Virus record (IMG/VR): IMGVR_UViG_3300033508_000321
DNA length: 64,000 nucleotides
DNA from: a virus
Direction: 5' to 3' (one strand)
Position 1 is the first letter of the stretch, and each line of letters begins with the position of its first letter. The position numbers were made by a program, and so were the translations under genes. The notes beneath the pieces are model-generated. The model saw nothing but the letters and a program-made list of their open reading frames with translations, did not search any database and was not told where the DNA came from. This document shows positions 1 through 64,000 of the stretch, one piece after another.

Positions 1-699
1 GACCGAGTTTCGTACACTGCCAATATCTACGAATGTATACAAAATAGCACTGGAAATTTACCTACGGTTGTTACTCATTGGGTTTTGGTATGTGAGGATA
101 AAGCACTGTTTTATGCGAATCGTGATACTACCGGAAATTTACCTACCGCCGCTTTTTCTGTTACCGTGGATAACGTTATCTTAGAATTAGAAGGTTGGAG
201 ACCTGCACAAACTTTGTACTTCAAGCGTGAGGATGATAGGCTTAGAATTTACCTGAGCAGCGCAGACCGTACCGGTGGTACTGATTACGTATGTGAAATT
301 GAGTACGATGAAAGGCCACTGGCCATACCCTCTCGCCGCCTTGTTTTTCCCGGCATAAATGCTGAAATTGAATTTACTGGTTATGTAACCATTACAAAAG
401 CAATCGCAGATTTAGCGGAATTTGACGCTACCAGTACCGGGTATTTCACAAAAGGTGATAACAGAAATCCACTTGTAAAGCGGTTAATGGTTAAAATGTG
501 CGTATATGAATTGCACAAAGTGATTAACCCGAGAAACATACCGCAGATGCGTGTGGATGATTACAGCGAAGCCTTAGACCTGCTAAAAAGTTTCGCAAAA
601 GGTGATACCACTATAGATCTACCTTCATACGAGAAACAAGAAGCAAAAGGGCAAAGAATACACTGGGGCATTAGCCCTAAAAGCAAATACAACTGGTAA
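1..699 (+). CDS. Virion protein with DUF1320 / Mu gp36-like C-terminal region (5' end runs off the window)
   Basis: Frame 1 has no stop from nt 1 to TAA 697-699, and the only in-window start is TTG 85. The C-terminus 'VKMCVYELHKVINPRNIPQMRVDDYSEALDLLKSFAKGDTTIDLP' fits my recollection of the DUF1320 connector pattern. 'TGNLPT' is duplicated near the N-terminus. Confidence 0.45.
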   Translation, partial: DRVSYTANIYECIQNSTGNLPTVVTHWVLVCEDKALFYANRDTTGNLPTAAFSVTVDNVILELEGWRPAQTLYFKREDDRLRIYLSSADRTGGTDYVCEIEYDERPLAIPSRRLVFPGINAEIEFTGYVTITKAIADLAEFDATSTGYFTKGDNRNPLVKRLMVKMCVYELHKVINPRNIPQMRVDDYSEALDLLKSFAKGDTTIDLPSYEKQEAKGQRIHWGISPKSKYNW

Positions 700-700
700 T

Positions 701-2116
701 ATGAGTTTACTAAGCAGAATAAAAAGTGTGTTCGTGGTTGAACCCGCAGCACCGGAAAAAAAGCCAAAGCGTAGAATTGGTGATAACGTTGTAAGTTTAC
801 CATTGTCTAGGTTGCGTCAAGATATAGCATCATGGCGTAATGGTGTGGATATGGCCGAGAACAAAACCGGGTATGATAGGTTTGATTTATACGAATTGTA
901 CAAGGAAATAAAAGATGATGGTCAGGTAATTGCTACCACAGGTTCTCGTACTGATAACATCACTTTGAGCGATTTTTCTATCTACGTCGGTGACGAACAA
1001 AACGATGGGGCGCAAAATTTGTTTGAGCAACGTTGGTTTTTTGACTTTCTGAAATACAGTGTAGAATCATTTTTCTGGGGCGCAAAAATCGTTCAAATTG
1101 ATAGCATAAACCCTTTGAAAATTTCATGCGTACCGGATGAAAACGTGGCAGTGGAATACGATGCCGTAAAGAAACTAGCAACCGGGGGCGTGAGTTCTGG
1201 AAACTTAGTGACATACGTAGGTAACGAGTACGAACCTCTGACGATACCGGTATATAATTCTCAGCATGACTTAGGTATTTTCAACGCTGTAGCACCGTAT
1301 TACTTATGGAAAAAAGTGTTGGGTGCATGGTCTGAATATGCTGATAGATTTGGTATGCCACTTCGTGCAATACATACCGATATAGATGACCCTGAGAGAG
1401 TAAAACACGCACAAGATATGCTCGAAAATATGATAGGTAGTACCTATGCTATTTTTCACATGGATGACAGGTTTGAAATAAACCAACTACCCGGACGTGA
1501 GGGTTTTCAAGTGTATGCAAAACTTATTGATTATTGCGATAGTCAGATAGCAAAAATAATGCTTCGTCAGACCGGTACTACAGATGAGAAAGCATACAGT
1601 GGATCATCACTGGTACACGCTGATGTGCTAGGTTCCCTTGCGAAAAGCGATAAAAAGTACATTCAATACCTGATAAACGATACACTTATTCCTAAACTCG
1701 TTGGTTTGGGAATCGTGCCGATGGGTACACGTTTCTACTGGGATTCATCCGACAACGTGTCTACTCTTGAGAAGGTAAACATCATCCAAATATTGACTAA
1801 TTCCGGGTATAAAATACCTGCCGAATATGTAGAAAAATGGACTGGGGTAGAAGTTGAACACGTTGAAGAAGTTGAACTGACTGAAATCGAAGAACCGGAA
1901 GAAACTACCGCTATCATGGATGTAGAAGATTATATGCCGGGGACGATGCGTAAAAAAAGCCTTGGGATGGGTATTAGTATGTTAACGGTAATGAAAGACG
2001 GTGTAGCAACGCCTAGAGCCTACAAGTTTGACCCGAAAATTTTTAAACCTGCTGATGTGGAAAATTATTTACGTACACATGGCATAAAAGCAACAGATGT
2101 ATGGCACGCACAATAG
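701..2116 (+). CDS. Portal protein (Mu gp29 / DUF935-like)
   Basis: 471 aa. 'YYLWKKVLGAWSEYADRFGMPLRAIHTD' and the overall size recall DUF935 portals. It sits in a Mu-like head gene set (F, G, protease-scaffold and capsid downstream). Confidence 0.75.
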   Translation: MSLLSRIKSVFVVEPAAPEKKPKRRIGDNVVSLPLSRLRQDIASWRNGVDMAENKTGYDRFDLYELYKEIKDDGQVIATTGSRTDNITLSDFSIYVGDEQNDGAQNLFEQRWFFDFLKYSVESFFWGAKIVQIDSINPLKISCVPDENVAVEYDAVKKLATGGVSSGNLVTYVGNEYEPLTIPVYNSQHDLGIFNAVAPYYLWKKVLGAWSEYADRFGMPLRAIHTDIDDPERVKHAQDMLENMIGSTYAIFHMDDRFEINQLPGREGFQVYAKLIDYCDSQIAKIMLRQTGTTDEKAYSGSSLVHADVLGSLAKSDKKYIQYLINDTLIPKLVGLGIVPMGTRFYWDSSDNVSTLEKVNIIQILTNSGYKIPAEYVEKWTGVEVEHVEEVELTEIEEPEETTAIMDVEDYMPGTMRKKSLGMGISMLTVMKDGVATPRAYKFDPKIFKPADVENYLRTHGIKATDVWHAQ

Positions 2117-2967
2117 CAGTTATTTACAACGCACTTATTTCCGAGAAGGAAACCTTCAGTACACTTAGCGGTTTAGCACCAGTTGGTGATACGTATACCA
2201 CTTTTTTGCGAGATTTAAACACCACTAGCAAGGCTGCCGTGTGGCGTATGCTTTTGTACGTTGTTGCCGTTGGTATACACATTCAAGAAGTGTATTATGG
2301 TCTTTTCATTGAAGAACTTGAAGCCCTTAGACCTACCCTAATTGCGGGAACAGACCAGTGGTATATAGATCAGGCGAAAGAATTTCAACTTGGTGACGCT
2401 CTCACGTGGAACGGCTCTCAATTCGTATACGCTACGGATGATGCCACCAAGAAAATAGTAACTTTTTCCGCCGCCGAAACCGTTGGAAATGTGCTGAATC
2501 TTAAAGTGGCAAAAGGTACAACACCAACAAAACTTTCAGCAGGTGAGTTATCAGCATTTACGGCATACGCAAATGAAATCGGATTTGCCGGCACGGAAAT
2601 AAACGTGATAAGTACCGATGGTGACCAGCTGTGGTTAGAGGCGAATTGTTATGTAAATCCTCTGTTAATAAATTTGGATGGTACTAGCGTTGCTGATGCT
2701 TCACTGGTGGTAGAAGATGCTTTGAACAGCTACTTAGCAAACTTGAATTTTAACGGTGTTTTCTCACTGTTTGAGCTATACAATTACATGAATAGTATAT
2801 CAGGTGTGACTAACTTTGTGGTGACCGTAGGTAACGTAAAAGCAGCTACTTCGCTTGCGTATACAGATTTGCTTATTACCTCGAGTCGGAGTTATGTACC
2901 TTATGCCGGTTATTTAATCGAAGACCCTGTAAACCCTTATAATATAACGTATTATGCGAGTGTATGA
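2101..2967 (+). CDS. Hypothetical virion protein (possibly baseplate-J-like, weak)
   Basis: 288 aa. Its ATG overlaps the portal 3' end by 16 nt. No firm motif. Placed by position in the morphogenesis block. Confidence 0.5.
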   Translation: MARTIAVIYNALISEKETFSTLSGLAPVGDTYTTFLRDLNTTSKAAVWRMLLYVVAVGIHIQEVYYGLFIEELEALRPTLIAGTDQWYIDQAKEFQLGDALTWNGSQFVYATDDATKKIVTFSAAETVGNVLNLKVAKGTTPTKLSAGELSAFTAYANEIGFAGTEINVISTDGDQLWLEANCYVNPLLINLDGTSVADASLVVEDALNSYLANLNFNGVFSLFELYNYMNSISGVTNFVVTVGNVKAATSLAYTDLLITSSRSYVPYAGYLIEDPVNPYNITYYASV

Positions 2968-3433
2968 TATAGATTACGCAAAACTTTTTGCCGGACTTTG
3001 GCCGTGGTTTATTCGTGGTGCAACATGGGTAGATTTCATGCTATCGTGGATTAACCCGATTTCGTATGTTAACTCACTTTTTACTTCGCAAGTGGATGAG
3101 GTTCGTGATACTTTGCTTTATGATAGTAGGGTAATTTACTTGCAAAAAAGGTTGTGGACGTTGTACGATAATTCAGAGGCTACGTATGTAGAAAAGCACA
3201 TCATTGACCGTAACCCGGTACTTAGTCAGATAAGCGAACAGCGAACGTCTTTTACGTATCAGATTAGTGAATCTTTACACGCTTACTTCTACCAACAAAA
3301 CGATGTGCTGAACCAAATAAATTACACAGTACATTTACCCGCCGCTTTATCTACTCTCGAAGATCGTATCCGAGCAACGGTGGTGCAATATAGGCAATCA
3401 GGAACGCAGTTCGACTTGGCTTTTGACTTATAA
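2954..3433 (+). CDS. Hypothetical virion protein
   Basis: 159 aa. Its ATG overlaps the upstream gene by 14 nt. Same-strand operon context. Confidence 0.5.
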   Translation: MRVYDIDYAKLFAGLWPWFIRGATWVDFMLSWINPISYVNSLFTSQVDEVRDTLLYDSRVIYLQKRLWTLYDNSEATYVEKHIIDRNPVLSQISEQRTSFTYQISESLHAYFYQQNDVLNQINYTVHLPAALSTLEDRIRATVVQYRQSGTQFDLAFDL

Positions 3434-3445
3434 AATAAAGGAATT

Positions 3446-4255
3446 ATGAATAAATTTATCAATACTTTTACCGGTGGTCTGGACTTATTTCACGATGATA
3501 TACGTTGGAATGACTATGCGTACCGTGGTGCTTTGAACAATCTACTGAATAGCTTCGCTATTGATACCAACACGAACTTTGTGATCAGCGGTTGTGTACC
3601 TACCTATACACCCGGTGTTTCATTGGCTGTTACCGATGGGTATATTTACTTGAATGGTGAGGTTTTACAAGTTGAAGCACAAACGTTTTTAAACGACGGT
3701 GCTGATTTCAAGTATACCAAGGTAACTACGTTCGATACTACAGGAAACCGTGTTACGAAAGCGGGTGCATCTGTACAAACTTATCAAAAAAACCGTGGTG
3801 TGGTGAGTGCCGGTGCTGCCGGAACTACTGAGTTGAATGCTCGTATAGTAACTACGCTAATAGACAAAATAAAACTGGCATTAGAACTGACTTACGATAC
3901 GTGGGTACAACCTACGTTTGAATCAGGTTTTGCGCATTCTACCGGCGAAGCAGATTTTGGTGTTTGGTACAAAAAAACCAAAGAAGGGAACTTGTTTATT
4001 CAAGGTGCTATGGTACTTTTAGCGGATAAAACGGGTGACGATCTTTTATTCACTTTACCTGCCGGTTATCGTCCTAGCGATGTTAACACACTACCAGCGA
4101 GTACTGTTTACAGATTCCCGTTTATTGGTGATACTGGCGGTGGCGTAAGTACAAACATTTTGGCCATAGATGAAACAGGCGCAGTTAAACTGGAAAACCC
4201 AGCGTTAACTGGGTACAAGTATTTCTTTAATCACATTATACCTTTGGATGTATGA
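3446..4255 (+). CDS. Hypothetical virion protein (fibre-like?)
   Basis: 269 aa. A purine-rich AAAGGAA lies just upstream of the ATG. The G/T/V-rich composition is typical of fibre or baseplate proteins. Confidence 0.55.
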   Translation: MNKFINTFTGGLDLFHDDIRWNDYAYRGALNNLLNSFAIDTNTNFVISGCVPTYTPGVSLAVTDGYIYLNGEVLQVEAQTFLNDGADFKYTKVTTFDTTGNRVTKAGASVQTYQKNRGVVSAGAAGTTELNARIVTTLIDKIKLALELTYDTWVQPTFESGFAHSTGEADFGVWYKKTKEGNLFIQGAMVLLADKTGDDLLFTLPAGYRPSDVNTLPASTVYRFPFIGDTGGGVSTNILAIDETGAVKLENPALTGYKYFFNHIIPLDV

Positions 4256-4575
4256 TAGTAGTTTTCCCATCAATAATTCCGAACGGGTACAAGGCTATGG
4301 CTTTGTATCCTTTTATTTTCGTATCTGAGCCAAAAGGTACGTACGTATTTAAACTTTTGAGCAAAGGTCTGGAATACTCAAAAGCGGTAGGACGGTGGGA
4401 AAGAATGATTGCGCATGAAAGAGTACACCACAAACAACAAAAAGAATTGCTTTTCATTGGCTTTTTACTTGTATATTTGTACTTTCACTTGCGTTATGGA
4501 TATAGACACAACCCAATGGAAAAAGAAGCCGTACACGGTAGAAAAAAACGCTTTGGCTGGACTGAGTACATATGA
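4252..4575 (+). CDS. Small HExxH metallopeptidase-like protein with a hydrophobic segment
   Basis: 107 aa. It has 'AHERVHHKQQ' (HExxH), a later 'NPMEKEA', and a hydrophobic stretch 'LLFIGFLLVYLYF'. ATGA overlaps on both sides. Confidence 0.5.
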   Translation: MIVVFPSIIPNGYKAMALYPFIFVSEPKGTYVFKLLSKGLEYSKAVGRWERMIAHERVHHKQQKELLFIGFLLVYLYFHLRYGYRHNPMEKEAVHGRKKRFGWTEYI

Positions 4576-5999
4576 TAACAGATAAGGAAATAGAGGAACT
4601 GGTAACAGGTTTGTATAATGGTACGGTGAGCATCTTGCGCTTGCCGCAAAATCTTTTTGCCGCCACTTATCTCGAGTTAATGGGTGGTGTGACTAAAGGT
4701 TTTGGAATACCCGAATTTGAAACACCGGCACACGATGTACTCACTAAGCTAGGCAATAATATCAGCTCTTTTTCCGGCTGTAAGACGTTCAAAGAAACTT
4801 ATGATATGCAGCAACTTCTTTTCGATTCACAGGGCTATAAAAAGCCTTTTAATGTGTTCAAGAATGAAGTAATGACCGTTTACACGAATTACAACGAACG
4901 TTATTTACAAGCTGAGTACAACACCGCTATAAATTCCGCTTTTTCTGCTGCTGACTGGGTAGAATACGAAGCGGATAAAGACATATTCCCACTTCTTCAG
5001 TACAAAACAGTACATGATGGTAGGGTACGGGAAGACCATGCAAAACTGCATAACATAGTGAAGCCGGTAGATGATCCTTTTTGGGATACTTTCATGCCGT
5101 GCAACGGTTGGAATTGTAGATGCAGGGTAATAAAATTAACAGAATTTGAAGCCGAAGAAACACCACTTTCAGAGGATAAGCTAAAAGAACTTACTGAAGG
5201 TATTCCTGATATATTTCAATTTAATCCGGGCAAACGAGGTGAGATATTTTCGCAAAGTCATGATTATTTTAATGCCAATACACTACCGCCAAAGGTACGT
5301 ACGTATTTCACCGAAGAACGCAAAACCAATTTCGGGTTCGTTACACCACCAATACAGGGTGTAACCTCACCGATTCCGCAAAAAATCGTTACTGACTATA
5401 CCCATGCTGTAGAAGAAGTTAACGACTGGTATCTTACTTTGGGTGAAGTTGACCGTAAAATACTACGGCAGTACACAACCTATGGGGATGTTATTATGAG
5501 TAATTACCTACGGGGCACATTAAAAAATAGCGGTGACGTTCGAACTATCATAGATGTTAACGGTGTTCCGGTTCTTGTTGGTGGTGGTAAACCGCCAAAG
5601 AAAACACTGGAAATGATCGCAAAAGATTTAGCCAATAAAACTACCGATTTGTACAAGAAAGCACCTAAATTTGTAGGTACTTCCTACCGTGGGTTGGAGT
5701 TTAATAAACGTAACGATTTATTGGCTAAGTTTGAATCGCTAAAACCCGGAGATGTATTTGTCGAACCCGGCTTTATGAGTACTACACAAACTATAAAGGT
5801 TGGTTTAGACTTCTCAGGTGCTGCGGAAGGTGCTTTGATTGAAATAAAAAATGCTGAAGGCTACGCCATAAAAAGTTTTTCGCGGTTCAAAGGGGAGGAA
5901 GAAATACTACTGATGCCCGATACAGTATTAAGATTTGTAGAAAAAGAACGCATAACAGTAAACAGAGATAAATACATATTTGAGTATGTCAAACAATGA
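4572..5999 (+). CDS. Head morphogenesis protein (Mu F / SPP1 gp7 family) fused to a C-terminal ADP-ribosyltransferase domain
   Basis: MuF signature: 'VHDGRVREDHAKLH...FMPCNGWNCRCRV' (aa 147-186). ART R-S-E triad: 'SYRGL' (R373, nt 5688-5690), 'FMSTTQT' (nt 5778-5786), 'GEEEILL' (nt 5895-5903), plus 'YTTYGDVIMSNYLRG'. Confidence 0.85.
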   Translation: MITDKEIEELVTGLYNGTVSILRLPQNLFAATYLELMGGVTKGFGIPEFETPAHDVLTKLGNNISSFSGCKTFKETYDMQQLLFDSQGYKKPFNVFKNEVMTVYTNYNERYLQAEYNTAINSAFSAADWVEYEADKDIFPLLQYKTVHDGRVREDHAKLHNIVKPVDDPFWDTFMPCNGWNCRCRVIKLTEFEAEETPLSEDKLKELTEGIPDIFQFNPGKRGEIFSQSHDYFNANTLPPKVRTYFTEERKTNFGFVTPPIQGVTSPIPQKIVTDYTHAVEEVNDWYLTLGEVDRKILRQYTTYGDVIMSNYLRGTLKNSGDVRTIIDVNGVPVLVGGGKPPKKTLEMIAKDLANKTTDLYKKAPKFVGTSYRGLEFNKRNDLLAKFESLKPGDVFVEPGFMSTTQTIKVGLDFSGAAEGALIEIKNAEGYAIKSFSRFKGEEEILLMPDTVLRFVEKERITVNRDKYIFEYVKQ

Positions 6000-6192
6000 T
6001 TCACCATTAAGCAAAGATTTTGAGCCGGTTTTTACGCAGTGCAACACGTGTAAACATTTCTATAGGGAAAATGCTGATATTTCGTGTAAAGCATTTGAGA
6101 AAATTCCTATGAGTATTCTCACCAATAAAATAAAACACGATAAACCAATAGAGGGTCAAGAAAACAAAGTAGTGCATGAAAAAGCTAGGTAA
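5986..6192 (+). CDS. Hypothetical small protein
   Basis: 68 aa from ATG 5986 (the track start at 5980 is TTG). Contains 'CNTC'. Overlaps both neighbours. Confidence 0.4.
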   Translation: MSNNDSPLSKDFEPVFTQCNTCKHFYRENADISCKAFEKIPMSILTNKIKHDKPIEGQENKVVHEKAR

Positions 6193-6679
6193 TTTCGGTT
6201 TTCTCGAGGGTAATGCTAAAGGATTTCACGCAACAAAACTTCGTCTTGCGAAAATTCTACCCAATACCGCTTTAAATCACTTTTTAGAAGGGTTTGAACT
6301 GGGTGGGTATAAAACCGATGCATCCGAAAGTGGGTGGCCTAAAAGAAAAAAGAATTACCAAATGAAGAAACGTGGTACACGTGTACCGGGTCAAGTTCGT
6401 AGCGTAAATCGTGACCGTGCTTTGCTTGTTAAATCGGGTGCTTTACGTCGCTCGTTAAAAGTTACAGATTCAAGTCCAAATCTTATGCGTATAGCATCAC
6501 GTGGTATCAGATATGCAGCTATTCATAACTTCGGTCTGATGGGAAAAGCATTCGGGAAATGGCCTTTTAAGATGCCTAAACGTGAGTTCGTGGGTAAAAG
6601 CAGAGAACTAGACTTGAAACTGAATAAAATCATCATAGCCGCTTTTAAACGCTACATGAGTAGCTTAAAAAATCCTTAA
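6176..6679 (+). CDS. Virion morphogenesis protein (Mu gpG-like)
   Basis: 167 aa. 'LLVKSGALRRSLKV', 'YAAIHNFG' and 'PKREFVG' fit the Mu G / virion morphogenesis family pattern as I recall it. Confidence 0.6.
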   Translation: MKKLGNFGFLEGNAKGFHATKLRLAKILPNTALNHFLEGFELGGYKTDASESGWPKRKKNYQMKKRGTRVPGQVRSVNRDRALLVKSGALRRSLKVTDSSPNLMRIASRGIRYAAIHNFGLMGKAFGKWPFKMPKREFVGKSRELDLKLNKIIIAAFKRYMSSLKNP

Positions 6680-6707
6680 AAATTAGGCTTTTAAAACAGT
6701 CTAGGTT

Positions 6708-6715
6708 TATATTTG
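6708..6715 (+). promoter_or_regulatory. TAnnTTTG box
   Basis: TATATTTG, 25 nt before ATG 6741, in a 61-bp AT-rich gap. Confidence 0.4.
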
Positions 6716-6740
6716 CATTAAAATTAAAATTAAAATCTCT

Positions 6741-7292
6741 ATGGTTGTTTTCGATATATACCGAGCCATACGTACAGCATTAGAAGCATCTACCATCATT
6801 GAGCACATTGGCTGGTATAATGACCAGATCAATAATGAAGAGCTTGAAACAGCCTACAATCATCCCGCCGTTTTTATCGAATTTCCTGACAATGCTTGGG
6901 AACAGCAAATGCATAGCACGTTCGGTAATACCGGTGCTCAGGCAAATGGTTACATTCAAATAAACGTACACGTGGAATTTACCCTGCTAAATGATATTAG
7001 TGATGAGGTTGATTACATGGAAAGCATCGTAGAAGAGGTTTATTACCGTTTGGTAGGTCTTTCCGGAACTAATTTTACCACATTCAAACGTTTTGCCGAT
7101 GGTGGCACACCAACAGCATCACGTGTGTACGAATGGGTACTAAAATTTTCAACAACCGGCATAGAAGAAGGTAAAGACTTAGGTGCTATAGATGTAACAG
7201 AGGGCGATACAAACCCAATAGACTTAGTGCTGAACACCGATTTAGATATTGATAACCAGATAATACGTACAGGCGATGGCAATTACATTTGA
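6741..7292 (+). CDS. Hypothetical head-tail joining / tail completion-like protein
   Basis: 183 aa. A TATATTTG box at 6708-6715 lies 26 nt upstream. The N-terminus loosely resembles DUF3168-type proteins (weak). Confidence 0.5.
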   Translation: MVVFDIYRAIRTALEASTIIEHIGWYNDQINNEELETAYNHPAVFIEFPDNAWEQQMHSTFGNTGAQANGYIQINVHVEFTLLNDISDEVDYMESIVEEVYYRLVGLSGTNFTTFKRFADGGTPTASRVYEWVLKFSTTGIEEGKDLGAIDVTEGDTNPIDLVLNTDLDIDNQIIRTGDGNYI

Positions 7293-7542
7293 GCGGCTAA
7301 CTGATAGCCGAAAAATTACCGTAAAGCGAGATGGTATTGTACAAAGAACGTTCGATGTGCAAGACAACGTAAGCATTTTGAGCACTAAAGAGGCGGGGGT
7401 AGAAAACCCAAACATGGTGCGCATGCTGAATAACTTAGAAGTGTACGAGTTTGACTGGAGAGAAGTGACCATAACACCTACCCCCGGTAGTAGAAATGAA
7501 CTGGTACAAACTTTGATCTTGAATTTTTTTTTTTTGACGTAG
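7276..7542 (+). CDS. Hypothetical virion protein, probably the 5' part of a frameshifted gene
   Basis: 88 aa. It ends 7 nt after a T12 run (7524-7535). The -1 frame is open from 7500 through the run into the next ORF. Confidence 0.5.
   Translation: MAITFERLTDSRKITVKRDGIVQRTFDVQDNVSILSTKEAGVENPNMVRMLNNLEVYEFDWREVTITPTPGSRNELVQTLILNFFFLT
7524..7535 (+). promoter_or_regulatory. T12 homopolymer: candidate -1 frameshift or transcriptional slippage site
   Basis: 'GAATTTTTTTTTTTTGAC'. A one-base back-slip (or a T13 transcript) fuses 7276-7535 in frame to 7536-8861. Confidence 0.5.
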
Positions 7543-7667
7543 GTCTTATTGGTAACACCCCTTTAAAAGTAGCTTATTATGAAGCAATTACAACAACTAG
7601 CGGACAAATCACGAAACCGACTGGATCAACAATCCTCCTCGACCAATGGTCTAACGGGGTTGATGCG

Positions 7668-8861
7668 TTGGTTTGTAAAATCGTTGGTGGAAAACCAGAT
7701 TTTGAGGATTCCGGTGTGGACGTTCTCACTTTTGACGTTGATGGTAATTATACAATTAGTGCAGCTTTACCTTCTAATCCGGCAGCATTAATATTTTACT
7801 TATCCGTACCGCTCAAGTTCATGGGTAATTTAGACATAAATTACACCATTCAGTACGTTGAGTTATCTTACACAGGGTTAGACCATAGCACGCTAATAAA
7901 TCGTGACGTTGCGGGAAATCATACACTGGTAAAACCGCTAGCAGATTCAACTACCGCATTTATGATGCAAAAAGCGGATGGTACACCTATATTTATTTTC
8001 GATAGTACGAGTGAAAGTATAAGTATAGCAGGGTTACTTGACGTACTAAAGCAAATTAGTCTTGGTGGAACGGATCTTGTAATATCGGACAATGGTAATA
8101 TAAATGCATACGGCAGCCGTATGATGAGCTTTGCCGATGGTACGCTGTATGACATGCAGGCAACTAACAGGGTAAGTATTGACTTCGTAAATCGTATACT
8201 TCAACGTATGTGGACAATCACCGGAACGAGTAATGACGGTAGCACACGTATTTTACAAGGAAATAATTCGGATAATACCACTGTATTTGCGGTAGACACC
8301 AATGGATTTGAGCTCGATCAGTATGACGACCTATTGCCATCTGCCCAGTGGCTAGCCACCAGCGGAGCACCGAGCCCAGACTTAGTGACTGCAACCATTG
8401 GTGGGGTAGTATTCAGCCTGTGGGCATTCGATGGGGGAAATACAGCAGAAAGTATGACTTCGTACTTCGAAGTTATACATGGGATTGATATTGACATTCT
8501 AAATGCCGATACACTACTTGCAGAAATTCATACACATGGGATGCCCAGTACTAACGCTGCCGGTGTGGTGAAGGTATTTTTCTCGATAGTGTACCTTCCG
8601 GTAGGTGGTGTCCCTCAGTTATTGGGTACTTTCAGCACGCTTATTACCATCGCGCTAAATCAGCAGTATTTCCACAAGCTGGGTGGCGTAGAAATACCTA
8701 AACCTACCTCCGGTTACGGTATTGGTGACCAAATACTGGTGAAGTATGAGCGAAAGCCTAACGATGCTCAAGATACATACGGTGCAGACTGGCTATTCTT
8801 GCAGTGTGCGTTGCATATGCCATTCAATTCCAGAGGTAGCCGCCAAAGATATGTGAAGTAA
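7668..8861 (+). CDS. Hypothetical virion protein, probably the 3' part of a frameshifted gene (frame open from 7500)
   Basis: The first start in this frame is TTG 7668. The frame has no ATG, GTG or TTG between the stop at 7497-7499 and 7668, although that stretch reads like protein ('DVGLIGNTPLKVAYYEAITTTSGQITKPTG'). Confidence 0.6.
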   Translation: MVCKIVGGKPDFEDSGVDVLTFDVDGNYTISAALPSNPAALIFYLSVPLKFMGNLDINYTIQYVELSYTGLDHSTLINRDVAGNHTLVKPLADSTTAFMMQKADGTPIFIFDSTSESISIAGLLDVLKQISLGGTDLVISDNGNINAYGSRMMSFADGTLYDMQATNRVSIDFVNRILQRMWTITGTSNDGSTRILQGNNSDNTTVFAVDTNGFELDQYDDLLPSAQWLATSGAPSPDLVTATIGGVVFSLWAFDGGNTAESMTSYFEVIHGIDIDILNADTLLAEIHTHGMPSTNAAGVVKVFFSIVYLPVGGVPQLLGTFSTLITIALNQQYFHKLGGVEIPKPTSGYGIGDQILVKYERKPNDAQDTYGADWLFLQCALHMPFNSRGSRQRYVK

Positions 8862-8898
8862 AAACACTTAAAAATTCTGATATTTCCCCCGCCACCGT

Positions 8899-8906
8899 TA
8901 GCTTTG
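8899..8906 (+). promoter_or_regulatory. TAnnTTTG box
   Basis: TAGCTTTG, 19 nt before ATG 8926. Confidence 0.4.
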
Positions 8907-8925
8907 AACCATAAAAATTAAAATC

Positions 8926-9633
8926 ATGGATATTCTATCTTTTTTCAAGTGGACTAACGAATTTTTGGCATTAATCGTTGCCATTGGTGGTAGTGGCGCT
9001 ACACTTTTTGGCCTTATATACAGTCACTTGAAACGTCAAAAAGCGGAGGAAAGCATCGCTGAGAAACTCAGTAGTATTGACTTACAACAAAATGAGAAAT
9101 TACAACAGATGGACGCAAGCGTACAAGAATTGGCTGTTATCGTTACCAACACGCAAGAGATTTTAAATATATTGCAAAAGGAAAAGCTAGATAAGGCTTT
9201 TTTGGATAACCTCAAAGTAAAAATTTCTGATTTGGGTGATACGATTATGAAGGTACATCACCTAGATAATGCTTTCGAAAGTCTGATAGTAGAAGCAACC
9301 GAAAAAGCGGGTAGTGTGTTCAAGGATATTTGGCGCACAGGTTACGTGAATTGGGATACTGAGGTACTAGCACGAAAAATTACATCTGCTATGCGTAGCC
9401 TACGTACTTATTACACTGGACACGTGGTTACACCGCCAGAGGTTATCGAAGAAATTCAACGTAGGGTTGCACAACCAGCCATAAAAAGGTTGCTTACCAG
9501 TTTGGAAATGTTCAAATCAGGTCAGTACAATGGTTCTACATCAAAAAAGTACGAGGAAGTAGTACTGAATTTTTGCCGGGAAATGATTGAAGGCGGTATA
9601 GAAATAAATCATTCTATTCAAAAGCGGACTTAA
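8926..9633 (+). CDS. Membrane-anchored helical protein, function unknown
   Basis: 235 aa. An N-terminal TM helix 'FLALIVAIGGSGATLFGLIY' is followed by a heptad-rich helical region. It has its own TAGCTTTG box at 8899-8906. Confidence 0.6.
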   Translation: MDILSFFKWTNEFLALIVAIGGSGATLFGLIYSHLKRQKAEESIAEKLSSIDLQQNEKLQQMDASVQELAVIVTNTQEILNILQKEKLDKAFLDNLKVKISDLGDTIMKVHHLDNAFESLIVEATEKAGSVFKDIWRTGYVNWDTEVLARKITSAMRSLRTYYTGHVVTPPEVIEEIQRRVAQPAIKRLLTSLEMFKSGQYNGSTSKKYEEVVLNFCREMIEGGIEINHSIQKRT

Positions 9634-10129
9634 GGTCAGTTAACACTTTTTGAGTGAGCGTATCTGGTAAGAATTTGCCGGATATTTTTATTTCCGTTTT
9701 TTCGATGCCGTTTGCTATGAATGTACCTACTTCGATTTTATCAAGATTCTTAGTGTATTGGATTACCTCGTCAAGTAGTTCATCATTTAAACAGCGTACC
9801 TCTGGCTGTAGCCAATCGTAATGATAGTGGTAAGCCTTCAAAACACCGTCAATAAACTTATAGGTTGATTTTACGATTTTAGGAATTTTCACATCCTTCG
9901 AATAAAAATAAAGTCTGGCGGTGGTAGGTGTGATGCTGTACATATCGGCAACCTCTTTCAAGTGATCCGGGTAGCGAAATGGTTTTTTATCTATGCTGTG
10001 CTGAATAGCTCGATCCCGCATTTCCATTTTTATTGCGTAGATAAGCATACTACGATCTGATACTAAACCGCATTCAATCCCATCCCGGATAGTTGGTACT
10101 GTATCGAAAACAAGCCTATGGTATTTCAT
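9614..10129 (-). CDS. Putative HTH DNA-binding regulator (only convincing minus-strand gene)
   Basis: 171 aa with an ATG start. HTH-like 'LKEVADMYSITPTTARLYF'. Convergent 20-nt overlap with 8926-9633. Divergent from 10233 across a 103-bp AT-rich gap that carries a 12-bp inverted repeat. Confidence 0.6.
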   Translation of the reverse strand: MKYHRLVFDTVPTIRDGIECGLVSDRSMLIYAIKMEMRDRAIQHSIDKKPFRYPDHLKEVADMYSITPTTARLYFYSKDVKIPKIVKSTYKFIDGVLKAYHYHYDWLQPEVRCLNDELLDEVIQYTKNLDKIEVGTFIANGIEKTEIKISGKFLPDTLTQKVLTDLKSAFE

Positions 10130-10157
10130 GAAAAATATTTTTTTGTAAAATTAAGTG

Positions 10158-10221
10158 AATTTTAACAAAAATGTATAAAAATTTTGTATCGGGCACGCTA
10201 AGAATTTACTTTGTTAAAATT
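10158..10221. repeat. 12-bp perfect inverted repeat AATTTTAACAAA / TTTGTTAAAATT in the divergent control region
   Basis: Arms at 10158-10169 and 10210-10221 with a 40-bp spacer. Each arm contains the TTAACAA half-site. Confidence 0.8.
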
Positions 10222-10232
10222 TTGTTATTGAT

Positions 10233-11417
10233 ATGATACAAAACGCAAAAAATGCTACTCTAAAGAACGGCGTGTACAGCATTAACATCTTTGGCGAAAT
10301 CAGAGATTCAAGTTGGTTAGCTGAGGTTATTGATATGTGTCAACGTGAAACTGACATAAGCACTATAGAGCTGCGCATTAATTCTACGGGTGGTTACGTG
10401 GTGGATGGTTTTTCCGTTGTTTCTGCTATGCTAAATTCAAGTAAGCCAATACGTACCGTGAATGAAGGTGTGGCCGCTTCTATTGCCGCTGTTATTTTCT
10501 TAGCCGGAAACGAACGTTGGATGCGTGATTATGCAAAAGTAATGATTCACGATCCCAGTATGTGGGGCGAAGAAATCGAAAAAATGCCCGATGGTAAAAA
10601 CAAAACCGGGTTAATAAATCTTCGTGAAATGATAGCGCAGTTTATCACGTCACAAAGTGGAATGAACCTACCTACCGTACGTAAGAAAATGAATGATGAA
10701 ACTTGGTTCACCGCACCTGAGTGCAAAGAACTGGGTATGGTAGAAAAGATACTCACTACCAAACGGAAAGTAGCACTGCCCGAAAATTCAATGGATGCTC
10801 TCTTAATGGCAACTAATATACTTAATTTTAACAATTTGAATATGATTCGTGAATTTTTTAACCTGCCAGAGGACGCTTCGGAAGAAATGATCCTCGATGC
10901 GGCTAAAAACTTGCAAAACGAAGCAGCAGAGGCAAAAGGCAAAGTTTCAGAAATGGAAAACAGCCTAAAAGACTTGAATGCTTCAATAGAGAGTTTGAAT
11001 GCCAATGTGACAAACAAAAATTCGGAAATCGAAAATTTGAAAGCCGAAAACGCTTCAAAACTCGAGGCAGTTACAAACGAACTTACCAGCGCAAAAAACG
11101 AACTGGAACAGTTGAACGGTGTTGTAGCTGAGCAAGAGGTAGAGGCCGCAATAAAAGCCGGAAAATTCACCGAAGCCGATAAAGAAACGCTGCTCGTATC
11201 TGCCAAAAACAACTTGGATACTTTCCGCAAAATCGCTGCCAGTGTACGCACTAACGTACCAAAGATTACTGACGTGATTAACAAACCTGCGGTTACTGAA
11301 TCCAAAAATGATTGGGGCTACAGCGAATGGTCTAAAAAAGACCCAGAGGGTTTGAAAAAACTGCAAGCAGAGAACCCTGCAAAATTCAAAAATTTACTTG
11401 ACAAATACCTAAACTAA
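10233..11417 (+). CDS. Prohead protease (ClpP / S14 family) fused to a coiled-coil scaffold domain
   Basis: 'INSTGGYVVDGFSV', 'GVAASIAAVIFLAG' (Ser) and 'KVMIHDPS' (His) are ClpP-type motifs. The C-terminal 190 aa are heptad-rich (E/K/N/L). Confidence 0.8.
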   Translation: MIQNAKNATLKNGVYSINIFGEIRDSSWLAEVIDMCQRETDISTIELRINSTGGYVVDGFSVVSAMLNSSKPIRTVNEGVAASIAAVIFLAGNERWMRDYAKVMIHDPSMWGEEIEKMPDGKNKTGLINLREMIAQFITSQSGMNLPTVRKKMNDETWFTAPECKELGMVEKILTTKRKVALPENSMDALLMATNILNFNNLNMIREFFNLPEDASEEMILDAAKNLQNEAAEAKGKVSEMENSLKDLNASIESLNANVTNKNSEIENLKAENASKLEAVTNELTSAKNELEQLNGVVAEQEVEAAIKAGKFTEADKETLLVSAKNNLDTFRKIAASVRTNVPKITDVINKPAVTESKNDWGYSEWSKKDPEGLKKLQAENPAKFKNLLDKYLN

Positions 11418-11424
11418 ACAAGCA

Positions 11425-11781
11425 ATGAGCGCAGATGCTAATTCTCATTTTGTAAGTTTTCCCTTCGGAGGTTTCGAAGAGGTAGACTTGACCGCTACGG
11501 GTGCACAAGCTATCGCCGTTGGTGGTAGTAACCTCTTAATAGATGGTGTATCGACCGTAGCTACTGGAAATAGAACCCTAAACCTGACCGTTGGTAGCAA
11601 CGTGACCGTGGGTACTGCTATTTTCCTGAAATCGAAAACCACTGGCACAGAAACTACCGTATTTGGCACAGGTTTCACAGCCCCTACTATTACCGGTGTA
11701 GCTGGTAAAACTTTCTCATGTATGTACGTTTACGATGGTGCGGCTTTCCGCCCTGTTGGGACAGCAGTTCAAAACGACTAA
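11425..11781 (+). CDS. Hypothetical head protein (decoration or auxiliary, by position)
   Basis: 118 aa, G/T/V-rich. Lies between the protease-scaffold and capsid genes. Confidence 0.45.
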   Translation: MSADANSHFVSFPFGGFEEVDLTATGAQAIAVGGSNLLIDGVSTVATGNRTLNLTVGSNVTVGTAIFLKSKTTGTETTVFGTGFTAPTITGVAGKTFSCMYVYDGAAFRPVGTAVQND

Positions 11782-11794
11782 TATTTAATCGAAT

Positions 11795-12712
11795 ATGGCA
11801 ACAGAAGTATTAAAAAGGTTGTTTAGCCGTGAAATCGCATCAAACCTTTTTCCCGACAACCAATTTTACAAGTATTCAAAGCTCGTTGGTGGTGTAAACC
11901 CTGACGTGGCCGTGGTAGAAATACCAAACGCAGGTGCAGTTCCTACTGTAGTAGTTAACCCTACCGTTTACCCTTTGCAGATTGTAGAGCGTAAAGACGA
12001 CCGCCAAACTTTCAACGTGGATTTGTTTGCAACAAAACCTACCCTTTTGACTGACGAAAATCAGTTGGTTGTAAGTTACGACAAACGTGCCGATGTGTTG
12101 AAAGACCATACAAGTACTTTGAATAGCGAAATCGCTTTTCGTATAGCTCACGCATGGGCAAGTGGTATACCCGCAGGTGGACTTTTCCCAACAACCGGTA
12201 CAACTACCCGTAGTGCTTCACTACCCTCAGCAACCGGTACACGTAAACGTGCAATCGCTGCCGACATACAAAAAATTCAGGAATACATGGACAAACAAGA
12301 CGTGCCAATGGATGGCCGTTACGCTGTTCTACCTGCTGAATTGTATGGTGACCTTGCATTGGTTGACGAGTTTATCTCGTACGACAGACGTGGTTTGGTT
12401 GACATGGTGAAAATGGGTCTGATTGGTGAGATTTACGGTTTCCGTATCTTCAAACGTAGCTCAGTGGTTCTTGCAAACGCTTCTAGTGGTGCATTGAAAG
12501 CCATAGGTGCTGCTGCCGCAACTACCGATTCATACGCTGGTCTTTTCTGGCATGAATCTTTTGCTTGGAGAGCAGAAGGAAACGCAAAAATCTACATTAA
12601 CCCTGATCAAGCCGAGTACCTTGGTACTGTTATGAACGCCGCAGTTCGTGCCGGTGGTGCTACTTCTTACCTTGACGGTAAAGGTGTTGCAATGCTTTAT
12701 CAAGCAAGCTAA
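11795..12712 (+). CDS. Major capsid protein (Mu gpT-like size and position)
   Basis: 305 aa, immediately after the protease-scaffold in a Mu-like head module. No search was run, so the call rests on position, size and composition. Confidence 0.65.
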   Translation: MATEVLKRLFSREIASNLFPDNQFYKYSKLVGGVNPDVAVVEIPNAGAVPTVVVNPTVYPLQIVERKDDRQTFNVDLFATKPTLLTDENQLVVSYDKRADVLKDHTSTLNSEIAFRIAHAWASGIPAGGLFPTTGTTTRSASLPSATGTRKRAIAADIQKIQEYMDKQDVPMDGRYAVLPAELYGDLALVDEFISYDRRGLVDMVKMGLIGEIYGFRIFKRSSVVLANASSGALKAIGAAAATTDSYAGLFWHESFAWRAEGNAKIYINPDQAEYLGTVMNAAVRAGGATSYLDGKGVAMLYQAS

Positions 12713-12930
12713 TGACCGAATTAACAAAACTATCCGGGGCGTATTTTGAAAAAGATACGTCTCTGGAGGTTATGTTTGCAACCTCTGATGGAAATTTCTT
12801 TTACCAAGAAACATATGCTACTGAGCATTCGAGGAAAAAAGGGATTGAAAAAATCAAAATAACCCGGGAAGACTGGGAAAAAAGTAAAAACATACCCAAA
12901 ATAAACAAAAATGGCATTAACAATAAATAA
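12712..12930 (+). CDS. Hypothetical protein
   Basis: 72 aa. TAATG overlap with the capsid gene stop. Confidence 0.45.
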   Translation: MTELTKLSGAYFEKDTSLEVMFATSDGNFFYQETYATEHSRKKGIEKIKITREDWEKSKNIPKINKNGINNK

Positions 12931-14524
12931 GAGTGCTAACGGTTTGGGAAGGCTACTGCCCGGTACTTCTCATGTATCGGGTTTGCTTTTTTACAGCAAT
13001 ACCTTACCGTCAGGCTTTTCATCTGGTAGCCGTATCAAAAAACTGTATTCATTACAGGATGCGGTGAATCTGGGTATAACTGGCAATAGCTCCGATGAAA
13101 CGAAAGCCGCAACCGGTGGAACAGTCTTGATGACTGCCGTAGGTTCAAGTGGTGACGTTTCTAGTATCACTGTTAACGGTGGTGTATTGGGTTCGTATAC
13201 GCATGGTGCTAGTGAAACTACCACTACCCTAGCTACCGCCCTTGCCGCCGCAATTAACACCAACACGTTTAAACATGGGTGGACTGCTTCATCTGCAACC
13301 GCTACCGTGACCGTTGTACCGCCTACCGGCTTAGGTGCTTTCTCTCTTACTTTGGCTCTGGCTACAAGTGGTACAGCAGCAGCTACCGTTACTCAATTAA
13401 GTGGTGGTGCGAGTTCAAAACTTGATCCGTTGTATTATCACATTTCCGAATTTTTCCGCTTAAATTCTCAGGGTATTCTTTACGTTGGTATTTATGCTGA
13501 GGGTTCGTACACTGGTGCTGAAATAAAAACGCTGCAAGATTACTCAGGTGGTGAGATAAACCAAATAGCTGTATACGTACCCGCCGTTACTTTTGCTTCG
13601 AGCCTTGTAACTGCTTCACAAACTTACGTAGATACCGTATACAACGAAGGTAAACCTTTGATGGTTACTTTAGCCGCCGATTTTACCTCACTTGCTATAG
13701 CTACATTGCCGAACATTACTACTTTGGACAGTGAAGGTGTACACGTGAATATTGGTGTAGATGGTTACTGGACTAGCCCCGTTTGGGCAGCAGCCGAAAC
13801 ATACGTTACCGGAACTCTGGTTAACTTCTGCGGTAAGATTTACAGCGCAAAGAGTAACGCAACCGGTGCTCCACAAAGCCCGTTGAATACTCAGTATTGG
13901 GCTGAAATCAGCAAAAACTATCAGGCTATCTTTGGAAAATCCGTACCCGCTCTAGGTACTGTACTCGGTGCAATGTCATTGGCGAAAGTTAGTGAAAATA
14001 TCGGATGGGTACAGAAATTTGACCTCTCAGGTACAAACGTATTTCAAAGTGGCGGTCTGGTATTTGGTACTGCTTATCGTGATTTAACAGAAAATCAGAA
14101 AACCGATATTACCAATAAGCACTATACGTTTATTGAAACTCACTACGGTATTTCGGGTAGTTATTTCACCGATTCGTGGACTGCTACACTTCGTACTAGC
14201 GATTATGCAACGATTGAAAACAATCGTACAATTAACAGTCTGATACGTAGTGTACGCCCAGAGGTTTTGCCCTTGCTCAAATCACCTTTGTTTGTTACAA
14301 GTGCGGGTAAACTTACCAATGGCACAGTGGCAATCTTCGAAAATTCCGTGAAACGTGGTGCAGATGTGCTCACAACTTCGCAGGATATAAGTGCTTACAG
14401 TGTACTCATTAACCCGGATCAAGATGTGTTAACTACTTCGCAAGTTGTGGTGACGCTTCGTGTTGTACCGGTTGGTGTTGCACGTGAGATAGTTGTTAAC
14501 ATTGGATTTACAACCGCATTATGA
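12911..14524 (+). CDS. Tail sheath protein (by position)
   Basis: 537 aa, followed by a tube-sized gene, a frameshifting chaperone pair, the tape measure and spike/wedge genes. This is the canonical contractile-tail order. Confidence 0.55.
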   Translation: MALTINKSANGLGRLLPGTSHVSGLLFYSNTLPSGFSSGSRIKKLYSLQDAVNLGITGNSSDETKAATGGTVLMTAVGSSGDVSSITVNGGVLGSYTHGASETTTTLATALAAAINTNTFKHGWTASSATATVTVVPPTGLGAFSLTLALATSGTAAATVTQLSGGASSKLDPLYYHISEFFRLNSQGILYVGIYAEGSYTGAEIKTLQDYSGGEINQIAVYVPAVTFASSLVTASQTYVDTVYNEGKPLMVTLAADFTSLAIATLPNITTLDSEGVHVNIGVDGYWTSPVWAAAETYVTGTLVNFCGKIYSAKSNATGAPQSPLNTQYWAEISKNYQAIFGKSVPALGTVLGAMSLAKVSENIGWVQKFDLSGTNVFQSGGLVFGTAYRDLTENQKTDITNKHYTFIETHYGISGSYFTDSWTATLRTSDYATIENNRTINSLIRSVRPEVLPLLKSPLFVTSAGKLTNGTVAIFENSVKRGADVLTTSQDISAYSVLINPDQDVLTTSQVVVTLRVVPVGVAREIVVNIGFTTAL

Positions 14525-14958
14525 ATACAGTACCCTTAATTAATGGCCGTGCGTACGACTATGCATCCATTGAGTTGATTTTAGCAGGTTCGCCGCTAGT
14601 TTCCGTTTCTTCTATCTCATACGTAGAATCACAGGAAAAAATGAATAACTACGGTTTGGGTACATTACCAACAAGCCGTGGCCGTGGTACGAAAGAAGTG
14701 AGCGTATCTATGGACATTTCAATGAATGAGGTTGAAAACCTACGTACTGCCGTGTTTGCTTTGGATTCACTCAGCAAAGGTTCTTTGCTTTCTTTACCCG
14801 CTTTCGATATTTTGGTTTCGTTCTTCAATGGTCAAAGTGTAGTGGTTCACACAGTGAAAAATTGTGAATTTACTGACGATGGTGTTGAAGGTTCAACCGG
14901 TGATGGTGAGCTGAAACGTTCTTTCAATTTGATTGCTTCACACGTGGAATACCGATGA
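14521..14958 (+). CDS. Tail tube protein (by position)
   Basis: 145 aa. ATGA overlap with the sheath gene. Directly upstream of the chaperone and tape measure genes. Confidence 0.55.
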   Translation: MNTVPLINGRAYDYASIELILAGSPLVSVSSISYVESQEKMNNYGLGTLPTSRGRGTKEVSVSMDISMNEVENLRTAVFALDSLSKGSLLSLPAFDILVSFFNGQSVVVHTVKNCEFTDDGVEGSTGDGELKRSFNLIASHVEYR

Positions 14959-15263
14959 AAAAAACAAAAGTAATTCGCAAAGAGGCTTTGCCGGTACAAG
15001 CGTTTGAAATCGTGGTGAGCGGTGTAGCATACGAATATGTTATACAGCAACCTACCTTTGAACAGCTATCACTAGCTACCTCGCAGATGATAAAATCAGG
15101 TGGTACTATGGATGTAGTTTCGCCCGGAAAAATCATTTTCGATACGTGTTGTGTAGAGCATACCGAAGGTATGGAATTAGAACCCTCAGTACTCATAAAA
15201 ATCTGTATAGGTTTAACGACCGAATATGTACAGGGTTTTGATTACGAGATTAAAAAAAAATAG
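14955..15263 (+). CDS. Tail assembly chaperone (G-like, short product)
   Basis: 102 aa. It ends '...EIKKK*' on the A9 run at 15252-15260, just upstream of the tape measure gene. Confidence 0.7.
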   Translation: MKKTKVIRKEALPVQAFEIVVSGVAYEYVIQQPTFEQLSLATSQMIKSGGTMDVVSPGKIIFDTCCVEHTEGMELEPSVLIKICIGLTTEYVQGFDYEIKKK

Positions 15264-15430
15264 ATGTTGAAACGCTGCCGGAGGCTGTTAGTTTCCGGCA
15301 CGTTTTCGCTCTTATCCGCTTTTACTATCACGTTAATCCCGAAGATTTGGACATGGAAACATACGTAAAATTACTTTCAGAATTGACTTGGTTAAGCAAA
15401 GTGGGTGTTCTTGGTGTAAAACTTTCATAA
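14955..15430 (+). CDS. Tail assembly chaperone, -1 frameshift product (GT-like)
   Basis: A -1 slip on the A9 run gives '...KKKIDVETLPEAVSFRHVFALIRFYYHVNPEDLDMETYVKLLSELTWLSKVGVLGVKLS*', ending at TAA 15428-15430 (I translated this by hand). Confidence 0.6.
15252..15260 (+). promoter_or_regulatory. A9 slippery run for the chaperone -1 programmed frameshift
   Basis: 'ATTAAAAAAAAATAG'. The -1 frame stays open for 56 further codons. Confidence 0.6.
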
Positions 15431-15456
15431 TGTTACTCTTACCAGTAACATTTTTA
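15431..15456 (+). terminator. Weak hairpin plus T-run between the chaperone and tape measure genes
   Basis: TGTTACT-cttacc-AGTAACA followed by TTTTTAATTT. The stem is AT-rich, so this could be an attenuator or nothing. Confidence 0.25.
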
Positions 15457-15466
15457 ATTTAAAGCT

Positions 15467-17170
15467 ATGGCCAATATAGTAGAATACATCATAAAATTAA
15501 ATGACCGCTTCGCACCGGTGCTCGATAAAACGCATTCGAAGTTAAAAACCTTTGAGAGCAGTTTATTTTCGGTAAATAGCACAGTACTTTCGCTCGGTGC
15601 TGCTATTGCCGGTATTGGTGTAGGTAGTAAAATCATTTCTGCTACATCCGATTTCGAGCGTTTTAACGCCGTTTTAACGAACGCATTTGGTGACGCTACA
15701 AAAGCAGCATCCAGTATGCAAATGATAACGGACATAGCAAGTAAAACGCCTTTCGAGATAGATAAATTAACCGAGAGCTACGTAAAACTTGTTAACCGTG
15801 GTTTTGTACCCACACGTGAGGAAATTATAAACCTAGGTGACTTAGCTAGTTCGCAAGGCAAAGAATTTGACCAGTTAACCGAGGCACTTTTGGACGCAGA
15901 AACAATGGAATTTGAGCGCCTAAAAGAATTTGGGATAAAAGCATCGAAAGAGGGTAATAAAGTAAAAATGACTTTCAGAGGTGTAACCACTACAATGGAT
16001 GCGACTGGTGAAAGTGTGCGTAACTATGTACTAGGTTTAGGGCAAGTAAAAGGAATTTCCGGATCGATGGCTGCTATCTCTGGTACGTTGGGTGGTAGGC
16101 TTAGCAATTTACAAGATTCATTAACACAATTGGCATTAAAAGTAGGTCTGGCACTCTCGAAAGAACTAAAAGGGTTTATTGACTGGTCAATAGAATTGAT
16201 CTCTAAGTACACACCGGCTATAGTTGCGGGTGTTGGTGCTATGATTGCAAAGTTCAAAGTTTTCGTAGGGTGGATTCAAGAAAATAAAGATATGCTGATG
16301 GGATTAATCACCGGTTTTGCCGCTTTTATTGCCATATATAAGACTCTAGGCATGGTTAGTCAGTCTATCACGTTGTTTCAATCTATAATGGCGTTTGCTG
16401 CCGCAAATCCTATTGTATTGATAGTAGCAGCCGTTGCCGGATTAATTGCATACATGGTACATCTGTACAAAACAAGTGAATCATTTCGTAAAGTTGTGGA
16501 TGACCTTTGGTCTTCAATAAAAGGGTTAGCTACTCAATTAAGCAAAGCATTTGCCCCTGCATTGTCTAAAATATGGGATATGTTCAAAAAACTTTGGGCA
16601 ATTTTAAAGCCTATTGTAGACAGAGCACTTACCGGGTTGCTTGGATACATTAACATGATAATAACGGCATTCGGTAAATTGGTTTCTTTTTTTACCGAAA
16701 CAAAAATAGGTACATTCATAGTTGACGTGCTGCTAGCACCATTAAAGCTAAGTATTATGTACGTAGAAAAGCTATTTTCGCTCGTAGAGTGGGGCATGGA
16801 AAAACTCGGTTTGATGCAAAAAGAACAAGCAAGTGGTATAACTACTGATGAGGACATGAATTTGATCGATCCGAACAGAAAGTACCGTATGGCAGGCCTA
16901 CATAATGGTGGAAATACTCTTGCAGGAAATTTAAACGCTGCAACCAATACAACAGCAAATGGTGGTGTGAATGCTATAACGAAAAATGCAAGTGGTGTGA
17001 GTGAAATTACCAATGCAGCACCAAAAGTGTTTAACGTGAACATAGAAAAGCTAATTGAGAATTTCGATATCAATACCACTAACATAAAAGAAAGCGGCGC
17101 ACAGCTAAAGGAAATGATTAAAAAAACGATTTTAGAGGCGGTAACAGATGTTTCACTTCAAATGAATTAA
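15467..17170 (+). CDS. Tail tape measure protein (TP901-type core)
   Basis: 567 aa. 'SDFERFNAVLTNAFGDATKAASSMQMITDIASKTPFEIDKLTESYVKLVNRGF' fits the TP901-family tape measure core. Central hydrophobic segments are present. Confidence 0.8.
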   Translation: MANIVEYIIKLNDRFAPVLDKTHSKLKTFESSLFSVNSTVLSLGAAIAGIGVGSKIISATSDFERFNAVLTNAFGDATKAASSMQMITDIASKTPFEIDKLTESYVKLVNRGFVPTREEIINLGDLASSQGKEFDQLTEALLDAETMEFERLKEFGIKASKEGNKVKMTFRGVTTTMDATGESVRNYVLGLGQVKGISGSMAAISGTLGGRLSNLQDSLTQLALKVGLALSKELKGFIDWSIELISKYTPAIVAGVGAMIAKFKVFVGWIQENKDMLMGLITGFAAFIAIYKTLGMVSQSITLFQSIMAFAAANPIVLIVAAVAGLIAYMVHLYKTSESFRKVVDDLWSSIKGLATQLSKAFAPALSKIWDMFKKLWAILKPIVDRALTGLLGYINMIITAFGKLVSFFTETKIGTFIVDVLLAPLKLSIMYVEKLFSLVEWGMEKLGLMQKEQASGITTDEDMNLIDPNRKYRMAGLHNGGNTLAGNLNAATNTTANGGVNAITKNASGVSEITNAAPKVFNVNIEKLIENFDINTTNIKESGAQLKEMIKKTILEAVTDVSLQMN

Positions 17171-17176
17171 CAAAGT

Positions 17177-17770
17177 ATGGCAGTATTCAAGCAACTAACC
17201 GCAAACGCAGTAGAACTCAGCATACGTGCTAAAGGAATTATCACATCATTAGTACAGCCTTTGCTTTTCAACGTACAGGCTTTGCAACGTGATACACCAG
17301 ATCGTTTTTCCGATTTTTTTGGTACACCGGTGCTCGGTTCTATGCTTTTCCCACAGGGTGCGTATGTTGATTTGACGGGAAATACCATAGCGTACCCGGA
17401 CTTGAATTTCAACGAGGCAATAGTAGAAGTAAGTAAAACGAATAACATAGAAAGCACCCCACTACCGGGTAGAGATGGTACGATAAAAGAGTACATTTCT
17501 GCATCCGATTACCAAATAACCGTAAATGCTTTGCTAGTTGGTGAGGGTGAGCAGTCACCGTATGATTTGGTTACCACTTGTAACTCCGTTTTTTCCGCTA
17601 CTCAGGCTATTGAAGTGTATAACGATTTACTCATAGCTTTGGATGTTACGACCGTGGTTATTCAATCGGTTACGTACCGCCAAAATCAGGCATTTTCAAA
17701 CGTTTTGGGTGTTACTATCACAATGACCTCGGATAAAAACGTTAACTTAGAAGAAAATGCTACGACCTAG
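17177..17770 (+). CDS. Hypothetical tail or baseplate protein
   Basis: 197 aa, directly after the tape measure gene. Confidence 0.5.
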   Translation: MAVFKQLTANAVELSIRAKGIITSLVQPLLFNVQALQRDTPDRFSDFFGTPVLGSMLFPQGAYVDLTGNTIAYPDLNFNEAIVEVSKTNNIESTPLPGRDGTIKEYISASDYQITVNALLVGEGEQSPYDLVTTCNSVFSATQAIEVYNDLLIALDVTTVVIQSVTYRQNQAFSNVLGVTITMTSDKNVNLEENATT

Positions 17771-18728
17771 TATAAAAATACAAATCGGGCAAACGGTTTT
17801 TACTTCGGTAGAATCGGTCACAATTACCCAAACATGGGAAGAGATGACCGATACCGCCATGTTTCGCCTACCTTCTACACTCTGGAAACGTGGCATTAAT
17901 CTGAAAACGCTGTTTCCATATGGAACTGCCGTTACTATTTGGATGGGTGTGGATAGAAATTTAGTCGAAATTTTTACTGGTTACGTTACTGCAATAAAGC
18001 AGGATTCAATCAGTGAGTTTGCGTGTCAAGATGCTATGTACCTGCTGAAAAAAAGCACCGTAAAAAGCTATTTTAAATCGAACGTTAGCTTAAAACAGTT
18101 GCTTTTAGATCTTGAAATACCCGCAACGGCGAATGTTGAAGTACCAAATCTAGGTACAGTGAAGTTTCAAAACGTAAACAAAGCTCAAATACTTGACAAA
18201 CTCAAAGAATACGGACTTTATACGTTCAATCGTAACGGCTTGCAAGTTGGCTTTCCTTACCTGTTAACGGGTAGCGAGTACAAGTTTTACTTCAATGGCG
18301 CAAAAGCAAGCATAATTGATAATAGTTTGAACTACGAAGAAGTAGAAGTAAATCAGATTTACCTGAAAAGCACATCGTTTTTGGCAGATGGTAGCAATAT
18401 TGTGCTTTATTCCTACTACCTGAATGGAAACATCGTGAGCAGTACTGAAAAGCCAGATGATGGTGATTCACGAAATGCTTTTTTCTACGGTTTATCATAC
18501 TCAGAATTAAAGCAGGTGAGCGAAGAACGTTTGCGCAAAATAAACTATGATGGTTATAGTGGTACTTTTAGCACTTTTATTTTGCCGAAAATTTATTTTG
18601 GTGATAAAGTAACGCTAGTAGATAACCGTTATGCTGAGCGTGAGGGTACGTACCTTGTAAAAGGTGTAGAACGTACGTATAGTACAGGTGGTGCACGTCA
18701 AACAATAATGTTAGATGCGAAAGTATGA
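17757..18728 (+). CDS. Baseplate hub-like protein (P2 gpD / Mu gpP-like, tentative)
   Basis: 323 aa. The N-terminus 'PSIKIQIGQTVFTSVESVTITQTWEEMTDTAMFRLP' resembles late-control-D-type tail proteins. Position is before the spike gene. Confidence 0.45.
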   Translation: MLRPSIKIQIGQTVFTSVESVTITQTWEEMTDTAMFRLPSTLWKRGINLKTLFPYGTAVTIWMGVDRNLVEIFTGYVTAIKQDSISEFACQDAMYLLKKSTVKSYFKSNVSLKQLLLDLEIPATANVEVPNLGTVKFQNVNKAQILDKLKEYGLYTFNRNGLQVGFPYLLTGSEYKFYFNGAKASIIDNSLNYEEVEVNQIYLKSTSFLADGSNIVLYSYYLNGNIVSSTEKPDDGDSRNAFFYGLSYSELKQVSEERLRKINYDGYSGTFSTFILPKIYFGDKVTLVDNRYAEREGTYLVKGVERTYSTGGARQTIMLDAKV

Positions 18729-19264
18729 GAGAAATAATAAAGCAACTTTTTGCCGATTTTTTTAATCAGCATGAAATTTACTCACGTTATGGTGTGGTTA
18801 CTCAGGTTAATTCTGATAACACGTGTAGCGTAAGTTTTGAGGGTTTTGCGTCTATGGAAAACATACCCTTTGCCGGAATTTCTGGCAATGATGGCATAGT
18901 AATAAAACCGAAATTGAATACTAAAGTACTGGTGACGTTTACCAGTTTTCAGACCGCTTTTATTTCTTACGTTGTAGAACCTGATACCATACAATTTAAA
19001 AATGAAAGTGTTAAAATTCTGTTATCTGATAAAGTCATTTTTAATGCTGGTGAGAACGATGGTACAGTGCTAATAAATCCATTATTGGAAAAAATAAACC
19101 GCTTAGAAGGTCAGATAAATGACCTTAAAACGCTTTTTTCATCATGGGTAGTAGCACCCGGTGATGGTGGTTTAGCGTTGAAAACCATACTTGCAACGTG
19201 GTACGCTGCTCAGATAAGCGAAACAACAAAAGACGAAATAGAAAATAAAACTATACTGCAATGA
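18725..19264 (+). CDS. Baseplate spike protein (gpV-like, tentative)
   Basis: 179 aa. 'YGVVTQVNSDNTCSVSFEG...IPFAGISGNDGIVIKPKLNTKVLVTF' fits the OB-fold gpV pattern. Confidence 0.5.
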   Translation: MREIIKQLFADFFNQHEIYSRYGVVTQVNSDNTCSVSFEGFASMENIPFAGISGNDGIVIKPKLNTKVLVTFTSFQTAFISYVVEPDTIQFKNESVKILLSDKVIFNAGENDGTVLINPLLEKINRLEGQINDLKTLFSSWVVAPGDGGLALKTILATWYAAQISETTKDEIENKTILQ

Positions 19265-19563
19265 ATGATATAATTTTTGATAATGGGGACGTGCAAATAA
19301 GCAACGGCGATTTCGTGGTTAGTGACAGCACGGCGCAGGAAACTGAGTTAATCATGTACGCTAACCTCGGTCAGTTACCTCTTAATCCTTTGCTCGGTGT
19401 TAACATTCAGAGCATGATCAACGGCTCAGCTAATCGTATGGCATTAACTGCCATAGTTAGAAAAAATATGAAAAACGATGACTTAGAAGTAGAAAATCTT
19501 AATATTGCACTCACTACCAACGGTACGCTTAGTGTGGATGTTAACACAAAACGGAAAAAATGA
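19261..19563 (+). CDS. Baseplate wedge protein (GPW / gp25-like, tentative)
   Basis: 100 aa. 'LGQLPLNPLLGVNIQSMINGS' fits the gp25-like motif. ATGA overlaps on both sides. Confidence 0.45.
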   Translation: MNDIIFDNGDVQISNGDFVVSDSTAQETELIMYANLGQLPLNPLLGVNIQSMINGSANRMALTAIVRKNMKNDDLEVENLNIALTTNGTLSVDVNTKRKK

Positions 19564-19868
19564 CTCGTGCTTTACCCGGACAAACGCTTTTAGATGTTGT
19601 ACTTCAAAACGCTGGTACGTTGGAGGCTATAGGTGATTTTTTGCGGGAAAATCCCTTATTTGACTTATCAGCAAACATACAAGAGGGTACAGCGTACCAG
19701 TATTCAGGCGCTACGGTTGATCGTGATGTGCTGGACACATTTATTCGTACAAATCACAAACCGGTGGCAATACAAAGTACGATTGAATTTGGTGAGGGTG
19801 GTGATTACATCTCTACCGATGGAATTTATTACAAATCTACTGATGGGATTTACTATTTAATAGCATAA
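19560..19868 (+). CDS. Hypothetical tail protein
   Basis: 102 aa. ATGA overlap. The N-terminus is weakly LysM-like ('QTLLDVVLQNAGTLEAIGDFLRENPL'). Confidence 0.45.
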   Translation: MTRALPGQTLLDVVLQNAGTLEAIGDFLRENPLFDLSANIQEGTAYQYSGATVDRDVLDTFIRTNHKPVAIQSTIEFGEGGDYISTDGIYYKSTDGIYYLIA

Positions 19869-19873
19869 AGAAA

Positions 19874-21052
19874 ATGGCAGGGGAAAAATTTAATTTTTGG
19901 AGTAAAAAACCCGGTGGAATAACCGGTACGGAAATATGGCCGATACAAGGTGCAAGTGGCGCACCCGGTGATAACTGGTCTTTGGATGGTAATGATATGG
20001 CTGCTTTTACAAAAGAGTATCTAAACGGTATATTACCCACAACAATCGGCACGGGTGGCGACTATACCAATGTTGCTGCTGCTATAGCAGCAGGGCTTAC
20101 AGATTCACAAAAAAGGAATATTGTTTTTGTGAGTGATGTGACTGAAAATACAAGTTTTATTTTAGGTGGCTCTATTACTGCACCTATTGGGATAGATATG
20201 AATACGTATAGATGGAATCTTGGCGCAACAACATGTACAATTGATACCGTTGTAATACAAAATGGAACAATAACTGGAACAGGCATAATGTTTTCTTTCG
20301 CATCTCAATATAGAAATGCCAGATTTTCAAGAGTTTCATTCAATACTAATTCATCTGGAGGTGCAATTTCAATACCTACTCGTATATTTGGGGGCTCTTC
20401 AAACTCGTATCTACACATGCAATATTGCAATATAAAATTAGGTAATAACTCTACAGGCTTTTGCGATGGTGCTTTTGAGGACATTAATATTGATTTCTGT
20501 GATTTTTATGGTGGTGGTAGTAGCTCCTCCGCTATATTAAGAGCTACATCAATAGCTTCAATCACAAATTGTATTTTTTACAATGCCTTCGACATTATAT
20601 ACATCAATGGATTATTCGCGAATAATCAGAATTCTGGTAATGACCAGGCCTTTTCTGCGAATAGAATAGAGACTGTATCCAATGCAGTTGCAACACCGAA
20701 TATCGCAAATTGTAAATTTCCAAGTACAGCTTTATACATCAACACTGGCACAGATACAACCGCAGCAAGAGTAAGTAATAGTAGATTTCTTGGTTACTTA
20801 TCTACTAGCCCAAAAAAAGATTGCTATTTAAGCAATGTTGTTTTCCACGATACTAATAGCATTACTATGGGTGGTAACACATCTAACTGTACATTTATGG
20901 GCCCGATTGTACTAAGTAATAATTCTCGCTCATCAACTTGTACGTATAATAGCACCCTAACAATTAATACTGGCACAACTGGGGTTAAGATATATGGAAG
21001 GATATCTGTAGGAGCTTATACTGACAGCGGAACGGGTACAGTAGACCTTTAA
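19874..21052 (+). CDS. Tail fibre / spike with a right-handed beta-helix-like repeat region (putative receptor-binding protein)
   Basis: 392 aa, N/S/T/G-rich. 'NC-x-F' type rungs recur (YCNI, FCDF, TNCIF, ANCKF, SNCTF). It looks more AT-rich than its neighbours from about 20100. Confidence 0.55.
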   Translation: MAGEKFNFWSKKPGGITGTEIWPIQGASGAPGDNWSLDGNDMAAFTKEYLNGILPTTIGTGGDYTNVAAAIAAGLTDSQKRNIVFVSDVTENTSFILGGSITAPIGIDMNTYRWNLGATTCTIDTVVIQNGTITGTGIMFSFASQYRNARFSRVSFNTNSSGGAISIPTRIFGGSSNSYLHMQYCNIKLGNNSTGFCDGAFEDINIDFCDFYGGGSSSSAILRATSIASITNCIFYNAFDIIYINGLFANNQNSGNDQAFSANRIETVSNAVATPNIANCKFPSTALYINTGTDTTAARVSNSRFLGYLSTSPKKDCYLSNVVFHDTNSITMGGNTSNCTFMGPIVLSNNSRSSTCTYNSTLTINTGTTGVKIYGRISVGAYTDSGTGTVDL

Positions 21053-21064
21053 AAATATAGAACT

Positions 21065-21571
21065 ATGAAATACATATACAGAGGACATACAGCAAGTTCA
21101 ATCACTTTTCGTGCGATAAGCGATAATGGCAATATTACAGATTACGGGGTTTTTGACTTTGAAGAACCTTTGCGCCCTTATTTTTCTCAGCTATTTGCGA
21201 AATTCGTAGGCACTGGGAAATTCGTAGATGACGGTACTTTTAATAAAGCGTGCGCCGATTACCTATTATTGTTAACCTGGCAATTTGATGATCGTTCTTT
21301 GCGAGTTAGTATACCGAATGACCTGATCACAAAAGCACAGGTAGCAGCAGCAGCCGGAACGGGTGATATGTTGGACTGGTTAGGGCAGATAATCGAACAA
21401 GTTTACCCTTTGCACTCGAATAGAATTGTGGTTACGGATGTTTATGCGGTTATTTACTTGAATTACATTCTACCCGAGCACGAACCTATTTTGCGCCATT
21501 TTTCCGAAATTTCAATAGAGTACAAACCCGAAGTAGCAACTATACCCGAGGGTGAAATAAATATCGTATGA
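21065..21571 (+). CDS. Hypothetical protein (fibre-associated by position)
   Basis: 168 aa, directly after the fibre gene. Confidence 0.5.
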   Translation: MKYIYRGHTASSITFRAISDNGNITDYGVFDFEEPLRPYFSQLFAKFVGTGKFVDDGTFNKACADYLLLLTWQFDDRSLRVSIPNDLITKAQVAAAAGTGDMLDWLGQIIEQVYPLHSNRIVVTDVYAVIYLNYILPEHEPILRHFSEISIEYKPEVATIPEGEINIV

Positions 21572-21834
21572 AACTGAATTTTCGCAAAAATTTAAAAGGT
21601 AACTTAGAAGCAGACCTACCGGTAGAGGAATTATGCTCAGATAAGGCGTTTTTAGACGCTCTGAGCAAAGTTCTACCAAAAGATGATACTTATATCATGC
21701 TTGAAAAGATAATCGCTAGAATCGAAAGAAAAACCAATGAGAGGATCGCATACGTTTACTTTGTCCTCGGTACATGGATTTTCTCTATGATTTTAGTAGG
21801 TGGATTCTTTGAGATGCTCAGGAATATTCATTGA
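21568..21834 (+). CDS. Small membrane protein (holin candidate, weak)
   Basis: 88 aa. C-terminal TM helix 'IAYVYFVLGTWIFSMILVGGFF'. It is the last gene of the late block, before the terminator at 21857. Confidence 0.45.
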   Translation: MKLNFRKNLKGNLEADLPVEELCSDKAFLDALSKVLPKDDTYIMLEKIIARIERKTNERIAYVYFVLGTWIFSMILVGGFFEMLRNIH

Positions 21835-21856
21835 CGTTTCGAAGATTCCACAACAA

Positions 21857-21884
21857 AAAAGCCCGTTTTACCGGGCTTTTTCTA
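21857..21884 (+). terminator. Rho-independent terminator ending the morphogenesis block
   Basis: AAAAGCCCG-ttttac-CGGGCTTTT followed by a T-run. Confidence 0.7.
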
Positions 21885-22066
21885 TTTAAAACTAACCAAA
21901 ACGAGTAAAAATATTATATAAACCAGTGAAAAAATATGAGAAGCGCACCAACCTAAAAGTGCTTGGGTTAACTAACCCGATACAAAGGTAAAATTTTTGC
22001 GCAAAGGTTTACGTCATTAACAAAATTTTAACATGATGGACTATTGACAAATACAAAAATCGGGTT

Positions 22067-22074
22067 TATCTTTG
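22067..22074 (+). promoter_or_regulatory. TAnnTTTG (-7-type) box for the tRNA, with TTGACA 17 nt upstream
   Basis: TATCTTTG lies 10 nt before the tRNA 5' end. TTGACA is at 22044-22049. Confidence 0.5.
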
Positions 22075-22083
22075 TAACATCAT

Positions 22084-22154
22084 TGCGGGATAGTGTAATG
22101 GTAAAACGCTGGTCTCATAAGCCAAAGCTGGTAGTTCGATTCTATCTCCCGCAA
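22084..22154 (+). tRNA. tRNA with anticodon CAU (Met, or Ile2 if lysidine-modified)
   Basis: Hand fold: acceptor TGCGGGA/TCCCGCA, D-loop with GG, anticodon loop CUCAUAA, T-arm GGTAG-TTCGATT-CTATC, discriminator A. 71 nt, no encoded CCA. Confidence 0.75.
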
Positions 22155-22194
22155 CTTAGATTCATCCTAAGTTTGTTTTTCTGTTAGGTTTTAG

Positions 22195-22227
22195 CCCCCG
22201 TGATAAAAAAATTTTGCGGGGGTTTTT
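22195..22227 (+). terminator. Hairpin terminator after the tRNA
   Basis: CCCCCG-(16 nt loop)-CGGGGG followed by TTTTT. Confidence 0.55.
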
Positions 22228-22258
22228 AAAAAACTTAGAATGATGTAAAAAATATTTA

Positions 22259-22266
22259 TATATTTG
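22259..22266 (+). promoter_or_regulatory. TAnnTTTG box at the head of the early/replication block
   Basis: TATATTTG, the first box after the tRNA terminator. About 176 nt of leader precede ATG 22443. Confidence 0.4.
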
Positions 22267-22442
22267 TACTGCAAGATTCCGACTATTGTAGTTCTAAAAA
22301 AGTGTAAGATGTTTGAAAATTTTGGTAATTATAATCTCAGCCCAAATAGGGTAGGTAAAGAAGAAAACGGATTTGACACTGTTTGCCGTTTTTCTTGCTG
22401 TCGGAAGCACCTACTCTATTTGGGTTTTACTTTTTATACGCT

Positions 22443-23528
22443 ATGGAAGAATTTGCTGTAGATGATTTACAGATCGTAAACTTGAAACGTGTTTACGCTT
22501 GTGGGATTAAACCCGGTGATTTGAGCATCCCTGCATTGGTAATATTTTTTTACTTTGGTAAGGTTGCTGCCGTTAGTCATAGACTCGAAGATCGTGAGTA
22601 CTTTTGGGTAGCACATGGTAAGGTTATAAAAGATAACCCGTACCATGAGTTCACAAAAACAATCATTCAAAACAACGTAACGAAGTTGATAAAATTTGGG
22701 TTGTTGGAAAGGCACTCAAACGTACGAGAGCTAAATAGGAGCTACTACAGATTGACTAATTTAGGTAAAACCGTTATTTTAGGTGATAGTGCTGATGATA
22801 ACACGTTTTTTAAAAGCAAGAAAAAATACGGCGCAGTTAAAAAAGTGGCAAAAAAACCTAAGATAACCGAAACAAGTAAAACCTATCATAAAAATATGAC
22901 AGGTAACGAAAAACCTATCATAAAAAAACGACACGAATATAATAATATAAATAATAAAGAATATATTAATAAGATTATAGAAGAAGAAAAAGAAAAGGCT
23001 TTTTTCCGAAAAAATCTTATTACACATTTTCCAAAAGATCAGAGAGAGAATATCGATGTAAATGATTTGGAAACTGCTAAAGATGATCCATACCTACAGG
23101 ACTTACTTACTGATGAGCTAACTTTTCAAATTAAGTACGATATAAAAGCAGATGAAAAAACATTACAATACAGAATGTATAACGAAGATGCTGTACATGA
23201 ATTTTGTGGTTTACTCGTATTGTTTAACCCCGATTATATGCGTAACTATGACATTTGGGATGCTTACCAGTTGTACATTCGTAGGCGAATTTTTGATGAC
23301 CTAGACACCATACGAGCTGTTATTTATTCTACGATGCAATCTCATTTGATTGAAGAAAAACCCTATTTGTTTACCCCGATTTTTTGCCTAAGGCGTAGCG
23401 TATTTTTAGCAAATAAAGCATCCGCAGGTGAAGAGAAAATAACCCACTACAGAAATGTAGATATTAACGATTTTATGAAATCCTACCCAACAGAAAACAC
23501 TTATCCGAATGGCTACGAATTACCATGA
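22443..23528 (+). CDS. Winged-helix-like DNA-binding protein with a Lys-rich linker (replication initiator or regulator candidate)
   Basis: First ATG is at 22443 (the track start 22383 is non-ATG). 'TKLIKFGLLERHSNVRELNRSYYRLTNLGK' resembles a MarR-type wing. The K/N-rich low-complexity stretch spans nt 22800-23010. Confidence 0.5.
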   Translation: MEEFAVDDLQIVNLKRVYACGIKPGDLSIPALVIFFYFGKVAAVSHRLEDREYFWVAHGKVIKDNPYHEFTKTIIQNNVTKLIKFGLLERHSNVRELNRSYYRLTNLGKTVILGDSADDNTFFKSKKKYGAVKKVAKKPKITETSKTYHKNMTGNEKPIIKKRHEYNNINNKEYINKIIEEEKEKAFFRKNLITHFPKDQRENIDVNDLETAKDDPYLQDLLTDELTFQIKYDIKADEKTLQYRMYNEDAVHEFCGLLVLFNPDYMRNYDIWDAYQLYIRRRIFDDLDTIRAVIYSTMQSHLIEEKPYLFTPIFCLRRSVFLANKASAGEEKITHYRNVDINDFMKSYPTENTYPNGYELP

Positions 23529-24042
23529 TTTATTAATTAAATTGGGTATGTTACCCAGACACGCTAGGACTGAATTTACAGACCTAGAAAAAACAAAACT
23601 TACTGATTTTGTACTAAATTACCCGATTGAGTCACCACATAGCTTTATAGTGCAAGGTTCTGACGGTATAGGCAAAAATACTGCACTTAGTATGCTTGTA
23701 AAGCGTGCTATTGAGTACAACAAATTGAATGAGTGTATAAATTTTGGCGGCGAAAAAATACTGGTTCGCAGAATGCCGAAATTTATCTATTCATGGGTAG
23801 GTGTAAAACCAGAGGATTTAATGAGCGGTGATATGCTTGTAATACCTAACTTCGAACAATGCCCGTTTGTAAATGATTTACCCGGAATACTGGCGAAAAG
23901 GTCTGCTAATCCGTTATTTTTTGCGTTAATGAGTTGTGGTTTACGTACGAACCCTAAATTGGTAGAATCATTCTCGCAAGTATGTACAATTTACACCACT
24001 AAGGACGTAAAAGCATTCACCAGAACAAGCAAAGAATTATGA
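23509..24042 (+). CDS. Putative P-loop protein with a deviant Walker A
   Basis: 177 aa. 'GSDGIGKNTAL' has GxxGxGK followed by N rather than S/T. Lies between the wHTH gene and the helicase gene. Confidence 0.4.
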   Translation: MATNYHDLLIKLGMLPRHARTEFTDLEKTKLTDFVLNYPIESPHSFIVQGSDGIGKNTALSMLVKRAIEYNKLNECINFGGEKILVRRMPKFIYSWVGVKPEDLMSGDMLVIPNFEQCPFVNDLPGILAKRSANPLFFALMSCGLRTNPKLVESFSQVCTIYTTKDVKAFTRTSKEL

Positions 24043-25517
24043 TAATAAGAAACTCAATGCTTCGCATACCAAACGGTATAGTGAGCGAAGAACAATTGGT
24101 TGACGATCTAAGCATTGACAATCCGAAATACGCAAGCGCAAAAAGGTTTTCACGTTACCCTGTTAGTATTCCAAAACGTTTGTACTTTTTTGCGAAATAT
24201 CCCGATGGTAGCTACTTAGTACCCAGAAACTACCCGATACATAGACCGATGGTGCAACAGGTGAGTTTGGGTGTACCCATCACTGGTGAAATAAATTTCA
24301 CGGCTCGAGAAGGTCAAACTGAAATCTTCAAAGAAATAGAGGAAAAATTGGCGGAAAATGTAACTGATTTTCTTCTTCATGTAGACACCGGCAAAGGTAA
24401 AACGATGCTCGCATTGTGGATGATTAACCGTTACAAACTACGTACACTGGTGGTAGTACCTACACGTGCACTAGGCTTACAATTCGTTGATAGGGTAAAG
24501 CAGTTTTCAAACTACTCAGCAGGTTTTTTCGCACCCGGAAAACCTTTGTACGATGTGACTATAGTTACATATCATTTGCTTGGTGGTGCGAAAGAAAGGG
24601 CGGCAAAAGACCCGGATTTTTACACGAAATTTGGACACGTGATATTTGACGAGTACCACAACGCAGGTGCTACGCAGTTTCACAAAGTAAACGAACTAGC
24701 AGCGTGTAAATACCGAACTATGTTAACAGCTACTTTTCGTAGGAAAGACGGCATGGACAAGGTATTGAAATACCATTTCGAGCACACAATCACGTGGAAA
24801 GACTCAGACCGCAATTTTGTAGATGTTTACCCGGTTATGATAACCGATATTGATCTGAATAAAGATTTTAACGGTTATGGCACACGTGCAACGGCACTAC
24901 GAATGCTTAGAAGAAATGACATCGTAAAGGTTAACGGTATGGTGGGGCGTATAGATGGGCTAAGACCTTACATTTTTGATTCGCCTAACGGTACTTTCGA
25001 GCTAGATTTAACGGATAAAGTATATCTGAGCAATGGGTTCTCGCACGTGATGTTTGAAACTAACTTGAGCAATGATGAAAAATTGCGGGAAAAAGCCCGG
25101 AAATTTATTGATGGTTTACCGAGTAAAAATATACTTGTATTGAGCAGTAGATTGAAACAACTAGAGGATCTGGACTCACTGCTCAAGAAAAAAAGCGGGG
25201 TGTTAAAAGGTAAGATAAAGGACAAAGAATATATAAAATATTTGCGGGATGATGCCGATGTAGTTTTGGGTATAGATAAACTAGCCAAAGAGGGTATGGA
25301 CTTACCACGAATGGACACGCTGGTGTTTTTAACCTCTTACCGTGATATAGAACAGGCTTTAGGTAGGGTAACACGTGAGTACAAAGGCAAGACCCGGGTA
25401 AGTGTTTACTTTTTCATTTATGATAGCCCGTACAGCAAGCTATTCTATGGAAGAAACGGGGCGCAAAAAATGTTCGAAAAGTTAGGTTGTACCATGATGC
25501 CAATGTTTGAAATCTGA
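24039..25517 (+). CDS. Superfamily 2 DNA helicase (DEAH-like)
   Basis: Motif I 'DTGKGKTMLAL', II 'FDEYHNAG', III 'TATFRR', VI 'QALGRVTR'. Confidence 0.8.
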   Translation: MIIRNSMLRIPNGIVSEEQLVDDLSIDNPKYASAKRFSRYPVSIPKRLYFFAKYPDGSYLVPRNYPIHRPMVQQVSLGVPITGEINFTAREGQTEIFKEIEEKLAENVTDFLLHVDTGKGKTMLALWMINRYKLRTLVVVPTRALGLQFVDRVKQFSNYSAGFFAPGKPLYDVTIVTYHLLGGAKERAAKDPDFYTKFGHVIFDEYHNAGATQFHKVNELAACKYRTMLTATFRRKDGMDKVLKYHFEHTITWKDSDRNFVDVYPVMITDIDLNKDFNGYGTRATALRMLRRNDIVKVNGMVGRIDGLRPYIFDSPNGTFELDLTDKVYLSNGFSHVMFETNLSNDEKLREKARKFIDGLPSKNILVLSSRLKQLEDLDSLLKKKSGVLKGKIKDKEYIKYLRDDADVVLGIDKLAKEGMDLPRMDTLVFLTSYRDIEQALGRVTREYKGKTRVSVYFFIYDSPYSKLFYGRNGAQKMFEKLGCTMMPMFEI

Positions 25518-25750
25518 TGTTTTGGAATCGCAAGCCTTTGAAGTATTTAGAATATAACAAGGCGCTGGACGTGTTTAGAATCGTGGATAAACCGACTGAG
25601 GAACTGAATTACATGGTAATTTTGAGACGAAAAAATCGGGCAAAACTAGAGGAATTTATCCGTGAAATTGAATACATAGCCCCACATATCCACCCGAAAA
25701 AGAAATTTGAATTAATACTTAAACGATCACTACTAAAAGAGAACAAATGA
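25517..25750 (+). CDS. Hypothetical protein
   Basis: 77 aa. Its start abuts the helicase stop (TGATG). Confidence 0.45.
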   Translation: MFWNRKPLKYLEYNKALDVFRIVDKPTEELNYMVILRRKNRAKLEEFIREIEYIAPHIHPKKKFELILKRSLLKENK

Positions 25751-26169
25751 ATAGAGAAATTAAATTTAGAGCGTGGGATTTAACAAGAAAAACCATGCTG
25801 GCAGATGTACAAGAGTATAAGCAGATTATTTTTACCATGCATAGCAATGTTCCAGATTGCATCACTTTTGGTAATATTTGCAATAGTAAAACTGAGGTGG
25901 TTATGCAAGCATCCGGACTGGTGGATAAAAACGGGTGGGAAATTTTCGAAGGTGATATACTACAAAGTACACACCAGTACGATAGAGTACGTTTTTACAA
26001 AGTTTTTCATAAACCGGGTGGATTGTGCGTAAATGACTTTCAAGACGATTTTAAAAGATCTCCGGATGAGATTGCTTTCTACGGGGCACTCGCAGACCCT
26101 CAAAATGCTAGTTTTTTATCTTCGTGTGAAATCATAGGAAACGTATTTGAAAACCCGGAATTGATATGA
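25747..26169 (+). CDS. YopX family protein
   Basis: 'MNREIKFRAWD', 'GWEIFEGDIL' and 'IIGNVFENPELI' are the characteristic YopX N-terminal, middle and C-terminal motifs. Confidence 0.8.
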   Translation: MNREIKFRAWDLTRKTMLADVQEYKQIIFTMHSNVPDCITFGNICNSKTEVVMQASGLVDKNGWEIFEGDILQSTHQYDRVRFYKVFHKPGGLCVNDFQDDFKRSPDEIAFYGALADPQNASFLSSCEIIGNVFENPELI

Positions 26170-26375
26170 TATTAAGATACGAAGAAATAATAAATCACGA
26201 TGTGCATTCACACATATACGAGGTTACTTTTATGATTCGTGACGGTGAAATTTGGCGGGAAAAACTAGAGGTTTATTCCGGCGAAGAAAAACACCAATAC
26301 GATGCAGTACTAAGAAGGTGGGAAAAGGACTACCGAAGTCACAAAGTACGCTTAGTTGCTGTGACTGATATTTGA
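26166..26375 (+). CDS. Hypothetical protein
   Basis: 69 aa. ATGA overlap with the YopX gene. Confidence 0.45.
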   Translation: MILRYEEIINHDVHSHIYEVTFMIRDGEIWREKLEVYSGEEKHQYDAVLRRWEKDYRSHKVRLVAVTDI

Positions 26376-26499
26376 AAAAAATGTAAAAATTTTGTGCATT
26401 TTTTACACATATTAAAAATATGTGTTCTATGTGGGCAAAATCTATATTTTTAACAAATCAATAACAAAGTAGTTAACAACCCTTTAACAATTGATGATT

Positions 26500-26507
26500 T
26501 AAATTTG
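26500..26507 (+). promoter_or_regulatory. TAnnTTTG box upstream of dut, preceded by a phased TTAACAA pair
   Basis: TAAATTTG. TTAACAA sits at 26473 and 26484, and the pair ends 9 nt before the box, the same spacing as in the three cassettes. Confidence 0.5.
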
Positions 26508-26525
26508 TATCAAACAAAAGCAACA

Positions 26526-26933
26526 ATGATAAAAGTAAACAAAGATTTAAATTACGCAACACCGGGTGCAAGCGGCTTCGATATAGAGGCCGCAGAAAAA
26601 GTGATAATTAACGCAGGTAGGACAGTAAGGGTAAAAACCGGCTTGCGAGTTTCTTTGCCCTACGTAGTAGAATTACAAGTAAGACCAAGAAGCGGTTTAT
26701 CTTCGCAAGGTATATTCGTTGTATTGGGCACAGTGGATAGCGATTATCGTGGCGAAATTTCAGTGATAATTCACAATTCAACTGATGAGTTCTTTTTAGT
26801 AGAACCCGGAATGCGTATAGCACAGGGTGTTTTTTCCTATGTAGAACGTGAATTTACTGTTGTACCTGAGCAAGAAATTTTGGCGGAAAAAACCGAGCGA
26901 GGCGAAAATGGTTTTGGCAGTACCGGAATTTAA
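26526..26933 (+). CDS. dut: dUTP diphosphatase
   Basis: 'GASGFDI', 'RPRSGL', 'GTVDSDYRGEI' and 'RGENGFGSTG' are dUTPase motifs. I prefer ATG 26526 because the TTG start at 26505 lies inside the promoter box. Confidence 0.9.
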   Translation: MIKVNKDLNYATPGASGFDIEAAEKVIINAGRTVRVKTGLRVSLPYVVELQVRPRSGLSSQGIFVVLGTVDSDYRGEISVIIHNSTDEFFLVEPGMRIAQGVFSYVEREFTVVPEQEILAEKTERGENGFGSTGI

Positions 26934-26994
26934 AAAAATGGTATTAACAAACAGTTAACAACAACCAAAGAAAAACATAGATAATTTTACACCT

Positions 26995-27906
26995 ATGAAA
27001 AAAGCAGAAACACTTAGGCTCGATAAAACCACATTAGGGTTGCTCAAGAAGATGCGACCGGAAAGTGGGTTTTTTGTATGCAATGGCAGTTACATCATTG
27101 CGGAAAAAATATATGACGGACAATTGTGCCTTATAGGCTTAGCTTATGAAAGTGATAAAATGACCATACCCTACGCACTGGTAGAAATGGCTAAAAAGTC
27201 ACTCGTGCTGTTCTACGGCAGTAATGCGCTGGTGGATGATTTCGCAGTAAACTGGGATGCATGGGAACCATACGTTGAACCAGATTTCAAACCCAAAGGC
27301 GATGTGTGGATAGACGATGAAGTGGTAACAAACCTACAGCTATTGAAAGCGAGCACCGGTAGTAAAATGGAAGCTGTACGTGTCTTTGCTGATTTAGCCG
27401 GAAACGTTATCTTTGATAACGGCCTTGCATACGTTTCCAGTGGTCATTACGTCCATGTACAACACACACCGGTAGAAGAAAAATTTGCAATGCGGTTAGG
27501 TGCTATTCAGCACATACCAAACACCGGGTGCTTTTATGGTAAAACCGAAAAAGCTACGTATTTCTACAACGAAAATATAGCGGTAAAAATTTCGGATATG
27601 CCTAACTTGAAACTACCTGAGTACACAGTAGTAAAAGGGTTTTTCGAAAAGGAATACGAGAAACTGCTAACCATAGATAAACAAACGGTGGTTAATCATT
27701 GTAAAGTAGCTTTGGCGAAAGAACCTGAAAAAAGGCAGCATAATAGCCTTGTGATAGAATTAACACTTGAGGATATAACTATAAAAGTACGCCCAAAACA
27801 GATTTTGAACCTCTTAGCAGGTGTTTTGGATGACGTGCTTACTCTCGAACATACGACAAATTTCTTTTTAATAAACAGTAATATTTTAGTAGCTAAAATC
27901 AATTAA
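26995..27906 (+). CDS. Hypothetical protein
   Basis: 303 aa. A TTAACAA pair at 26944 and 26955 lies upstream. No motif recognised. Confidence 0.6.
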   Translation: MKKAETLRLDKTTLGLLKKMRPESGFFVCNGSYIIAEKIYDGQLCLIGLAYESDKMTIPYALVEMAKKSLVLFYGSNALVDDFAVNWDAWEPYVEPDFKPKGDVWIDDEVVTNLQLLKASTGSKMEAVRVFADLAGNVIFDNGLAYVSSGHYVHVQHTPVEEKFAMRLGAIQHIPNTGCFYGKTEKATYFYNENIAVKISDMPNLKLPEYTVVKGFFEKEYEKLLTIDKQTVVNHCKVALAKEPEKRQHNSLVIELTLEDITIKVRPKQILNLLAGVLDDVLTLEHTTNFFLINSNILVAKIN

Positions 27907-27910
27907 ACAA

Positions 27911-28399
27911 ATGGCAACACAATTCATTTTAACAGACCCAGAAATTCGAGTAATTGACAGCAAGGTATACGCATACTTGCATGACCTACCAAAAACAGAA
28001 ACGGTAGAGGTAGTGGATGATACACAACCGAAAGCCGAGGTGGTAAAACCTGAAGTAAAACCAGAGCCTAAAGTTGAACCAAAGGTTGAACCAAAGGTTG
28101 AACCGAAAGTAACGGAAACACGAAGCAAGAAAGCAATCGAAAAGACGGTGGAAAAATCTGAATCAAACACCGTATGGGACTGGTCAACTATCGGACGTGG
28201 TGAAATGTTCACACTCGAGCACGCAGATGGCAATTGCGAAGTGGTAGCCGAAAGCGTAAAAACATTGGCGGGCGAAACTACAGTTTTCGTAGAAGTACTA
28301 AAAAGTGAAAACGAAAACCTAACGGTAGGTAAAAAATACGAACTATCTACCATTGACGATTTCGGTGATTTCATCTTTAAAACAGGTAACGTATTATGA
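27911..28399 (+). CDS. Hypothetical protein with a (P-K-V-E)n repeat linker
   Basis: 162 aa. 'KPEVKPEPKVEPKVEPKVEPKV' is encoded by the 12-nt tandem repeats at 28046-28111. Confidence 0.6.
   Translation: MATQFILTDPEIRVIDSKVYAYLHDLPKTETVEVVDDTQPKAEVVKPEVKPEPKVEPKVEPKVEPKVTETRSKKAIEKTVEKSESNTVWDWSTIGRGEMFTLEHADGNCEVVAESVKTLAGETTVFVEVLKSENENLTVGKKYELSTIDDFGDFIFKTGNVL
28046..28111 (+). repeat. In-frame 12-nt tandem repeat (CCAAAGGTTGAA-like units)
   Basis: 'cctaaagttgaaccaaaggttgaaccaaaggttgaaccgaaagta', read directly. Confidence 0.8.
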
Positions 28400-28839
28400 A
28401 AAAAGTAGGCGAAGAGTTCGACAAAGCAACGGTAGTAACCACTATCAATGCCGCAGCTAACAATCTGGAATTGGCACGAAAAAAAGCTAAGGAGATCAAA
28501 GAAATTGAGGATGACTCGAAAAACATTCTTAGCGAGTTTTTCAATCCAAAGTACTCAGTTTTTCATGATAAAAAAGCTAAAAACGCAACGATTGACACCG
28601 GCGAATGGCAAGTGATAAACGAAAAGCGTGAATCATTGAAACAGAAAGCCGATGCACTGGCAAGCCTTGAGCAGATGATTGACAAAAAAGATTTGGCACG
28701 GTACACGGTAACTCAGGTAGTACTACCTGATGATGCGCTGGTAAACATGGTGCGGGGTGGCGTACTTACCGAAGAACAAGCAAACAGTTTGCTCGAGAGC
28801 AAAGTATCTTACGCACTCAAAGTAAAACGCTTAGCATGA
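28396..28839 (+). CDS. Hypothetical protein (helical)
   Basis: 147 aa. ATGA overlap. Confidence 0.55.
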   Translation: MKKVGEEFDKATVVTTINAAANNLELARKKAKEIKEIEDDSKNILSEFFNPKYSVFHDKKAKNATIDTGEWQVINEKRESLKQKADALASLEQMIDKKDLARYTVTQVVLPDDALVNMVRGGVLTEEQANSLLESKVSYALKVKRLA

Positions 28840-29243
28840 AAGCAGTAGAACCGCAAACAGAAAAAATAACGCCTCTCTCTTACGAGAGGCTTATTACCCT
28901 CCCGCTTGTCAGTATCAATAGCATTAACAATATTTTCGGTCTGAAAGAAACCTCAGACATTAACGAAAAGTTGCAGAATATTATTGAAGCATCCAAAAAA
29001 GGTACGCCAAAGAACGTAGAAGCAATCATTAATGCTTATTCACAACGACGGGCTTATGTTACGATTGACTACACCAGAACCATCTCACCACAGAAATTTG
29101 AACCTATAAAACTGGGTGGTGGTGTTAGTATTCCGGTGGATTACACACCTGAGGAATTAAACCAAGCGATGAAAATTTGGCGGGAAACATTCCTAGAAAT
29201 GAAAGAACTGGTAGACAAAGAAGCAAAGAGTATGCTATCATGA
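28836..29243 (+). CDS. Hypothetical protein
   Basis: 135 aa. ATGA overlap. Confidence 0.55.
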   Translation: MKAVEPQTEKITPLSYERLITLPLVSINSINNIFGLKETSDINEKLQNIIEASKKGTPKNVEAIINAYSQRRAYVTIDYTRTISPQKFEPIKLGGGVSIPVDYTPEELNQAMKIWRETFLEMKELVDKEAKSMLS

Positions 29244-29806
29244 GAAAAACAAACTTAGATGAGTTAAATGATGATCAACTGTACGGCTATATGTTAGCCG
29301 TACATGGTGACCGTGGCCGGGTACACTTAGCAAACTCAGATTCGAAGTACATGAAACGCTTGTACGAAAGCGGGTATGTGACGAAAGATGGTAATTTTTA
29401 CTTGTTTGTTGCTACGCTCATTGATCAACCTGTGAGGTATGATTTCCCGGAAAGTTACAAGAATTTTTTAGAGGAATTTCGCAGCAATGCAACAACTTAC
29501 GGAAAGGGTACGGTACAGCATAACAACTTGAGTAACCTCATCCTTAGTCGGGTGAATACCGGAATAATGAGTGATGTAGATTTATGCAAATTTGCTTCTT
29601 TGTTGGTTGCTATTCGTGACGAAAATCTTACTTTTAACCCATCTTACACGCCCATAGCAAGCGAAAAAGCGGTGGCAAAGGGTATTTTATCTATGGCGGG
29701 GTTAAAAACGATTATAGACAACATGGTAGAATATTATTTATTTGACTCGAAAAAGCCCTCATCGTTAATTCAATACTATTACAATTTCAAAGCAGTATGC
29801 AGTTAA
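29240..29806 (+). CDS. Hypothetical protein (helicase-associated by position)
   Basis: 188 aa from ATG 29240 (ATGA overlap). The track start at 29177 would overlap the upstream gene by 67 nt. Confidence 0.5.
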   Translation: MRKTNLDELNDDQLYGYMLAVHGDRGRVHLANSDSKYMKRLYESGYVTKDGNFYLFVATLIDQPVRYDFPESYKNFLEEFRSNATTYGKGTVQHNNLSNLILSRVNTGIMSDVDLCKFASLLVAIRDENLTFNPSYTPIASEKAVAKGILSMAGLKTIIDNMVEYYLFDSKKPSSLIQYYYNFKAVCS

Positions 29807-30990
29807 ATTTACTATACGCAGTAATCCATAAATCGGATACCAAGATTTTAGCCAGTATCAAAGAAGAATTTTTTGATGATGATCACAAAGAAATTTTGCG
29901 TTTCGTTCGATTACATCATGCGAAGTATGGTAAATTTCCTGATGCAGAAACTGTAGAGCAGGAATTTGAAATTGAGTTTGAAAGAACCTCTGATCCCGCA
30001 CAATTTTGGTACGATAAATTACTGGTGAAATACCGTGAACGTTTGGTAGAGGAAGCGGTAAAAGAGGCGGTGAGGAAAAAAACCATCGAACCGTTCGCAG
30101 AAGCAATACAAAAATGGCATAAAGCCGATGGTAATGGCGAGGTAATAAACTACGGCGATAATACAGACGAACGCTTGCAGGTGTATACCGACCGACTGGG
30201 TACAAGTGGTATAGCTTACCTTAGTACCGGCGTACCTGAATTGGATGATCTCACTTTCGGAATCGGGAAGACTGACTATTGGTTAATCGGGGGGCAAGAG
30301 GGTGTTGGTAAAACATGGTGGCTGCTTCGCTTAGCGTACGGTATGAGTAACTCAGTACGTAGGTTGAAAGAAACACGTGGTAGACCGATATTTTTCATCA
30401 ACAATGAAATGGACGTTACTGAATTGATTGAACGCGTAGATGCGATGCAAGCACGAATAAGCTATACAAGGCTTACCACGGGCAAACTAAATGTGCAAGA
30501 ACAGGAAACACTTAGAGACTATTTGAGCACGGTAAAAGCGAGGAAAAATAGCGGAAAAGAGATATTCCGAGTGGTGAATGATATTAACCGAGTATCGGAA
30601 ATAGAACAGCTAATAAATCTATACAATCCGGCAATGATTATAGTGGATGGTATACACTTAGTAAGTAAGTCTTTCGATTGGCAGGACATGATGACTGCTA
30701 ACCGTGACCTGAAAGCACTCACACGCAGGTATAACGTACCAATTATTTCAGCGGCGCACCTGAAAGCAAAAGCGGGTGTAAAAGAAGATGAGGTAAACAC
30801 CGATTCTTTTGCATACTTCAAAGGTGCTAGAGATGCTGATGTAAGTTTTGTCTTTTTTCAAGATGACCAAATGGCCAATGATGATGAAATCGGGCTAAAA
30901 ATGGTAAAAGGGCGCAAAGGGCAAAAAGGTGCGATACTGTATAGGAATCACAGAGAAACAACCGAACAAACAATAATAAGAGTAGTATGA
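29797..30990 (+). CDS. Replicative DNA helicase (DnaB-like)
   Basis: 'STGVPELDDLTFGIGKTDYWLIGGQEGVGKTWWLL' is the DnaB C-domain Walker A context. Walker B-like 'AMIIVDGIHL'. Confidence 0.8.
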   Translation: MQLNLLYAVIHKSDTKILASIKEEFFDDDHKEILRFVRLHHAKYGKFPDAETVEQEFEIEFERTSDPAQFWYDKLLVKYRERLVEEAVKEAVRKKTIEPFAEAIQKWHKADGNGEVINYGDNTDERLQVYTDRLGTSGIAYLSTGVPELDDLTFGIGKTDYWLIGGQEGVGKTWWLLRLAYGMSNSVRRLKETRGRPIFFINNEMDVTELIERVDAMQARISYTRLTTGKLNVQEQETLRDYLSTVKARKNSGKEIFRVVNDINRVSEIEQLINLYNPAMIIVDGIHLVSKSFDWQDMMTANRDLKALTRRYNVPIISAAHLKAKAGVKEDEVNTDSFAYFKGARDADVSFVFFQDDQMANDDEIGLKMVKGRKGQKGAILYRNHRETTEQTIIRVV

Positions 30991-31256
30991 CAGTACCACA
31001 ATATTACAAAGGGAAAATCTTGTACGAGCAAATAAAACGGCAGGGAAGCATGATGGATTTCTTCTTCGATAAAGAAGCAGGTATAAAAGCAACCGAGGAA
31101 ACTGCCATAGGTACGCTGGTACAGTTTCTTACCGGCGCAAAAAATATCGGTGACGATGCCACTAAAAAACGTTTAGCTTTACAGGCAGTTTATGAGATAG
31201 CTACAATACTGAAAGAAGAACATACTGAGATGCTGAAAGAATTTGAAAACTTGTAG
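30987..31256 (+). CDS. Hypothetical protein
   Basis: 89 aa. ATGA overlap. Confidence 0.5.
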   Translation: MTVPQYYKGKILYEQIKRQGSMMDFFFDKEAGIKATEETAIGTLVQFLTGAKNIGDDATKKRLALQAVYEIATILKEEHTEMLKEFENL

Positions 31257-31259
31257 AAT

Positions 31260-32138
31260 ATGATATTAGATCAATATATGCTACAGCTACAAGGCGCAAG
31301 AAAAACACCACACGGGTATAATAGCTACTGCCCGCACCCAGACCATGTACATAAGAATAGTAAGTCATTTCATGTGAATTTACAGAAAGGGTACACAAAA
31401 TGTTTTTCGTGCGGAAAATTCATGCCGTTATTCGATTTTCTTATTGAAAGAAAAGTACCGTTTGACATAGCAGTAGATTACTTATTTGCAACGAAATTCG
31501 AGGACTTAGGGCTGCAAGAATTTACAAAGCCACAGCTAGGTACTAAGATACCGAAAAGCATGATAGACCGTGGTTTTTTAGTTGATACGCTTCTTCATTT
31601 TGAGGTTGGTTATGACGATGTAGAACAACGCACAACGATACCGCTCAGAATGAATAACACGCTTTTCGGCATTGTTTTTCGTGAGTACCCGAAGAAGTTT
31701 TACACTAGTGAGGGTTTTTCCCGCCAAAATTTTCTGTACAACTACGAAAAAACGCAAAAAAGATACTACGTAGAAGGTTTTACTGACTGCTGGAAACTAT
31801 GGCAACATGGTACACGAAATGTATCTGCAACACTGGGGACAAAGCCGGCAGAAGGACAGTTAAAACTGATGCGAAAGCATGACTTAGTGGTGATAGTACC
31901 TGATTACGATGTGCAGATGAAAAACGATGTTTTAGAATCGCCCGGAATATCGAATGCATACTACATCTACGAGCATCTAAAATACGATACCGAAGTACAC
32001 GTGGCTGTTTATGGTGCTACCGGCGACAAAATAGACCCGGGTGAAACAACACCCGAAAATTGGAAAAATCGGCGGGAAATACATTTTATGGAATTTGACT
32101 TAGAAATACAAAAAAACTTACCAAAATTAAGGCTATGA
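31260..32138 (+). CDS. DNA primase (DnaG-like: CHC2 zinc finger plus TOPRIM)
   Basis: 'CPHPDHVHKNSKSFHVNLQKGYTKCFSCGK' (CHC2 finger). 'YVEGFTDCWKLWQHG' and 'VPDYD' (TOPRIM). Confidence 0.8.
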   Translation: MILDQYMLQLQGARKTPHGYNSYCPHPDHVHKNSKSFHVNLQKGYTKCFSCGKFMPLFDFLIERKVPFDIAVDYLFATKFEDLGLQEFTKPQLGTKIPKSMIDRGFLVDTLLHFEVGYDDVEQRTTIPLRMNNTLFGIVFREYPKKFYTSEGFSRQNFLYNYEKTQKRYYVEGFTDCWKLWQHGTRNVSATLGTKPAEGQLKLMRKHDLVVIVPDYDVQMKNDVLESPGISNAYYIYEHLKYDTEVHVAVYGATGDKIDPGETTPENWKNRREIHFMEFDLEIQKNLPKLRL

Positions 32139-32248
32139 GTACTACAGAAATCATTTTAACAATCATAACGTTAGCAGTTATGTCATTCACAACCGTAGGA
32201 CTTTTCATGCTTGCAGAAATGTGGGCAAAAAAGAGCCGCAAGAAGTAG
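32135..32248 (+). CDS. 37-aa single-pass membrane peptide (not in the ORF track)
   Basis: ATGA overlap with the primase stop. 'MSTTEIILTIITLAVMSFTTVGLFMLAEMWAKKSRKK', hand translated, stop TAG 32246-32248. Confidence 0.45.
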   Translation: MSTTEIILTIITLAVMSFTTVGLFMLAEMWAKKSRKK

Positions 32249-32289
32249 ATTATTAACAACCAGTTAACAAATCACTAGCTATAAATTTA

Positions 32290-32297
32290 TACTTTTG
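32290..32297 (+). promoter_or_regulatory. TAnnTTTG box upstream of the SSB-like gene
   Basis: TACTTTTG. A TTAACAA pair at 32253 and 32264 lies upstream. Confidence 0.45.
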
Positions 32298-32345
32298 TAA
32301 TGAAGGCACAACGCCGAATTTTTAACCATTTTAATAATAATTTTT

Positions 32346-33023
32346 ATGAAACCAGTACAAAAAAGTACACAAAACGAACAACCCACTTCATGGGATGATT
32401 TACGGAAAAAAGCAGAATCCACAGGCTTTAAAAAACGTGAGGACGAAAACGGATTCTCAAAAGAAACCACAAATTTCTACGTTAGTGCGGACGACGGTAA
32501 AGCCGAAATTGTATTACTTGACCCCGGCACGTTTCCGCTAACCGTTCGGGTACACAACGTGAAAATGAAAAGTAAAAACGGGAAGGAGTATTACCATACC
32601 GAAACCTGCCAGAAATCAGAGCAAGATCATTGCACGTTATGTGATGCAAAAAAAGCGGGAAATGGTGCGATTAGCGATGCATACGATGTATTCGCATTCA
32701 CAGTGCTCGACCTTCGTGGTAAACGTGCCGAAGACGGAAAATTTGATGGCGAACCAACACCCCTAATTTGGATGGCGACCAAAAAAATGCTGATGCAGCT
32801 AATCGAATTGAAAGAGCAATACGAAGACCTTAGTGGTTTGGTGCTCGAGGTAAAGCGCCTGAACAAAGACACCTATGTAACGGTGAAGATGGAGAAAGAT
32901 CCAAAAAACCCACGTGTTCAACGCATGGTACAGTGGGAAGAAGAACTACCGGTTGCGCTACCAAATCGTGATTTCCTTTGGGAAGCACAAAGTGATAAGG
33001 ATCTAGCTTGGTTACTAAAATAG
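32346..33023 (+). CDS. Putative ssDNA-binding protein (T4 gp32-like zinc site)
   Basis: 'AEIVLLDPGTFPLTVRVHNVKMKSKNGKEYYHTETCQKSEQDHCTLC' parallels T4 gp32 'AVIRFLPS...[29 protein letters not shown]' (from memory). It has its own promoter and terminator. Confidence 0.5.
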   Translation: MKPVQKSTQNEQPTSWDDLRKKAESTGFKKREDENGFSKETTNFYVSADDGKAEIVLLDPGTFPLTVRVHNVKMKSKNGKEYYHTETCQKSEQDHCTLCDAKKAGNGAISDAYDVFAFTVLDLRGKRAEDGKFDGEPTPLIWMATKKMLMQLIELKEQYEDLSGLVLEVKRLNKDTYVTVKMEKDPKNPRVQRMVQWEEELPVALPNRDFLWEAQSDKDLAWLLK

Positions 33024-33029
33024 TGAGGG

Positions 33030-33052
33030 GCGGGGCTTAACCCCGCTTTTTT
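33030..33052 (+). terminator. Rho-independent terminator
   Basis: GCGGGG-cttaa-CCCCGC followed by TTTTTT. Confidence 0.7.
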
Positions 33053-33055
33053 ATT

Positions 33056-33283
33056 ATGTTACATCTCACACCAAAAGCGTATATTCAATTCATGGACTGG
33101 CTATCATTGTATAGCAATGAGATTGAAGAAAAAACCGGCCTAAATGCGTATGATTACGTAGTACAGCCGGTAGGCACACCACTTGGACTTACAGTAGGTA
33201 AGTTTCCCGAACCTCTGGCAATGTATATCATTGCACACTGCACGCAGCAAGAACCAGTAACAAAATTAAAGAAGATATGGTAA
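33056..33283 (+). CDS. Hypothetical protein
   Basis: 75 aa. The ATG follows directly after the terminator T-run. Confidence 0.45.
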   Translation: MLHLTPKAYIQFMDWLSLYSNEIEEKTGLNAYDYVVQPVGTPLGLTVGKFPEPLAMYIIAHCTQQEPVTKLKKIW

Positions 33284-35292
33284 ATAAACTGATGCAGTGG
33301 TTTGAAGAAAACTATCGAATAATTAACACGTTGGATGATTTTTTGGCGTTTAATCTCGGAAAAGAATTTTCGTTTGATACCGAAACCACCGGGCTTAATC
33401 CTACAATAGCAAACCTGATTGGTGTTAGCTTTTGGGATCACAAAAATAGCCCGGTATTCGTACAGTTTAACTTTGAACATTTTTTCATTGGCCAAGTACC
33501 AGACCCAAAAAACGGGCGCAAAAAACTGAGTTTGAAAGTACCCTACAAAAAAGAGGATGCCATAAATTTAGCTGATGCACTGCCGCACCTGAGAGAGATA
33601 TTTACAGACGCAAAAATCGTTGGCGCAAATAGCAAGTTCGATGCCAAAATCATGATGCGATACGGCATTAAGTACGATATAATGGGTGATACCATGATAG
33701 CATCATTTTTAGCGGATAGCAGTACCGATAATGACCTGAAAAGTAATGCCCGAAGATACTTAGACCTTGACATGATAAGTTATGCAGAAACGGCGGGGGC
33801 GAAGAAAATCAAAGGTTTTCTAAATGTGGAATGGCCTAGCGTAGACTGGGAAAAATACGGGCGGTACGGTGCTTTAGATAGCTATTCTACGTACCTTTTG
33901 CATGATAAATTACTGGTTGAAATGGAAAATGCCGGAAAAAGTAAATTTGCAAGCATACCCGGCAGTGATGTTTTGAACTGTTACTATAACGTAGAACTAC
34001 CTTTGATACCGGTGGTTGCCGATATGGAATTTTCTGGTGTGAAAATAGATAAGCAATTGATACGAAACATTGCCAAAGATTTGGACAAGGAAATTGAAAA
34101 ATCGGAAAAGGCGATTTACGAAGCATCTGGGTGCAAGTTTAATATCGGAAGCAGTCAGCAATTAGGGGAAATCCTATTTACCCGAATGAAAATAAAACCA
34201 AAGAAACAAACGAAAGCGGGAAAAGACTCAGTAGATGAAGAAACGCTAAAAGAACTTGCTTTTGATGGTCACAAAATAGCAGATTACTTGCTCAGGTATA
34301 GAAAATTGTTAAAACTAAGTGGCACGTATACTGACTCACTTATTGAACAAGTTGATGCCGATGGTAGACTTCGGGCAGGTTTTAATCAAATTGGTGCTTT
34401 AACTGGCAGATTTTCAAGCAGTTCGCCAAATTTGCAGAATATACCGACGAACAAGAAATTTCGCATTCGTGATGCTTTTATTCCCGGCAATGGTAATGTT
34501 ATAGTAGGTGGTGACTTTAGTCAATTAGAGCTGCGTACAATGGCTCACATGAGCAAGGACAAAGCACTGATTGAAGCCTATCATAATAACGAGGATATAC
34601 ACCAAAAAACGGCAAACGGTATTAATAAAGCTAACGGTTTATCCATTACCAGATCAGAAGGTAAGACGTTGAATTTCAGTGTGTTGTATGGAATGTCAGC
34701 ACCTACGCTGATGTACACGATTAACATGAAATTGCGTGAAAATTTCCATGAGGGTTCTATCACGTTCGAGGAAATGAATAGTAAGTTAATCACAAAAGAA
34801 ACGGCGCAAAAGATGATCGACGGGTATTATTCTACCTACTCAGGATTCGAGAAAATGGGTGCACATGAAGTACAGAAAGCGAAAAAGCGAGGTTTTGCCA
34901 GTACGTTATCCGGTAGAGTAAGACACATACCAGAGTTGAAAGATAAAATGACTTTCGGTAGTGGTAAGCGTTACACGATTTCAACATGGATACAAGGCTC
35001 AGCAGCCGATATTGTGAAAATAGGCATGGTAAAGGCTTACTACGCATTAAAAGCGGAAGGAATACCATTTAAACCACTTTTACAGGTGCATGATGAATGG
35101 ATGCTCGAAGTACCGAGAAGTAAAGCAAAATTGGCGGAAGAAATCTTGAAACGTACAATCGAAAATTCAATGTCAGACTTCGCAGTACCTTTAATCTTCG
35201 ATACCGGAATTTATGAAACATGGGGTGAGGCAAAGTACGGAAAAAAGAAAAAAGACGATGTAGCAATGTTAAAAATACTGGGAATCATATGA
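33277..35292 (+). CDS. DNA polymerase, family A, with a 3'-5' exonuclease domain
   Basis: Exo I 'FSFDTETTGL'. Motif A 'DFSQLELRTMAH'. Motif B 'RSEGKTLNFSVLYGMS'. Motif C 'QVHDEWMLEV'. Also 'TGRFSSSSPNLQNIP'. Confidence 0.92.
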   Translation: MVNKLMQWFEENYRIINTLDDFLAFNLGKEFSFDTETTGLNPTIANLIGVSFWDHKNSPVFVQFNFEHFFIGQVPDPKNGRKKLSLKVPYKKEDAINLADALPHLREIFTDAKIVGANSKFDAKIMMRYGIKYDIMGDTMIASFLADSSTDNDLKSNARRYLDLDMISYAETAGAKKIKGFLNVEWPSVDWEKYGRYGALDSYSTYLLHDKLLVEMENAGKSKFASIPGSDVLNCYYNVELPLIPVVADMEFSGVKIDKQLIRNIAKDLDKEIEKSEKAIYEASGCKFNIGSSQQLGEILFTRMKIKPKKQTKAGKDSVDEETLKELAFDGHKIADYLLRYRKLLKLSGTYTDSLIEQVDADGRLRAGFNQIGALTGRFSSSSPNLQNIPTNKKFRIRDAFIPGNGNVIVGGDFSQLELRTMAHMSKDKALIEAYHNNEDIHQKTANGINKANGLSITRSEGKTLNFSVLYGMSAPTLMYTINMKLRENFHEGSITFEEMNSKLITKETAQKMIDGYYSTYSGFEKMGAHEVQKAKKRGFASTLSGRVRHIPELKDKMTFGSGKRYTISTWIQGSAADIVKIGMVKAYYALKAEGIPFKPLLQVHDEWMLEVPRSKAKLAEEILKRTIENSMSDFAVPLIFDTGIYETWGEAKYGKKKKDDVAMLKILGII

Positions 35293-35504
35293 GAGAATCA
35301 ATAAGACTTGAAACCGGACATAAACTAGATTACTACTTCGGTGATCTGGTTTACTTGAAATCAGACCCCGAACAAAGAATGCGGATAGTGGTAGGTGTAC
35401 TGCTTAGCCCTGACAAATGCGTGTGTTATCAGTTAGCCTGTGGTGAGGTGGTAAGTACACACTATTATGTAGAAATTTCAACCGATAAAAACGTGATGTT
35501 ATGA
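35289..35504 (+). CDS. Hypothetical protein
   Basis: 71 aa. ATGA overlaps on both sides. Confidence 0.5.
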   Translation: MRESIRLETGHKLDYYFGDLVYLKSDPEQRMRIVVGVLLSPDKCVCYQLACGEVVSTHYYVEISTDKNVML

Positions 35505-36724
35505 GTTTACAAGATCAGATTAAGAAGATAAACGAAATGTACGGTAAAAACGTAATAAAACAGGGTAGTGAGCTACAAGCGGTGCTTAAAGTACCGATGC
35601 GTGAGCCTATACTTGACTACGTTTTGGGTGGTGGATTACCGACCGGCAGAATAATAGAATTTCTTGGTGATGAGCATACCGGAAAAACTCGTGATAGTTA
35701 CGTAGCCTTGGAACGTTTTCAGCATTTTTGCTTTGCTTGTGGTGGTTCTGATACGTTGCAAGCAGAGTGGGAAAATAGCACCGGATTTCCAAAACTTGTA
35801 TCTGCAACGTGCTCGAATTGCGAAAACCCTAGAACGTGTATTCAGGTCATTATTGACTATGAAAATACAACGGATAAAGACTTCTTGATAAAGTATTTTG
35901 ACGTGGATTTAAACGGGGTTCTTTTCAACGTGAGTGATACACCGTCTATGCTGATTAATACCGTAGAAACGTTTCTACGTAGCCCGGAAATCGGTCTTAT
36001 CATTGTGGATTCAATGGGTAGCATTAGCAGCGATGCCGAAATAGATTCACGCATGGAAGATATAAAAATGAATAGTGGCGCAAGAAACACAAATACTGCT
36101 GTACGTAAATGGCAAGCCGCTTTGAACTTCAACAGCAATAGCGTAGCACACCAAATACCTACAACGTGCATAGTGATTAATCGAGAGTACGAGACCCTAA
36201 GCATTTACAGTGCAAAAGTACCGCAGGGTGGCCGTGGTTTACGCCATGCGAAAAGCATATCCATATCCCGAAAAATCAAAGAAAAGGTGCAAGTAAAAAC
36301 ACCGAACGGTGACGTGGTAGTAGGTATTCACCGGTTGATTGAATCAAAGAAAAATAAGGCGGGAATGCCTTATCGAAAAGGTGAGGATTATCTGAATTTG
36401 GACATTAACAACCCTATTGGTTATGTTCGTGTAGATAGAGCAAGTCAGATTGTGGACATAGCTCTTCAGGAACGCATGGTAAAAAGTAGCGGCGGGTGGT
36501 TCCAGATTGGTGATGATAAATTTCACGGACGGGCGGAACTGATGAAAGAAATAGATAATACCGAATTACCAAACAAAATAGATTTATTAGTATATGGAAA
36601 ATCATTGGCTACAAGCGCAGGAAAAACCAAGCCGGAAACAAAGCCAGAAGCAGGAATTGAAACTGGCAAAAAGACTACAGGGAAAAGTAACAGCAAACTC
36701 GGGGGCGGCAAAAAACCAAAATGA
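35501..36724 (+). CDS. RecA-family recombinase with an inserted four-Cys zinc ribbon and a Lys-rich tail
   Basis: 'LDYVLGGGLPTGRIIEFLGDEHTGKT' (Walker A). 'LIIVDSMGS' (Walker B). Insert 'CFACGG...CSNCENPRTC'. Confidence 0.75.
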   Translation: MSLQDQIKKINEMYGKNVIKQGSELQAVLKVPMREPILDYVLGGGLPTGRIIEFLGDEHTGKTRDSYVALERFQHFCFACGGSDTLQAEWENSTGFPKLVSATCSNCENPRTCIQVIIDYENTTDKDFLIKYFDVDLNGVLFNVSDTPSMLINTVETFLRSPEIGLIIVDSMGSISSDAEIDSRMEDIKMNSGARNTNTAVRKWQAALNFNSNSVAHQIPTTCIVINREYETLSIYSAKVPQGGRGLRHAKSISISRKIKEKVQVKTPNGDVVVGIHRLIESKKNKAGMPYRKGEDYLNLDINNPIGYVRVDRASQIVDIALQERMVKSSGGWFQIGDDKFHGRAELMKEIDNTELPNKIDLLVYGKSLATSAGKTKPETKPEAGIETGKKTTGKSNSKLGGGKKPK

Positions 36725-36923
36725 TGTAGTGAGTAAAGATCACGAATTTGAGATTAAGTACACCGATGCTGCCAGTTATAAGTTGAACATCTCAGACCTT
36801 GAGAAACTAGAGCGCAAATGTAGTATGAACCGTGAGCCGGTCTTTTTGGTGGAATTCCGTCAAATTGGTAAGACCTATGCCATAGTAGAATTAGGATATT
36901 TAGAAACTCTGGTTAAGTTTTAA
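36594..36923 (+). CDS. Small PD-(D/E)xK nuclease, Holliday-junction-resolvase-like (start uncertain)
   Basis: It has the E...SG...D...ExK arrangement: 'ELKLAKRLQG', 'NSGA', 'NDVV', 'FEIKY'. ATG 36594 overlaps the recombinase gene by 131 nt. An alternative start is TTG 36657. Confidence 0.5.
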   Translation: MENHWLQAQEKPSRKQSQKQELKLAKRLQGKVTANSGAAKNQNDVVSKDHEFEIKYTDAASYKLNISDLEKLERKCSMNREPVFLVEFRQIGKTYAIVELGYLETLVKF

Positions 36924-37068
36924 CAACTTATTTACAATTTTAGGAAACTTTGTTAAAAACTTGTTAATTTCTTATAGATTTTAACAAATCATTAACAAAG
37001 TTTCCTTTTATAATTTATTGGTGTTTAACAACTTATTAACAAATGCTGCTTTATCTTTGTTGTATAAA
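36920..37068 (+). repeat. 149-bp intergenic cassette, copy A
   Basis: Direct repeat at 36920-36937 and 37025-37042. Inverted arms AGGAAACTTTGTTAA 36942-36956 and TTAACAAAGTTTCCT 36992-37006. TATCTTTG at 37052-37059. Confidence 0.9.
37052..37059 (+). promoter_or_regulatory. TAnnTTTG box of cassette A
   Basis: TATCTTTG at cassette offset 132. Confidence 0.5.
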
Positions 37069-37102
37069 TTTTTAAACAGAAAACAACTAAAATTTTAAAA
37101 TC

Positions 37103-38263
37103 ATGACAACAATCAATTTCAACCCAAAACGAACCACTCAGGTTAAAGACGATTTTCGTTTTTACAAAGTAATAGAATCAGCCTTTGAAATTAAGGCAGA
37201 GGAGGTAGCAATACCTTACGAAACGGTGTATTCGAGTCGTACGGGTATGACCATGGCAATCAGAGCACGCATCCCCGCCGATGTACGTATAGTAGATTGT
37301 GAAACCCAGCGTACGAAATTCAACGACAAAATTTCACTGTCACAAATAGGACGCAAAGGCACACCAATGATTATCCTACATGAATGGAAAGATAGTCAAA
37401 CCGTAACCTTTGCAATCAGCGAAGCAAAGTACGGTATATGGAAACAAGCAGAAACTGAACTCAATGTTTTCTGTATATACAAGTCCGACAACACAAAGGA
37501 TCATACATATCAACTTAATGTTCACACTTGTAAGAGGGATAACCTCCGTGAGCTGCATCGCATAATAAGCCCTATGGCTGGGTTTGACCAGCCAAAAATA
37601 GGTGAGGAGTCAATAAGTATATTCAAAAACTTGGTAGTTGACCGCTTCGATGATTATTTCATCACATCGAAGGGGTGTGCGTACTACAAGTTTGGCAGGT
37701 ACAATCCGCTGGTGGAGTTCGATATGCTAATTCCCGGAAATGATTATTGGGAAGTTGCGAACGAGACAGGAATGGATGAGCGTACGTACAACGTATTGAA
37801 GCGCATGCGTACTGAGTTTACGGTGGTTACATATGGTATGCTATATGCCGAAATAACCATGACCCACCTTGAAATAGGTGAGGATTTTGCTGTATTTACA
37901 AATGGTAAAAAACAGCTATATATCTACGAAGGCAGTACACAGTACTATGAGTACGAGGATGAAAAAGGCGAATGCACAGCATCTGAAATGCGTTACAGCT
38001 GCCGCAAAAAAGAAATTTTTTACTTGCGTAGCCAGAATGACGCCGCAAGAATTTTAGAAAAAATAAATAGTATATCAGACGATACCGTTTTTACGGTAAC
38101 TGATTCGTATCTTGCTGGTAACTGCGCGGTTGGTACCAGCAATTTTATGAAAAAATATAATTTAAAAAGCCCCATCAGTATTGGTGACCTAAGGCAGCAC
38201 CCTCAGTATGTCGAGTTGCTAAGTAACGCTAGATTTCTAGCGGTGCTAGTTGGGAAAGAGTAG
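37103..38263 (+). CDS. Hypothetical protein (cargo of cassette A)
   Basis: 386 aa. No motif recognised. Bracketed by cassette A and the GGGGCGAAAGCCCC hairpin. Confidence 0.7.
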   Translation: MTTINFNPKRTTQVKDDFRFYKVIESAFEIKAEEVAIPYETVYSSRTGMTMAIRARIPADVRIVDCETQRTKFNDKISLSQIGRKGTPMIILHEWKDSQTVTFAISEAKYGIWKQAETELNVFCIYKSDNTKDHTYQLNVHTCKRDNLRELHRIISPMAGFDQPKIGEESISIFKNLVVDRFDDYFITSKGCAYYKFGRYNPLVEFDMLIPGNDYWEVANETGMDERTYNVLKRMRTEFTVVTYGMLYAEITMTHLEIGEDFAVFTNGKKQLYIYEGSTQYYEYEDEKGECTASEMRYSCRKKEIFYLRSQNDAARILEKINSISDDTVFTVTDSYLAGNCAVGTSNFMKKYNLKSPISIGDLRQHPQYVELLSNARFLAVLVGKE

Positions 38264-38271
38264 TAAAAAAC

Positions 38272-38288
38272 GGGGCGAAAGCCCCTTT
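38272..38288 (+). terminator. GNRA-loop hairpin terminator GGGGC-GAAA-GCCCC (copy 1 of 3)
   Basis: Identical 14-mer at 38272, 54228 and 58956, here followed by TTT. Confidence 0.6.
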
Positions 38289-38382
38289 AAAACCTAGATA
38301 ATTATGTTTTAATATGAATTTTTTAGATATAGAAGTTTCGGAGAAACTTATACTCTGTAAGTAATTAATAAGCTAAAGTAAC

Positions 38383-38616
38383 ATGATACACGATTTGGAC
38401 AACGTTTTATTAAGCCCTCGTATAGAGGCAACATGGCTGACAATGCTAACTACTATGAGTAGTGAGCTTATGGAGAAATACCCTGATTTAACACTGGGTG
38501 AAGTACCCGACGAACAGTTACGGGTACTACCAAGTGGTAATGCCGAGTTATTCATCCAAGTTCGTGAAAGCGAACTGAAACTAGCAGTACCAAGGGACGA
38601 ATACGCAATAGTTTAA
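38383..38616 (+). CDS. Hypothetical protein
   Basis: 77 aa with an ATG start. Confidence 0.45.
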   Translation: MIHDLDNVLLSPRIEATWLTMLTTMSSELMEKYPDLTLGEVPDEQLRVLPSGNAELFIQVRESELKLAVPRDEYAIV

Positions 38617-38624
38617 ATAGTGTA

Positions 38625-39776
38625 ATGGAAAAACTAGTTTACGTAAAAAAAAGGGAGGGGAACTGGTATGTAGAACCAAATACCCTAATAAGTCAGCCTA
38701 GCGTTAGCAACATAAACCAATGGTATGACTTCGATATTTCAGGAAAGAGAATGATCCTCAGACCGCAGCATCCCGGTTACAATGATGGTGACATAATCGG
38801 CTTTAAATCCGCCGCTTTTTTTCCTGATGATGACTACGTAGGTGCAGGTGCAGAATGGACAGAGGTATGTATTTCCGGTGTATGGAAACACGAACCATAC
38901 TTCGAGAAATATCCATCGGCAAAACCAAAAATTCGTGAGTTGGATATCTTGAAAAAGAACATCGAACCGATGACAATAGAAGCAAGTGGATTTGCTATTG
39001 ATACCGATTTGTGGTACTACCTGCTACTACTGATGAAACAAGGTAAGCAGGTGCTACTAAGCGGTGCGAGCGGTAGCGGAAAAACGGAGCTACCGATGTA
39101 CTTAGTTAAACATTTGAACGGATTGAAAAACGTTAGCGCACGAAAACTTGATATCTTTGATATGGCAGTGAGTAACCCGGAGGCGAATTTCAAAGGTCAG
39201 ATGCATATGGTTAACGGTACAACCGAATTTGTATATAGCAGATTCGCAAAAAGGATTCAAGAACCTCACCAAGTGATAGTACTGGACGAGGTAAACCGTG
39301 GTGACTTGGACGTGCAAAATATGCTGATGCCGTTGTTCGATGGACGTAGAACTCTATTTGTAGAGCGTGGACATACCGAAGAGATAAAAGCACACCCCAC
39401 TACCGTTTTTTGGGCGACTGCCAATGTAGGTAACGAATTTGCGGGTACAAACATGATTGACTTAGCATTCCTGCAACGTTTTCATGTGGTAGAAGTGCCA
39501 TTTCCAAAACCAGAGGACGAAGTAAAAGTACTCGAGATGCGTACTAGGGTTGAACATGATTCGGCTGTAAAACTGGTAAAATTGGCGGGAAAAGTTCGTG
39601 AAAACCCTAGTATAAAACCAATATCCACACGCCAGTTAATTTTTACATCTGAGCTAGTCGTGGCAGGTTATCCAATAGTGAAAGCAATAGAACTTTCAAT
39701 CCTTACTCAGTACCCTACTGATGGGTTTTCAGGCGGTGACCGTGGAATAGTAAAAGCAGAAATTTTGAAGCTATGA
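38625..39776 (+). CDS. AAA+ ATPase (MoxR / CobS / NorQ-like, AAA_5 type)
   Basis: Walker A 'LLSGASGSGKTE'. Walker B 'VIVLDEVNRGDLDVQNMLMPLFDGRR'. Paired by an ATGA overlap with a vWA protein. Confidence 0.8.
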   Translation: MEKLVYVKKREGNWYVEPNTLISQPSVSNINQWYDFDISGKRMILRPQHPGYNDGDIIGFKSAAFFPDDDYVGAGAEWTEVCISGVWKHEPYFEKYPSAKPKIRELDILKKNIEPMTIEASGFAIDTDLWYYLLLLMKQGKQVLLSGASGSGKTELPMYLVKHLNGLKNVSARKLDIFDMAVSNPEANFKGQMHMVNGTTEFVYSRFAKRIQEPHQVIVLDEVNRGDLDVQNMLMPLFDGRRTLFVERGHTEEIKAHPTTVFWATANVGNEFAGTNMIDLAFLQRFHVVEVPFPKPEDEVKVLEMRTRVEHDSAVKLVKLAGKVRENPSIKPISTRQLIFTSELVVAGYPIVKAIELSILTQYPTDGFSGGDRGIVKAEILKL

Positions 39777-41446
39777 GAGTATTCGATGCATTAAAAACTG
39801 ACTGGCTTGGACGTGGTGAAAACTATGTGAAACGTGCAGAATTAACTTTTGATTTGTTAACGCTTGAACCTTATTCTACTTTCATGTACAAAATACCGGC
39901 GGGTGCAGTTAGTTTCGTACAACCGCTCACCACTAAATTTGTCAGCACGATAAAACCGGTGACGATAAAGTATAGCGATAAAGGTAGCAGCACTGATGGT
40001 AAGCAAATTATAATCAGCACCGAGCCAGAGGCTACTTTAGAACCACAGAAAGCGTTGGACGTGATGATCGGTCTGGGATGCCGTGAAGTAGCGCACATCA
40101 TGTATACAACATTTGAGGTGGAGAAAAATGAGGTTTTGCGAGCGATTATAAACATTGTAGAGGATGAACGTATAGAGGATCGAATGGTAACAGATTTGCC
40201 CGGCGTTTTTCCATTCTTACAGCGTGCAAAAGCGTTCTTTTTTGACAGAATACCCGATGCGCCTAAAAACGAATTACAAGAGATATTTTTGGCCTTTTTA
40301 CGCTTAGTACGTTACCCTGCTACACTACCCGAGGAATTAGCTGATAAGTATAATGATGTGCTGGAACAGATACTTGAAATCTTGACACCGTACCCGAGCA
40401 CGTTCGAAGAGGTAAAAATTGCATCGAAAAAAATATACGAACTGTTTCTACAATTCATGGACGAGCAAGAAGAACAGCAACAACGGAATGAGCAAGGCGA
40501 AAGTGAGGATGTGGAAGAGGGCGAAGGGCAAAGCAGTGGTGAGGAATCTACTGAGGAAAAAATGCTACGTATGCTGAAAAGTTTGGCGCAAGCATTAGAA
40601 CCAGAGGTAGAAGGTGAAAAGCCAGAGGATACTCGAATACTACCAACCGAGGGCACGTGTGATGTATTTTCGGTAAGGTGGCAAAAACCCGGCGGAATGA
40701 TAAAAGGTAAACCTGACTTAAGTAGCGTAGCAGCTATCCGCCGTGAATTTCTACCGATTGACTATACCAAGAAACACGTGCTACACAATAAAAATAGCGG
40801 TAGCTTAGATGATACTGAACTGGTACGAGGCTTTGCCGGTAGTAAGAACATCTACGAGGTAACATCATACGGAAAAGCCGATATTTTGAATCTTGTTCTT
40901 TTGGTGGATCAATCTGGTAGCATGGATGGTAGCCGAATAGAAATGGCAAGAAACGTAGCTATAATCGTGAGGGAAGCAACACGTGGATTTTCATTTATTC
41001 GCTTTTTTGCTTATGGTCATTCTACTGAGGATAGTGGTAGACCTACACCTACGGACTTAGATATTTTTTGCGAAAAGGGCGTGGATAAATTGGATTCGAT
41101 ACAAGCGAAAAATGCTTGCAATCGTGATGGTAGCGCAATCATGGAGGTTACTGCTCGAGTACAAGCATTAAGCCCCTACAAAACTGTTATTCTGATGATC
41201 AGCGATGGCCAACCGAATGCCTTAGTACCACACGGGTTTACGGATGAAAGTTTTATACGTCACGCAGTAAAATTTGCGGAAAAACGGAAAACCAAAATAG
41301 CACACATAAGCATGGTAGGTTTATCGTGGAAAAACGTATACGCATACGAGATGGATGCAAGCAGTAATTTTACCATGAAAATGGTACTGATGCTTAGACA
41401 GGTATTGAAAGATAATTTTGCTCAAAATGTGTTAACAAAACTTTAA
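39773..41446 (+). CDS. vWA-domain protein (CobT / NorD-like partner of the AAA+ ATPase)
   Basis: MIDAS 'LVLLVDQSGSMDG', with a later 'MISDGQPN'. An acidic low-complexity stretch 'EEQQQRNEQGESEDVEEGEGQSSGEESTEE' lies mid-protein. Confidence 0.75.
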   Translation: MRVFDALKTDWLGRGENYVKRAELTFDLLTLEPYSTFMYKIPAGAVSFVQPLTTKFVSTIKPVTIKYSDKGSSTDGKQIIISTEPEATLEPQKALDVMIGLGCREVAHIMYTTFEVEKNEVLRAIINIVEDERIEDRMVTDLPGVFPFLQRAKAFFFDRIPDAPKNELQEIFLAFLRLVRYPATLPEELADKYNDVLEQILEILTPYPSTFEEVKIASKKIYELFLQFMDEQEEQQQRNEQGESEDVEEGEGQSSGEESTEEKMLRMLKSLAQALEPEVEGEKPEDTRILPTEGTCDVFSVRWQKPGGMIKGKPDLSSVAAIRREFLPIDYTKKHVLHNKNSGSLDDTELVRGFAGSKNIYEVTSYGKADILNLVLLVDQSGSMDGSRIEMARNVAIIVREATRGFSFIRFFAYGHSTEDSGRPTPTDLDIFCEKGVDKLDSIQAKNACNRDGSAIMEVTARVQALSPYKTVILMISDGQPNALVPHGFTDESFIRHAVKFAEKRKTKIAHISMVGLSWKNVYAYEMDASSNFTMKMVLMLRQVLKDNFAQNVLTKL

Positions 41447-41504
41447 CAAGCGTACGGGTAAGTAACTAAGTGAAATACAACTATATTTACAAGAAATAAA
41501 CAAC

Positions 41505-42323
41505 ATGGCAAATCCATTGAAGGAAATAAAGAAAATGATAGATGACCCGATGCAAGCGGTTGTGTATGATTTGCCCTCAGGTACGAGGGATGAGTATAAA
41601 GACCGTTTGCGAGATTTTAAGGGTATGATTGACCAGTATTTAGATGGTCAGATACGTAGTAAACACATTGCTTTGGCCGCTTTTGAACTGGCATTCTGGC
41701 AATTTAAACGTAGCTACGGTGGTGGTTTTCACCCGAGTGAAGTAAGTAAAGGCGATTACTGCAAAAGAAAATTGTACTTCGAATACGTAGGTACAGAACC
41801 TGAAAAAAGTCGGAGTTTCAGTCAGCAAACTATGCGTATCTTTAATCTCGGTACTATGGTGCATTTGTATATGCAGTATGTACTGTTGAAAGAAAAAGTA
41901 ATTACCGATTTCGAAGTGCCGGTGGTGAGCAAAACCCTAGGAATAAACGGTAGTGCTGATGGTGAAAACACGGCGGAAGAGATAACGTTTGAAATAAAAA
42001 CGATGTCTTCATTCATCTTCGCAAAACTGGTTGAACCGGTAAAGGAACACGTCAGACAGGCAACAATGTACGCTTATCCTAGAGGTATGAAACGTATAAG
42101 ACTAATTTATGTGAATAAAGATTCGCTCGAGTTAAAAACGTTTTTAGTGCCCTTAGATATGGATTTCCTGAATCAATTTGCCGAGGTAGTATTCGAGTTA
42201 AAAACGCTGAAGAAAGAAAACGAAAAAAGCGGGGTGGAAACCCTACCTGAAAAACGCTGTAAAAATCGCATGGATAACCGAGCACTCGAATGTCCGTTTG
42301 CCAATAAATGTTTTGAAGCATGA
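41505..42323 (+). CDS. Cas4 / RecB-like PD-(D/E)xK exonuclease with Cys cluster
   Basis: 'GSADG', 'FEIKT' (ExK), 'QATMYAY' (QxxxY). One N-terminal Cys ('DYCKRK') and C-terminal 'CKNRMDNRALECPFANKC'. Confidence 0.7.
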   Translation: MANPLKEIKKMIDDPMQAVVYDLPSGTRDEYKDRLRDFKGMIDQYLDGQIRSKHIALAAFELAFWQFKRSYGGGFHPSEVSKGDYCKRKLYFEYVGTEPEKSRSFSQQTMRIFNLGTMVHLYMQYVLLKEKVITDFEVPVVSKTLGINGSADGENTAEEITFEIKTMSSFIFAKLVEPVKEHVRQATMYAYPRGMKRIRLIYVNKDSLELKTFLVPLDMDFLNQFAEVVFELKTLKKENEKSGVETLPEKRCKNRMDNRALECPFANKCFEA

Positions 42324-42823
42324 AAAAAGCGGTAAAATATCCATTTTTAGACGATATACCCGAGGATCTGGTATTAAAGATAGAACGCCTGTATAAAATA
42401 TATGCTAAGCTAGGTTTACAAGAGCAAAGCGATGTACCGGACACGCTAATGAATTACCCGAGCACGATTTCTTCACTCAGTACGTATGATGTTGCGGATT
42501 TACACGCAAATTATACAGCATGGTCAGGTTTTACAAGCGATAAATTCAAATACTTAATGGCTGCTACTTTGGTGTTAAAATCGGAACTCGAAAGCAAGAT
42601 AAACCAGAAAATAGCCATTACCACATACCCAAAAGGTGTGACCGCATTAGAGAAAAAAGCAAGGGCGGCAAATGGTACAAACGTTATTCAGTTAAAGGAA
42701 AAACTAGAGGAATTAGAAGCACTAGGCGAAATGATAAAAATTGAACGTGAAAGACTTGATATGCAGGTTATGGCATTACGTAGTGAACTAAGAAGAAGGG
42801 AAGCAGAATATGGGAACGCATAA
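42320..42823 (+). CDS. Hypothetical coiled-coil protein
   Basis: 167 aa. ATGA overlap. The C-terminal half is heptad-rich. Confidence 0.55.
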   Translation: MKKAVKYPFLDDIPEDLVLKIERLYKIYAKLGLQEQSDVPDTLMNYPSTISSLSTYDVADLHANYTAWSGFTSDKFKYLMAATLVLKSELESKINQKIAITTYPKGVTALEKKARAANGTNVIQLKEKLEELEALGEMIKIERERLDMQVMALRSELRRREAEYGNA

Positions 42824-43253
42824 AGGAACTTGGAAACATTTTGAACGTGAAGTAGCCGCTTACTTCGGATCTCACCGTGTACCGTTATCCGGGATGAGTA
42901 ATTACATTCAAAAAGGTGATGTATTGCATGAGTTTCTTCATGTAGAATGCAAGTACAGGGCACAGTGGCCGAAGTACGTACCCTTGGAATTTGCCGGGCG
43001 ACTTATCATAAATGGTGAGTATGTGATGTGGTGCAAACCGGTAGGTAAGAACGGTAAAAAAGGCGAAGAAATAGTAGCTGAAGCAATCTTGAGGGAGGGT
43101 ACATCACTGGAGGTATTATTTGCTTACACAGAAAAAGAAGCGGCGGAAAAAATTCCGGTGGTAGCGCTAAAGAAAAAAGGGCACGTAGGATTTGTGCTGA
43201 TGTGCAGAAAAGAACATTACGAAAAAGTAAAAAGTTATGTGGTACAAAATTAA
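42810..43253 (+). CDS. Small PD-(D/E)xK nuclease, Holliday-junction-resolvase-like
   Basis: 'FEREVAAYFG', 'PLSG', 'KGDVL' and 'VECKY' show the same E-SG-D-ExK layout as 36594-36923. Confidence 0.55.
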   Translation: MGTHKGTWKHFEREVAAYFGSHRVPLSGMSNYIQKGDVLHEFLHVECKYRAQWPKYVPLEFAGRLIINGEYVMWCKPVGKNGKKGEEIVAEAILREGTSLEVLFAYTEKEAAEKIPVVALKKKGHVGFVLMCRKEHYEKVKSYVVQN

Positions 43254-43626
43254 CAAAGAGAATTTAGAACCTACCATGCAGGTAGCACACCGACCAAAAA
43301 TAACACCGCTAGAGGTGTTCAGAAAATTGGCGGCAGAGGTAACAGACGATGCACTTATAACGTATTTAGAAGTGCTTAGGAAACGTTTCTACGTAGAAGA
43401 AAGAATACTTGTACACAATGTCGGTTTGCTCACACACATGGAAAAAAACAACGTGCTGAGCGAAGTTGTAAACCGTATTCAGCATCTAGGATTGAAGGGC
43501 GAAATAAAGCGGGAAAATGTGCTGGCGTTTCTTGCTTTGCTCAAATATCACTACTCAATAAACGTAGAAAATTTGGGTGGAAAAGATCGTTTAACAGTGT
43601 TAAATTACTTTTATGAGCGTAGCTAG
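43237..43626 (+). CDS. Hypothetical protein
   Basis: 129 aa. Overlaps both neighbours. Confidence 0.5.
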   Translation: MWYKINKENLEPTMQVAHRPKITPLEVFRKLAAEVTDDALITYLEVLRKRFYVEERILVHNVGLLTHMEKNNVLSEVVNRIQHLGLKGEIKRENVLAFLALLKYHYSINVENLGGKDRLTVLNYFYERS

Positions 43627-43912
43627 GGTAGAAAGCATAAAGCTATCAGAGGTAACACATGAGCGTGATTTCGTACTCAAAACGCTGGGTTTTGCTAATC
43701 GTCAGTGGGAAAGTAGTAGGCTGCAGCTTACTTTTGGCGAGGCACTGGGTGTTTTTCGGGCAGTTACTGAGCTAGGGTCGTTTGTTGGTATGTCAGCGCA
43801 CACGCCTCAGATGTTTATTTTTGTTGACGTGAACATAAAGAGTCACGCAGCAATGGACATGGTAGCCAATTTAGAGTACAGATGTAAAGTAAAAACGGCA
43901 AAAGATTTTTAA
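43613..43912 (+). CDS. Small paralogue family member 1 (C-terminal 'LEYRCKVK' motif)
   Basis: 99 aa. It has the shared C-terminal motif plus a 5-aa tail. Confidence 0.55.
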   Translation: MSVARVESIKLSEVTHERDFVLKTLGFANRQWESSRLQLTFGEALGVFRAVTELGSFVGMSAHTPQMFIFVDVNIKSHAAMDMVANLEYRCKVKTAKDF

Positions 43913-43916
43913 TGTT

Positions 43917-44213
43917 ATGAGTTTCCAAACCTACGCAGGTAAACAAGCAATGAAAGACATAGTTTTTTCTTTCGAGGACTTAGCTCGGAAGGTTACATGG
44001 GTAAAAGGGCAAGCACCAACAAATGCAGAATACGAAAAACGGGCGAAAATAAACGGGAAACTGACCATGTATAGAGATTGGGTAAAAGCACCTACAACAA
44101 TAGGTACGGTAGACTATATAAGTGATACCGGATGGCATTTCACAAACTCAGGTTTGGACGTAATTAGTTGGGATAAACTTGTAAACCTTGAGTACCTATG
44201 TCGAGTGAAGTAG
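43917..44213 (+). CDS. Small paralogue family member 2 ('LEYLCRVK*')
   Basis: 98 aa. It shares 'VFSFEDLARKVTW' with member 3. Confidence 0.55.
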   Translation: MSFQTYAGKQAMKDIVFSFEDLARKVTWVKGQAPTNAEYEKRAKINGKLTMYRDWVKAPTTIGTVDYISDTGWHFTNSGLDVISWDKLVNLEYLCRVK

Positions 44214-44470
44214 ATTGGATGTTAACATCAGCTAAAATGGTTTTTTCGGTGGATGATCTATACAAGAAAGTAAGCTATGCTGTAATGGTGAAAGGTACAG
44301 ATTTTAGAGAGATAATGAAAGAGGGTATAGCTGATAATTTCTGGCTGCTCAGAGGCGTTTTAAGCTGTGGTGTAGTTACGAAATTTAAAGTCGGTGAAAT
44401 ACATTACCCAAATACAGTTGTGAAGTTTGCCCAACTTAAATACATAGAATACCAATGCGAGATAAAATAA
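44198..44470 (+). CDS. Small paralogue family member 3 ('IEYQCEIK*')
   Basis: 90 aa. Its ATG is nested in the C-terminal motif codons of member 2. Confidence 0.55.
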   Translation: MSSEVDWMLTSAKMVFSVDDLYKKVSYAVMVKGTDFREIMKEGIADNFWLLRGVLSCGVVTKFKVGEIHYPNTVVKFAQLKYIEYQCEIK

Positions 44471-44688
44471 TATACGATGCCGATTCAGTTTACAGAATTT
44501 CCGGGAAAACGGTTCTTGACTTAGAAGATGGAAAAAGTAAACGGCGGGTGGGAAAACCTTATTTCTTGCAAGATTTAAGAATGTTCAAAACCATAAACAA
44601 AGAGATAAACATAAAAATGCCGGGAAGCGAGTATTTCGTGAAAAGAAAAGCGGCGGAAATAATGGAATTTATATGCGAAGTGAAATAA
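44455..44688 (+). CDS. Small paralogue family member 4 ('MEFICEVK*')
   Basis: 77 aa. Its ATG is nested in the C-terminal motif codons of member 3. Confidence 0.55.
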   Translation: MRDKIIYDADSVYRISGKTVLDLEDGKSKRRVGKPYFLQDLRMFKTINKEINIKMPGSEYFVKRKAAEIMEFICEVK

Positions 44689-45041
44689 CACTTGACCCAA
44701 ATAGTACTCTCAGCGATTACTATTCAATGTTTTGTGCTGACGCACAAATTACAAATAAGAAAAACACCATGAAAACAATGACTCGGACAGAAAAAAGAAA
44801 TACTTTATTACTTGCTAAAGTAACAGTAAGCCCACTAACGGTGGAATCAGAGAAAGCCTTTTTTAAAAGCCGGGTTAAAGAGCAGCATTTAGCTCTTATT
44901 GTGACTGATGATAACCTTTGGAAAGGATACCAGAGTTACAACGCTCTGATGAAAGAATCGGGTGATACCGATTACAAACACCTAACTTCTAAAGAAGTAT
45001 TAGTACTGAGGGAGGAAATAAAAAAGGAATTTAACTTATGA
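44673..45041 (+). CDS. Hypothetical protein
   Basis: 122 aa. Its ATG is nested in the C-terminal motif of member 4. Confidence 0.5.
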   Translation: MRSEITLDPNSTLSDYYSMFCADAQITNKKNTMKTMTRTEKRNTLLLAKVTVSPLTVESEKAFFKSRVKEQHLALIVTDDNLWKGYQSYNALMKESGDTDYKHLTSKEVLVLREEIKKEFNL

Positions 45042-45421
45042 TTGTTACCCTATTCCATGATTACGAAGTAGTAAAAAAGCTACGTACCTCAACACTTGTG
45101 CGCATCTTTTTTGACCGCAAAGGTAAGAATACTGATGTATTTTACCTATCCGCTAAACAACTGGATAAGCTGCATGCATCATACAGCAAAGTACAAAATT
45201 CAAGGGTAAAAGATACCCACGGGTTGGTTGTTATTGATGATGATAGATTTGTATGGTCTGGTGTTGAATTTCCTGATTATTCAGACCGTGAAAACCTTTG
45301 TAAGCATTTTTCTGGCGGTTTTTCATCTATTTACGAGAAAGTAGAAGTTACAAAGGAAACGCACACCCCCGAAGAAGTAAAACCCGTAGAAACAAAACCG
45401 AATGATGATCTTGTTAGATGA
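45038..45421 (+). CDS. Hypothetical protein
   Basis: 127 aa. ATGA overlap. Confidence 0.5.
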   Translation: MIVTLFHDYEVVKKLRTSTLVRIFFDRKGKNTDVFYLSAKQLDKLHASYSKVQNSRVKDTHGLVVIDDDRFVWSGVEFPDYSDRENLCKHFSGGFSSIYEKVEVTKETHTPEEVKPVETKPNDDLVR

Positions 45422-46598
45422 CCAGGCAAAAGCATTTGAAAAGCTAAAAACCCTTAAAGTAGGTGCACTTTTCATGTCACCGGGTGCGGGTAAAACCCTA
45501 ACAGCCTTTGAGCTTATTCATAGTGTAGAAGGTATTAACTACGTGTTATGGTTAACACCCTTTCAGACGAAAGAAAATTTGCGCAAAGAATTAACAGAGT
45601 ATGGTGGTTTTGACTTTGCCCATGATGTAGTGGGTATAGAAACACTTTCATCATCTGATGCTGTTTATCTGAAATTAAGTAAGAAGATACAAGAGCATAA
45701 CACATTTATAGTGTGTGATGAAAGCCTGAAAATAAAAAATTTGGCGGCAAAGCGTACCCAAAGAATCCTAGAACTGAGCAAATTTTGTGAGTACAAACTC
45801 ATATTGAATGGTACACCGCTAAGCAAGAATGTAATGGATTTATGGGCACAGTTACAATTCCTTAGCCCTAAAATACTAAATATGCCTTTGGCTCAGTACA
45901 AGAGTGTATTCGTGAAATACACCACCATCACGAAGAAAATAAACGGCTATAAAGTAACAAGGGAGTTTATCGATGGCTACGCCAATATTGATTACCTGTA
46001 CTCACTTATTAAACCCTACGTGTACGAGTGTGACCTTACAGTAAATGTAGAAAAACATTATGTAGAGTACATTTATGAGGTAGGTGAAGAAGCAAAAGAA
46101 GAGTATAACAGGTTAAAAAAGTTCATGTCTGAGCATGAATATTTGCTTTTCAGGAATAACAACGTATTCTTGGAACTGATACAAAACTTACAAATGGCTT
46201 ACTGTACAGTACCTGAAAAATTCGAACTCCTGGGGTGGGTGCTTACTCAGGTAGAACCAAAGAAAACCATTGTTTTTTGTAAATTTATACGTAGTGTTGA
46301 ATCCATTAGTAAGAAATTTCCATACCTTAAAGTACTGACCTACGGTAAACACGCATACGGGTTAAATTTGCAGGAATATAATACGGTTGTATTTTGGGAT
46401 AAAACCTTTGATTATGCGTTACGATTACAAGCCGAAAGGCGTATCTTTAGAACCGGGCAAACTGATATTTGTACGTATTATGACCTAACAGCTAGTACGG
46501 GTTTGGATAACATGATAAACGGAAATATAGAGCGGAAAGAATCCATGCTCAGTTACTTTAAGAAAATAGCATTTAAAACTTTTATTGAAAACTTATGA
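45402..46598 (+). CDS. SNF2-family helicase / ATPase
   Basis: Walker A 'SPGAGKTLTAFE'. 'VCDESLKIKN'. 'LNGTPLSKNVMDLWAQLQFLSP' (SNF2_N). Motif VI 'LQAERRIFRTGQT'. Confidence 0.8.
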   Translation: MMILLDDQAKAFEKLKTLKVGALFMSPGAGKTLTAFELIHSVEGINYVLWLTPFQTKENLRKELTEYGGFDFAHDVVGIETLSSSDAVYLKLSKKIQEHNTFIVCDESLKIKNLAAKRTQRILELSKFCEYKLILNGTPLSKNVMDLWAQLQFLSPKILNMPLAQYKSVFVKYTTITKKINGYKVTREFIDGYANIDYLYSLIKPYVYECDLTVNVEKHYVEYIYEVGEEAKEEYNRLKKFMSEHEYLLFRNNNVFLELIQNLQMAYCTVPEKFELLGWVLTQVEPKKTIVFCKFIRSVESISKKFPYLKVLTYGKHAYGLNLQEYNTVVFWDKTFDYALRLQAERRIFRTGQTDICTYYDLTASTGLDNMINGNIERKESMLSYFKKIAFKTFIENL

Positions 46599-47143
46599 AA
46601 AAAGCAGCGTTTAAAAGCCCTGTGTACAGTGTTGTAGCTGTACCGATTTATAAAATTGAGGCAAATAACTACAATCCAAACCACGTTGCAAAGCGTGAAA
46701 TGGACTTACTCTACCAAAGCATAAAATGTGATGGGTACACTATGCCTATTGTATGTTTCTATGATGATGAAAGGGATAAATACATTATCGTGGATGGTTT
46801 TCACCGTTATACGATTATGCTCAAATACAAAGATATTTTTGAGCGAGAAAATGGTATGTTACCGGTATCAGTTATTCACAAAGATCTAAGTGACCGAATG
46901 GCTTCAACAATTCGTCATAACAGGGCACGAGGTAAACATGAAGTGGAACTGCAAGCATCTTTAGTCGGGATGTTAAAATCTGGGTGGGATGAGCTAAAAA
47001 TAATGAAAGAGCTGGGCATGACCTTAGAAGAAGTACAACGTTTGATAGGTTTACGTGGTATAGCAAGTGAGATAAAAGGTGTACCTTATTCAATCGAACG
47101 CCAAATAATAGAAGCAGGGGAGGACGTTACTGATGAAGATTAA
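46595..47143 (+). CDS. ParB-like nuclease-domain protein (IbrB-like)
   Basis: 'NNYNPNHV', 'IIVDGFHRYTIM' and 'TIRHNRARGKH' fit the ParB/Srx-fold IbrB-type pattern as I recall it. Confidence 0.7.
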   Translation: MKKAAFKSPVYSVVAVPIYKIEANNYNPNHVAKREMDLLYQSIKCDGYTMPIVCFYDDERDKYIIVDGFHRYTIMLKYKDIFERENGMLPVSVIHKDLSDRMASTIRHNRARGKHEVELQASLVGMLKSGWDELKIMKELGMTLEEVQRLIGLRGIASEIKGVPYSIERQIIEAGEDVTDED

Positions 47144-47714
47144 ATTTATAGTAATGACCAGCGAGGATCCTAAAAGGATTGAAAATGTACAAAAAATGGA
47201 AATTCCGGACTTAGTAATTTACAGGGGTGATAACGATGACGTATTTCAAAAGTATCTTAATTGTTTTATCCTAGAATCTGAGTATGATGGCGTGCTAGTA
47301 CTTGAGGATGATGTACAACTTTGCTGGGATTTTTATACTAAAGTGTTAGGTATAATTCAAAAATATGCCAGTGATGTGATTAGCTTTTTTGAAAAGCCTA
47401 ATTCTAGACAGGTACTTGAAAAAGGTTTTAGGCCGGGGCGTGACTTTATGTTCAACCAGTGTAATTATTACCCTAAAGCTACATGTGAGTTATTTTTAGG
47501 TTCGGAAAACGTAGCTGAGTTTAAAAACTCATATTTCACTAAATACAAAGTTTGGGTAGCCCCGATCGATATTTACATAGCACACGTGCTAAGTAAATAC
47601 AAGTTAGAGTACCTTATGTACTTACCTTTTTTGGTGCAGCATTTACCCTTTAAATCTATTTTGGGTAACAGGTCTACCAAACGTCAAACCAAATTTTTTA
47701 TAGATGACCTATGA
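47133..47714 (+). CDS. Glycosyltransferase-like protein (GT25-like, tentative)
   Basis: 193 aa. 'IKFIVMTSEDPKRIENVQKM' and 'VLVLEDDVQLCWDF' resemble the GT25 N-terminus and EDD motif. Confidence 0.4.
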   Translation: MKIKFIVMTSEDPKRIENVQKMEIPDLVIYRGDNDDVFQKYLNCFILESEYDGVLVLEDDVQLCWDFYTKVLGIIQKYASDVISFFEKPNSRQVLEKGFRPGRDFMFNQCNYYPKATCELFLGSENVAEFKNSYFTKYKVWVAPIDIYIAHVLSKYKLEYLMYLPFLVQHLPFKSILGNRSTKRQTKFFIDDL

Positions 47715-48868
47715 AAAGAACTACAACGCTGGGCACGGAAAACGTGTTGGAATCTACACTAAAACGTATTGCTTACCTGTTTGATCACTATGATAATATT
47801 TCCTTATCATTCTCTGGTGGTAAAGATAGCACTGCTTTGTTTCATTTGGTGAATAACGAGGCTGTGAAACGTGATAGGAAATTTATTCTATACTTTCAAG
47901 ATCAGGAAGCAGAGTATCAGGGTACTATTGACCTAATGGAATGGGCTATGACTAGGCCAAACGTAATACCACTTTGGTATCAAGTACCGATTTTTATGAC
48001 CAATGCAGCTAGTCACCAACAACTATTTTTGTGGGCGTGGGGTGAGGGTGAAAAATGGGTGCGAGAAAAGCATCCGATGGCCATACAATCTATTGATGGA
48101 AAATATCCTAAGCGGTTTTATAAGTTTAACTTGTGGGTAGGTCAGCAACTAAGAAAATTGCCCGGAAATCATGTATCAATAATCGGATTAAGAGCCGAAG
48201 AAAGCCCTGATAGACGTTTTGTGATGTTTGGCGAAGACAGTGATTTGTTTTGGTTACGTAGAAAAACAGAGCCACATAAAGCATATCCTATTATTGATTG
48301 GGCATATACCGATGTGTGGAAGTACCTTATTGAAGGTAGTTACAGGTACAATAACGTGTATGATAAGATGTATATGCTAGGTGGTAATTTACGCCAATTC
48401 AGGGTTTCAAATTTGGTGCATGAAAAGGCATTCCGGTGTTTAACTGATTTGCAGGAATTAGAACCTGAAACGTATGATAAGTTAGAAGAACGTTTGCAGG
48501 GTGTACATACGGCAGCTATCTATGGCAAAGAAGCCTTGATTTATTCGATAAAAACCTTACCGGAAAGTTTTAAAACATGGAAAGAGTACAAGGATTTTCT
48601 ACTAAGTAGTATACACCCAGACCTGAGCAAATTGTTTCGTTATCAATGGTCACGTTTTGGTGATACGGACGATGTACGAGCTTGTAAATACATGGTAAAA
48701 CGTATTCTATTATGCGACTGGGAGGGTAACATCAAAGAACAGGATTGGATGAAATACTACCCTGAGTGGACTGTTAATAAATTCAACTACACCAAGGAAC
48801 AGATACTAGAAAAAAATAGGCAGAAACGTGAAGATCCAGTAATAAATAAATGGATGGCCAAGCTGTGA
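47711..48868 (+). CDS. PAPS reductase-family PP-loop protein (IbrA / DndC-like)
   Basis: PP-loop 'LSFSGGKDSTALFHL'. 'IIGLRAEESPDRR'. A long C-terminal extension follows. Confidence 0.75.
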   Translation: MKRTTTLGTENVLESTLKRIAYLFDHYDNISLSFSGGKDSTALFHLVNNEAVKRDRKFILYFQDQEAEYQGTIDLMEWAMTRPNVIPLWYQVPIFMTNAASHQQLFLWAWGEGEKWVREKHPMAIQSIDGKYPKRFYKFNLWVGQQLRKLPGNHVSIIGLRAEESPDRRFVMFGEDSDLFWLRRKTEPHKAYPIIDWAYTDVWKYLIEGSYRYNNVYDKMYMLGGNLRQFRVSNLVHEKAFRCLTDLQELEPETYDKLEERLQGVHTAAIYGKEALIYSIKTLPESFKTWKEYKDFLLSSIHPDLSKLFRYQWSRFGDTDDVRACKYMVKRILLCDWEGNIKEQDWMKYYPEWTVNKFNYTKEQILEKNRQKREDPVINKWMAKL

Positions 48869-48874
48869 AATGTT

Positions 48875-48906
48875 AAAACGCTGCTTAATTGCAGCGTTTT
48901 TTATTA
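48875..48906 (+). terminator. Rho-independent terminator
   Basis: AAAACGCTGC-ttaatt-GCAGCGTTTT followed by a T-rich run. Confidence 0.7.
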
Positions 48907-48926
48907 TTTTTGTTAAAATAAATGCA

Positions 48927-48934
48927 TAGATTTG
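48927..48934 (+). promoter_or_regulatory. TAnnTTTG box
   Basis: TAGATTTG, 17 nt upstream of ATG 48952. It lies inside the longer track ORF that starts at 48922. Confidence 0.45.
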
Positions 48935-48951
48935 TAAAAATTTTACATTTT

Positions 48952-49827
48952 ATGGACATAAACGAATTAAAAGAACTCATAAAACCCGCTTTTGCAAGCG
49001 TCGGTAAACTACCAAAAGAAGAGGCGAAGAACTACGGTAATTACAAATTGATGCCGGTAGAGATATTGGTGAAAGCGGGTTGGAATTACAAGCAAGAAAA
49101 CCCGTATACGAGTGATAAACTAAACGCTAATTTAAAGCGTAACGGGCAGGTAGAAAATATACAAGTACGATTACTTGATACAGGTTACTACGAGGTAGTA
49201 AATGGTAACCACCGCTTAGATGAAATCATAAAACTTGGGCGCAAAATGGTGGTGGTTTATGACCATGGAAAAGTAAGTTTAGCCGAGGCGAAGCGTATTG
49301 CCATTGAAACAAACGAAACGAAATTTAAAGCGGAAGAAACGCTTTTGGCGGAAGCAATCCGAGAACTCGAAGCAGAATTTGGCTTAGAAGACCTAGAGCA
49401 AACATTACCATTCTCGGATGAAGAAATGGAAAAAATGATGTCGGAAATGGATTCTGAGTTTGAGGAACCAACACAGGGTAATTATACACGCAAGATTGAA
49501 TCGCCTACCTATGAGCCAAAGAATGAAAAACCGCACACCATAGACTTGTACGACAAAAGCAAGTATGAGCAACTTTTAGAGGGTATAGAGGGTAGCTCAG
49601 CAGATCCAGAGGTTAAGATGTTTCTAAAAATTGCGGCGGCAAGGCACATAGTTTTTGACTATTCTAAGATAGCCGATTTTTATGCGCACAGCGATGCACA
49701 GGTACAACGTTTGATGGAGGATTCAGCACTCGTAATTATAGACTTTAATAGAGCTATTGAGCTAGGTTTTGTGCAGTTATCGGAGAATATAGCAAAACAA
49801 TACACAGAGGATTATGGAAAAGCCTAA
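48952..49827 (+). CDS. ParB-like nuclease-domain protein (second copy) with acidic linker and C-terminal domain
   Basis: 'YYEVVNGNHRLDEI' (DGxHR-type motif). I prefer ATG 48952 because the box at 48927 sits inside the alternative start at 48922. Confidence 0.65.
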   Translation: MDINELKELIKPAFASVGKLPKEEAKNYGNYKLMPVEILVKAGWNYKQENPYTSDKLNANLKRNGQVENIQVRLLDTGYYEVVNGNHRLDEIIKLGRKMVVVYDHGKVSLAEAKRIAIETNETKFKAEETLLAEAIRELEAEFGLEDLEQTLPFSDEEMEKMMSEMDSEFEEPTQGNYTRKIESPTYEPKNEKPHTIDLYDKSKYEQLLEGIEGSSADPEVKMFLKIAAARHIVFDYSKIADFYAHSDAQVQRLMEDSALVIIDFNRAIELGFVQLSENIAKQYTEDYGKA

Positions 49828-50677
49828 AGATTTTTGCATTTTTATTATCTCACATGGTAGGCCTGATAAGGTAATGACGTGGAATACTTTGAAAAAAGTT
49901 GGTAATACATCACCAGTTTACATTGTTATAGATGATACGGATAAAACATCGGAAAAATACTACACTAATTTCGGTAAAGAAACAGTAGTGATGTTCGATA
50001 AAGAAGCGATAGCCAAAACTACGGATCATGGAGATAATTTTTGGAACCTACGCACAACTACTCACGCACGAAATGCTTGCTTCGACATAGCTAAAAAATT
50101 AGGGTACACGTACTTTTTAGTGCTAGACGATGATTATACCTACTTTGCGTACACGGCAGACGATGCCTTTAACTACAATAGTAAGGGCACACCAGTAAAA
50201 GATATAAATAAAACTTTTTGTTTGTTTATCGATTTTTACAAGAGTATTCCAGCACTTAGTGTATGTTTTGCTCAAGGGGGCGACTTTGTGGGCGGCGAAA
50301 ATTCTGCTGTATTTAAAAAAGAACTATCAAGAAAGGCTATGAACTCGTGGTTTTGTTCTGTAGATCGCCCCTTTAAATTCATAAGTAGGTTGAATGAGGA
50401 TGTTAACACTTACTTGTGTCTGGGTGCCACAGGCGGTTTATTCTTTACAGTTACGTGGATAAGACTTGAGCAGATACAAACGCAGCTAAATTCAGGTGGA
50501 ATGACGGAGGCATACCTAGAAGGTGGTACATACGTAAAATCATTCTACACAGTGATGTACTGTCCATCTTTTGCTAAGGTAGGATTAATGGGTAACACCA
50601 ATAAAAGGTTGCACCATAGAATATCATGGAATAATGCAGTACCTAAGATTGTAAATGAAAATATTAGAAAAATATGA
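49814..50677 (+). CDS. GT-A-like glycosyltransferase candidate (DxD motif)
   Basis: 287 aa. 'FIISHGRPDKVMTWNTLKK', 'YIVIDDTD' and 'FLVLDDDYTYF'. The assignment is tentative. Confidence 0.4.
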   Translation: MEKPKDFCIFIISHGRPDKVMTWNTLKKVGNTSPVYIVIDDTDKTSEKYYTNFGKETVVMFDKEAIAKTTDHGDNFWNLRTTTHARNACFDIAKKLGYTYFLVLDDDYTYFAYTADDAFNYNSKGTPVKDINKTFCLFIDFYKSIPALSVCFAQGGDFVGGENSAVFKKELSRKAMNSWFCSVDRPFKFISRLNEDVNTYLCLGATGGLFFTVTWIRLEQIQTQLNSGGMTEAYLEGGTYVKSFYTVMYCPSFAKVGLMGNTNKRLHHRISWNNAVPKIVNENIRKI

Positions 50678-51168
50678 AAAAGAAAGAAAAAATTTGGGCG
50701 GAGGTTCAACCAAAAATATACGATGAAAAATACCACGATATAAAGATGGAAGAATTGGTGATGGAAGGGTTAACGTTGCAAGAAATTGCAGAAAAATTGG
50801 CGGTAGAATATCGAACATTAACAAAATGGTTAGTACGTTACCCATCACTGGCAGAAGCATTCAATCGTGGACGTATACCGAGAGATTTGGCGGTGGAAAA
50901 TGCCCTTTACAAGAGAGCTATTGGATATACGTATGAAGAAAAAATAGCTGAGTCAACTGGTACGATGGAGGAGGCGGAGGGGAAAAAAAGGGCGGGAAAA
51001 TTCCGAAGAGTAACAAAACATATGCCACCAGATGTAGAAGCAATAAAGATGTGGTTAAGTAATAAAAAACCACACCTGTGGTCAAACACTCAAAAGATAG
51101 ATGTAACATCGAAAGGACAACAAATGCCGATTGTAATGATAGGTGCACCACCGGAAGAGGAAAAATAG
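50674..51168 (+). CDS. Terminase small subunit-like HTH protein (gp3-type), or a regulator
   Basis: HTH 'LTLQEIAEKLAVEYRTLTKWL'. 'ALYKRAIGYTYEE' and 'PPDVEAIKMWLSNKKPHLW' fit small-terminase patterns. It lies 12.4 kb upstream of the terL start in this window. Confidence 0.45.
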   Translation: MKKKEKIWAEVQPKIYDEKYHDIKMEELVMEGLTLQEIAEKLAVEYRTLTKWLVRYPSLAEAFNRGRIPRDLAVENALYKRAIGYTYEEKIAESTGTMEEAEGKKRAGKFRRVTKHMPPDVEAIKMWLSNKKPHLWSNTQKIDVTSKGQQMPIVMIGAPPEEEK

Positions 51169-51301
51169 GCGTATATACTCGCCGACCAATTTCGGAACTC
51201 ATTCTTATAACTGATTGAAAATGTTATCGTGTAAGTGTTATTTCAGATATTTATTAACAAAGTGCGTACCCCGTTAACAATAGTTTTTGTATACTTGTCA
51301 G

Positions 51302-51336
51302 CCTGTTAGAGTGTTACAAACTTTAACAGGTTTTTT
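51302..51336 (+). terminator. Hairpin plus T-run in the 260-bp non-coding gap
   Basis: CCTGTTA-(15 nt)-TAACAGG followed by TTTTTTAATTTT. Confidence 0.4.
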
Positions 51337-51427
51337 AATTTTGTATGCTGATAATTAACAAGCTATTAACAATAAGTAAAAAGTTAATTAACTATTTTTA
51401 CATGGTCACTAAATATGTTAAAAACCG

Positions 51428-51715
51428 ATGGCAAAACTACAAAAACATGACACAGTGCACGTTATGCAATGCACTGATTTACAATCAGGTAAGACCGTAG
51501 GAAAACACTACGGATGCATAGAAGAAAGCAAGGGTCTGGTCGGATACATCGTTAAGTTATTCACACACAGGCACAAAGGAAATACACCGGCAGACAAATG
51601 CAAATGTCATGGCCGTTTGAAAGGACTGATAGACGAAAACACGTTTATCACAGAACCGAAGTTCTACGCAAGTAAGCACAATATCACTAAAATCAAAGGT
51701 TATTATGAAGAGTAA
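51428..51715 (+). CDS. Hypothetical protein
   Basis: 95 aa with an ATG start. First gene after the AT-rich gap. Confidence 0.5.
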   Translation: MAKLQKHDTVHVMQCTDLQSGKTVGKHYGCIEESKGLVGYIVKLFTHRHKGNTPADKCKCHGRLKGLIDENTFITEPKFYASKHNITKIKGYYEE

Positions 51716-51971
51716 TTTTTTACGAAAAATTTTAGCTGTAATTTTTGCACCCAAAAAATGCAAAACGTTAGTGTACAGTATGGTTAACCCGGCGGAAATT
51801 CTCATCGAAGATGAGGAAATCCTAGACGAATATTTAGATTATTTTCACATTGGAAGTAAGGTTTATCTGTATAAATTTAATTTATGGGTAGCCAATTCCG
51901 ATGCGTACATGGTACAGCTGGGTGAAGTATACCCGGCAGTGATAAAAAATGGTAAAATTTACAAGAAATGA
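51705..51971 (+). CDS. Hypothetical protein
   Basis: 88 aa. Overlaps the upstream gene by 11 nt. Confidence 0.5.
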   Translation: MKSNFLRKILAVIFAPKKCKTLVYSMVNPAEILIEDEEILDEYLDYFHIGSKVYLYKFNLWVANSDAYMVQLGEVYPAVIKNGKIYKK

Positions 51972-52225
51972 AACAACAGTTTAAAGATTGGCGAGCCGTG
52001 AAAAACGCAATAGAAAGCGGTAAATTATGCATGAAACCCACAGCACTCGAAAGGTATTTCACAGAAAGAAACATTTACTTACCTAGCATCATGCATCTAC
52101 TAGCACCAAAAGGTATAGCAGCTAGGGGCAAATCTGCCGATGCGCTTTTTTCCGCCGTTTCCTTTAACGATCCTGCTTATTTGGATGCAATTATCCAAGA
52201 TAAATACGAACGCTTAAACACATAA
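51968..52225 (+). CDS. Hypothetical protein
   Basis: 85 aa. ATGA overlap. Confidence 0.5.
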   Translation: MKQQFKDWRAVKNAIESGKLCMKPTALERYFTERNIYLPSIMHLLAPKGIAARGKSADALFSAVSFNDPAYLDAIIQDKYERLNT

Positions 52226-52313
52226 ACCGTGAATTGCGTAGATCCATTTTTGGGCACAAATGAAACATTAAGCCCAAAGCAAATAGAAAAAATCGAACAA
52301 AAAGCAAACGAAA

Positions 52314-52898
52314 ATGAAAGAATTGAAAGAAGCACTAACGAACCTAGCCCGGTACTGGGCAACACAACTGAGTAAAGCAGGCGTAAGCCCTGTTTTCCCG
52401 GAACCAAAAACAGCTACAGAAGTTAGCATCATGCAAGGACATTTGCAGTGTCCACCGGATGGTGTAGTACTTTTTAGCATAAATCCCGATACCTATGATG
52501 TAACGGTGAAAAACGATAAAGGCGAAATGCATTTTCCCGCCGGTGAAATTTACGACGTAATAAAAAGATGCGGCCAAAGTTTGGGTAAACACAAGTTCGG
52601 TAACATCGACAAACCCGGATTGAACATGCAAAAATTCTTTGTCCAGATGCTCAGACAAAAGCGTGAATACGTAGTACAGTACTTAGATTTTTGTGAAGAG
52701 TACGAAAGACTGCATAATGAGTTTTACTCAAAGCAGCCCAAAGATAATAATGCATTTCGTTGGACAGCCGATTATAATGCTCATAGGGATATAGATGCTT
52801 CACTTTTGGCACGTCACCCATACTATGAAGAGTTTAAACGTGCATACCAGTATCGTGATTTAATCAAAGCAAATTTACGGATGTGGCGGGAATCTTAG
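52314..52898 (+). CDS. Hypothetical protein
   Basis: 194 aa with an ATG start. Confidence 0.55.
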   Translation: MKELKEALTNLARYWATQLSKAGVSPVFPEPKTATEVSIMQGHLQCPPDGVVLFSINPDTYDVTVKNDKGEMHFPAGEIYDVIKRCGQSLGKHKFGNIDKPGLNMQKFFVQMLRQKREYVVQYLDFCEEYERLHNEFYSKQPKDNNAFRWTADYNAHRDIDASLLARHPYYEEFKRAYQYRDLIKANLRMWRES

Positions 52899-53146
52899 AG
52901 AAGAAAAAATCGGCAAAAGATAGGGTACTCAAAATGGCGTACCCTGTAGCCGATAAAAGGGTAAGCGGAAAAGACCTTTTAGAGCAGGGTTTAATCTTGC
53001 GAAAATTTAAACGCAAAATGCTATGTTTTGCAGAACTCACAACCGGCGAAACGCTGGTAATACCTGAAGCATTTTTTAACATGATAAACCTGCATAAAAA
53101 TGACCGAAAACGAAAAGAATCTGCTCAATCAAATAGCAGGCCTTAA
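52883..53146 (+). CDS. Hypothetical protein (start uncertain: GTG 52883 or ATG 52934)
   Basis: 87 or 70 aa. Basic C-terminus. Confidence 0.4.
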   Translation: MAGILEKKKSAKDRVLKMAYPVADKRVSGKDLLEQGLILRKFKRKMLCFAELTTGETLVIPEAFFNMINLHKNDRKRKESAQSNSRP

Positions 53147-53357
53147 AGATGAAATTACCATGCTCGAGTATGAGCTGGCAAGGCTAAAAGTGGAAAAAAT
53201 GAGCTTTAATACTATGCTGCAATCCGAGTTAAAAAAGCAAAGATTCCTGATAGCAGAAAAAGCGGACGTGAAACAAGAAGTATTACCTGATGAAACCGTA
53301 GTATGGGTAGTAGACAAAGATTCAATTTATAATAACCCTTTAATACTGATGAAATGA
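53100..53357 (+). CDS. Hypothetical coiled-coil protein
   Basis: 85 aa with an ATG start. Confidence 0.45.
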   Translation: MTENEKNLLNQIAGLKDEITMLEYELARLKVEKMSFNTMLQSELKKQRFLIAEKADVKQEVLPDETVVWVVDKDSIYNNPLILMK

Positions 53358-53734
53358 GCACACGTGCCTACATAGCAAGAAAAATAGATGATGGTTTTGA
53401 GTACATCTACTGCCACAATTCCGGTGAAGAAGACATAGCAGTATTGATAGACGATTACGGTACTGATGAAAAGGTAAAAGAACTAATATCCCTTGGTGAC
53501 ATTTCATCTTTGGGCTCGAAAGTAATCCCAAACCCAGGAAGACGTCACACATTCGAACATCCACAAAAAGACGTAACCGTAGCCTATTACCGAGACCGCA
53601 ACGAAGGCTGGTTACGAGTGAAACCGGGCAGAGTACCAGCGTTACACGAGCTGTTAGGTATAGCAGAAAGAGGAGGAATAGACTTTGTGTTTACATTTGA
53701 CAATGGTGTATGGGCTAGTTATGAGATAGTTTAA
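53354..53734 (+). CDS. Hypothetical protein
   Basis: 126 aa. ATGA overlap. Its stop lies inside the first direct repeat of cassette B. Confidence 0.55.
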   Translation: MSTRAYIARKIDDGFEYIYCHNSGEEDIAVLIDDYGTDEKVKELISLGDISSLGSKVIPNPGRRHTFEHPQKDVTVAYYRDRNEGWLRVKPGRVPALHELLGIAERGGIDFVFTFDNGVWASYEIV

Positions 53735-53879
53735 CAACTTATTTACAAATTGAGGAAACTTTGTTAAAAACTTGTTAATTTCTTATAGATTTTAACAAAT
53801 CATTAACAAAGTTTCCTTTTACAATTTTCTGGGTGTTAACAACTTATTAACAAATGTTACTTTATCTTTGTTGTATAAA
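53731..53879 (+). repeat. 149-bp intergenic cassette, copy B
   Basis: Same offsets as copy A: arms at 53753-53767 and 53803-53817, TATCTTTG at 53863-53870. The identical leader CAAATAAGAAAAACAC is shared with copy C. Confidence 0.9.
53863..53870 (+). promoter_or_regulatory. TAnnTTTG box of cassette B
   Basis: TATCTTTG, 26 nt before ATG 53897. Confidence 0.5.
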
Positions 53880-53896
53880 CAAATAAGAAAAACACA

Positions 53897-54220
53897 ATGG
53901 AAACTCAATTAGCAATCAGAACCAGACAACAAGAAATAGCTCAAACTATACTGGAACAACTAGGTGGATTAAATCGTTTAAATGCGATGTTAGGCTTAAA
54001 AGACTTGATGGTAAACGGTTATGGCCTCAGTTTCAAAATCAGCGTAAAAGCAGCCGCAAACTATGTAAACATCACATTAACCAGTGATGGTCTGTACTAC
54101 GTAGAATTGGGTAAAATTCGTGGCAAATCTTACAACATAGTAGCTAACTTTCAAGGCGTGTATGCTGACCAATTGAAAAGCATAATCGAAGATACAGCAA
54201 AAGTAAGACTATCATTATAA
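53897..54220 (+). CDS. Hypothetical protein (cargo of cassette B)
   Basis: 107 aa. Bracketed by cassette B and the GGGGCGAAAGCCCC hairpin. Confidence 0.65.
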   Translation: METQLAIRTRQQEIAQTILEQLGGLNRLNAMLGLKDLMVNGYGLSFKISVKAAANYVNITLTSDGLYYVELGKIRGKSYNIVANFQGVYADQLKSIIEDTAKVRLSL

Positions 54221-54227
54221 AAACAAA

Positions 54228-54241
54228 GGGGCGAAAGCCCC
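54228..54241 (+). terminator. GNRA-loop hairpin GGGGC-GAAA-GCCCC (copy 2 of 3)
   Basis: Identical 14-mer. The T-tract after this copy is weak. Confidence 0.45.
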
Positions 54242-54270
54242 TACTTAAAACAACAGAAAAACACCAGAGC

Positions 54271-54432
54271 ATGAAAACTTTTGAAATCGAATTTACTACC
54301 TTAGGTGGTAACACGCAATCAGTATTGGTAGACGCTTACTCGCAGCTACAAGCAATTCGCACATTTGAGAAAAACTATGCGGTGGATGAGATACTGAACA
54401 TTGAAGAAATAGAAATCCCAGAAATAGACTAA
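54271..54432 (+). CDS. Hypothetical 53-aa protein (not in the ORF track)
   Basis: ATG 54271 to TAA 54430-54432. 'MKTFEIEFTTLGGNTQSVLVDAYSQLQAIRTFEKNYAVDEILNIEEIEIPEID', hand translated. It fills the gap before the methyltransferase gene. Confidence 0.45.
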   Translation: MKTFEIEFTTLGGNTQSVLVDAYSQLQAIRTFEKNYAVDEILNIEEIEIPEID

Positions 54433-54433
54433 T

Positions 54434-55939
54434 ATGTGGAATCAAGATTTTTTCCCCACGCCGGCAGAGGTAGTATCACAGATGCTACTCGGTGAGGATT
54501 TAATCGGCAAAATAATTTTAGAGCCTTCAGCAGGTAAAGGTAACATAGTGGACATATTGGTAGAACGTGGTGCAAAAGAAGTGTTAGCGTGTGAGCAAGA
54601 ACCACAACTACGTAGAATACTCAAAGGCTGCAAAATCTTAGCCGCTGATTTTCTCACTCTTACCAGTGAGGCTGTTAGCCACATTGACTACATCATAGCA
54701 AACCCACCGTTTTCAGAGCAAGAAAAGCACATACAGCACATGATCGATATAGCACCCGATGGTTGCATCATTGTAACGTTGTGCAACTCGAATTTAACAA
54801 ACGCAAATACTACCTCACGCCATAGAATAATGAGCTACGCAAGTCAGTATGGCTATTCGCAGGATTTGGGTAGCGTTTTTAGTGATGCTGAGCGCACAAC
54901 GGATGTAAGCGTTTCAATGCTCAAAATTTTTAAACCGAAAACGGCGGAAAATGAGTTTGATGGGTATTTCGAATTAGACGATACACCAGAGGAGGATGGC
55001 GAAGGCATTATGAGCTATTCAATCATTCGGGAGTTCGTTAACCGATACGTAGGTGCGATAAAAGATTTTGACTCAGTATACGAAGCCCAAAAGCGGATGA
55101 ATAACCTAATACAGCCATTCAATAGCAGTATCGTTTTTTCCGCTCACGATGACAAAACACCACTAACACGTGAAGCATTCAAAAAGCAATTACAAAAAGC
55201 GGCGTGGAAAATGATTTTTTCGAAAATGGATATGCATAAGTACACTACCGAAAAGCTAATGACGCAGTTAAATAAATTCGTAGAACGTCAGCAACACGTG
55301 CCCTTTACCGTTAAAAATGTGTGGAAAATGATCGACATGATTGTCGGTACACATGATTCCCGGATGCAGTCTTTAATCGTAGAAATCTTTGATAAAATCA
55401 CAGCACACACACCCGATAATAAACTGGTGCAAGAAGGGTGGAAAACCAACAGCGAGTATATTGTTAACAAGCGATTTATTCTACCTTCGCACGATGTTCG
55501 AATGGGTTACAACGGTAAACCGGATTGGAACTGGAACCGAAATAATTATTTCTTAGATGACCTCACAAAAGCACTTAGGCTTGTAATGGGCAACGAGTTG
55601 GGAAAAGCAGCGAGAGCGGAATTTATTAAGTTAGAAGGTATACGTCCGGTGCAATGGTATGCCGTTGGTAGCTGCAAATGTATGCTTGAAAATGATGGTA
55701 CAATTCGTGAAGAACCCTTGGGATTCTCAGAGGTAATAAAATCGGCGGAATGGGGTGAGTGGTGTAGTTTCGGATACATAAAATTCAGATGCTACAAGAA
55801 GGGTACAGTACACGTGGAATTTCAAACAGAAGAAGTTTGGGCAAAATTTAACAACGTAGCAGCAAAAGCAAAAGGATTTCAGTTAGCAAGCAATTTCAAA
55901 CCAAATACTAAAAAGAATGGAAATAAGTTTAATTCCTAA
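54434..55939 (+). CDS. N6-adenine DNA methyltransferase with a roughly 300-aa C-terminal extension
   Basis: Motif I 'ILEPSAGKGN'. Motif IV 'IIANPPFSEQ'. Confidence 0.75.
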   Translation: MWNQDFFPTPAEVVSQMLLGEDLIGKIILEPSAGKGNIVDILVERGAKEVLACEQEPQLRRILKGCKILAADFLTLTSEAVSHIDYIIANPPFSEQEKHIQHMIDIAPDGCIIVTLCNSNLTNANTTSRHRIMSYASQYGYSQDLGSVFSDAERTTDVSVSMLKIFKPKTAENEFDGYFELDDTPEEDGEGIMSYSIIREFVNRYVGAIKDFDSVYEAQKRMNNLIQPFNSSIVFSAHDDKTPLTREAFKKQLQKAAWKMIFSKMDMHKYTTEKLMTQLNKFVERQQHVPFTVKNVWKMIDMIVGTHDSRMQSLIVEIFDKITAHTPDNKLVQEGWKTNSEYIVNKRFILPSHDVRMGYNGKPDWNWNRNNYFLDDLTKALRLVMGNELGKAARAEFIKLEGIRPVQWYAVGSCKCMLENDGTIREEPLGFSEVIKSAEWGEWCSFGYIKFRCYKKGTVHVEFQTEEVWAKFNNVAAKAKGFQLASNFKPNTKKNGNKFNS

Positions 55940-56132
55940 AAGTGGGTACGAGCACATGATAAAATTTGCGGTGCAACGTGGTGAGGTAGAAAATACAATC
56001 TACTATACCGATGGCACAATAGGCATAGAGGTAGAACCTGACGAGGCGGATGCTCAGGTAGCGTACATAAAAACGGTGCTGCTTAAGTACGATGTTTCGG
56101 AAAACGATTACACTTTGAGATATGAGCCTTAG
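55917..56132 (+). CDS. Hypothetical protein
   Basis: 71 aa. Overlaps the upstream gene by 23 nt. Confidence 0.4.
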   Translation: MEISLIPKSGYEHMIKFAVQRGEVENTIYYTDGTIGIEVEPDEADAQVAYIKTVLLKYDVSENDYTLRYEP

Positions 56133-56697
56133 TAAGAAAATCATAAAAGAATACGGCATTGACGTGAATAGCGGGGAAACTGTAGAGGTTTTCCCCCCCA
56201 CGATTGACGATATACTTATTGAGTATGCCATACGTTTACGCCGCCGTGAGCGTTTTTTCTTTCACCGGACGTATAAACGTAATCTTTCGATGCGTGGAAT
56301 GTACTTAGCGCAGATAAAACGCCTTAAAGCGGAAAATGTGAAGTTAAAGTATGATATGTTCGCATTGCAAGTTGAAACCGATAAAAAGATAGTGCAAACG
56401 TTGAAGCACCCGATACCCAAACCACCGGTAAAACGGGCGGTAAAAAATTCTGGTGAAATACCGAAAACCGTTAAAAGCATATTGACTGGCTATACAATGG
56501 TAGAGGGTGACGTGATAACTACCTTCATAAAACGCTGGGATGCATACTCGCATGAAATAAAAATGGTAAAAGTAAAGGGTGCTTACTTGTTTAACTTTTG
56601 TTTGTACGAAGGTGAAAAAATAAAAACCCGCAGCAAACTAACTACCGCTTCAACCGCAGTTATTACTAACGAATTAAAGCAAAGAATGTACGTATGA
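56122..56697 (+). CDS. Hypothetical protein
   Basis: 191 aa with an ATG start. Confidence 0.55.
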   Translation: MSLSKKIIKEYGIDVNSGETVEVFPPTIDDILIEYAIRLRRRERFFFHRTYKRNLSMRGMYLAQIKRLKAENVKLKYDMFALQVETDKKIVQTLKHPIPKPPVKRAVKNSGEIPKTVKSILTGYTMVEGDVITTFIKRWDAYSHEIKMVKVKGAYLFNFCLYEGEKIKTRSKLTTASTAVITNELKQRMYV

Positions 56698-56969
56698 TAA
56701 ACCAGAAAATTAAAGATGCTATTGAGAATGGCTATTTAGATGATAGCGTATGCGTTAACCCCGATGGTTATTTTGTAACCGTAGAAGTTAAGTTACGCAT
56801 ACCGAAGAGTTTTATGCACCAAGTTCATACAAGGCAGATAGAGAAAGGATTGAAGAAGTACGGTAAAACCATTGACGATTGCGAACCGGATGAGCATCCG
56901 TGGGAACTGATGGCGATTGAAGAAATGATCGATTTATTGGCATATTACTTTAAAAACAAGCAACAATGA
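56694..56969 (+). CDS. Hypothetical protein
   Basis: 91 aa. ATGA overlaps on both sides. Confidence 0.5.
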   Translation: MINQKIKDAIENGYLDDSVCVNPDGYFVTVEVKLRIPKSFMHQVHTRQIEKGLKKYGKTIDDCEPDEHPWELMAIEEMIDLLAYYFKNKQQ

Positions 56970-57625
56970 AAGTAGAAAGATCATTGCGTGTACTAATAAC
57001 GCATGAAGAAAGTCAAACAGTAATGGAGGCGTTTTTGAATGCCGGACATGATGCGTATAGCTGCGACTTATTGCCAGCAAGTGGTAAATACCCTGAAAGG
57101 CACTTGCAGATGGATTGCTTTGAGGCCATAAAATTTATTAAACCGGATTTTTTAGGGATGCACCCGGAGTGTACTCGATTAACAGTTGCGGCAAATAAAT
57201 ATTACAAGCCCGAATATGCTGAAAGGTTTCCAGATATACACACGCAGCGAGCCGAGGCGGTTGACCATTTTTTGAAATGCGCCGAAGCACTAGAGCACGT
57301 TGGTACGGGTTACATTGAAAACCCAATAGGCATAATGAGCAGGTTGCATAAAAAGCCAACTCAAATAGTACAACCTTATCAATTCGGACATTCTGAACGT
57401 AAAAGCACTTGTTTATGGCTTGCCGGATTGCCTACGTTGTACGCCACTAAAGTAGTTGAGCCTGATATAATCGTGCATAAAAGTGGTAGAACTGACAGCC
57501 GCTTGCACTACGAAACTCTTAAACTGCCAAGAGAGGAAAGAAGAAAAGCACGGTCAAAAACATTTCCGGGTATCGCTCAGGCAATGGCCGAACAATGGAC
57601 TAATTATTTACTTAATAAATTATAA
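56966..57625 (+). CDS. C5-cytosine-methyltransferase-like protein with a non-canonical motif I
   Basis: 'GMHPECTRL' (PC-like), 'YIENPIG' (ENV-like), 'FGHSERKSTCLW', 'RSKTFPGIAQAMAEQW'. The N-terminus is 'VLITHEESQTV' instead of a Gly-rich SAM loop. Confidence 0.5.
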   Translation: MKVERSLRVLITHEESQTVMEAFLNAGHDAYSCDLLPASGKYPERHLQMDCFEAIKFIKPDFLGMHPECTRLTVAANKYYKPEYAERFPDIHTQRAEAVDHFLKCAEALEHVGTGYIENPIGIMSRLHKKPTQIVQPYQFGHSERKSTCLWLAGLPTLYATKVVEPDIIVHKSGRTDSRLHYETLKLPREERRKARSKTFPGIAQAMAEQWTNYLLNKL

Positions 57626-57627
57626 CA

Positions 57628-58446
57628 ATGAAAGTAGAAATTTTAGCAGATTCACTGCACCGAGGCCACCGCCTCACCACTTTCCGACTCACGTTTCCTC
57701 AAATCATAGTAAAGGAAATGCTTCGGCATAGAATGTTTTCTTTCGCAAGTCTGAGTATGCGGGCTATTGGCTTAGATAGAAACATAGAAAAAATAAAGGC
57801 GGATATGTGGCGACCTTTGAGCTGGTTACCTGAGCACAAAGGTATGTGTACTGATGAGGTAATTGAAAACCGGGAAGAACTGGACGAGCTACATAATGAG
57901 CTATTCCAAATCACTATGCGATACGTAAGACAGTTGCAGCAAAGAAACGTATCCCACCAAATCGTTAACCGGTACATAGAACATTTCGGGCAAGTGCAGA
58001 TGATTGTATCAGCAACCGAATGGGAAAACTTCTACAAGTTACGCAGGGGTAAACGTGCTGAGCAGCACATAAAACTTTTGGCGGAAACGATGTACGATGC
58101 TCAAAATACGAGTACACCATACACGTCCGATGACCGCTTCTGGCATATGCCATTCGTTGGTGGTATAGAAGAAAACGTGGCGAAAGTAGCACGTGTTTCG
58201 TTTAGTCAAGATAAGGTATTCACACCAGAGGAAAATAAAAACTTGTACAAGAAACTTTTAGCAAGCGGTGAAATGTCACCATTTGAACACGTGGCCGTGG
58301 CAATGGGTAGCCGTTACTATGATTATTCACGAACCGTTACCGGTGGTTTAGAGCATGGATGGGATAAAAATTTCCGTGGTTTTATTTCTCTTCGCACGCT
58401 GGTGGAAAACCCTTTGAACGTAGACTACGTGGAAATGGCAGTGTAG
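57628..58446 (+). CDS. thyX: Flavin-dependent thymidylate synthase
   Basis: Exact ThyX signature RHRxxSxxxxSxR in 'LRHRMFSFASLSMRA'. 272 aa. Confidence 0.85.
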   Translation: MKVEILADSLHRGHRLTTFRLTFPQIIVKEMLRHRMFSFASLSMRAIGLDRNIEKIKADMWRPLSWLPEHKGMCTDEVIENREELDELHNELFQITMRYVRQLQQRNVSHQIVNRYIEHFGQVQMIVSATEWENFYKLRRGKRAEQHIKLLAETMYDAQNTSTPYTSDDRFWHMPFVGGIEENVAKVARVSFSQDKVFTPEENKNLYKKLLASGEMSPFEHVAVAMGSRYYDYSRTVTGGLEHGWDKNFRGFISLRTLVENPLNVDYVEMAV

Positions 58447-58448
58447 TT

Positions 58449-58597
58449 TTAACAACTTATTTACAATTAAAGGAAACTTTGTTAAAAACTTGTTAATTTC
58501 TAATAGATTTTAACAAATCATTAACAAAGTTTCCTTTTATAATTTATTGGTGTTTAACAACTTATTAACAAATGATGCTTTATCTTTGTTGTATAAA
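58449..58597 (+). repeat. 149-bp intergenic cassette, copy C
   Basis: Same offsets as the other copies: arms at 58471-58485 and 58521-58535, TATCTTTG at 58581-58588. Confidence 0.9.
58581..58588 (+). promoter_or_regulatory. TAnnTTTG box of cassette C
   Basis: TATCTTTG, 26 nt before ATG 58615. Confidence 0.5.
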
Positions 58598-58614
58598 CAA
58601 ATAAGAAAAACACC

Positions 58615-58941
58615 ATGAGAACTTTAACAAGCAGTTTCACAAGATTAGAGGAAAACACACTTTTTTCCGCTGAATTTCAACAAGCATTAACAGAAGTGCA
58701 AAATATGGTACTGGGATTAAGCCCAATGAAAGCCGAACAGGGAAAGTTATACGCAGCGGAAGCAGCCGGGGAACTTTCCGAGTACGAGGTTGACAAGCTG
58801 GTAGAAACTACCATAGTTGAGCACAAGAAATTCACGGCAAAGTTCTACAAATTGGAACTTAACGATGATGACCAAGGGCAGTATTCAGCTACCGAGGGTG
58901 CGTTTTTTGCCTCCGGTGTAGCCACACTAACAATATACTAG
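58615..58941 (+). CDS. Hypothetical protein (cargo of cassette C)
   Basis: 108 aa. Bracketed by cassette C and the GGGGCGAAAGCCCC hairpin. Confidence 0.65.
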   Translation: MRTLTSSFTRLEENTLFSAEFQQALTEVQNMVLGLSPMKAEQGKLYAAEAAGELSEYEVDKLVETTIVEHKKFTAKFYKLELNDDDQGQYSATEGAFFASGVATLTIY

Positions 58942-58955
58942 TAGTCACAAACAAC

Positions 58956-58972
58956 GGGGCGAAAGCCCCTTT
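58956..58972 (+). terminator. GNRA-loop hairpin GGGGC-GAAA-GCCCC (copy 3 of 3)
   Basis: Identical 14-mer followed by TTT. Confidence 0.6.
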
Positions 58973-58985
58973 AAAAAACTAAAAA

Positions 58986-59738
58986 ATGGAAAAATTAATT
59001 TTAAACCCAGTTTCAAGGGCGCACAGGAGAAACCGCCAAAGTAGAACAATTTTGGTTACCAAAACTAAAATTTATACTTTCAATGGTCAAAGTATTGACG
59101 GCGTTTGCGTTTCAGAATTAGTAGATGCAAATAAAAACGGCAAGTGGAGTACCAAAGATTATGCTGTTATTCTTGCAGAGGGTGTTTCTGTGATACACTT
59201 AAAGGAAGACTGGGAAACATGCGAATACATAAATGATGTATCGTCTGTTAAATCAATGGCTAAGGCATTAAACCTCGAAAATTCAGCACCGTCTATCGTT
59301 GCTGAGTACATAAAAAGTGAATTGCCTGACGCATGGGAACGACACCTCAGTTTCAAGAAACGGGTGGCAGCATTAGACGATGCGGGTATATCAGAAACTC
59401 TCGAGATAGAGTACAACTATGAGTTCAGGAATAATAGATGTGGGCATCTGCACTTGCTGCTTGATGAGAAAGTTTGGGATTTCAAAGAAATACCCGGAAA
59501 GCTAGTTATAAAAGAAGAAAACCATTATTCAGGACGTGGCGGAGGCGGATGCCATTACAAGTTAATAATTGATGCCAGTATCAAAGTAGAAGAACTGTAC
59601 GAAAGCGATTACGGCGATGATGCCCTTGATACTAGAGGCTGGAAAAAAGAGTATAATGGGGGGTGGGTAAAAGAAGTTGTTGCCGTAAACTCAAATTCTC
59701 CATTTGCGAATTTAGCACATATGCTCAATAAAAAATAA
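58986..59738 (+). CDS. Hypothetical protein
   Basis: 250 aa with an ATG start. No motif recognised. Confidence 0.6.
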   Translation: MEKLILNPVSRAHRRNRQSRTILVTKTKIYTFNGQSIDGVCVSELVDANKNGKWSTKDYAVILAEGVSVIHLKEDWETCEYINDVSSVKSMAKALNLENSAPSIVAEYIKSELPDAWERHLSFKKRVAALDDAGISETLEIEYNYEFRNNRCGHLHLLLDEKVWDFKEIPGKLVIKEENHYSGRGGGGCHYKLIIDASIKVEELYESDYGDDALDTRGWKKEYNGGWVKEVVAVNSNSPFANLAHMLNKK

Positions 59739-59761
59739 ATTAGCTTTTGAGGTTTAGTCAG

Positions 59762-59769
59762 TATCTTTG
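59762..59769 (+). promoter_or_regulatory. TAnnTTTG box upstream of the lysozyme gene
   Basis: TATCTTTG. It lies inside the longer track ORF (59747), which supports ATG 59816 as the start. Confidence 0.45.
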
Positions 59770-59815
59770 TGTTTTCTCTGGGATAAATACCCGGCTAAAC
59801 ACTAAATTTCAAAAT

Positions 59816-60292
59816 ATGAAACTAATTTTAACAATCATTTTTTCCGCCTTTTTTCTTTCAGCATACGCACCAAGTGAAAAGGTAAGCTACTCAATCATGA
59901 GTCACTACGAAAGCATAGTGCAGTACATAAAAGACCATGAAGGTTTCTCTAGTACAGTGTATAATGATAACGGTTATCAGGCCATAGGGTACGGTGTAAG
60001 GCTTTTAAACCTGAGCTACGTACCTGATACGGTGGACAAAAAAGCGGCGGAAAAAATGCTTAGAGCGGTGTTCGATAAAAACATACAGTACATAGAACAC
60101 CACTACCCTAGATTACCAGAAAATAAAAAATTGGCCTTAGCTCATCTCTCATATTGTGTGGGCATTGGTACAGTGATAAAGTATAATGGAATTTTGCCGG
60201 AAAAAACATTCGGCCAAAGTATAAACCTACGTAATTTTGAAAAACGTATATGGACACAATTAGTAAGGAAGAGTTTATTGAAGCGGTTTTAA
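59816..60292 (+). CDS. Endolysin, T4-type lysozyme (GH24-like) with an N-terminal signal peptide
   Basis: 'MKLILTIIFSAFFLSAYA|PS' looks like a signal peptide. 'HEGFSSTVYNDNGYQAIGYG' has the E-x8-D spacing and aligns with T4 lysozyme '[21 protein letters not shown]' (from memory). Confidence 0.65.
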   Translation: MKLILTIIFSAFFLSAYAPSEKVSYSIMSHYESIVQYIKDHEGFSSTVYNDNGYQAIGYGVRLLNLSYVPDTVDKKAAEKMLRAVFDKNIQYIEHHYPRLPENKKLALAHLSYCVGIGTVIKYNGILPEKTFGQSINLRNFEKRIWTQLVRKSLLKRF

Positions 60293-60423
60293 AAGGCATT
60301 ATACCGCACCTGAGCACGTATGATGCTACGCATCTGCTACAGCAAGTAGAAAGCCTGTATGGTCGGAAAACCATTGAAGAAGCCATCTTATTTTTACAAA
60401 TGACTTACACCGGCAGAGTATGA
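60250..60423 (+). CDS. Hypothetical 57-aa protein (not in the ORF track)
   Basis: ATG 60250 to TGA 60421-60423. The stop overlaps the next ATG (ATGAATG). 'MDTISKEEFIEAVLKGIIPHLSTYDATHLLQQVESLYGRKTIEEAILFLQMTYTGRV'. Confidence 0.4.
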   Translation: MDTISKEEFIEAVLKGIIPHLSTYDATHLLQQVESLYGRKTIEEAILFLQMTYTGRV

Positions 60424-60848
60424 ATGATGCAATGTTTAGCAGTAAGAGGCATGACTACGAAACACCGTTGGATTTTTTCGCTTTGCTCAATGAGCAGTAC
60501 TTCTTCGATTTGGATGTGTGTGCAAGCAGTGCAAATACCAAGTGCTCGAATTTCTTTTCGGTAGATGATAACGGTCTGGAAAAAGAATGGTACGGAACGT
60601 GTTGGATGAATCCACCCTATGGTCGTGAAATCGGGAAATGGGTAGCAAAAGCGGCAAGCGAAGCCGAGAAAGGAATTACCATTGTAGCGTTGCTACCTGC
60701 CAGACCAGACACGAAATGGTTTCACCAACACATCTACGGTAAACACGAAATACAGTTTATCAAAGGGCGTCTAAAATTTGTTGGTGCCCCTAGCTCAGCC
60801 CCGTTTCCTTCAATGCTCGTAATATTTCGCAAAGAATGGAAGCAGTAA
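60420..60848 (+). CDS. Phage-type N6-adenine DNA methyltransferase (Dam-like small family)
   Basis: 'YETPLDFF', 'DVCAS', 'WMNPPYGREIGKWVAKA' (NPPY), 'LLPARPDTKWFH'. Confidence 0.8.
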   Translation: MNDAMFSSKRHDYETPLDFFALLNEQYFFDLDVCASSANTKCSNFFSVDDNGLEKEWYGTCWMNPPYGREIGKWVAKAASEAEKGITIVALLPARPDTKWFHQHIYGKHEIQFIKGRLKFVGAPSSAPFPSMLVIFRKEWKQ

Positions 60849-60925
60849 TAACCGCCTGTATACTGGGCACGATTTTTATAGTTTGTTTAATTGATTATAC
60901 GTTATTAGATGAAAAAGACGATTGA
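60836..60925 (+). CDS. 29-aa membrane peptide candidate (not in the ORF track)
   Basis: 'MEAVITACILGTIFIVCLIDYTLLDEKDD', hand translated. It overlaps both neighbours. Confidence 0.3.
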   Translation: MEAVITACILGTIFIVCLIDYTLLDEKDD

Positions 60926-61118
60926 ATCAGATTTGCCGGTACACGATAAAATACGCATAGCGCACGTGCATGGTATTCGAGAATTTAAACTCATAGCAAA
61001 AAACACGCAGGAAATTGCATCTGCAAAAAACATAGCAAGTCAGCTACGCTACAAAGTAAAAGAGAGCCGAAATTGGTTTACCGGCGTGGTTACATTAAAA
61101 TTCAAATGGACGTTATGA
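60909..61118 (+). CDS. Hypothetical protein
   Basis: 69 aa with an ATG start. Confidence 0.45.
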   Translation: MKKTIESDLPVHDKIRIAHVHGIREFKLIAKNTQEIASAKNIASQLRYKVKESRNWFTGVVTLKFKWTL

Positions 61119-61354
61119 GTGATCTGAATGCACTAAAAGAGGGTAAGCTATTACAAGTAATAAACAAAGTTTGGCGTTTCCCTGATTGTGAGGAATCCTA
61201 CAAGCAGCGTATTGAACGTGGTAAAATAGTGGATGTAGAAATAATTTCCGGTAAACATTGCGCTGTAGAAGATACAGGCGACCTATGGAAAATATCAAAG
61301 ACGATTTACGAGTACTTTAAAAACTTAAAGAATCACGTGGAAAATACTGAATAA
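61100..61354 (+). CDS. Hypothetical protein
   Basis: 84 aa from ATG 61100 (the track start at 61073 is non-ATG). Confidence 0.45.
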   Translation: MQMDVMSDLNALKEGKLLQVINKVWRFPDCEESYKQRIERGKIVDVEIISGKHCAVEDTGDLWKISKTIYEYFKNLKNHVENTE

Positions 61355-61400
61355 ATTATTCGACTGGGATTACGTAGCAGTAACAGGTATTTTCAAGGGT

Positions 61401-61667
61401 GTGTACCGGGTAAGAACCCTACCAAGTGGGGTAGTAGTATACGAAGGTAGTGCATACACACCAATAGAAAACTGGGCAGAAGTTCTTTGGCTTACTTGCA
61501 CACAGGAAAAGTATGGTTTTGTGAGATGCGGAATACCGGACATACAAAACCCGATAACGTCAGAGCACGCTGTATGCAAATACATACCCGGTACATCTTC
61601 AATCATGGATGTAGCGGTTGAATGGTTCGAGTCACGTTATCCCGGACAATTCAGAAAAACATCATGA
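61401..61667 (+). CDS. Hypothetical protein (start uncertain)
   Basis: GTG 61401 is the first canonical start, but the frame is open and protein-like from 61329. Confidence 0.45.
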   Translation: MYRVRTLPSGVVVYEGSAYTPIENWAEVLWLTCTQEKYGFVRCGIPDIQNPITSEHAVCKYIPGTSSIMDVAVEWFESRYPGQFRKTS

Positions 61668-61909
61668 AAATAATAGAGATTAAAGGCGGCAAAATAATAT
61701 CAGATGGGAGACTTTGGTCAAAAGTTAGGAGAAACTTTGACTTAGGTAACCAAATACTAGACGTGTTGTACTATACTAACAAGGCATTCGAGCCCGTCAG
61801 CATTATTGTAAGTGGTAAAGATGAAACTGAGCAATTTGTCTTTGAAGTACGCCAAAAGTACGAAAATACTAACCTGAGTTACTTACTCAATTACTGTGGT
61901 ATTAAATGA
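61664..61909 (+). CDS. Hypothetical protein
   Basis: 81 aa from ATG 61664 (ATGA overlap). The track start at 61622 is non-ATG. Confidence 0.45.
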   Translation: MKIIEIKGGKIISDGRLWSKVRRNFDLGNQILDVLYYTNKAFEPVSIIVSGKDETEQFVFEVRQKYENTNLSYLLNYCGIK

Positions 61910-62697
61910 AAACATTACACTACAAAAACTACACGATGGTAATAGGTGAGCCAGAATGGCCACACTGTTATGTGGATGTTATAAAAAGCGATGGCAGAGG
62001 TAACGTTCAAACTCGTAAGATAGATGAACCGATTTATCCGGTATCCTACCAACATAGAGAAAAGAACATTTCATCAGGTCTTACCGTTGCTATTCCAGTG
62101 AGCAAGTATGCTGAGAAAATACCTGTTTTATTTGCCGAATTTAAAGCCTTGGTAGAAACCAGAAGAACGGAAAGACTCGAAAGGGTTGTAGAAAAACGCA
62201 AAGAACTGGCAATCGGTAGAACATACCCTAGGTTAACACATTTCGAGTTTAAAAACGTAACGGTACACATCATAGAAGATTTTCGTGGTAAGATGTGGGA
62301 TGTAAAAGAACCTTATTTGGGTAAGTCCTACCAGCTATTTTTCAATAAGCGTAGATTGTACCCACACATTAACGAACCAGTAGAACACGAACTTTCCGCC
62401 GATTTTATCCTAGGTGCTTTGCACCCGGGTAGATTAGAAGATTACGGACACGTGTACCAAGATTTTTTGGGTGAGAGAAAACCTTACAGCGAAACAACAT
62501 ACAAAGAAGCTATAAACCTGCTACCCATGTACGAGTTTCTAGGGTATGAAGTAAAATTTCGTGGTGAGGTATTAAAAATACTGGACTTAAATTTTAAGTT
62601 CGGTGTGCGTGATTACCTCGAGTACGAGGTGTTAGGGGAACTAGATACCTGGGGTATGTTTACAGCATTACAAAACAAATTAAAATACTTATCATGA
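61906..62697 (+). CDS. Hypothetical protein
   Basis: 263 aa. ATGA overlap. Confidence 0.6.
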   Translation: MKTLHYKNYTMVIGEPEWPHCYVDVIKSDGRGNVQTRKIDEPIYPVSYQHREKNISSGLTVAIPVSKYAEKIPVLFAEFKALVETRRTERLERVVEKRKELAIGRTYPRLTHFEFKNVTVHIIEDFRGKMWDVKEPYLGKSYQLFFNKRRLYPHINEPVEHELSADFILGALHPGRLEDYGHVYQDFLGERKPYSETTYKEAINLLPMYEFLGYEVKFRGEVLKILDLNFKFGVRDYLEYEVLGELDTWGMFTALQNKLKYLS

Positions 62698-63023
62698 AGG
62701 AGTTTATTATTTGTGCCGCAAATTATTATAATGACGGCAAAGTTTACGAACAGCAGCCAAAAAATATAGAAATTGGTTTTGTTGTTTGTGGTAGAGGACA
62801 CCATAATTGTATTTTTGTTTTTGCGCAAATTGCCGGATTTCCCTACAACGAATTTTGGCAAAATGTAAGCAATAATGAAATTCAAGGTTTTATTACTAAT
62901 ACAAACCGGTTCGTAAACCGAAAAGAGGCGTATCATATTGCCTACAGTGCTGATCAAATTACCGGACCAACTAAAGGTTGTCCCACGAATAACATAGGAT
63001 TAACAAGTGAAGATTTATACTAA
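62694..63023 (+). CDS. Hypothetical protein
   Basis: 109 aa. ATGA overlap. Confidence 0.55.
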   Translation: MKEFIICAANYYNDGKVYEQQPKNIEIGFVVCGRGHHNCIFVFAQIAGFPYNEFWQNVSNNEIQGFITNTNRFVNRKEAYHIAYSADQITGPTKGCPTNNIGLTSEDLY

Positions 63024-63035
63024 AACGCATAAAAA

Positions 63036-63287
63036 ATGAAAGAAGAACAAACAGCAGATGCTTACGTACAACATGTATTTTCCGTAGCTGAGAAAATGCA
63101 CAACGCAATACTGAGTAACCAAGCGTATTTAGACCACATAGAAGGTGAAATTCGTAAACAGGTAAAAGACCCGGAAGCCCGCACAAAATTTTTCTACCAA
63201 ACGGTAGCAGAAGAAGCATGGCGACACGCAAATGCTTTCGTGGGTGTATCAAAAAACCTAAAAGAATTAGGACTATGGAAACCATAA
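63036..63287 (+). CDS. Hypothetical protein
   Basis: 83 aa with an ATG start. Confidence 0.5.
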   Translation: MKEEQTADAYVQHVFSVAEKMHNAILSNQAYLDHIEGEIRKQVKDPEARTKFFYQTVAEEAWRHANAFVGVSKNLKELGLWKP

Positions 63288-63493
63288 TAGTACCGGGTGG
63301 TACAATCACTTTAGGCAATAGCGATTTTAAATGCCCTAAATGCGATTTTTTGCATACTGAAAAGGATTACTACAAGCAACTAGACAAAAGCAAGTCTGGT
63401 GTAATAAAAAAGCTGTGTAAAAGTTGTAAAACGTGGTTAGGCATTACCGTGGATATGCAAAGCGATGTGCGAGTCTGGTTACACACGAAATGA
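63275..63493 (+). CDS. Small zinc-ribbon protein
   Basis: 72 aa from ATG 63275. 'CPKCDF' and 'CKSCKTW' form two CxxC pairs. Confidence 0.5.
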   Translation: METIIVPGGTITLGNSDFKCPKCDFLHTEKDYYKQLDKSKSGVIKKLCKSCKTWLGITVDMQSDVRVWLHTK

Positions 63494-63499
63494 AGTTTT

Positions 63500-63534
63500 A
63501 AAAGCTATTTAGTAAATGAGTAGCTTTTTTATTT
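63500..63534 (+). terminator. Hairpin terminator ending the early/middle block
   Basis: AAAAGCTA-(13 nt)-TAGCTTTT followed by a T-rich run. Confidence 0.55.
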
Positions 63535-63535
63535 C

Positions 63536-63543
63536 TATATTTG
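63536..63543 (+). promoter_or_regulatory. TAnnTTTG box upstream of the large terminase gene
   Basis: TATATTTG, 17 nt before ATG 63561. Confidence 0.45.
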
Positions 63544-63560
63544 CGGTAAATACCCGTTGT

Positions 63561-64000
63561 ATGCTCACTTCACCGCAATATTATTTCACCTCTACCGTAC
63601 GTCCGATTAACTTATTCATGGCAGGTTATGGCTCAGGAAAAACCCGAAGCATGGGTGATCTTAGTTTGTATTTCATTTCTAATTTTCCAGAAATTATTGG
63701 ACTCATTGCCGCAAATACTTTTTCGCAGTTAACACGTTCAACGTTATTCCGGGTTTATCAGGTATGGGAAGAAAATGGTGTTGGTGAGTACAGCGAAAAC
63801 AACCCAAAGGGTCAGTACGTAATGGGTAAGATTCCGCCCCGGCATTTTAAGCGTTCGAAATATCGCTTGGATGATTATTCGAATGTAATAAGTTTCATTA
63901 ACGGTGCTATAGTTTTCAAAGGTACACTGGAAAATTACAAGGCGTTGGATGGTATGGAGGTCGGGTGGGCTATGTTGGATGAAACGAAAGATACGAGAAG
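63561..64000 (+). CDS. terL: Terminase large subunit (N-terminal ATPase part; 3' end runs off the window)
   Basis: ATG 63561 with no stop before the window end. Walker A 'FMAGYGSGKTRS'. Walker B-like 'WAMLDETKD'. It is absent from the ORF track because it is open-ended. Confidence 0.8.
   Translation, partial: MLTSPQYYFTSTVRPINLFMAGYGSGKTRSMGDLSLYFISNFPEIIGLIAANTFSQLTRSTLFRVYQVWEENGVGEYSENNPKGQYVMGKIPPRHFKRSKYRLDDYSNVISFINGAIVFKGTLENYKALDGMEVGWAMLDETKDTR

Follow-up and report, generated by a model that had tools for sequence, protein, structure and literature searches.

Four adjacent genes of an uncultured microbial-mat phage, all on the + strand and referred to here as m1 to m4, are genuine genes for small proteins, are restricted to one lineage and lie midway along a long operon for DNA metabolism; it is on balance probable that they form a translationally coupled chain, confined to that lineage, of small proteins sharing a C-terminal handle. 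The window referred to below is the whole 64,000-nucleotide stretch of viral DNA that was analysed. A preliminary description of it had reported four ORFs of 99, 98, 90 and 77 aa carrying the motif [LIM]E[YF]xC[KRE][VI]K, together with a block common to m2 and m3; the coordinates and motifs were verified and the block was found in both proteins. The array and the two genes that follow it are as listed.

m1, 43613-43912, + strand: 99 aa; motif LEYRCKVK at 43871-43894, internal, followed by TAKDF and so five codons before the stop.
m2, 43917-44213, + strand: 98 aa; VFSFEDLARKV at 43962-43994; C-terminal LEYLCRVK at 44187-44210.
m3, 44198-44470, + strand: 90 aa; VFSVDDLYKKV at 44240-44272; C-terminal IEYQCEIK at 44444-44467.
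m4, 44455-44688, + strand: 77 aa; C-terminal MEFICEVK at 44662-44685.
m5, 44673-45041, + strand: 122 aa; without the tail motif; receives the last junction (m4/m5).
m6, 45038-45421, + strand: weakly similar to m5.

The end of the array had been given as 44702, which is 14 nt beyond the m4 stop. The gene m0 was considered as a fifth member and rejected, as its overlap is 14 nt, its register differs and it has no similarity to the others.

Each of m2, m3 and m4 houses the start of the next gene within its own tail: the A of the next ATG is the last base of the codon preceding the Cys, whose own codon supplies the TG, and this ATG lies 13 nt before the stop. The embedding of an ATG in the Cys codon region at three junctions had been recognised from the outset, and the strings quoted for it are exact.

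Junction 1, 44198-44213, + strand: 16-nt m2/m3 overlap; m3 ATG within the Cys codon region of the m2 tail.
Junction 2, 44455-44470, + strand: 16-nt m3/m4 overlap; m4 ATG within the m3 tail.
Junction 3, 44673-44688, + strand: 16-nt m4/m5 overlap; m5 ATG within the m4 tail.

All three nested ATGs are kept in a near-identical metagenome contig, L009, which carries a second allele of part of the array. The corresponding relic ATG of m1 (43882) is directly followed by TAA, and this junction is indeed decayed and non-functional, as had been proposed; m1 nevertheless retains the tail even though its nested frame closes immediately.

The tail motif is the exact C-terminus of m2, m3 and m4 and is internal in m1. 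Across six frames of the whole 64-kb window its regular expression matches four times, in each case within m1-m4, and the DNA junction pattern matches three times against 0.07 expected, although both counts are post hoc as the expression and the pattern were derived from these very sites. In an unbiased comparison of C-terminal octamers (97 plus-strand ORFs, 4656 pairs) the pairs among m2, m3 and m4 are the top three, scoring 28-30, with the next-best pair at 18 and a mean of -6.7 (sd 6.3). The codons of the tail differ synonymously among the four copies (GAG/GAA, TGT/TGC, AAA/AAG), and the m2 tail codons of the L009 allele show synonymous changes only. Five substitutions separate the alleles within the three overlaps: four leave the upstream protein unchanged and the fifth affects its variable [KRE] position, whereas every one of the five alters the downstream protein. 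At junction 1, both substitutions are silent in m2 and change m3. These substitutions leave the upstream tail intact and alter the downstream N-terminus, which argues that the tail is selected as protein; judged on this pattern of substitution, the tail of m1-m4 is maintained by protein-level selection. The two-allele comparison separates protein need from start-codon need at every motif residue but the Cys, which is inseparable from the ATG requirement because A-TG-Y forces Cys or Trp, the sole exception being the relic copy in m1.

Given that the ATG imposes xxA-TGY, that the overlap length is 16 nt at all three junctions and that a purine-rich GAR lies 8-10 nt upstream of each nested ATG, the motif might instead be a nucleotide-level coupling or initiation signal, its likeness at the amino acid level being a by-product. 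However, this is very unlikely: the residues are retained while synonymous sites vary freely, from copy to copy as well as from one allele to the other, no Shine-Dalgarno sequence was found upstream of any of 69 genes examined, so that the genome gives no sign of using one, the window holds 11 further overlaps of 10-20 nt that all lack the motif, and m1 retains the motif in the absence of a downstream frame. The RNA structure predicted at the junctions is no more stable than that of shuffled sequences (z-scores 0.1 to 1.1). The proposal that nested starts are without the A-rich leaders of free-standing starts was rejected (A fraction 0.44 versus 0.45, p = 0.77).

It is also conceivable that taking the first ATG as the start has produced spurious 16-nt overlaps and that the true starts lie downstream, at M14 of m3 and M19 of m5. 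The first-ATG rule does inflate overlap counts across the window, the gene caller applied to L009 began m3 at M14, and the alleles differ by replacements at 4 of the first 13 codons of m3. Such an artefact is decidedly unlikely, nonetheless, as no further in-frame start occurs in m4 before codon 32, and the nested start gives m3 an N-terminal length equal to that of m2. Furthermore, in codons 8-13 of m3 all four differences from L009 are at third positions and the intermediate ATG (M8) is lost in L009, which makes the nested ATG the likely start of m3. The start of m5 is less certain, given another in-frame ATG at 44727.

The bodies of the four proteins are less alike than their tails. The preliminary description regarded all four as paralogues, and this holds for m2 and m3, which are 27-31% identical over their full length with a local-alignment z-score of 5.4, falling to 3.4 (p 0.009) once the tail is removed; by sequence comparison they are true tandem paralogues. 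It does not extend to m1 and m4, whose trimmed bodies resemble neither m2/m3 nor one another (z-scores -0.5 to 0.9): hhalign aligns only their last 14 residues with m2/m3, and an HMM of m2/m3 without the tail scores m1 and m4 no better than shuffles. Likewise, the claim that the duplication unit includes the coupling signal stands for m2/m3, where the duplication took in both the tail and the nested-start junction, but not for m1 and m4 with their unrelated bodies. For these two proteins the similarity is, at the level of sequence, limited to the junction, but coupling constraints alone are insufficient to account for it, the tail being conserved as protein. Structure models add little, with AF2 pLDDT values of 49.6 for m2 and 42.8 for m4 (too low for a fold search), low-confidence Atlas models (pLDDT 0.38-0.41) and an ESMFold2 prediction of the four-chain complex whose confidence is uninformative (score 0.00, chain pLDDT about 26). 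Thus m2 and m3 arose by tandem duplication; m1 and m4 have bodies that look unrelated but carry, in common with them, a C-terminal segment of 14 residues closing with the tail motif.

An alternative is that a single ancestor gave rise to all four by successive tandem duplications, with m1 and m4 diverging beyond recognition in their bodies and the tail surviving under the double constraint of two frames plus a start signal. This is possible, if rather doubtful. The genes are adjacent, of similar size and identical in feature order; m2/m3 prove that duplication has occurred at this locus; in the MAFFT alignment KIIYDADSVYR of m4 falls beneath the VFS block that m2 and m3 share; and m5 and m6 form a second weak paralogue pair close by (z-score 3.6-3.8). 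Set against this are the lack of statistical signal outside the tail for m1 and m4, the differing order of secondary-structure elements in the low-confidence models of m2 and m4, and the tail of m1, which a double constraint leaves unexplained as the second frame is absent there. A further scenario, in which the tail and nested start form a portable junction cassette, would have unrelated genes (m1, the m2/m3 ancestor and m4) captured before copies of it; each would automatically become coupled to the next gene and acquire a common docking or modification handle whose lone Cys stands at position -4, the common partner coming from the same operon or from the host and the alleles being kept by selection. 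In this extended form the scenario is highly improbable.

Comparison of the window with L009 identifies 63 differences in 6212 positions, and 61 of these fall within a single interval.

Mosaic (allelic) patch, 44135-44688, + strand: covers m3, m4 and the end of m2, its right-hand limit coinciding with the stop codon of m4.

Within the patch dN/dS is 0.04-0.2 (0.14-0.17 for m3, with dS about 0.5, and 0.04-0.08 for m4), and third positions account for 24 of the 39 differences in m3 and 10 of the 13 in m4. These values indicate real genes under purifying selection rather than fast positive selection, and contradict the earlier wording of the family as rapidly diverging, in the positive-selection sense. 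A diversity-generating retroelement target was rejected on similar grounds: substitutions of several kinds occur, mostly at third codon positions, rather than the adenine-specific replacements expected of such an element, and dN/dS does not exceed 0.2. No repeat of the patch was found within 43200-45500.

The confinement of nearly all differences from a near-clonal relative to m3, m4 and the end of m2 raises the possibility of an anti-defence or host-interaction arsenal engaged in an arms race, the patch resulting from balancing or frequency-dependent selection. Both alleles coexist in one mat sample (run X2), where an upstream depth of 6.97 divides into 3.1 and 3.7, and the genes are ORFans that do not occur in relatives at 45-50% SNF2 identity. 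Sequencing runs of the mat time series dated 2014 to 2023 contain the locus. This scenario is unlikely, given that replacements are not in excess, that there is no PHROGs or Pfam match and no homologue in the cluster searches with m2, m3 and m4 or the profile search with m2/m3, and that m1-m4 are neutral to basic proteins and not acidic DNA mimics; moreover, neutral import by recombination from a diverged lineage explains the patch equally well.

Searches for homologues were consistent with restriction to one lineage. Nothing below E = 0.005 was returned from Pfam and PHROGs for m0 to m6, and neither blastn of the region nor tblastn of m1 and m4 gave a match in 50,697 phage records. Word-index searches of 5.8 billion clusters with m2, m3 and m4 retrieved their own clusters and the L009 allele only, and an exhaustive HMM search of 1.84 billion representatives with the m2/m3 profile retrieved its own members only. 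A scan of IMG/VR with the m2/m3 alignment produced 93 pattern matches, none of which was confirmed, and none of the relatives found through the SNF2 neighbour (8 IMG/VR and 3 metagenome loci, 40-50% identity) has the array or the motif. The m3-type junction DNA pattern has at least 80 single matches in IMG/VR; among the matches listed, one (L066) has ORFs on both sides, and this proved to be a head-tail connector gene pair and hence a chance match. The ESM Atlas held no reliable neighbour of m1, m2 or m4; the m4 feature score of 0.95 there leads to unnamed clusters.

The array lies within a putative transcription unit, in a genome of phage-type organisation without Shine-Dalgarno sequences.

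Enclosing transcription unit (putative), 41413-48900, + strand: TAnnTTTG box at 41413-41420, 14 genes, terminator-like hairpin at 48875-48900.

The box at 41413-41420 is a putative promoter. The 14 genes are linked by overlaps, with the one exception of the 4-nt spacer between the m1 stop and the m2 start. A sigma-70-type scan of 41000-49500 found fewer promoter-like sites than in shuffled sequences, and no plus-strand terminator was found inside the array. Two further TAnnTTTG boxes occur within m1 (43729 and 43816), and an internal promoter may lie at these. Nuclease genes flank the array on one side and an SNF2/ParB/PAPS-reductase-like module on the other, and our best guess at the role of the array is early or middle host takeover, or support of the flanking nuclease and SNF2 modification genes.

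With regard to the coupled chain of proteins sharing a handle, it is most likely that a ribosome ending one gene would be handed back to the start of the next by termination-reinitiation, and m2, m3, m4 and m5 would thereby be chained into one translational unit. The three 16-nt overlaps present the same-strand stop/start overlap and accessible start found in coupled genes. Efficient termination-reinitiation has been demonstrated at overlaps of -8 to +10 nt, longer overlaps being rare (PMC10666635); the overlaps here are outside this range and a 16-nt back-step is therefore plausible but unproven. A programmed -1 frameshift fusion was considered and rejected, as both frames are open for only 22 to 31 nt (m2/m3 and m3/m4) and no slippery X XXY YYZ heptamer was seen there. 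Subunits of one complex are enriched among overlapping gene pairs (PMC10666635). The tail would most likely serve the different small bodies as a shared handle for contact with a single partner or among themselves.

If the coupled chain with a shared handle is correct, one short tail would have two uses, as a protein feature on different small proteins and as the housing of the next gene's start, and the array could show how far back a terminating ribosome can re-start in a host making no use of Shine-Dalgarno sequences. The family is tiny and comes from one uncultured phage lineage, so its general importance is limited for now and it is best regarded as a modest curiosity.

The eukaryotic CaaX prenylation box has a Cys at position -4 from the C-terminus followed by two aliphatic residues and X. 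The C-x-[VI]-K ends of m2, m3 and m4 resemble it in the Cys at -4 and the aliphatic residue at -2. However, in the tails CRVK, CEIK and CEVK a charged residue (R or E) occupies a1 and Lys stands at the end, and the m1 motif is internal. To our knowledge, bacterial hosts have no prenyltransferase of the CaaX kind, and this virus resembles a tailed bacteriophage. Membership of the CaaX class is ruled out by the charged a1, X = K, the internal m1 motif and the phage-type genome.

The SPO1 host-takeover module and the paralogue arrays of jumbo coliphages are closer in form, as they also consist of adjacent, overlapping same-strand small genes that have a short terminal motif in common, have undergone recent duplication at least once and are restricted to one lineage, although no sequence relationship of m1-m4 to those families was found. 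They differ from the present array, which has four genes only, two of them provably related, and which sits mid-operon between the nuclease genes and the SNF2 module rather than next to a genome end. Termination-reinitiation pairs (Huber et al. 2019, PMC6728339; Huber et al. 2023, PMC10666635) share with the m2-m5 junctions the same-strand stop/start overlap, the lack of a Shine-Dalgarno sequence and a start region inside the upstream coding sequence, and a coat-lysis overlap of 34 nt is cited for phage fr in PMC10666635. In contrast to those pairs, the overlaps described here are 16 nt long, occur three times in succession at an identical length and lie within a tail that is conserved as protein.

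The array of four adjacent genes m1-m4 lies in mid-operon, and all long ORFs of the window are carried by the plus strand. Each of the four proteins bears a tail of the form [LIM]E[YF]xC[KRE][VI]K, which is the exact C-terminus of m2, m3 and m4 and lies five codons before the stop in m1. The ORF coordinates and lengths, the motifs, the junction strings, the ATG-TAA relic of m1 and the VFS block all proved to be exactly as the preliminary description had them. The setting is as follows.

41413, TAnnTTTG box, 5' of the gene starting at 41505
5' of the array, plus strand, AAA_5/CbbQ-type ATPase, an operon gene
5' of the array, plus strand, three further proteins without a Pfam match
43613-43912, plus strand, m1, 99 aa
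43917-44213, plus strand, m2, 98 aa
44198-44470, plus strand, m3, 90 aa
44455-44688, plus strand, m4, 77 aa
44673-45041, plus strand, m5, 122 aa
45038-45421, plus strand, m6, 127 aa
3' of m6, plus strand, SNF2-related protein, weak ParB_N protein, one unassigned protein and PAPS_reduct/DUF3440 protein
48875-48900, strong terminator-like hairpin, 3' of the operon genes

Fourteen genes between 41505 and 48868 form a chain in which each overlaps the next by 4 to 20 nt, except that m1 and m2 are separated by 4 nt (junctions, in order: -4, -14, -17, -14, +4, -16, -16, -16, -4, -20, -4, -11 and -4 nt). The window comes from a contig of 66,454 nt. Its GC content is about 0.40, its DNA occurs in microbial-mat metagenomes, and a Shine-Dalgarno sequence precedes none of its 69 gene starts. 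Of the 57 overlaps in the window, about 22 reach at least 10 nt, an unusually high share that the first-ATG calling rule may explain in part. Two TAnnTTTG boxes lie on the plus strand inside m1, at 43729-43736 and 43816-43823; genome-wide this box occurs at near chance frequency (98 matches, 81.5 expected). An internal promoter in m1 might feed m2 onwards.

In a six-frame translation of the window the tail motif matches four times, always within the array, and the junction DNA pattern matches three times against 0.07 expected. Since both patterns were written from these same sites, the C-terminal octamers of all 97 plus-strand ORFs were compared all-versus-all as an unbiased check: the pairs among m2, m3 and m4 were the best three of 4656, with scores of 28-30, and the next best pair scored 18. 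The motif is absent from the eleven other 10-20 nt overlaps in the window. At each of the three 16-nt overlaps (m2/m3, m3/m4 and m4/m5) the conserved nested ATG stands 13 nt before the stop, across the tail Cys codon. For this Cys alone, conservation of the residue and the need for an ATG are confounded, as A-TG-Y permits only Cys or Trp. The tail Cys is the sole Cys of m1, m2 and m4, and the four proteins are neutral to basic. The gene before m1, m0, was rejected as a relative of the array: it overlaps m1 by 14 nt in another register and is unrelated. In m2 and m3 alike the VFS block is specified by GTTTTTTC; within it, at 43963-43969 and 44241-44247, is a U-rich heptamer of slippery appearance, most simply seen as a by-product of the Val-Phe-Ser codons.

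The proposal that all four genes are paralogues held for m2 and m3 and was not supported for m1 and m4, whose similarity without the tail is at chance level. The m2-m3 local-alignment z-score is 5.4, or 3.4 without the tail, and when their allelic variants are included, the alignment spans the full length of both, with 27-31% identity and no variation in 21 columns. Pairs with m1 or m4 score at chance level after tail removal, hhalign of the m2/m3 alignment against m1 or m4 aligned only the last 14 residues, and the bodies of m1 and m4 score no better than shuffles against an m2/m3 HMM without the tail. As judged from these alignments, m2 and m3 are demonstrably paralogues, alone among the four. 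Confidence in the predicted structures is too low to compare folds (AF2 pLDDT 49.6 for m2 and 42.8 for m4; Atlas models about 0.4). Downstream, m5 and m6 (44673-45421) resemble each other weakly, with a local z-score of 3.6-3.8 and 39% identity across 23 aa; they could represent another tandem duplication beside the array.

Of particular value was L009, a 6212-nt metagenome contig spanning window 38721-44932 and carrying another allele. Contig and window disagree at 63 positions, 61 of them in 44135-44688 and two in the remaining 5658 nt. The differences thus concentrate in a 554-nt patch with sharp edges, where divergence reaches 11% (dS about 0.5), the rest of the 6.2-kb alignment being near-identical. 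The patch comprises the end of m2 and the whole of m3 and m4, its last base being the final base of the m4 stop codon; it also holds a compensated micro-indel at 44157-44159. The dN/dS is about 0.2 for the m2 end, 0.14-0.17 for m3 (dS about 0.5) and 0.04-0.08 for m4, and third codon positions predominate among the changes, indicating that m2, m3 and m4 are real genes under purifying selection. Rapid divergence, earlier read as a mark of host-interaction genes, is contradicted as positive selection by dN/dS of 0.04 to about 0.2, and a DGR-type process by the low dN/dS and third-position dominance. The tail residues E, Y, C, [VI] and K are unchanged in L009 and the x positions vary (e.g. IEYQCEIK to IEYLCKIK). 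Three observations show that selection protects the upstream tail as protein: first, four of the five substitutions in the three overlaps are silent in the upstream frame and the other falls in the variable [KRE] slot, whereas all five alter the N-terminus of the next protein; second, synonymous codons for the conserved tail residues differ among the four copies; third, m1 keeps its tail although the nested frame closes immediately. The nested starts themselves look real from this comparison: all three ATGs are conserved in L009, m4 has no alternative start for 31 codons, an intermediate m3 ATG is lost in L009, and the four differences in m3 between the overlap end and the next ATG all fall at third codon positions (chance without coding constraint about 0.012 by our own arithmetic). 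The m5 start is less certain.

Logan contigs of the mat metagenome run X2 contain both alleles of the patch, at depths of 3.1 for a variant contig (31 differences) and 3.7 for a window-identical contig, with a single upstream contig at 6.97. Two old alleles of the cassette thus coexist in a single mat sample, on a backbone that is otherwise near-identical. The patch may have been imported from a diverged lineage through recombination, or it may be a maintained polymorphism; the contig data fit both alike.

The m1-m4 family appears restricted to this phage lineage, given that no homologue was found for m2, m3 or m4 among 5.8 billion clusters, for the m2/m3 profile in 1.84 billion representatives, for the m2/m3 alignment in an IMG/VR scan, for m1 and m4 in a tblastn search of 50,697 phage records or for the region's DNA by blastn against the phage records. 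The large databases were thus covered with m2, m3 and m4, and the phage records with m1. The array is likewise absent from the nearest phages, to which the SNF2 neighbour led (40-50% identity). When DNA was scanned for the m3-type junction, the matches listed were single ones at chance level. Those nearest phages retain an m6-like gene directly 5' of SNF2. In distant relatives at 43-50% SNF2 identity (L002, L005, L008 and L011) this gene encodes 108-127 aa, with acidic, similar tails (..DDLVR, ..DELKR, ..DDLRDE, ..ESLTR); a 20-nt overlap with the SNF2 start is kept in four of these loci and equals the m6/SNF2 junction at 45402-45421, and m6 is 24.5% identical over 106 aa to the L004 gene. The m6-type gene looks like a conserved partner gene with a conserved long overlap.

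In summary, the observation is confirmed and its interpretation stands in part. Termination-reinitiation would pass ribosomes from m2 to m3, m4 and m5, and the junction RNA has no stable structure. The tail may be an interaction handle common to the proteins; a four-chain complex prediction (every chain pLDDT about 26) is too low in confidence to bear on this idea. Efficient coupling has been shown at overlaps of -8 to +10 nt, longer ones being rare, with the 34-nt overlap of phage fr cited as a case, and subunits of one complex are enriched among overlapping pairs (PMC10666635). Small coupled ORFan genes that have duplicated locally are a theme common among phages, to which this array adds a new variant confined to one lineage. 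Its allele pair is informative, and it is distinguished by a protein tail that houses the start codon of the next gene.

Follow-up and report, generated by a model that had tools for sequence, protein, structure and literature searches.

What does a virus do with an operon that combines an SNF2-family ATPase, a ParB-like protein, a glycosyltransferase-like protein, and a PAPS-reductase-like protein? Such an operon occurs in a 64,000-nucleotide stretch of viral DNA (IMG/VR record IMGVR_UViG_3300033508_000321), referred to here as the window, and was first described from the sequence alone as a candidate DNA- or glycan-modification system. Here we consider which proteins the locus encodes, how its genes are arranged in other phages, and which function best accounts for both.

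Gene content of the locus

The open reading frame (ORF) listing gives four overlapping genes on the plus strand at 45402-48868, with successive overlaps of 4, 11, and 4 nucleotides. A terminator-like hairpin, two further modification-related genes, and the first packaging gene follow:

45402-46598, plus strand: SNF2 ATPase, 398 amino acids
46595-47143, plus strand: IbrB-type ParB/Srx protein (ParB1), 182 amino acids
47133-47714, plus strand: GT-A-fold glycosyltransferase-like protein, 193 amino acids
47711-48868, plus strand: IbrA-type PP-loop protein, 385 amino acids
48875-48900, plus strand: intrinsic-terminator-like hairpin closing the four-gene block, 10-bp stem and T-rich tail
48922-49827, plus strand: second ParB-like protein (ParB2), 301 amino acids; phrog_620, 1.6e-19; phrog_723, 1e-16
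49814-50677, plus strand: TAGT-family (TET-associated) glycosyltransferase, 287 amino acids; PF20691, 7.2e-32
50674-51168, plus strand: terminase small subunit, start of the packaging genes; phrog_309, 1.3e-33

Five of the 10 bp in the hairpin stem are G-C pairs, and the stem is followed by TTATTATTTT. The ORF listing, the overlaps, and the hairpin confirm the original prediction of four overlapping genes ending at a terminator, and all of the motifs that it quoted (NNYNPN, DGFHRY, HNRARGKH, EDD, and SGGKDS) were found. The extent that it gave for the operon holds at this end only. The last 20 nucleotides of an ORF at 45038-45421 overlap the start of the SNF2 gene, and the chain of overlapping or abutting ORFs extends upstream to about 42320, so position 45402 is not the start of the transcription unit. 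The window also carries three predicted DNA methyltransferases.

The 398-amino-acid protein matched SNF2-rel_dom (PF00176) at 3.1e-12, above the family cutoff, and phrog_62 at 1e-63, and its best sequence match in the PDB was the Sulfolobus SNF2 core (1z63; 1.3e-12). Motifs I (GAGKT28), II (DESL106), III (NGTP136), and VI (QAERRIFRTGQ343-353) are intact. These matches bear out its description as a compact, intact SNF2-family ATPase, which is predicted to be a double-stranded DNA translocase. The 182-amino-acid protein scored only 20 bits against ParB_N, below the cutoff of 26.3; its identity as an IbrB-type protein is supported by phrog_2159 (3e-82) and by 40% identity over 164 amino acids (2e-35) to a protein of Escherichia phage PhiR5_2 that is annotated as IbrB. 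The motifs NPN, DGxHR, and NxARGxH are invariant in the IbrB-type family.

The 193-amino-acid protein had no direct Pfam or PHROG match. Glyco_transf_25 (PF01755) was touched by 22 of 34 of its relatives (best, 2.4e-6), and its AF2 model (pLDDT 91) matched GT-A enzymes in Foldseek, including the GT25 enzyme COLGALT1, POMGNT1, and mimivirus R655, with TarS also among the top structural neighbors. R15, E58-D59-D60, D146, PFLVQH, and RQxxxFIDD are invariant in the alignment of its family, which numbers 772 representatives at 50% clustering. The GT-A fold and the invariant E-D-D agree with the earlier description of a glycosyltransferase-like protein with an EDD motif; judging from the model, it is probably a small GT-A-fold glycosyltransferase, distantly GT25-like.

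The 385-amino-acid protein consists of an N-terminal PAPS-reductase-like domain (PF01507, 6.4e-15) that contains SGGKDS and a C-terminal, all-helical DUF3440 domain (PF11922, 1.2e-10). It matched phrog_2302 at 2e-117 and is 31% identical over 318 amino acids to the annotated IbrA of PhiR5_2; together with the two domains, this upholds its placement in the PP-loop PAPS-reductase family as an IbrA-type protein. The family is large (2,722 clusters at E<=1e-5). Among 64 diverse homologues, about 40 residues are invariant, including the PP-loop, and no cysteine is invariant or nearly so; none is conserved in 19 locus-derived IbrA copies either. All scores against the NCBIfam models for CysH, CysD, and DndC were far below the cutoffs. 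The top Foldseek matches of the AF2 model (pLDDT 84.5) were the FAD synthase PAPS domain, CysH, FMNAT, and CysD. Given the lack of a conserved cysteine and the presence of FMN adenylyltransferase and CysD among the nearest structures, we favor adenylyl transfer over thiolation or other sulfur chemistry for IbrA.

The IbrA/IbrB pair and its partners in other phages

IbrA/IbrB pairs are widespread and are known from the ECOR-9 island of Escherichia coli, from K-12 (YbdN/YbdM), and from phages, where they are annotated as "PAPS reductase" and "ParB-like nuclease domain." The window proteins are direct homologues with the same motifs, and they share the PAPS_reduct plus DUF3440 architecture and the adjoining ParB_N protein. 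Unlike the known pair, they are split by the GT-A gene and preceded by the SNF2 gene in a single overlapping operon.

The IbrA/IbrB core is a conserved pair: IbrB adjoins IbrA in 71 of 78 diverse viral IbrA loci (91%). IbrA comes first in most of these loci, whereas IbrB comes first in the window. Nearby partners vary, with a class I SAM methyltransferase in 28 loci, a second ParB_N protein in 28, the 193-amino-acid glycosyltransferase family in 14, and a GNAT acetyltransferase in 6, and loci with variable partners usually lie just upstream of terminase. These accessories look like the tailoring enzymes of a modification pathway. As the majority of IbrA/IbrB loci have no glycosyltransferase, the core function does not include the sugar step. 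The stretch ahead of terminase is, however, a general hot spot for methyltransferase and ParB genes, and part of the adjacency may reflect position and not function.

The SNF2 gene is likewise an optional accessory of the core, found within four genes of IbrA in 15 of the 78 diverse loci and in three orders (SNF2-IbrB-IbrA, SNF2-IbrA-IbrB, and SNF2-unknown-IbrA-IbrB). In 32 of 36 close metagenomic relatives it directly adjoins IbrB-IbrA; these 36 loci are phylogenetically related and so do not count as independent observations. The closest cultured relatives, the Flavobacterium phage FCL-2 group (Ficleduovirus), carry SNF2, IbrB, and IbrA contiguously in the same order as the window, and the two IbrA proteins are 77.5% identical. 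SNF2-IbrB-IbrA is thus the standard order in these phages and close relatives, and the coupling to a translocase is not the unusual arrangement that it had been taken for. FCL-2 differs from the window in that its IbrB and IbrA genes have no intervening glycosyltransferase; the 13 kb of FCL-2 that were examined showed no homologues of ParB-TAGT, and the rest of its genome is not similar to the window at the DNA level.

The glycosyltransferase is rare among the close relatives, but the gene is no one-off insertion, as its family adjoins IbrA/IbrB in many unrelated phages. The pair was present in 16 of 26 IMG/VR loci with a relative of the glycosyltransferase, and in 9 of 9 such loci with at least 39% identity and flanking sequence. 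This linkage is far above the background frequency of IbrA (220 of 50,697 GenBank phage records, or 0.4%). The cultured Microbacterium phage Hendrix (gp154-158 and gp1-5), for example, has the same trio of glycosyltransferase, IbrA-like protein (34% identical to the window IbrA), and IbrB-type ParB (gp1, 51% identical). Its glycosyltransferase belongs to the family of the 193-amino-acid protein (hhalign, 98.8%), the model of which aligned to a Hendrix glycosyltransferase with a TM-score of 0.80. The genome is circularly permuted, and the order is two glycosyltransferases, a methyltransferase, an acetyltransferase, IbrA, three ParB-like genes, and terminase. Compared with the window, Hendrix therefore has a second glycosyltransferase, the methyltransferase, the acetyltransferase, and two more ParB-like genes; no SNF2 gene is annotated in the flanks viewed, and the host is actinobacterial. 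The 51% IbrB identity spans a Bacteroidota-type phage and an actinobacteriophage.

No study of IbrA/IbrB biochemistry and no report of a modified base in an IbrA/IbrB phage were found in the literature searched, where SNF2/GT/IbrA/IbrB arrangements also seem to be undescribed.

Directly after the terminator lies a separately conserved ParB2-TAGT cassette (48922-50677), which the original prediction omitted. ParB2 has no significant sequence similarity to ParB1 and precedes TAGT in 35 of 35 related loci having upstream sequence. The TAGT gene is 950 bp downstream of the four-gene block, and its product matched phrog_842 ("beta-glucosyl-HMC-alpha-glucosyltransferase") at 1e-69; the 193-amino-acid protein is unrelated to it beyond the DXD strand. 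One member of the TAGT family is the T-even enzyme responsible for glucosylating glucosyl-hmC in DNA, and the family has a role in T6-like phages (PMC13390438).

Comparison with DNA-modification systems and candidate functions

Precedents exist for phage ParB-like proteins that activate DNA-modifying enzymes on double-stranded DNA and are clustered with glycosyltransferases and terminases (PMC13229309), and for DNA glycosylation by GT-A enzymes of phages (bioRxiv 10.1101/2023.12.21.572611). Like the window, 5mYOX (TET/JBP)-ParB-GT clusters have a ParB-like partner beside the modifying enzyme, GT-A DNA glycosyltransferases (TAGT/JGT-like), and a terminase nearby, and the ParB2-TAGT cassette belongs with these hypermodification clusters. 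However, neither a TET/JBP dioxygenase nor a ThyA-type hydroxymethylase that could supply hydroxymethyl-pyrimidine for TAGT was detected in the window, nor was a cytosine-C5 methyltransferase, and the described 5mYOX clusters do not include an IbrA PP-loop enzyme. In the Dpd 7-deazaguanine system, the ParB-like ATPase DpdB is needed for the base-modifying enzyme, and DpdE and DpdJ are SNF2-family helicases (PMC12839542). The window shares this logic of ParB-like protein, base modifier (DpdA in Dpd), and SNF2 protein, although Dpd is a host defense system rather than a phage operon, the window has no TGT/DpdA or preQ0 synthesis genes, and its SNF2 protein matched DpdE models only partially (3e-12), over the generic motif II-III segment.

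Starting from the observed folds and family memberships, the intactness of the catalytic motifs, and the repeated linkage of the genes, we tentatively favor a phage DNA-directed modification system with a conserved IbrA/IbrB core and optional tailoring enzymes, a reading that we hold at somewhat less than even confidence. The general idea of DNA modification in the original prediction is supported by the ParB-type partners, the adjoining TAGT, and the position before packaging; thiolation is not. The DNA phosphorothioation or base thiolation suggested by analogy with DndC is hardly credible. IbrA and DndC share the PP-loop superfamily, and DndB/DndC and BREX type 4 BrxP also combine a ParB-superfamily protein with a DNA-acting PP-loop enzyme of the PAPS-reductase superfamily. 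Matches of IbrA to DndC and BrxP models were weak and partial (5.7e-08 and 1.2e-07), however, and TIGR03183 scored 19.8 bits against a cutoff of 290. DndC requires a pair of cysteines, the cysteine dyad (PMC10853773, PMC12839542), whereas IbrA has neither this dyad nor Fe-S features. The window yielded no gene for a cysteine desulfurase (DndA), DndD, or DndE, and the 50 best structural matches of IbrA do not include DndC, which largely refutes the analogy.

Three other explanations are also less probable than DNA-directed modification. It is unlikely, though worth serious consideration, that IbrA/IbrB, with SNF2 as an RNA-polymerase- or DNA-remodeling-like factor, form a switch for late (packaging and structural) transcription, with no DNA protection and with the glycosyltransferase and TAGT genes as unrelated neighbors. 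Activation of prophage gene expression, reportedly found by Sandt et al. in 2002, is the sole experimental phenotype recorded for IbrAB, as judged from an annotation note and the FCL-2 paper. The PhiR5_2 proteins are annotated "co-activator of prophage gene expression," the discussion in the FCL-2 paper links IbrA/IbrB to eib/Ig-binding expression, the ybdNM operon of E. coli is under tight repression with YbdM as a predicted transcription factor, and terminase genes come directly after the module both in the window and in most other loci. A pure regulator, on the other hand, needs no invariant PP-loop with about 40 invariant IbrA residues and would not be expected to recruit methyl-, acetyl-, and glycosyltransferases repeatedly, and the specific linkage of one glycosyltransferase family to IbrA/IbrB is hard to ascribe to coincidence. 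Such a switch need not exclude a covalent DNA mark as the means of activation.

We consider it less likely again that IbrA is a nucleotidylyltransferase supplying an activated sugar (ADP-linked) or a comparable donor from which the GT-A enzyme builds a virion-protein or host-envelope glycan, the methyl- and acetyltransferases of other phages taking part in the same glycan. The closest IbrA structures are PAPS-reductase-fold adenylyltransferases (FMNAT/FAD synthase and CysD), SEA-PHAGES labels the Hendrix homologue "adenylyltransferase" beside its glycosyltransferases, methyltransferase, and acetyltransferase, and COLGALT1, POMGNT1, and TarS act on proteins or glycans. Some members of the glycosyltransferase family are fused to UDP-glucose dehydrogenase or to a second glycosyltransferase, which fits any glycan pathway and not specifically DNA. 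But a small-molecule route needs neither the usual ParB-type partner of IbrA nor the frequent DNA translocase, most IbrA/IbrB loci have no glycosyltransferase at all, and the adjoining TAGT, of a DNA-glycosyltransferase family, has its own ParB partner. An improbable further explanation is counterdefense with no covalent DNA mark, in which the ParB/Srx NTPase and PP-loop enzyme consume or convert a nucleotide or immune signal or sequester DNA ends. PP-loop enzymes hydrolyze ATP to AMP and PPi, and the IbrB-type ParB weakly matches SerK, a ParB-fold serine kinase. Among ParB/Srx enzymes there are NTPases, kinases, and nucleases (PMC12839542, PMC10853773). This explanation leaves the SNF2 motor and the recurrent glycosyl-, methyl-, and acetyltransferases unaccounted for, and no similarity of the proteins to known antidefense proteins was found, with PADLOC giving only generic SNF2 and PP-loop segments.

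Under DNA-directed modification, the genes would be expressed from the tail end of the replication-gene operon, just ahead of the packaging genes, which lie directly downstream of the modification genes in the window; in other phages, IbrA/IbrB and ParB-TAGT cassettes are likewise upstream of terminase. The IbrB-type ParB/Srx protein would bind DNA and nucleotide and recruit or activate IbrA on double-stranded DNA, and the cysteine-less PP-loop enzyme would use ATP to adenylylate, and so activate, a group on the DNA. The SNF2 motor may move the complex along the duplex or open the duplex for it; the "sequence-tracking" mechanism originally proposed is speculation. The inserted GT-A enzyme would glycosylate a position created or exposed by the core with a host nucleotide-sugar, thereby placing the sugar on DNA, and ParB2-TAGT may act independently as a second module for DNA glycosylation. 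Host nucleases would then recognize the phage DNA poorly. The operon most likely marks an as yet undescribed chemical decoration of phage DNA before packaging.

Genomic setting of the four-gene block

The window comes from a phage genome; its G+C content is ~39%, and every gene lies on the + strand. The ORF listing recovered the four genes of the block exactly as they had been described in the original prediction, with overlaps of 4, 11, and 4 nt between successive ORFs. The block and the features around it are as follows.

Features of the window
29797, + strand: DnaB-type helicase, in the replication/recombination module upstream of the four-gene block
31260, + strand: primase, same module
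33277, + strand: family A DNA polymerase, same module
35501, + strand: RecA-like protein, same module
38625-41446, + strand: MoxR-type AAA protein and VWA protein, same module
41505, + strand: Cas4-like exonuclease, same module
45402-46598, + strand: SNF2 ATPase, 398 aa
46595-47143, + strand: IbrB-type ParB (ParB1), 182 aa
47133-47714, + strand: GT-A-type glycosyltransferase-like protein, 193 aa
47711-48868, + strand: IbrA-type protein, 385 aa
48875-48900, + strand: hairpin terminator, 3' of IbrA
48922-49827, + strand: second ParB-like gene (ParB2), 301 aa, directly 3' of the terminator
49814-50677, + strand: TAGT-family glycosyltransferase (PF20691, 7e-32)
50674-51168, + strand: terminase small subunit, directly after TAGT

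The four genes are not a self-contained operon: an ORF at 45038-45421 shares 20 nt with the start of the SNF2 gene, and small ORFs that overlap in series extend upstream from there to about 42320. Just upstream of the SNF2 gene, four tandem, mutually overlapping small ORFs (43613-44688; 99, 98, 90, and 77 aa) resemble paralogues and end in a common C-terminal motif, (L/I/M)E(Y/F)xCx(V/I)K. The replication/recombination module includes a MoxR-VWA pair: an AAA_5/CbbQ_C MoxR-type ATPase (383 aa) and, directly after it, a protein of 557 aa that has an acidic linker of low complexity and, at its C terminus, a weak VWA domain. A strong hairpin terminator stands at 51300-51332, 3' of the gene for the terminase small subunit, with small ORFs beyond it, and a recognizable large terminase was not found downstream of the small terminase gene. 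A dense further set of DNA-modification genes occupies 54434-60848; it includes genes for a 501-aa DUF4942 protein with a methyltransferase-like N-terminal region, a DNA methyltransferase of phrog_757 (56966-57625), a protein resembling ThyX (57628-58446; Thy1, 1e-15), and a methyltransferase of the Dam family (60420-60848). The Bacteroidota-type promoter pattern TTTG...TAnnTTTG was not enriched (4 found versus 3.6 expected), a search of the 471-aa ORF at 701-2116 against PDB sequences gave no match, and megablast of 45000-51200 against GenBank phages likewise returned none.

Identities of the SNF2, IbrB, and IbrA proteins

The 398-aa protein is, as originally proposed, a predicted SNF2 family ATPase; it has an N-lobe and a helicase C-lobe. 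It scored 46.6 bits against PF00176 (cutoff, 24.9) and 21.5 bits against Helicase_C, slightly under the cutoff of 23.5; it carries motifs I, II, III, and VI, and its best PDB match was the Sulfolobus SNF2 core (1z63; 1.3e-12). ParB1 matched the Pfam ParB_N model weakly (20 bits versus a cutoff of 26.3) and phrog_2159 strongly (3e-82), and its homologues in two of the comparison viral loci (L001 and L108) carry PF02195. The motifs NPN, DGxHR, and NxARGxH are invariant across diverse copies, and the 40% identity to an annotated IbrB (2e-35) bears out the assignment of this putative ParB/Srx protein as IbrB-type. The protein is unusually conserved, with 51% identity between this Bacteroidota-type phage and the IbrB-type ParB of the actinobacteriophage Hendrix, a cultured Microbacterium phage (L190 1-795). 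An exact look-up of the IbrA protein returned only one 1.4-kb contig, and the best 120 IbrA matches in a collection of 5.8 billion proteins were all at least 76% identical. This IbrA identity and the 51% IbrB identity across phyla imply that the pair is under strong purifying selection.

The 385-aa protein has the composition predicted for IbrA, a PAPS_reductase-like PP-loop domain (PF01507, 56 bits; cutoff, 22.5) followed by DUF3440 (PF11922, 41.9 bits; cutoff, 25), and it is 31% identical over 318 aa to the IbrA of Escherichia phage PhiR5_2 (E value, 3e-40). These matches uphold its placement in the PAPS-reductase family. ParB1 and IbrA lie in the same operon with only the 193-aa gene between them, giving IbrA the adjacent IbrB-type gene that characterizes the pair. 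Among 64 homologues (29 to 82% identity), about 40 positions are invariant, SGGKDS among them, and no cysteine is invariant or nearly so. Scores against the CysH, CysD, and DndC models fell far under the cutoffs (by a margin given as about 10- to 20-fold). In the structural model (pLDDT, 84.5), the N-terminal PP-loop domain has as its best neighbors the PAPS domain of human FAD synthase, CysH, the FMN adenylyltransferase of yeast, and CysD; TtuA, NcsA, and TilS come next. The C-terminal roughly 150 residues, which form DUF3440, are helical, and this part of the model had no structural match.

Two enzymatic identities were rejected for IbrA. A CysH PAPS/APS reductase would be expected to have a conserved catalytic C-terminal cysteine of the ECGLH type, which is lacking here, and the CysH model TIGR00434 gave 28.7 bits versus a cutoff of 165. 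The original prediction also drew an analogy to DndC, the phosphorothioation enzyme, and the evidence goes against it: there is no cysteine dyad, the DndC model TIGR03183 gave 19.8 bits versus a cutoff of 290, DndC was absent from the top 50 structural matches, and profile searches of the window did not detect dndA/D/E partner genes. Judged on its sequence, IbrA would be neither a reductase nor a sulfurtransferase. Given these features and general knowledge of the PP-loop superfamily, we infer that the chemistry left to it is ATP-dependent adenylyl transfer or activation.

Glycosyltransferases and conserved gene neighborhoods

The 193-aa protein had no direct Pfam or PHROG hit, and no hit to PF01755 even at an E value of ≤1. 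Its model (pLDDT, 91) matched GT-A glycosyltransferases, including the GT25 enzyme COLGALT1; essentially all of the 37 PDB matches at an E value of ≤1e-3 were GT-A enzymes. The modeled protein has the Rossmann-like GT-A fold, in which a β-strand leads into an acidic motif of the DXD type. The family alignment contains 34 members, all from metagenomes, in which the E-D-D motif noticed originally (E58-D59-D60) is invariant; 22 of them touch PF01755 at subthreshold to weak levels (best, 2.4e-6). The description "GT25-like" is therefore sound at the level of the superfamily and does not extend to GT25 membership, as there is no significant PF01755 match. An exhaustive profile search found 772 representatives of the family at 50% clustering. 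Most stand alone and are about 190 aa long; fusion to a second glycosyltransferase or to UDP-glucose dehydrogenase occurs in a few, which is indirect support for the predicted nucleotide-sugar transfer. The family profile gave only noise against PDB sequences. No match was obtained by tblastn of the protein against GenBank phages, and the relative in Hendrix was reached only via structure and profile comparison. A scan for the family in one genome per species found a single phage-like MAG contig binned with Lentimicrobiaceae, which points to Bacteroidota and narrows the host no further. A paralogous relationship between this protein and the TAGT of the window was considered and dropped, since hhalign shows nothing real beyond the DXD strand.

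The coupling of the pair to an SNF2 translocase, originally taken for an undescribed arrangement, proved not to be unusual. Of 36 close IMG/VR loci, 32 have contiguous SNF2, IbrB, and IbrA genes in the same order and with no glycosyltransferase gene, and so does Flavobacterium phage FCL-2, which is cultured. The IbrA of the window shares 77.5% identity with the one found in FCL-2 and in about 90 GenBank phages related to it. Insertion of a glycosyltransferase gene between the pair is indeed rare, the IbrB-GT-IbrA order being repeated in only one other phage type (L011/L031 and the Lentimicrobiaceae-binned contig, L068), but the linkage itself recurs. IbrA and IbrB occur within a few kb in 16/26 IMG/VR loci that have a relative of the 193-aa protein, and in all nine loci with flanking sequence whose glycosyltransferase is at least 39% identical, where the usual order is IbrA-IbrB-GT; two further assemblies show the same linkage. 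This is far above chance, because no more than 0.43% of the phage records in GenBank contain IbrA.

A set of 78 diverse IbrA loci (29 to 44% identity) was surveyed for neighbors within four genes. IbrB was present in 71 of these, a class-I SAM methyltransferase in 28, a second ParB_N protein in 28, a protein with a DPPW motif in 17, SNF2 in 15, the 193-aa glycosyltransferase family in 14, and a GNAT acetyltransferase in 6; terminase genes usually lie downstream of IbrA. An unannotated family of about 240 to 340 aa occurs near IbrA in 10/78 loci, between SNF2 and IbrA (L110-L117, L120). Neither Pfam nor PDB sequences gave a match to this family, which may be a further accessory of the system; PDB sequence searches with two recurrent unannotated neighbor families gave nothing. 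A cultured example with glycosyltransferase, IbrA, and IbrB together is the cluster of Hendrix (MH183162.1; L188 4014-8137 and L190 1-4307), which runs across the record ends, the genome being circularly permuted, and reads GT, GT, methyltransferase, acetyltransferase, IbrA-like "adenylyltransferase," IbrB-type ParB, two ParB-like genes, HTH protein, and terminase. Its first glycosyltransferase belongs to the same family as the 193-aa protein (hhalign, 98.8%), and the phage paper does not discuss the gene cluster with GT, IbrA, and ParB (PMC7302621).

The TAGT family was reportedly defined by Iyer et al. 2013. Scores of 111.4 bits against PF20691 (cutoff, 27.5) and 1e-69 against phrog_842 place the gene at 49814-50677 in this family. 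ParB2 directly precedes TAGT in 35/35 related viral loci with upstream sequence. The two genes usually lie immediately 5' of TerS-TerL, and IbrA/IbrB is absent from all of these loci; they amount to roughly five independent lineages, because most come from one phage group. The ParB2-TAGT pair is a separate, fixed two-gene unit. No TET_JBP or ThyA-type hydroxymethylase was found among the window ORFs scanned, even at an E value of ≤1, a search that can miss very divergent dioxygenases (PMC13229309); the ThyX-like gene was all that turned up. In two further phages, Pfam searches of the genes flanking ParB-TAGT likewise gave no dioxygenase. Among the window ORFs scanned, TAGT had as companion neither a TET/JBP dioxygenase nor any other recognized 5-hydroxymethyl-pyrimidine source.

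Possible functions of the IbrA/IbrB locus

IbrA/IbrB-type pairs are among the commonest function-unassigned genes in phages and prophages, and viromics studies routinely call them "cysH/PAPS reductase" sulfur-metabolism genes. That label is argued against by the absence of a catalytic cysteine and by a partner that is almost always ParB-type. The literature search found no biochemical study of IbrA/IbrB, DUF3440, YbdN/YbdM, or PAPS reductase with ParB and SNF2; the pair is mentioned in annotation-level remarks only (PMC4541368; PMC9068703). Phage ParB-like proteins activate their cognate thymine dioxygenases on double-stranded DNA, and the neighbors met most often in the dioxygenase-ParB clusters are glycosyltransferases, ParBs, and terminases (PMC13229309). 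Phages have enzymes of both the GT-A and the GT-B type that attach sugars to 5hmC in DNA (bioRxiv 10.1101/2023.12.21.572611), and TAGT adds the second glucose in T6-like phages (PMC13390438).

The original interpretation of a modification system is supported in part. The best-supported reading, which we hold tentatively, is that IbrB and IbrA form a DNA-directed modification core with optional helpers. SNF2 would provide access to duplex DNA, the GT-A enzyme would carry out a tailoring step, and ParB2-TAGT would be a second glycosylation cassette stacked beside the core, with all of these genes expressed just before packaging. Immediately ahead of the packaging genes, IbrA/IbrB recruits a DNA motor along with varying glycosyl-, methyl-, and acetyltransferases, as is typical of DNA-hypermodification clusters.

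Other readings must be weighed against the modification core. Sandt et al. 2002 reportedly found that IbrA/IbrB activate prophage gene expression, the only phenotype reported for the pair and one that also has annotation notes as its source. A role as late-gene activator is compatible with DNA modification, and we regard it as rather unlikely. It is somewhat less likely still that the locus serves a glycan pathway aimed at virion or host-surface targets, and a noncovalent counter-defense role seems improbable. The lack of a conserved cysteine, with no partner genes detected in the window, leaves Dnd-like thiolation with hardly any probability.

A more ambitious form of the modification reading, itself somewhat unlikely, puts IbrA/IbrB at the center of a widespread and as yet undescribed kind of postreplicative DNA hypermodification with adenylylation and lineage-specific tailoring. 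The ParB/Srx partner would load the cysteine-less PP-loop enzyme onto duplex DNA, assisted in some lineages by the SNF2 motor. The enzyme would adenylylate a base or backbone position, and the activated site would then be decorated by the lineage-specific GT-A family, SAM methyltransferases, or GNAT acetyltransferases. The window would represent the glycosylating form of this system, with ParB-TAGT as a further glycosylation cassette beside it.

The locus is neither unique nor ordinary: the arrangement is new in being GT-inserted, SNF2-linked, and TAGT-flanked, and the underlying IbrA/IbrB kind is already known. If the hypothesis is true, PP-loop adenylylation would be a new activation chemistry among phage DNA modification routes, with a bearing on how phages escape restriction, on host range in phage therapy, and on DNA-modifying enzymes as tools. 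FCL-2 offers a minimal version of the system and Hendrix an elaborated one, and as both are cultured, the question is directly testable. The value of the locus is that it helps to recast an old question, what IbrA/IbrB does, as a concrete hypothesis that cultured phages make testable.

Follow-up and report, generated by a model that had tools for sequence, protein, structure and literature searches.

Phased TTAACAA arrays at Bacteroidota-type phage promoters as candidate sites of an OmpR/PhoB-family winged-helix regulator

Tandem copies of the heptamer TTAACAA, with starts exactly 11 bp apart, form arrays at Bacteroidota-type promoters in a near-complete phage genome and in many unrelated phages. 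The arrays keep preferred distances to the promoter elements, and several phages carry a PhoB-like gene directly behind one of them. We put at roughly 55% the probability that these arrays are sites of an OmpR/PhoB-family winged-helix regulator, set in register with the promoter, whose reader is encoded by the phage itself in some lineages and is most likely supplied by the host in the phage analyzed here. To our knowledge, the promoter logic of Bacteroidota phages has hardly been explored apart from the -33/-7 consensus.

Results

Genome context of the analyzed phage

The window, i.e., the whole stretch of 64,000 nucleotides that we analyzed, has a GC content of 39% and represents a near-complete phage genome with almost every gene on the plus strand. 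Its source contig comprises 66,454 bp. The 2.2 kb of the genome lying outside the window could be seen in an IMG/VR fragment of 99% identity (L003), which links the window end to the window start via 2,234 extra bases. The structural genes occupy about 1-21 kb and include a Mu-type portal, a MuF-like protein, and the protease/scaffold. A tRNA-Met gene is located at 22084-22155, and the DNA-metabolism block of about 22-37 kb encodes a helicase, dUTPase, a DnaB-like helicase, primase, PolA, a RecA-like protein, and a resolvase. A run of small genes after this block includes DNA-modification genes, terS, and lysozyme, and terL starts at the window end. The promoter-like boxes of the window are of the Bacteroidota type, TAnnTTTG (the -7 box). 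Rfam over the window returned the tRNA as its sole match and no known RNA family in 51169-51427. The only relatives for phylogenetic footprinting were the same-sample strains L003 and L053, which are too near (97-99% identity) to be informative; the motif is absent from distant relatives found through PolA (31-39% identity).

Enrichment and 11-bp phasing of the heptamer

All copies listed in a preliminary description of this DNA were recovered. They comprise the pairs 22017/22028 (the second copy reading TTAACAT), 26473/26484, 26944/26955, 32253/32264, 36981/36992 and 37025/37036 with their equivalents in cassettes B and C, 41432/41443, and 51355/51366, as well as the single copies at 51254 and 51274 and the copy at 10162 with 10211 on the opposite strand. 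The heptamer occurs 62 times in the window against 31.2 expected, and TTAACAA-N4-TTAACAA with at most one mismatch occurs 20 times against 0.25 expected, a number that none of 100 shuffles reached.

Such counts could be a functionless by-product of AT-rich intergenic composition or of cassette duplication, as the three cassettes described below are ~90-97% identical copies and inflate the raw counts. The preliminary description had proposed a count against a Markov-model expectation. Models of order 1-3 were trained on the 3.1 kb of intergenic DNA alone (30% GC), with the motif left in, so that the comparison is conservative. They predicted 3.6-12.3 heptamers in intergenic DNA, where 35 are observed, and 0.003-0.023 exact pairs, or at most about 0.02, where 13 are observed; AT-richness thus fails to explain the enrichment. 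Because cassettes A-C are copies of one another, the independent pair loci number only about 7-8, which is still far above chance. With at least six non-cassette loci carrying pairs, and with the same pair at the same distances in unrelated phages, the by-product reading is already refuted.

Same-strand heptamer spacings up to 70 nt are dominated by 11 (n = 11) and its multiples 33 (n = 3), 44 (n = 6), and 55 (n = 3), next to eight others (61, n = 3; 20, 23, 34, 59, and 70, n = 1 each). The 11 exact same-strand pairs confirm the exact 11-bp phasing reported for direct copies. Pairs had also been placed in most intergenic gaps of the early/middle region, but they are present in about half of them. 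In the window as well as in other phages, an array consists of 2-4 units of 11-bp periodicity.

Promoter register in the window

The arrays of the window end 9, 19-20, or 32 nt before a -7 box. The 9-nt class consists of the dut array and the last pair (P4) of each cassette, in agreement with the exact 9-nt gap to TAnnTTTG previously noticed upstream of dut and in all three cassettes. The dut promoter (26450..26507, plus strand) contains an array, 9 nt, and the -7 box TAAATTTG at 26500-26507, and precedes the dUTPase gene (26526-26933). The pair 26473/26484 was correctly located there, yet it is not the full extent of the site: the array has four units (26450-26490) starting at 26450, 26461, 26473, and 26484. 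The 19-20-nt class includes 32253 with an exact box as well as 26944 and 51355 with TAnnTTTA boxes. At 26944..26989 (plus strand), an exact pair, 20 nt, and the imperfect box TAATTTTA (26982-26989) form the promoter region of operon 26995-32138, which encodes proteins of unknown function, the DnaB-like helicase, and the primase. At 32253..32297 (plus strand), an exact pair, 19 nt, and the -7 box TACTTTTG (32290-32297) form the promoter of operon 32346-36923 with PolA, the RecA-like protein, and the resolvase.

The 32-nt class contains the sites at 22017 and 41432. The tRNA-Met promoter (22017..22074, plus strand) consists of the degenerate pair TTAACAAaattTTAACAT, 9 nt, TTG at -33 (22044-22046), 20 nt, and the -7 box TATCTTTG (22067-22074); no other site in the window shows the canonical upstream architecture. 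The region 41413..41489 (plus strand), which precedes the operon from 41505, contains a box TAATTTTG (41413-41420), 11 nt, an exact pair (41432-41449), 32 nt, and the imperfect box TATATTTA (41482-41489). The pairs at 41432 and 51355 are each located exactly 11 nt downstream of identical, perfect TAATTTTG boxes, which is a repressor-like position.

The suggestion that the pair occupies the place of a -33 element holds for the 9-nt class, in which the half-site core coincides with the usual -33 TTTG position. When the box is set at -12 to -5, the ACAA core of one heptamer falls on -36 to -33 in both the 9-nt and the 20-nt classes. Pair orientation follows the direction of transcription except for the second pair (P2) of each cassette and the degenerate pair 10211-10228. 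The latter lies on the minus strand in a divergent region (10162..10228) together with a single plus-strand heptamer at 10162, between the sole minus-strand gene (9614-10129), toward which it points, and the protease/scaffold gene (10233); no canonical box was found in this region at any standard distance. Pairs are found in front of the tRNA, of the DNA-metabolism operons, and of the two small-gene operons that begin at 41505 and 51428. The late-gene promoters at 6708, 8899, 48905, 59762, and 63536 have no pairs.

Repeated promoter cassettes

Dense occurrences are the promoter cassettes, each with 8 half-sites per ~125 bp. Cassette A (36920..37059) contains the pairs P1 (36920-36937, plus), P2 (36950-36967, minus), P3 (36981-36998, plus), and P4 (37025-37042, plus), followed by the -7 box TATCTTTG (37052-37059), and drives the gene 37103-38263. 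Cassette B (53731..53870, plus strand) has P1 at 53731-53748, P2 at 53761-53778 (minus), P3 at 53792-53809, P4 at 53836-53853, and the -7 box at 53863-53870, and drives the gene 53897-54220. In cassette C (58449..58588, plus strand), P1 at 58449-58466, P2 at 58479-58496 (minus), P3 at 58510-58527, P4 at 58554-58571, and the -7 box at 58581-58588 precede the driven gene 58615-58941. A fourth cassette (D) is located in the 2.2 kb outside the window, as seen in L003. The cassettes A-D are identical from P1 through eight bases past the -7 box, except that D is missing one 44-bp unit, the same unit (4 × 11 bp) that separates P3 from P4. Each of the cassettes A-C drives one gene, and the unit is closed by the plus-strand hairpin GGGGCGAAAGCCCC, located at 38272..38285 for cassette A with identical copies at 54228-54241 and 58956-58969.

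P2 and P3 together constitute a palindrome with 26-nt arms. As RNA, its fold is strong (z = -4.5 against shuffles) and a U-rich tract follows; the palindrome may therefore also insulate the cassette from upstream transcription or terminate it.

The 260-bp gap 51169-51427

The gap at 51169-51427 was singled out in the preliminary description as the densest place of the motif and as a possible major control region or origin. The gap contains one pair and two single plus-strand heptamers (51254..51280; starts 51254 and 51274) that are 20 bp apart and off the 11-bp register, and is less dense than the cassettes. Nor did we see any sign of the proposed functions among a terminator-like hairpin, a -7 box, one pair, and a GC skew without a switch anywhere in the window. 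The hairpin (51300..51332, plus strand) is followed by a T-run and ends the operon 48922-51168 of a ParB-like gene, a glycosyltransferase gene, and terS (phrog_309, E = 1e-33), the gene before the gap. The promoter region of the operon from 51428 (51336..51400, plus strand) consists of a box TAATTTTG (51336-51343), 11 nt, the exact pair 51355-51372, 20 nt, and the imperfect box TATTTTTA (51393-51400), 27 nt ahead of the next start codon. The gap is the junction of the terS-operon terminator and the next promoter.

A replication origin or packaging (pac) site in the gap, with the heptamers as iterons or TerS binding sites, is very improbable. Its position directly 3' of terS and its four heptamers, hairpin, and 10-bp palindrome GTTAATTAAC (between the exact pair and TATTTTTA) would suit such a site. 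However, only one gap pair is in register, the same motif is dispersed over about 10 other promoters and over the promoters of other phages, and the hairpin with its T-run scores as a terminator. The lack of a GC-skew switch and an unremarkable fold of the whole gap (z = -1.4) also speak against it. The dispersal of the motif at promoters led us to reject TerS (gp50674) as its reader. As a further observation, the arms of the hairpin 51300..51332 hold TTAACAG-like half-sites.

The same element in unrelated phages

The pairs had been considered as a possible phage-specific promoter class, which they are not: many unrelated phage contigs carry the element, as does the Tenacibaculum phage Larrie. 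Scanning IMG/VR for a pair, N{0,30}, and TAnnTTTG returned at least 119 stretches in contigs of 23-46% GC. We analyzed the distances of 106 non-redundant sites among the matches listed, for which chance would give a uniform spread; the distances instead have sharp peaks at about 30, 20, and 9 nt. The array ends 29-30 nt from the box at 43 of these 106 listed sites and 20 nt from it at 14. At another 23 of the 106 listed sites, the array ends 2 nt from a "box" that is actually the -33 element, and the consensus of this listed group reads TTAACAAnnnnTTAACAA-aaTAAATTTGG-N19/20-TAtaTTTG. A position weight matrix of the 106 listed sites shows the pair, 6 nt, TTTG, 20 nt, and TAtaTTTG. Hence, in other phages, ~30 nt usually separate the pair from the downstream -7 box, and a normal -33 TTTG lies in this interval.

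The distance also varies with array size. Among the matches listed, most two-unit arrays end ~30 nt from the box and a further group at 20 nt; for arrays of three units the distance is 9, 18-20, or 29-30 nt, and for those of four units it is 9 nt. This fits an upstream array edge that tends to stay near -60, with longer arrays growing toward the promoter. The inverted pair TTGTTAA-N4-TTGTTAA in IMG/VR also peaks at a fixed distance, 26-28 nt (33 of 62 non-redundant sites among the matches listed), and often directly follows a terminator. The TTGT core of the inverted class falls on the same base pairs as the ACAA core of the forward class.

Several contigs carry many such promoters (13 in L093). 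Larrie, a cultured phage with its own RNA polymerase, has ~17 promoters that follow the pattern TTTTAACAAAAyTTTAACAw-N29-31-TAynTTTG. They are confined to a single 9-kb block of tiny genes, and the rest of its 77.5 kb, including the DNA-metabolism and structural modules, has no pair promoters. Cellulophaga phi4:1 and Chryseobacterium MA9V-2 have a few copies, and Flavobacterium phage 11b has none. A comparison of 122 motif loci revealed no regulator family in common; the largest shared family is the GIY-YIG homing endonuclease. The window shares only four proteins with the motif loci, unrelated to one another, none of them a regulator, and each at one locus. The lack of a shared regulator fits a reader that is often supplied by the host. 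Resemblances to the DnaA box and the IHF site were partial matches and were set aside, as the full second heptamer is conserved.

The canonical position of about -60 to -43, abutting the -33 element, and the two subsites 11 bp apart are also what an UP-like element would present, in which each heptamer is a subsite for one alpha C-terminal domain of the host RNA polymerase and the early promoters are strong without any factor. With its flexible tether, such a domain could accept an AACAA/TTGTT core that keeps its coordinates in both orientations, and neither the occurrence in unrelated phages without a common regulator nor the limitation of the Larrie copies to the tiny-gene block, with none in its DNA-metabolism or structural modules, would be surprising. 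We nevertheless consider such an element quite unlikely. We fetched 16 tuf loci of the same gene order (10 Flavobacterium and 6 Bacteroidales) and scanned five of them, four Flavobacterium and one Bacteroidales. No pair with up to two mismatches was present in these at rpsU, tRNA-tuf, or any intergenic promoter region; the DNA ahead of the strong rpsU and tRNA-tuf promoters is simply A/T-rich, and we rejected a generic host UP element on this ground. In addition, the 9-nt and 20-nt classes and the arrays of 3-4 units reach -22, where alpha cannot sit, and the heptamer has an invariant C:G pair that is not found in A-tract UP elements. The PhoB-like genes behind the arrays would also be left unexplained.

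PhoB-type genes directly behind the arrays

We searched 8,434 ORFs from all motif-bearing loci with the DNA-binding domains of PhoB, OmpR, and WalR. Trans_reg_C proteins were found in four motif-bearing contigs (L093, L119, L166, and L115), and in all four the gene lies directly downstream of a TTAACA array. The L093 protein is a bare DNA-binding domain of 127 residues, and its best matches of solved structure are the DNA-binding domain of E. coli PhoB (E = 5e-18) followed by RegX3 (2e-14), both phosphate regulators. The proteins of the other three contigs have an N-terminal domain that Pfam does not recognize as a receiver.

For a reciprocal test, IMG/VR relatives of the response-regulator-like protein were fetched by protein similarity, giving seven loci on six contigs with 44-50% identity. 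In all seven, 2-4 phased TTAACA units precede the gene by no more than ~100 nt, usually with TATATTTG ~30 nt further on. Four of the seven are outside the stretches from the forward pair-plus-box scan, one of these four being from a contig of the inverted scan. Altogether, eight motif-bearing phage contigs have an OmpR/PhoB-type winged-helix gene directly behind a TTAACA array. The 310-kb contig L314 encodes a relative of the L093 protein (43% identity) with no array upstream. The one-turn phasing, initially taken as the signature of a protein binding in tandem, gains support from these genes in other phages.

Search for a reader in the window phage and in hosts

A Pfam search of 74 predicted proteins, i.e., all of 21-64 kb and four from the first 21 kb, identified no Trans_reg_C domain, sigma factor, or significant HTH (73 of the 74 scanned at E below 0.01 or looser). 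An unfiltered hmmsearch with the Trans_reg_C profile over all ORFs of the window, L003, L053, and Larrie gave nothing under E = 0.02, and a weak match in Larrie (E = 0.022) was unconvincing on inspection. The window ORF with the top hhalign score against Trans_reg_C, gp62694 (16% probability), is not winged-helix-like, and the minus-strand gene 9614-10129, considered as a regulator, matches no protein family and no solved structure. No HTH or winged-helix protein of the window phage could be linked to the motif.

The product of gene 22443-23528 (gp22443), with its winged-helix-like N-terminus, could be an example of a phage-encoded repressor or switch of unrecognized family, for which the pairs could be operators and which would shut the early/middle promoters as the protein accumulates. 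The sites overlap the -33 element and spacer, two pairs follow perfect TAATTTTG boxes, as described above, and each cassette offers four pairs, including the palindromic P2/P3. Moreover, a stretch of gp22443 is MarR/PadR-like, and one strain variant encodes an additional paralogue of gp22443 that stands alone. We regard such a repressor as unlikely. The PadR match of gp22443 is not significant (E = 0.32), its N-terminus aligns with Trans_reg_C at 0.1% probability by hhalign, and it has just two relatives in 5.8 billion proteins despite the wide occurrence of the motif. A plain repressor would also need no strict helical register with the -7 box.

Returning to an OmpR/PhoB-type reader, the absence of a Trans_reg_C gene from the window phage leaves, by elimination, a host PhoB-type response regulator as the most likely reader of the window sites. 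We scanned one genome per species for 185,579 species with the exact 9-nt architecture alone and obtained 22 matches from mixed phyla, roughly at chance level, none with pst or pho genes downstream; a conserved host regulon with this exact architecture was therefore rejected. Two Bacteroidota matches precede genes for CotH/LTD and VTC-domain proteins, which may be a hint. We found no literature on the motif string or on a Bacteroidetes Pho box.

Discussion

Proposed mechanism

Three lines of evidence, the form of the site, its sequence, and its gene context, converge on an OmpR/PhoB-type winged helix as the reader, and from these we infer binding and, with it, activation or repression of the promoters. 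Units of the regulator would line up head-to-tail along one face of the DNA, phased with the -33/-7 promoter of Bacteroidota type. The array is commonly found at about -60 to -43, immediately ahead of a normal -33 TTTG. In the window phage, it lies one or two 11-bp units closer to the promoter, which brings a half-site core exactly onto the -33 position. This geometry is that of the E. coli pho box, with PhoB replacing the -35 contact. The sites would thereby tie the DNA-metabolism operons and the four repeated cassettes to the regulator, and several other phages appear to encode the regulator themselves with an array ahead of its gene.

Several observations count against this proposal. The inverted orientation is common at a fixed distance, which is less usual for activators touching RNA polymerase in one orientation. 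The L314 gene is an exception to the association of gene and array, and no candidate reader was found in the window phage, its strain variants, or Larrie. Furthermore, no pst/pho genes stand behind the 22 host matches, and the two pairs 11 nt downstream of TAATTTTG are in a repressor-like position.

We tentatively extend the proposal as follows. The motif might be the operator, so far undescribed, through which a PhoB-type regulator acts in Flavobacteriia-like Bacteroidota, perhaps their Pho box, to which many unrelated phages may have wired sets of early/middle promoters. Some of them would encode PhoB mimics, with no receiver or a pseudo-receiver, that fire these promoters whatever the host signal, and others, such as the window phage, would depend on the host, so that infection would be coupled to its phosphate or stress state.

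Comparison with known systems

The E. coli pho box, for which PhoB-DNA and PhoB-sigma4-DNA complexes have been solved (PDB 1GXP and 3T72), resembles the motif in its layout: two direct repeats of 7 bp, separated by 4 bp, span 18 bp. Winged-helix domains bind them head-to-tail, and the box takes the place of the -35 element, ~10 bp ahead of the -10 element. The dut and cassette sites likewise end 9 nt before the -7 box, and the L093 protein adjoining arrays matches the PhoB DNA-binding domain best. In contrast, the pho box half-site CTGTCAT differs from TTAACAA, the promoters here are of the Bacteroidota -33/-7 type, and most sites in other phages are one or two helical turns further upstream with the -33 element kept. 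The host matches, obtained with the 9-nt architecture alone, also fail to precede pst/pho genes.

Closer in sequence, the TGTTAA unit is the complement of the TTAACA box of B. subtilis PhoP and one base off the Salmonella PhoP box. PhoP-activated Bacillus promoters have arrays of up to four units at about -60 to -20, as found here. The WalR/VicR regulators, also of the winged-helix OmpR family, recognize the direct repeat TGTWAH-N5-TGTWAH (PMC4168254). The complement of the motif, TGTTAA-N5-TGTTAA, fits this consensus exactly, and the WalR/VicR and B. subtilis PhoP boxes share the direct repeats and the 11-bp periodicity with it. However, WalR/VicR and PhoP are Firmicutes proteins with phosphorylatable receiver domains, whereas the promoters here are of Bacteroidota type and the receiver domain of the phage-encoded versions is unrecognizable or absent.

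Sites of host regulators in phage promoters have precedents. Pho boxes and NtcA sites occur in cyanophages. Spo0A boxes are present in the promoters of phages phi29 and Nf (PMC2731898). By analogy, the arrays may be response-regulator-class sites that couple phage transcription to a host signal. They differ in that the element dominates whole early/middle blocks across many lineages and that some phages carry their own copy of the regulator. The T4 MotA box is comparable in that a protein-bound element substitutes for the -35 contact and the -10-type element of the host is retained. MotA, however, acts as a monomer on a single box and requires AsiA, whereas the motif is a tandem repeat at several phased positions, and MotA has no sequence or fold relation to the proposed reader. 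The T4-type PeSL cassettes are promoter-early plus stem-loop modules. The cassettes A-D resemble them as near-identical promoter modules placed around the genome, each short unit being closed by a stereotyped hairpin, GGGGCGAAAGCCCC here. There is no sequence relation between the two, and the cassettes described here add four regulator-site pairs and a long palindrome.

The arrays provide a testable regulatory code of a tandem heptamer at three phased positions and in two orientations, together with candidate readers, the small phage PhoB-like proteins, which can be expressed directly. They also offer a way to predict early gene blocks in the genomes of uncultivated phages. If a host regulator is the reader in phages like this one, a two-component signal of the host would act as the gate for phage gene expression in aquatic Bacteroidota. 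Larrie is a cultured system that carries the element. A DUF4942 protein is the sole protein common to the window and the promoter block of Larrie, and its gene lies amid pair-bearing promoters in both.

Box and pair layouts and cassette modules

At two sites of the window, 41413-41449 and 51336-51372, a perfect TAnnTTTG-type box TAATTTTG is followed, after exactly 11 nt, by an exact TTAACAA-N4-TTAACAA pair, an arrangement that is unlikely to have recurred by chance. If transcription starts at such a box, the pair would lie shortly after the start site. Between the second of these pairs and the next gene, GTTAATTAAC (51383-51392) forms a perfect palindrome of 10 bp.

The single-gene units driven by cassettes A, B, and C each end in an identical hairpin, GGGGCGAAAGCCCC, found in three copies at 38272-38285, 54228-54241, and 58956-58969. 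These promoter-gene-hairpin modules resemble mobile regulatory cassettes.

Promoter motifs in other phages

The distant relative L002, whose replication genes are syntenic with those of the window, carries a repeated promoter-like motif, TGATTTGGAACTT...TTGTATATT (5587-5622 and 12537-12572), which differs from the pair but occupies places equivalent to the pair sites of the window. This motif looks ECF-sigma-like. In the tRNA clusters of two IMG/VR phages (L065 and L138), pair-type promoters come immediately after the 3' terminus of a tRNA gene, paralleling the promoter of the window's tRNA-Met. In three phage loci with response-regulator-like genes (L308, L309, and L311), the regulator's own gene is preceded by the upstream array and, in addition, by another TTAACAA just past the TATATTTG box, at ~3975-3990. 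This extra copy looks like an autorepression site.

Strain variation, genome ends, and packaging genes

In the 97% identical strain fragment L053 (2878-4370), the 5' part of gene 22443 is exchanged as compared with the window (22443-23528), with 49% protein identity; just upstream of the gene, L053 has an extra stand-alone paralogue of its winged-helix-like N-terminus. The 99% identical IMG/VR fragment L003 supplies 2,234 additional bases (5850-8083) linking window position 64000 to position 1. The map of the phage genome must accordingly be either circular or terminally redundant, with a size of ~66.2-66.5 kb. This stretch, absent from the window, encodes the remainder of terL and a fourth cassette, which is shorter than the others by an exact 44-bp (4 x 11) deletion. 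The terS gene (phrog_309, 50674-51168) lies ~12 kb apart from terL (~63560 onward), in an operon that also holds a ParB-like gene and the glycosyltransferase gene described below.

Other predicted genes of the window

Genes at 46595-50677, 54434-55939, 56966-58446, and 60420-60848 likely constitute a DNA-modification set, comprising two ParB-like proteins, a PAPS reductase with DUF3440, a TET-associated glycosyltransferase (PF20691, E = 7e-31), a DUF4942 protein, a ThyX-like protein, and a Dam methylase. Such a gene content suggests that the phage DNA is modified. At its C-terminus, the MuF-like minor head protein (4572-5999) bears an ADP-ribosyltransferase toxin domain (PF03496, E = 2.5e-7), and it may be an injected enzyme. 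[quoted passage not shown]
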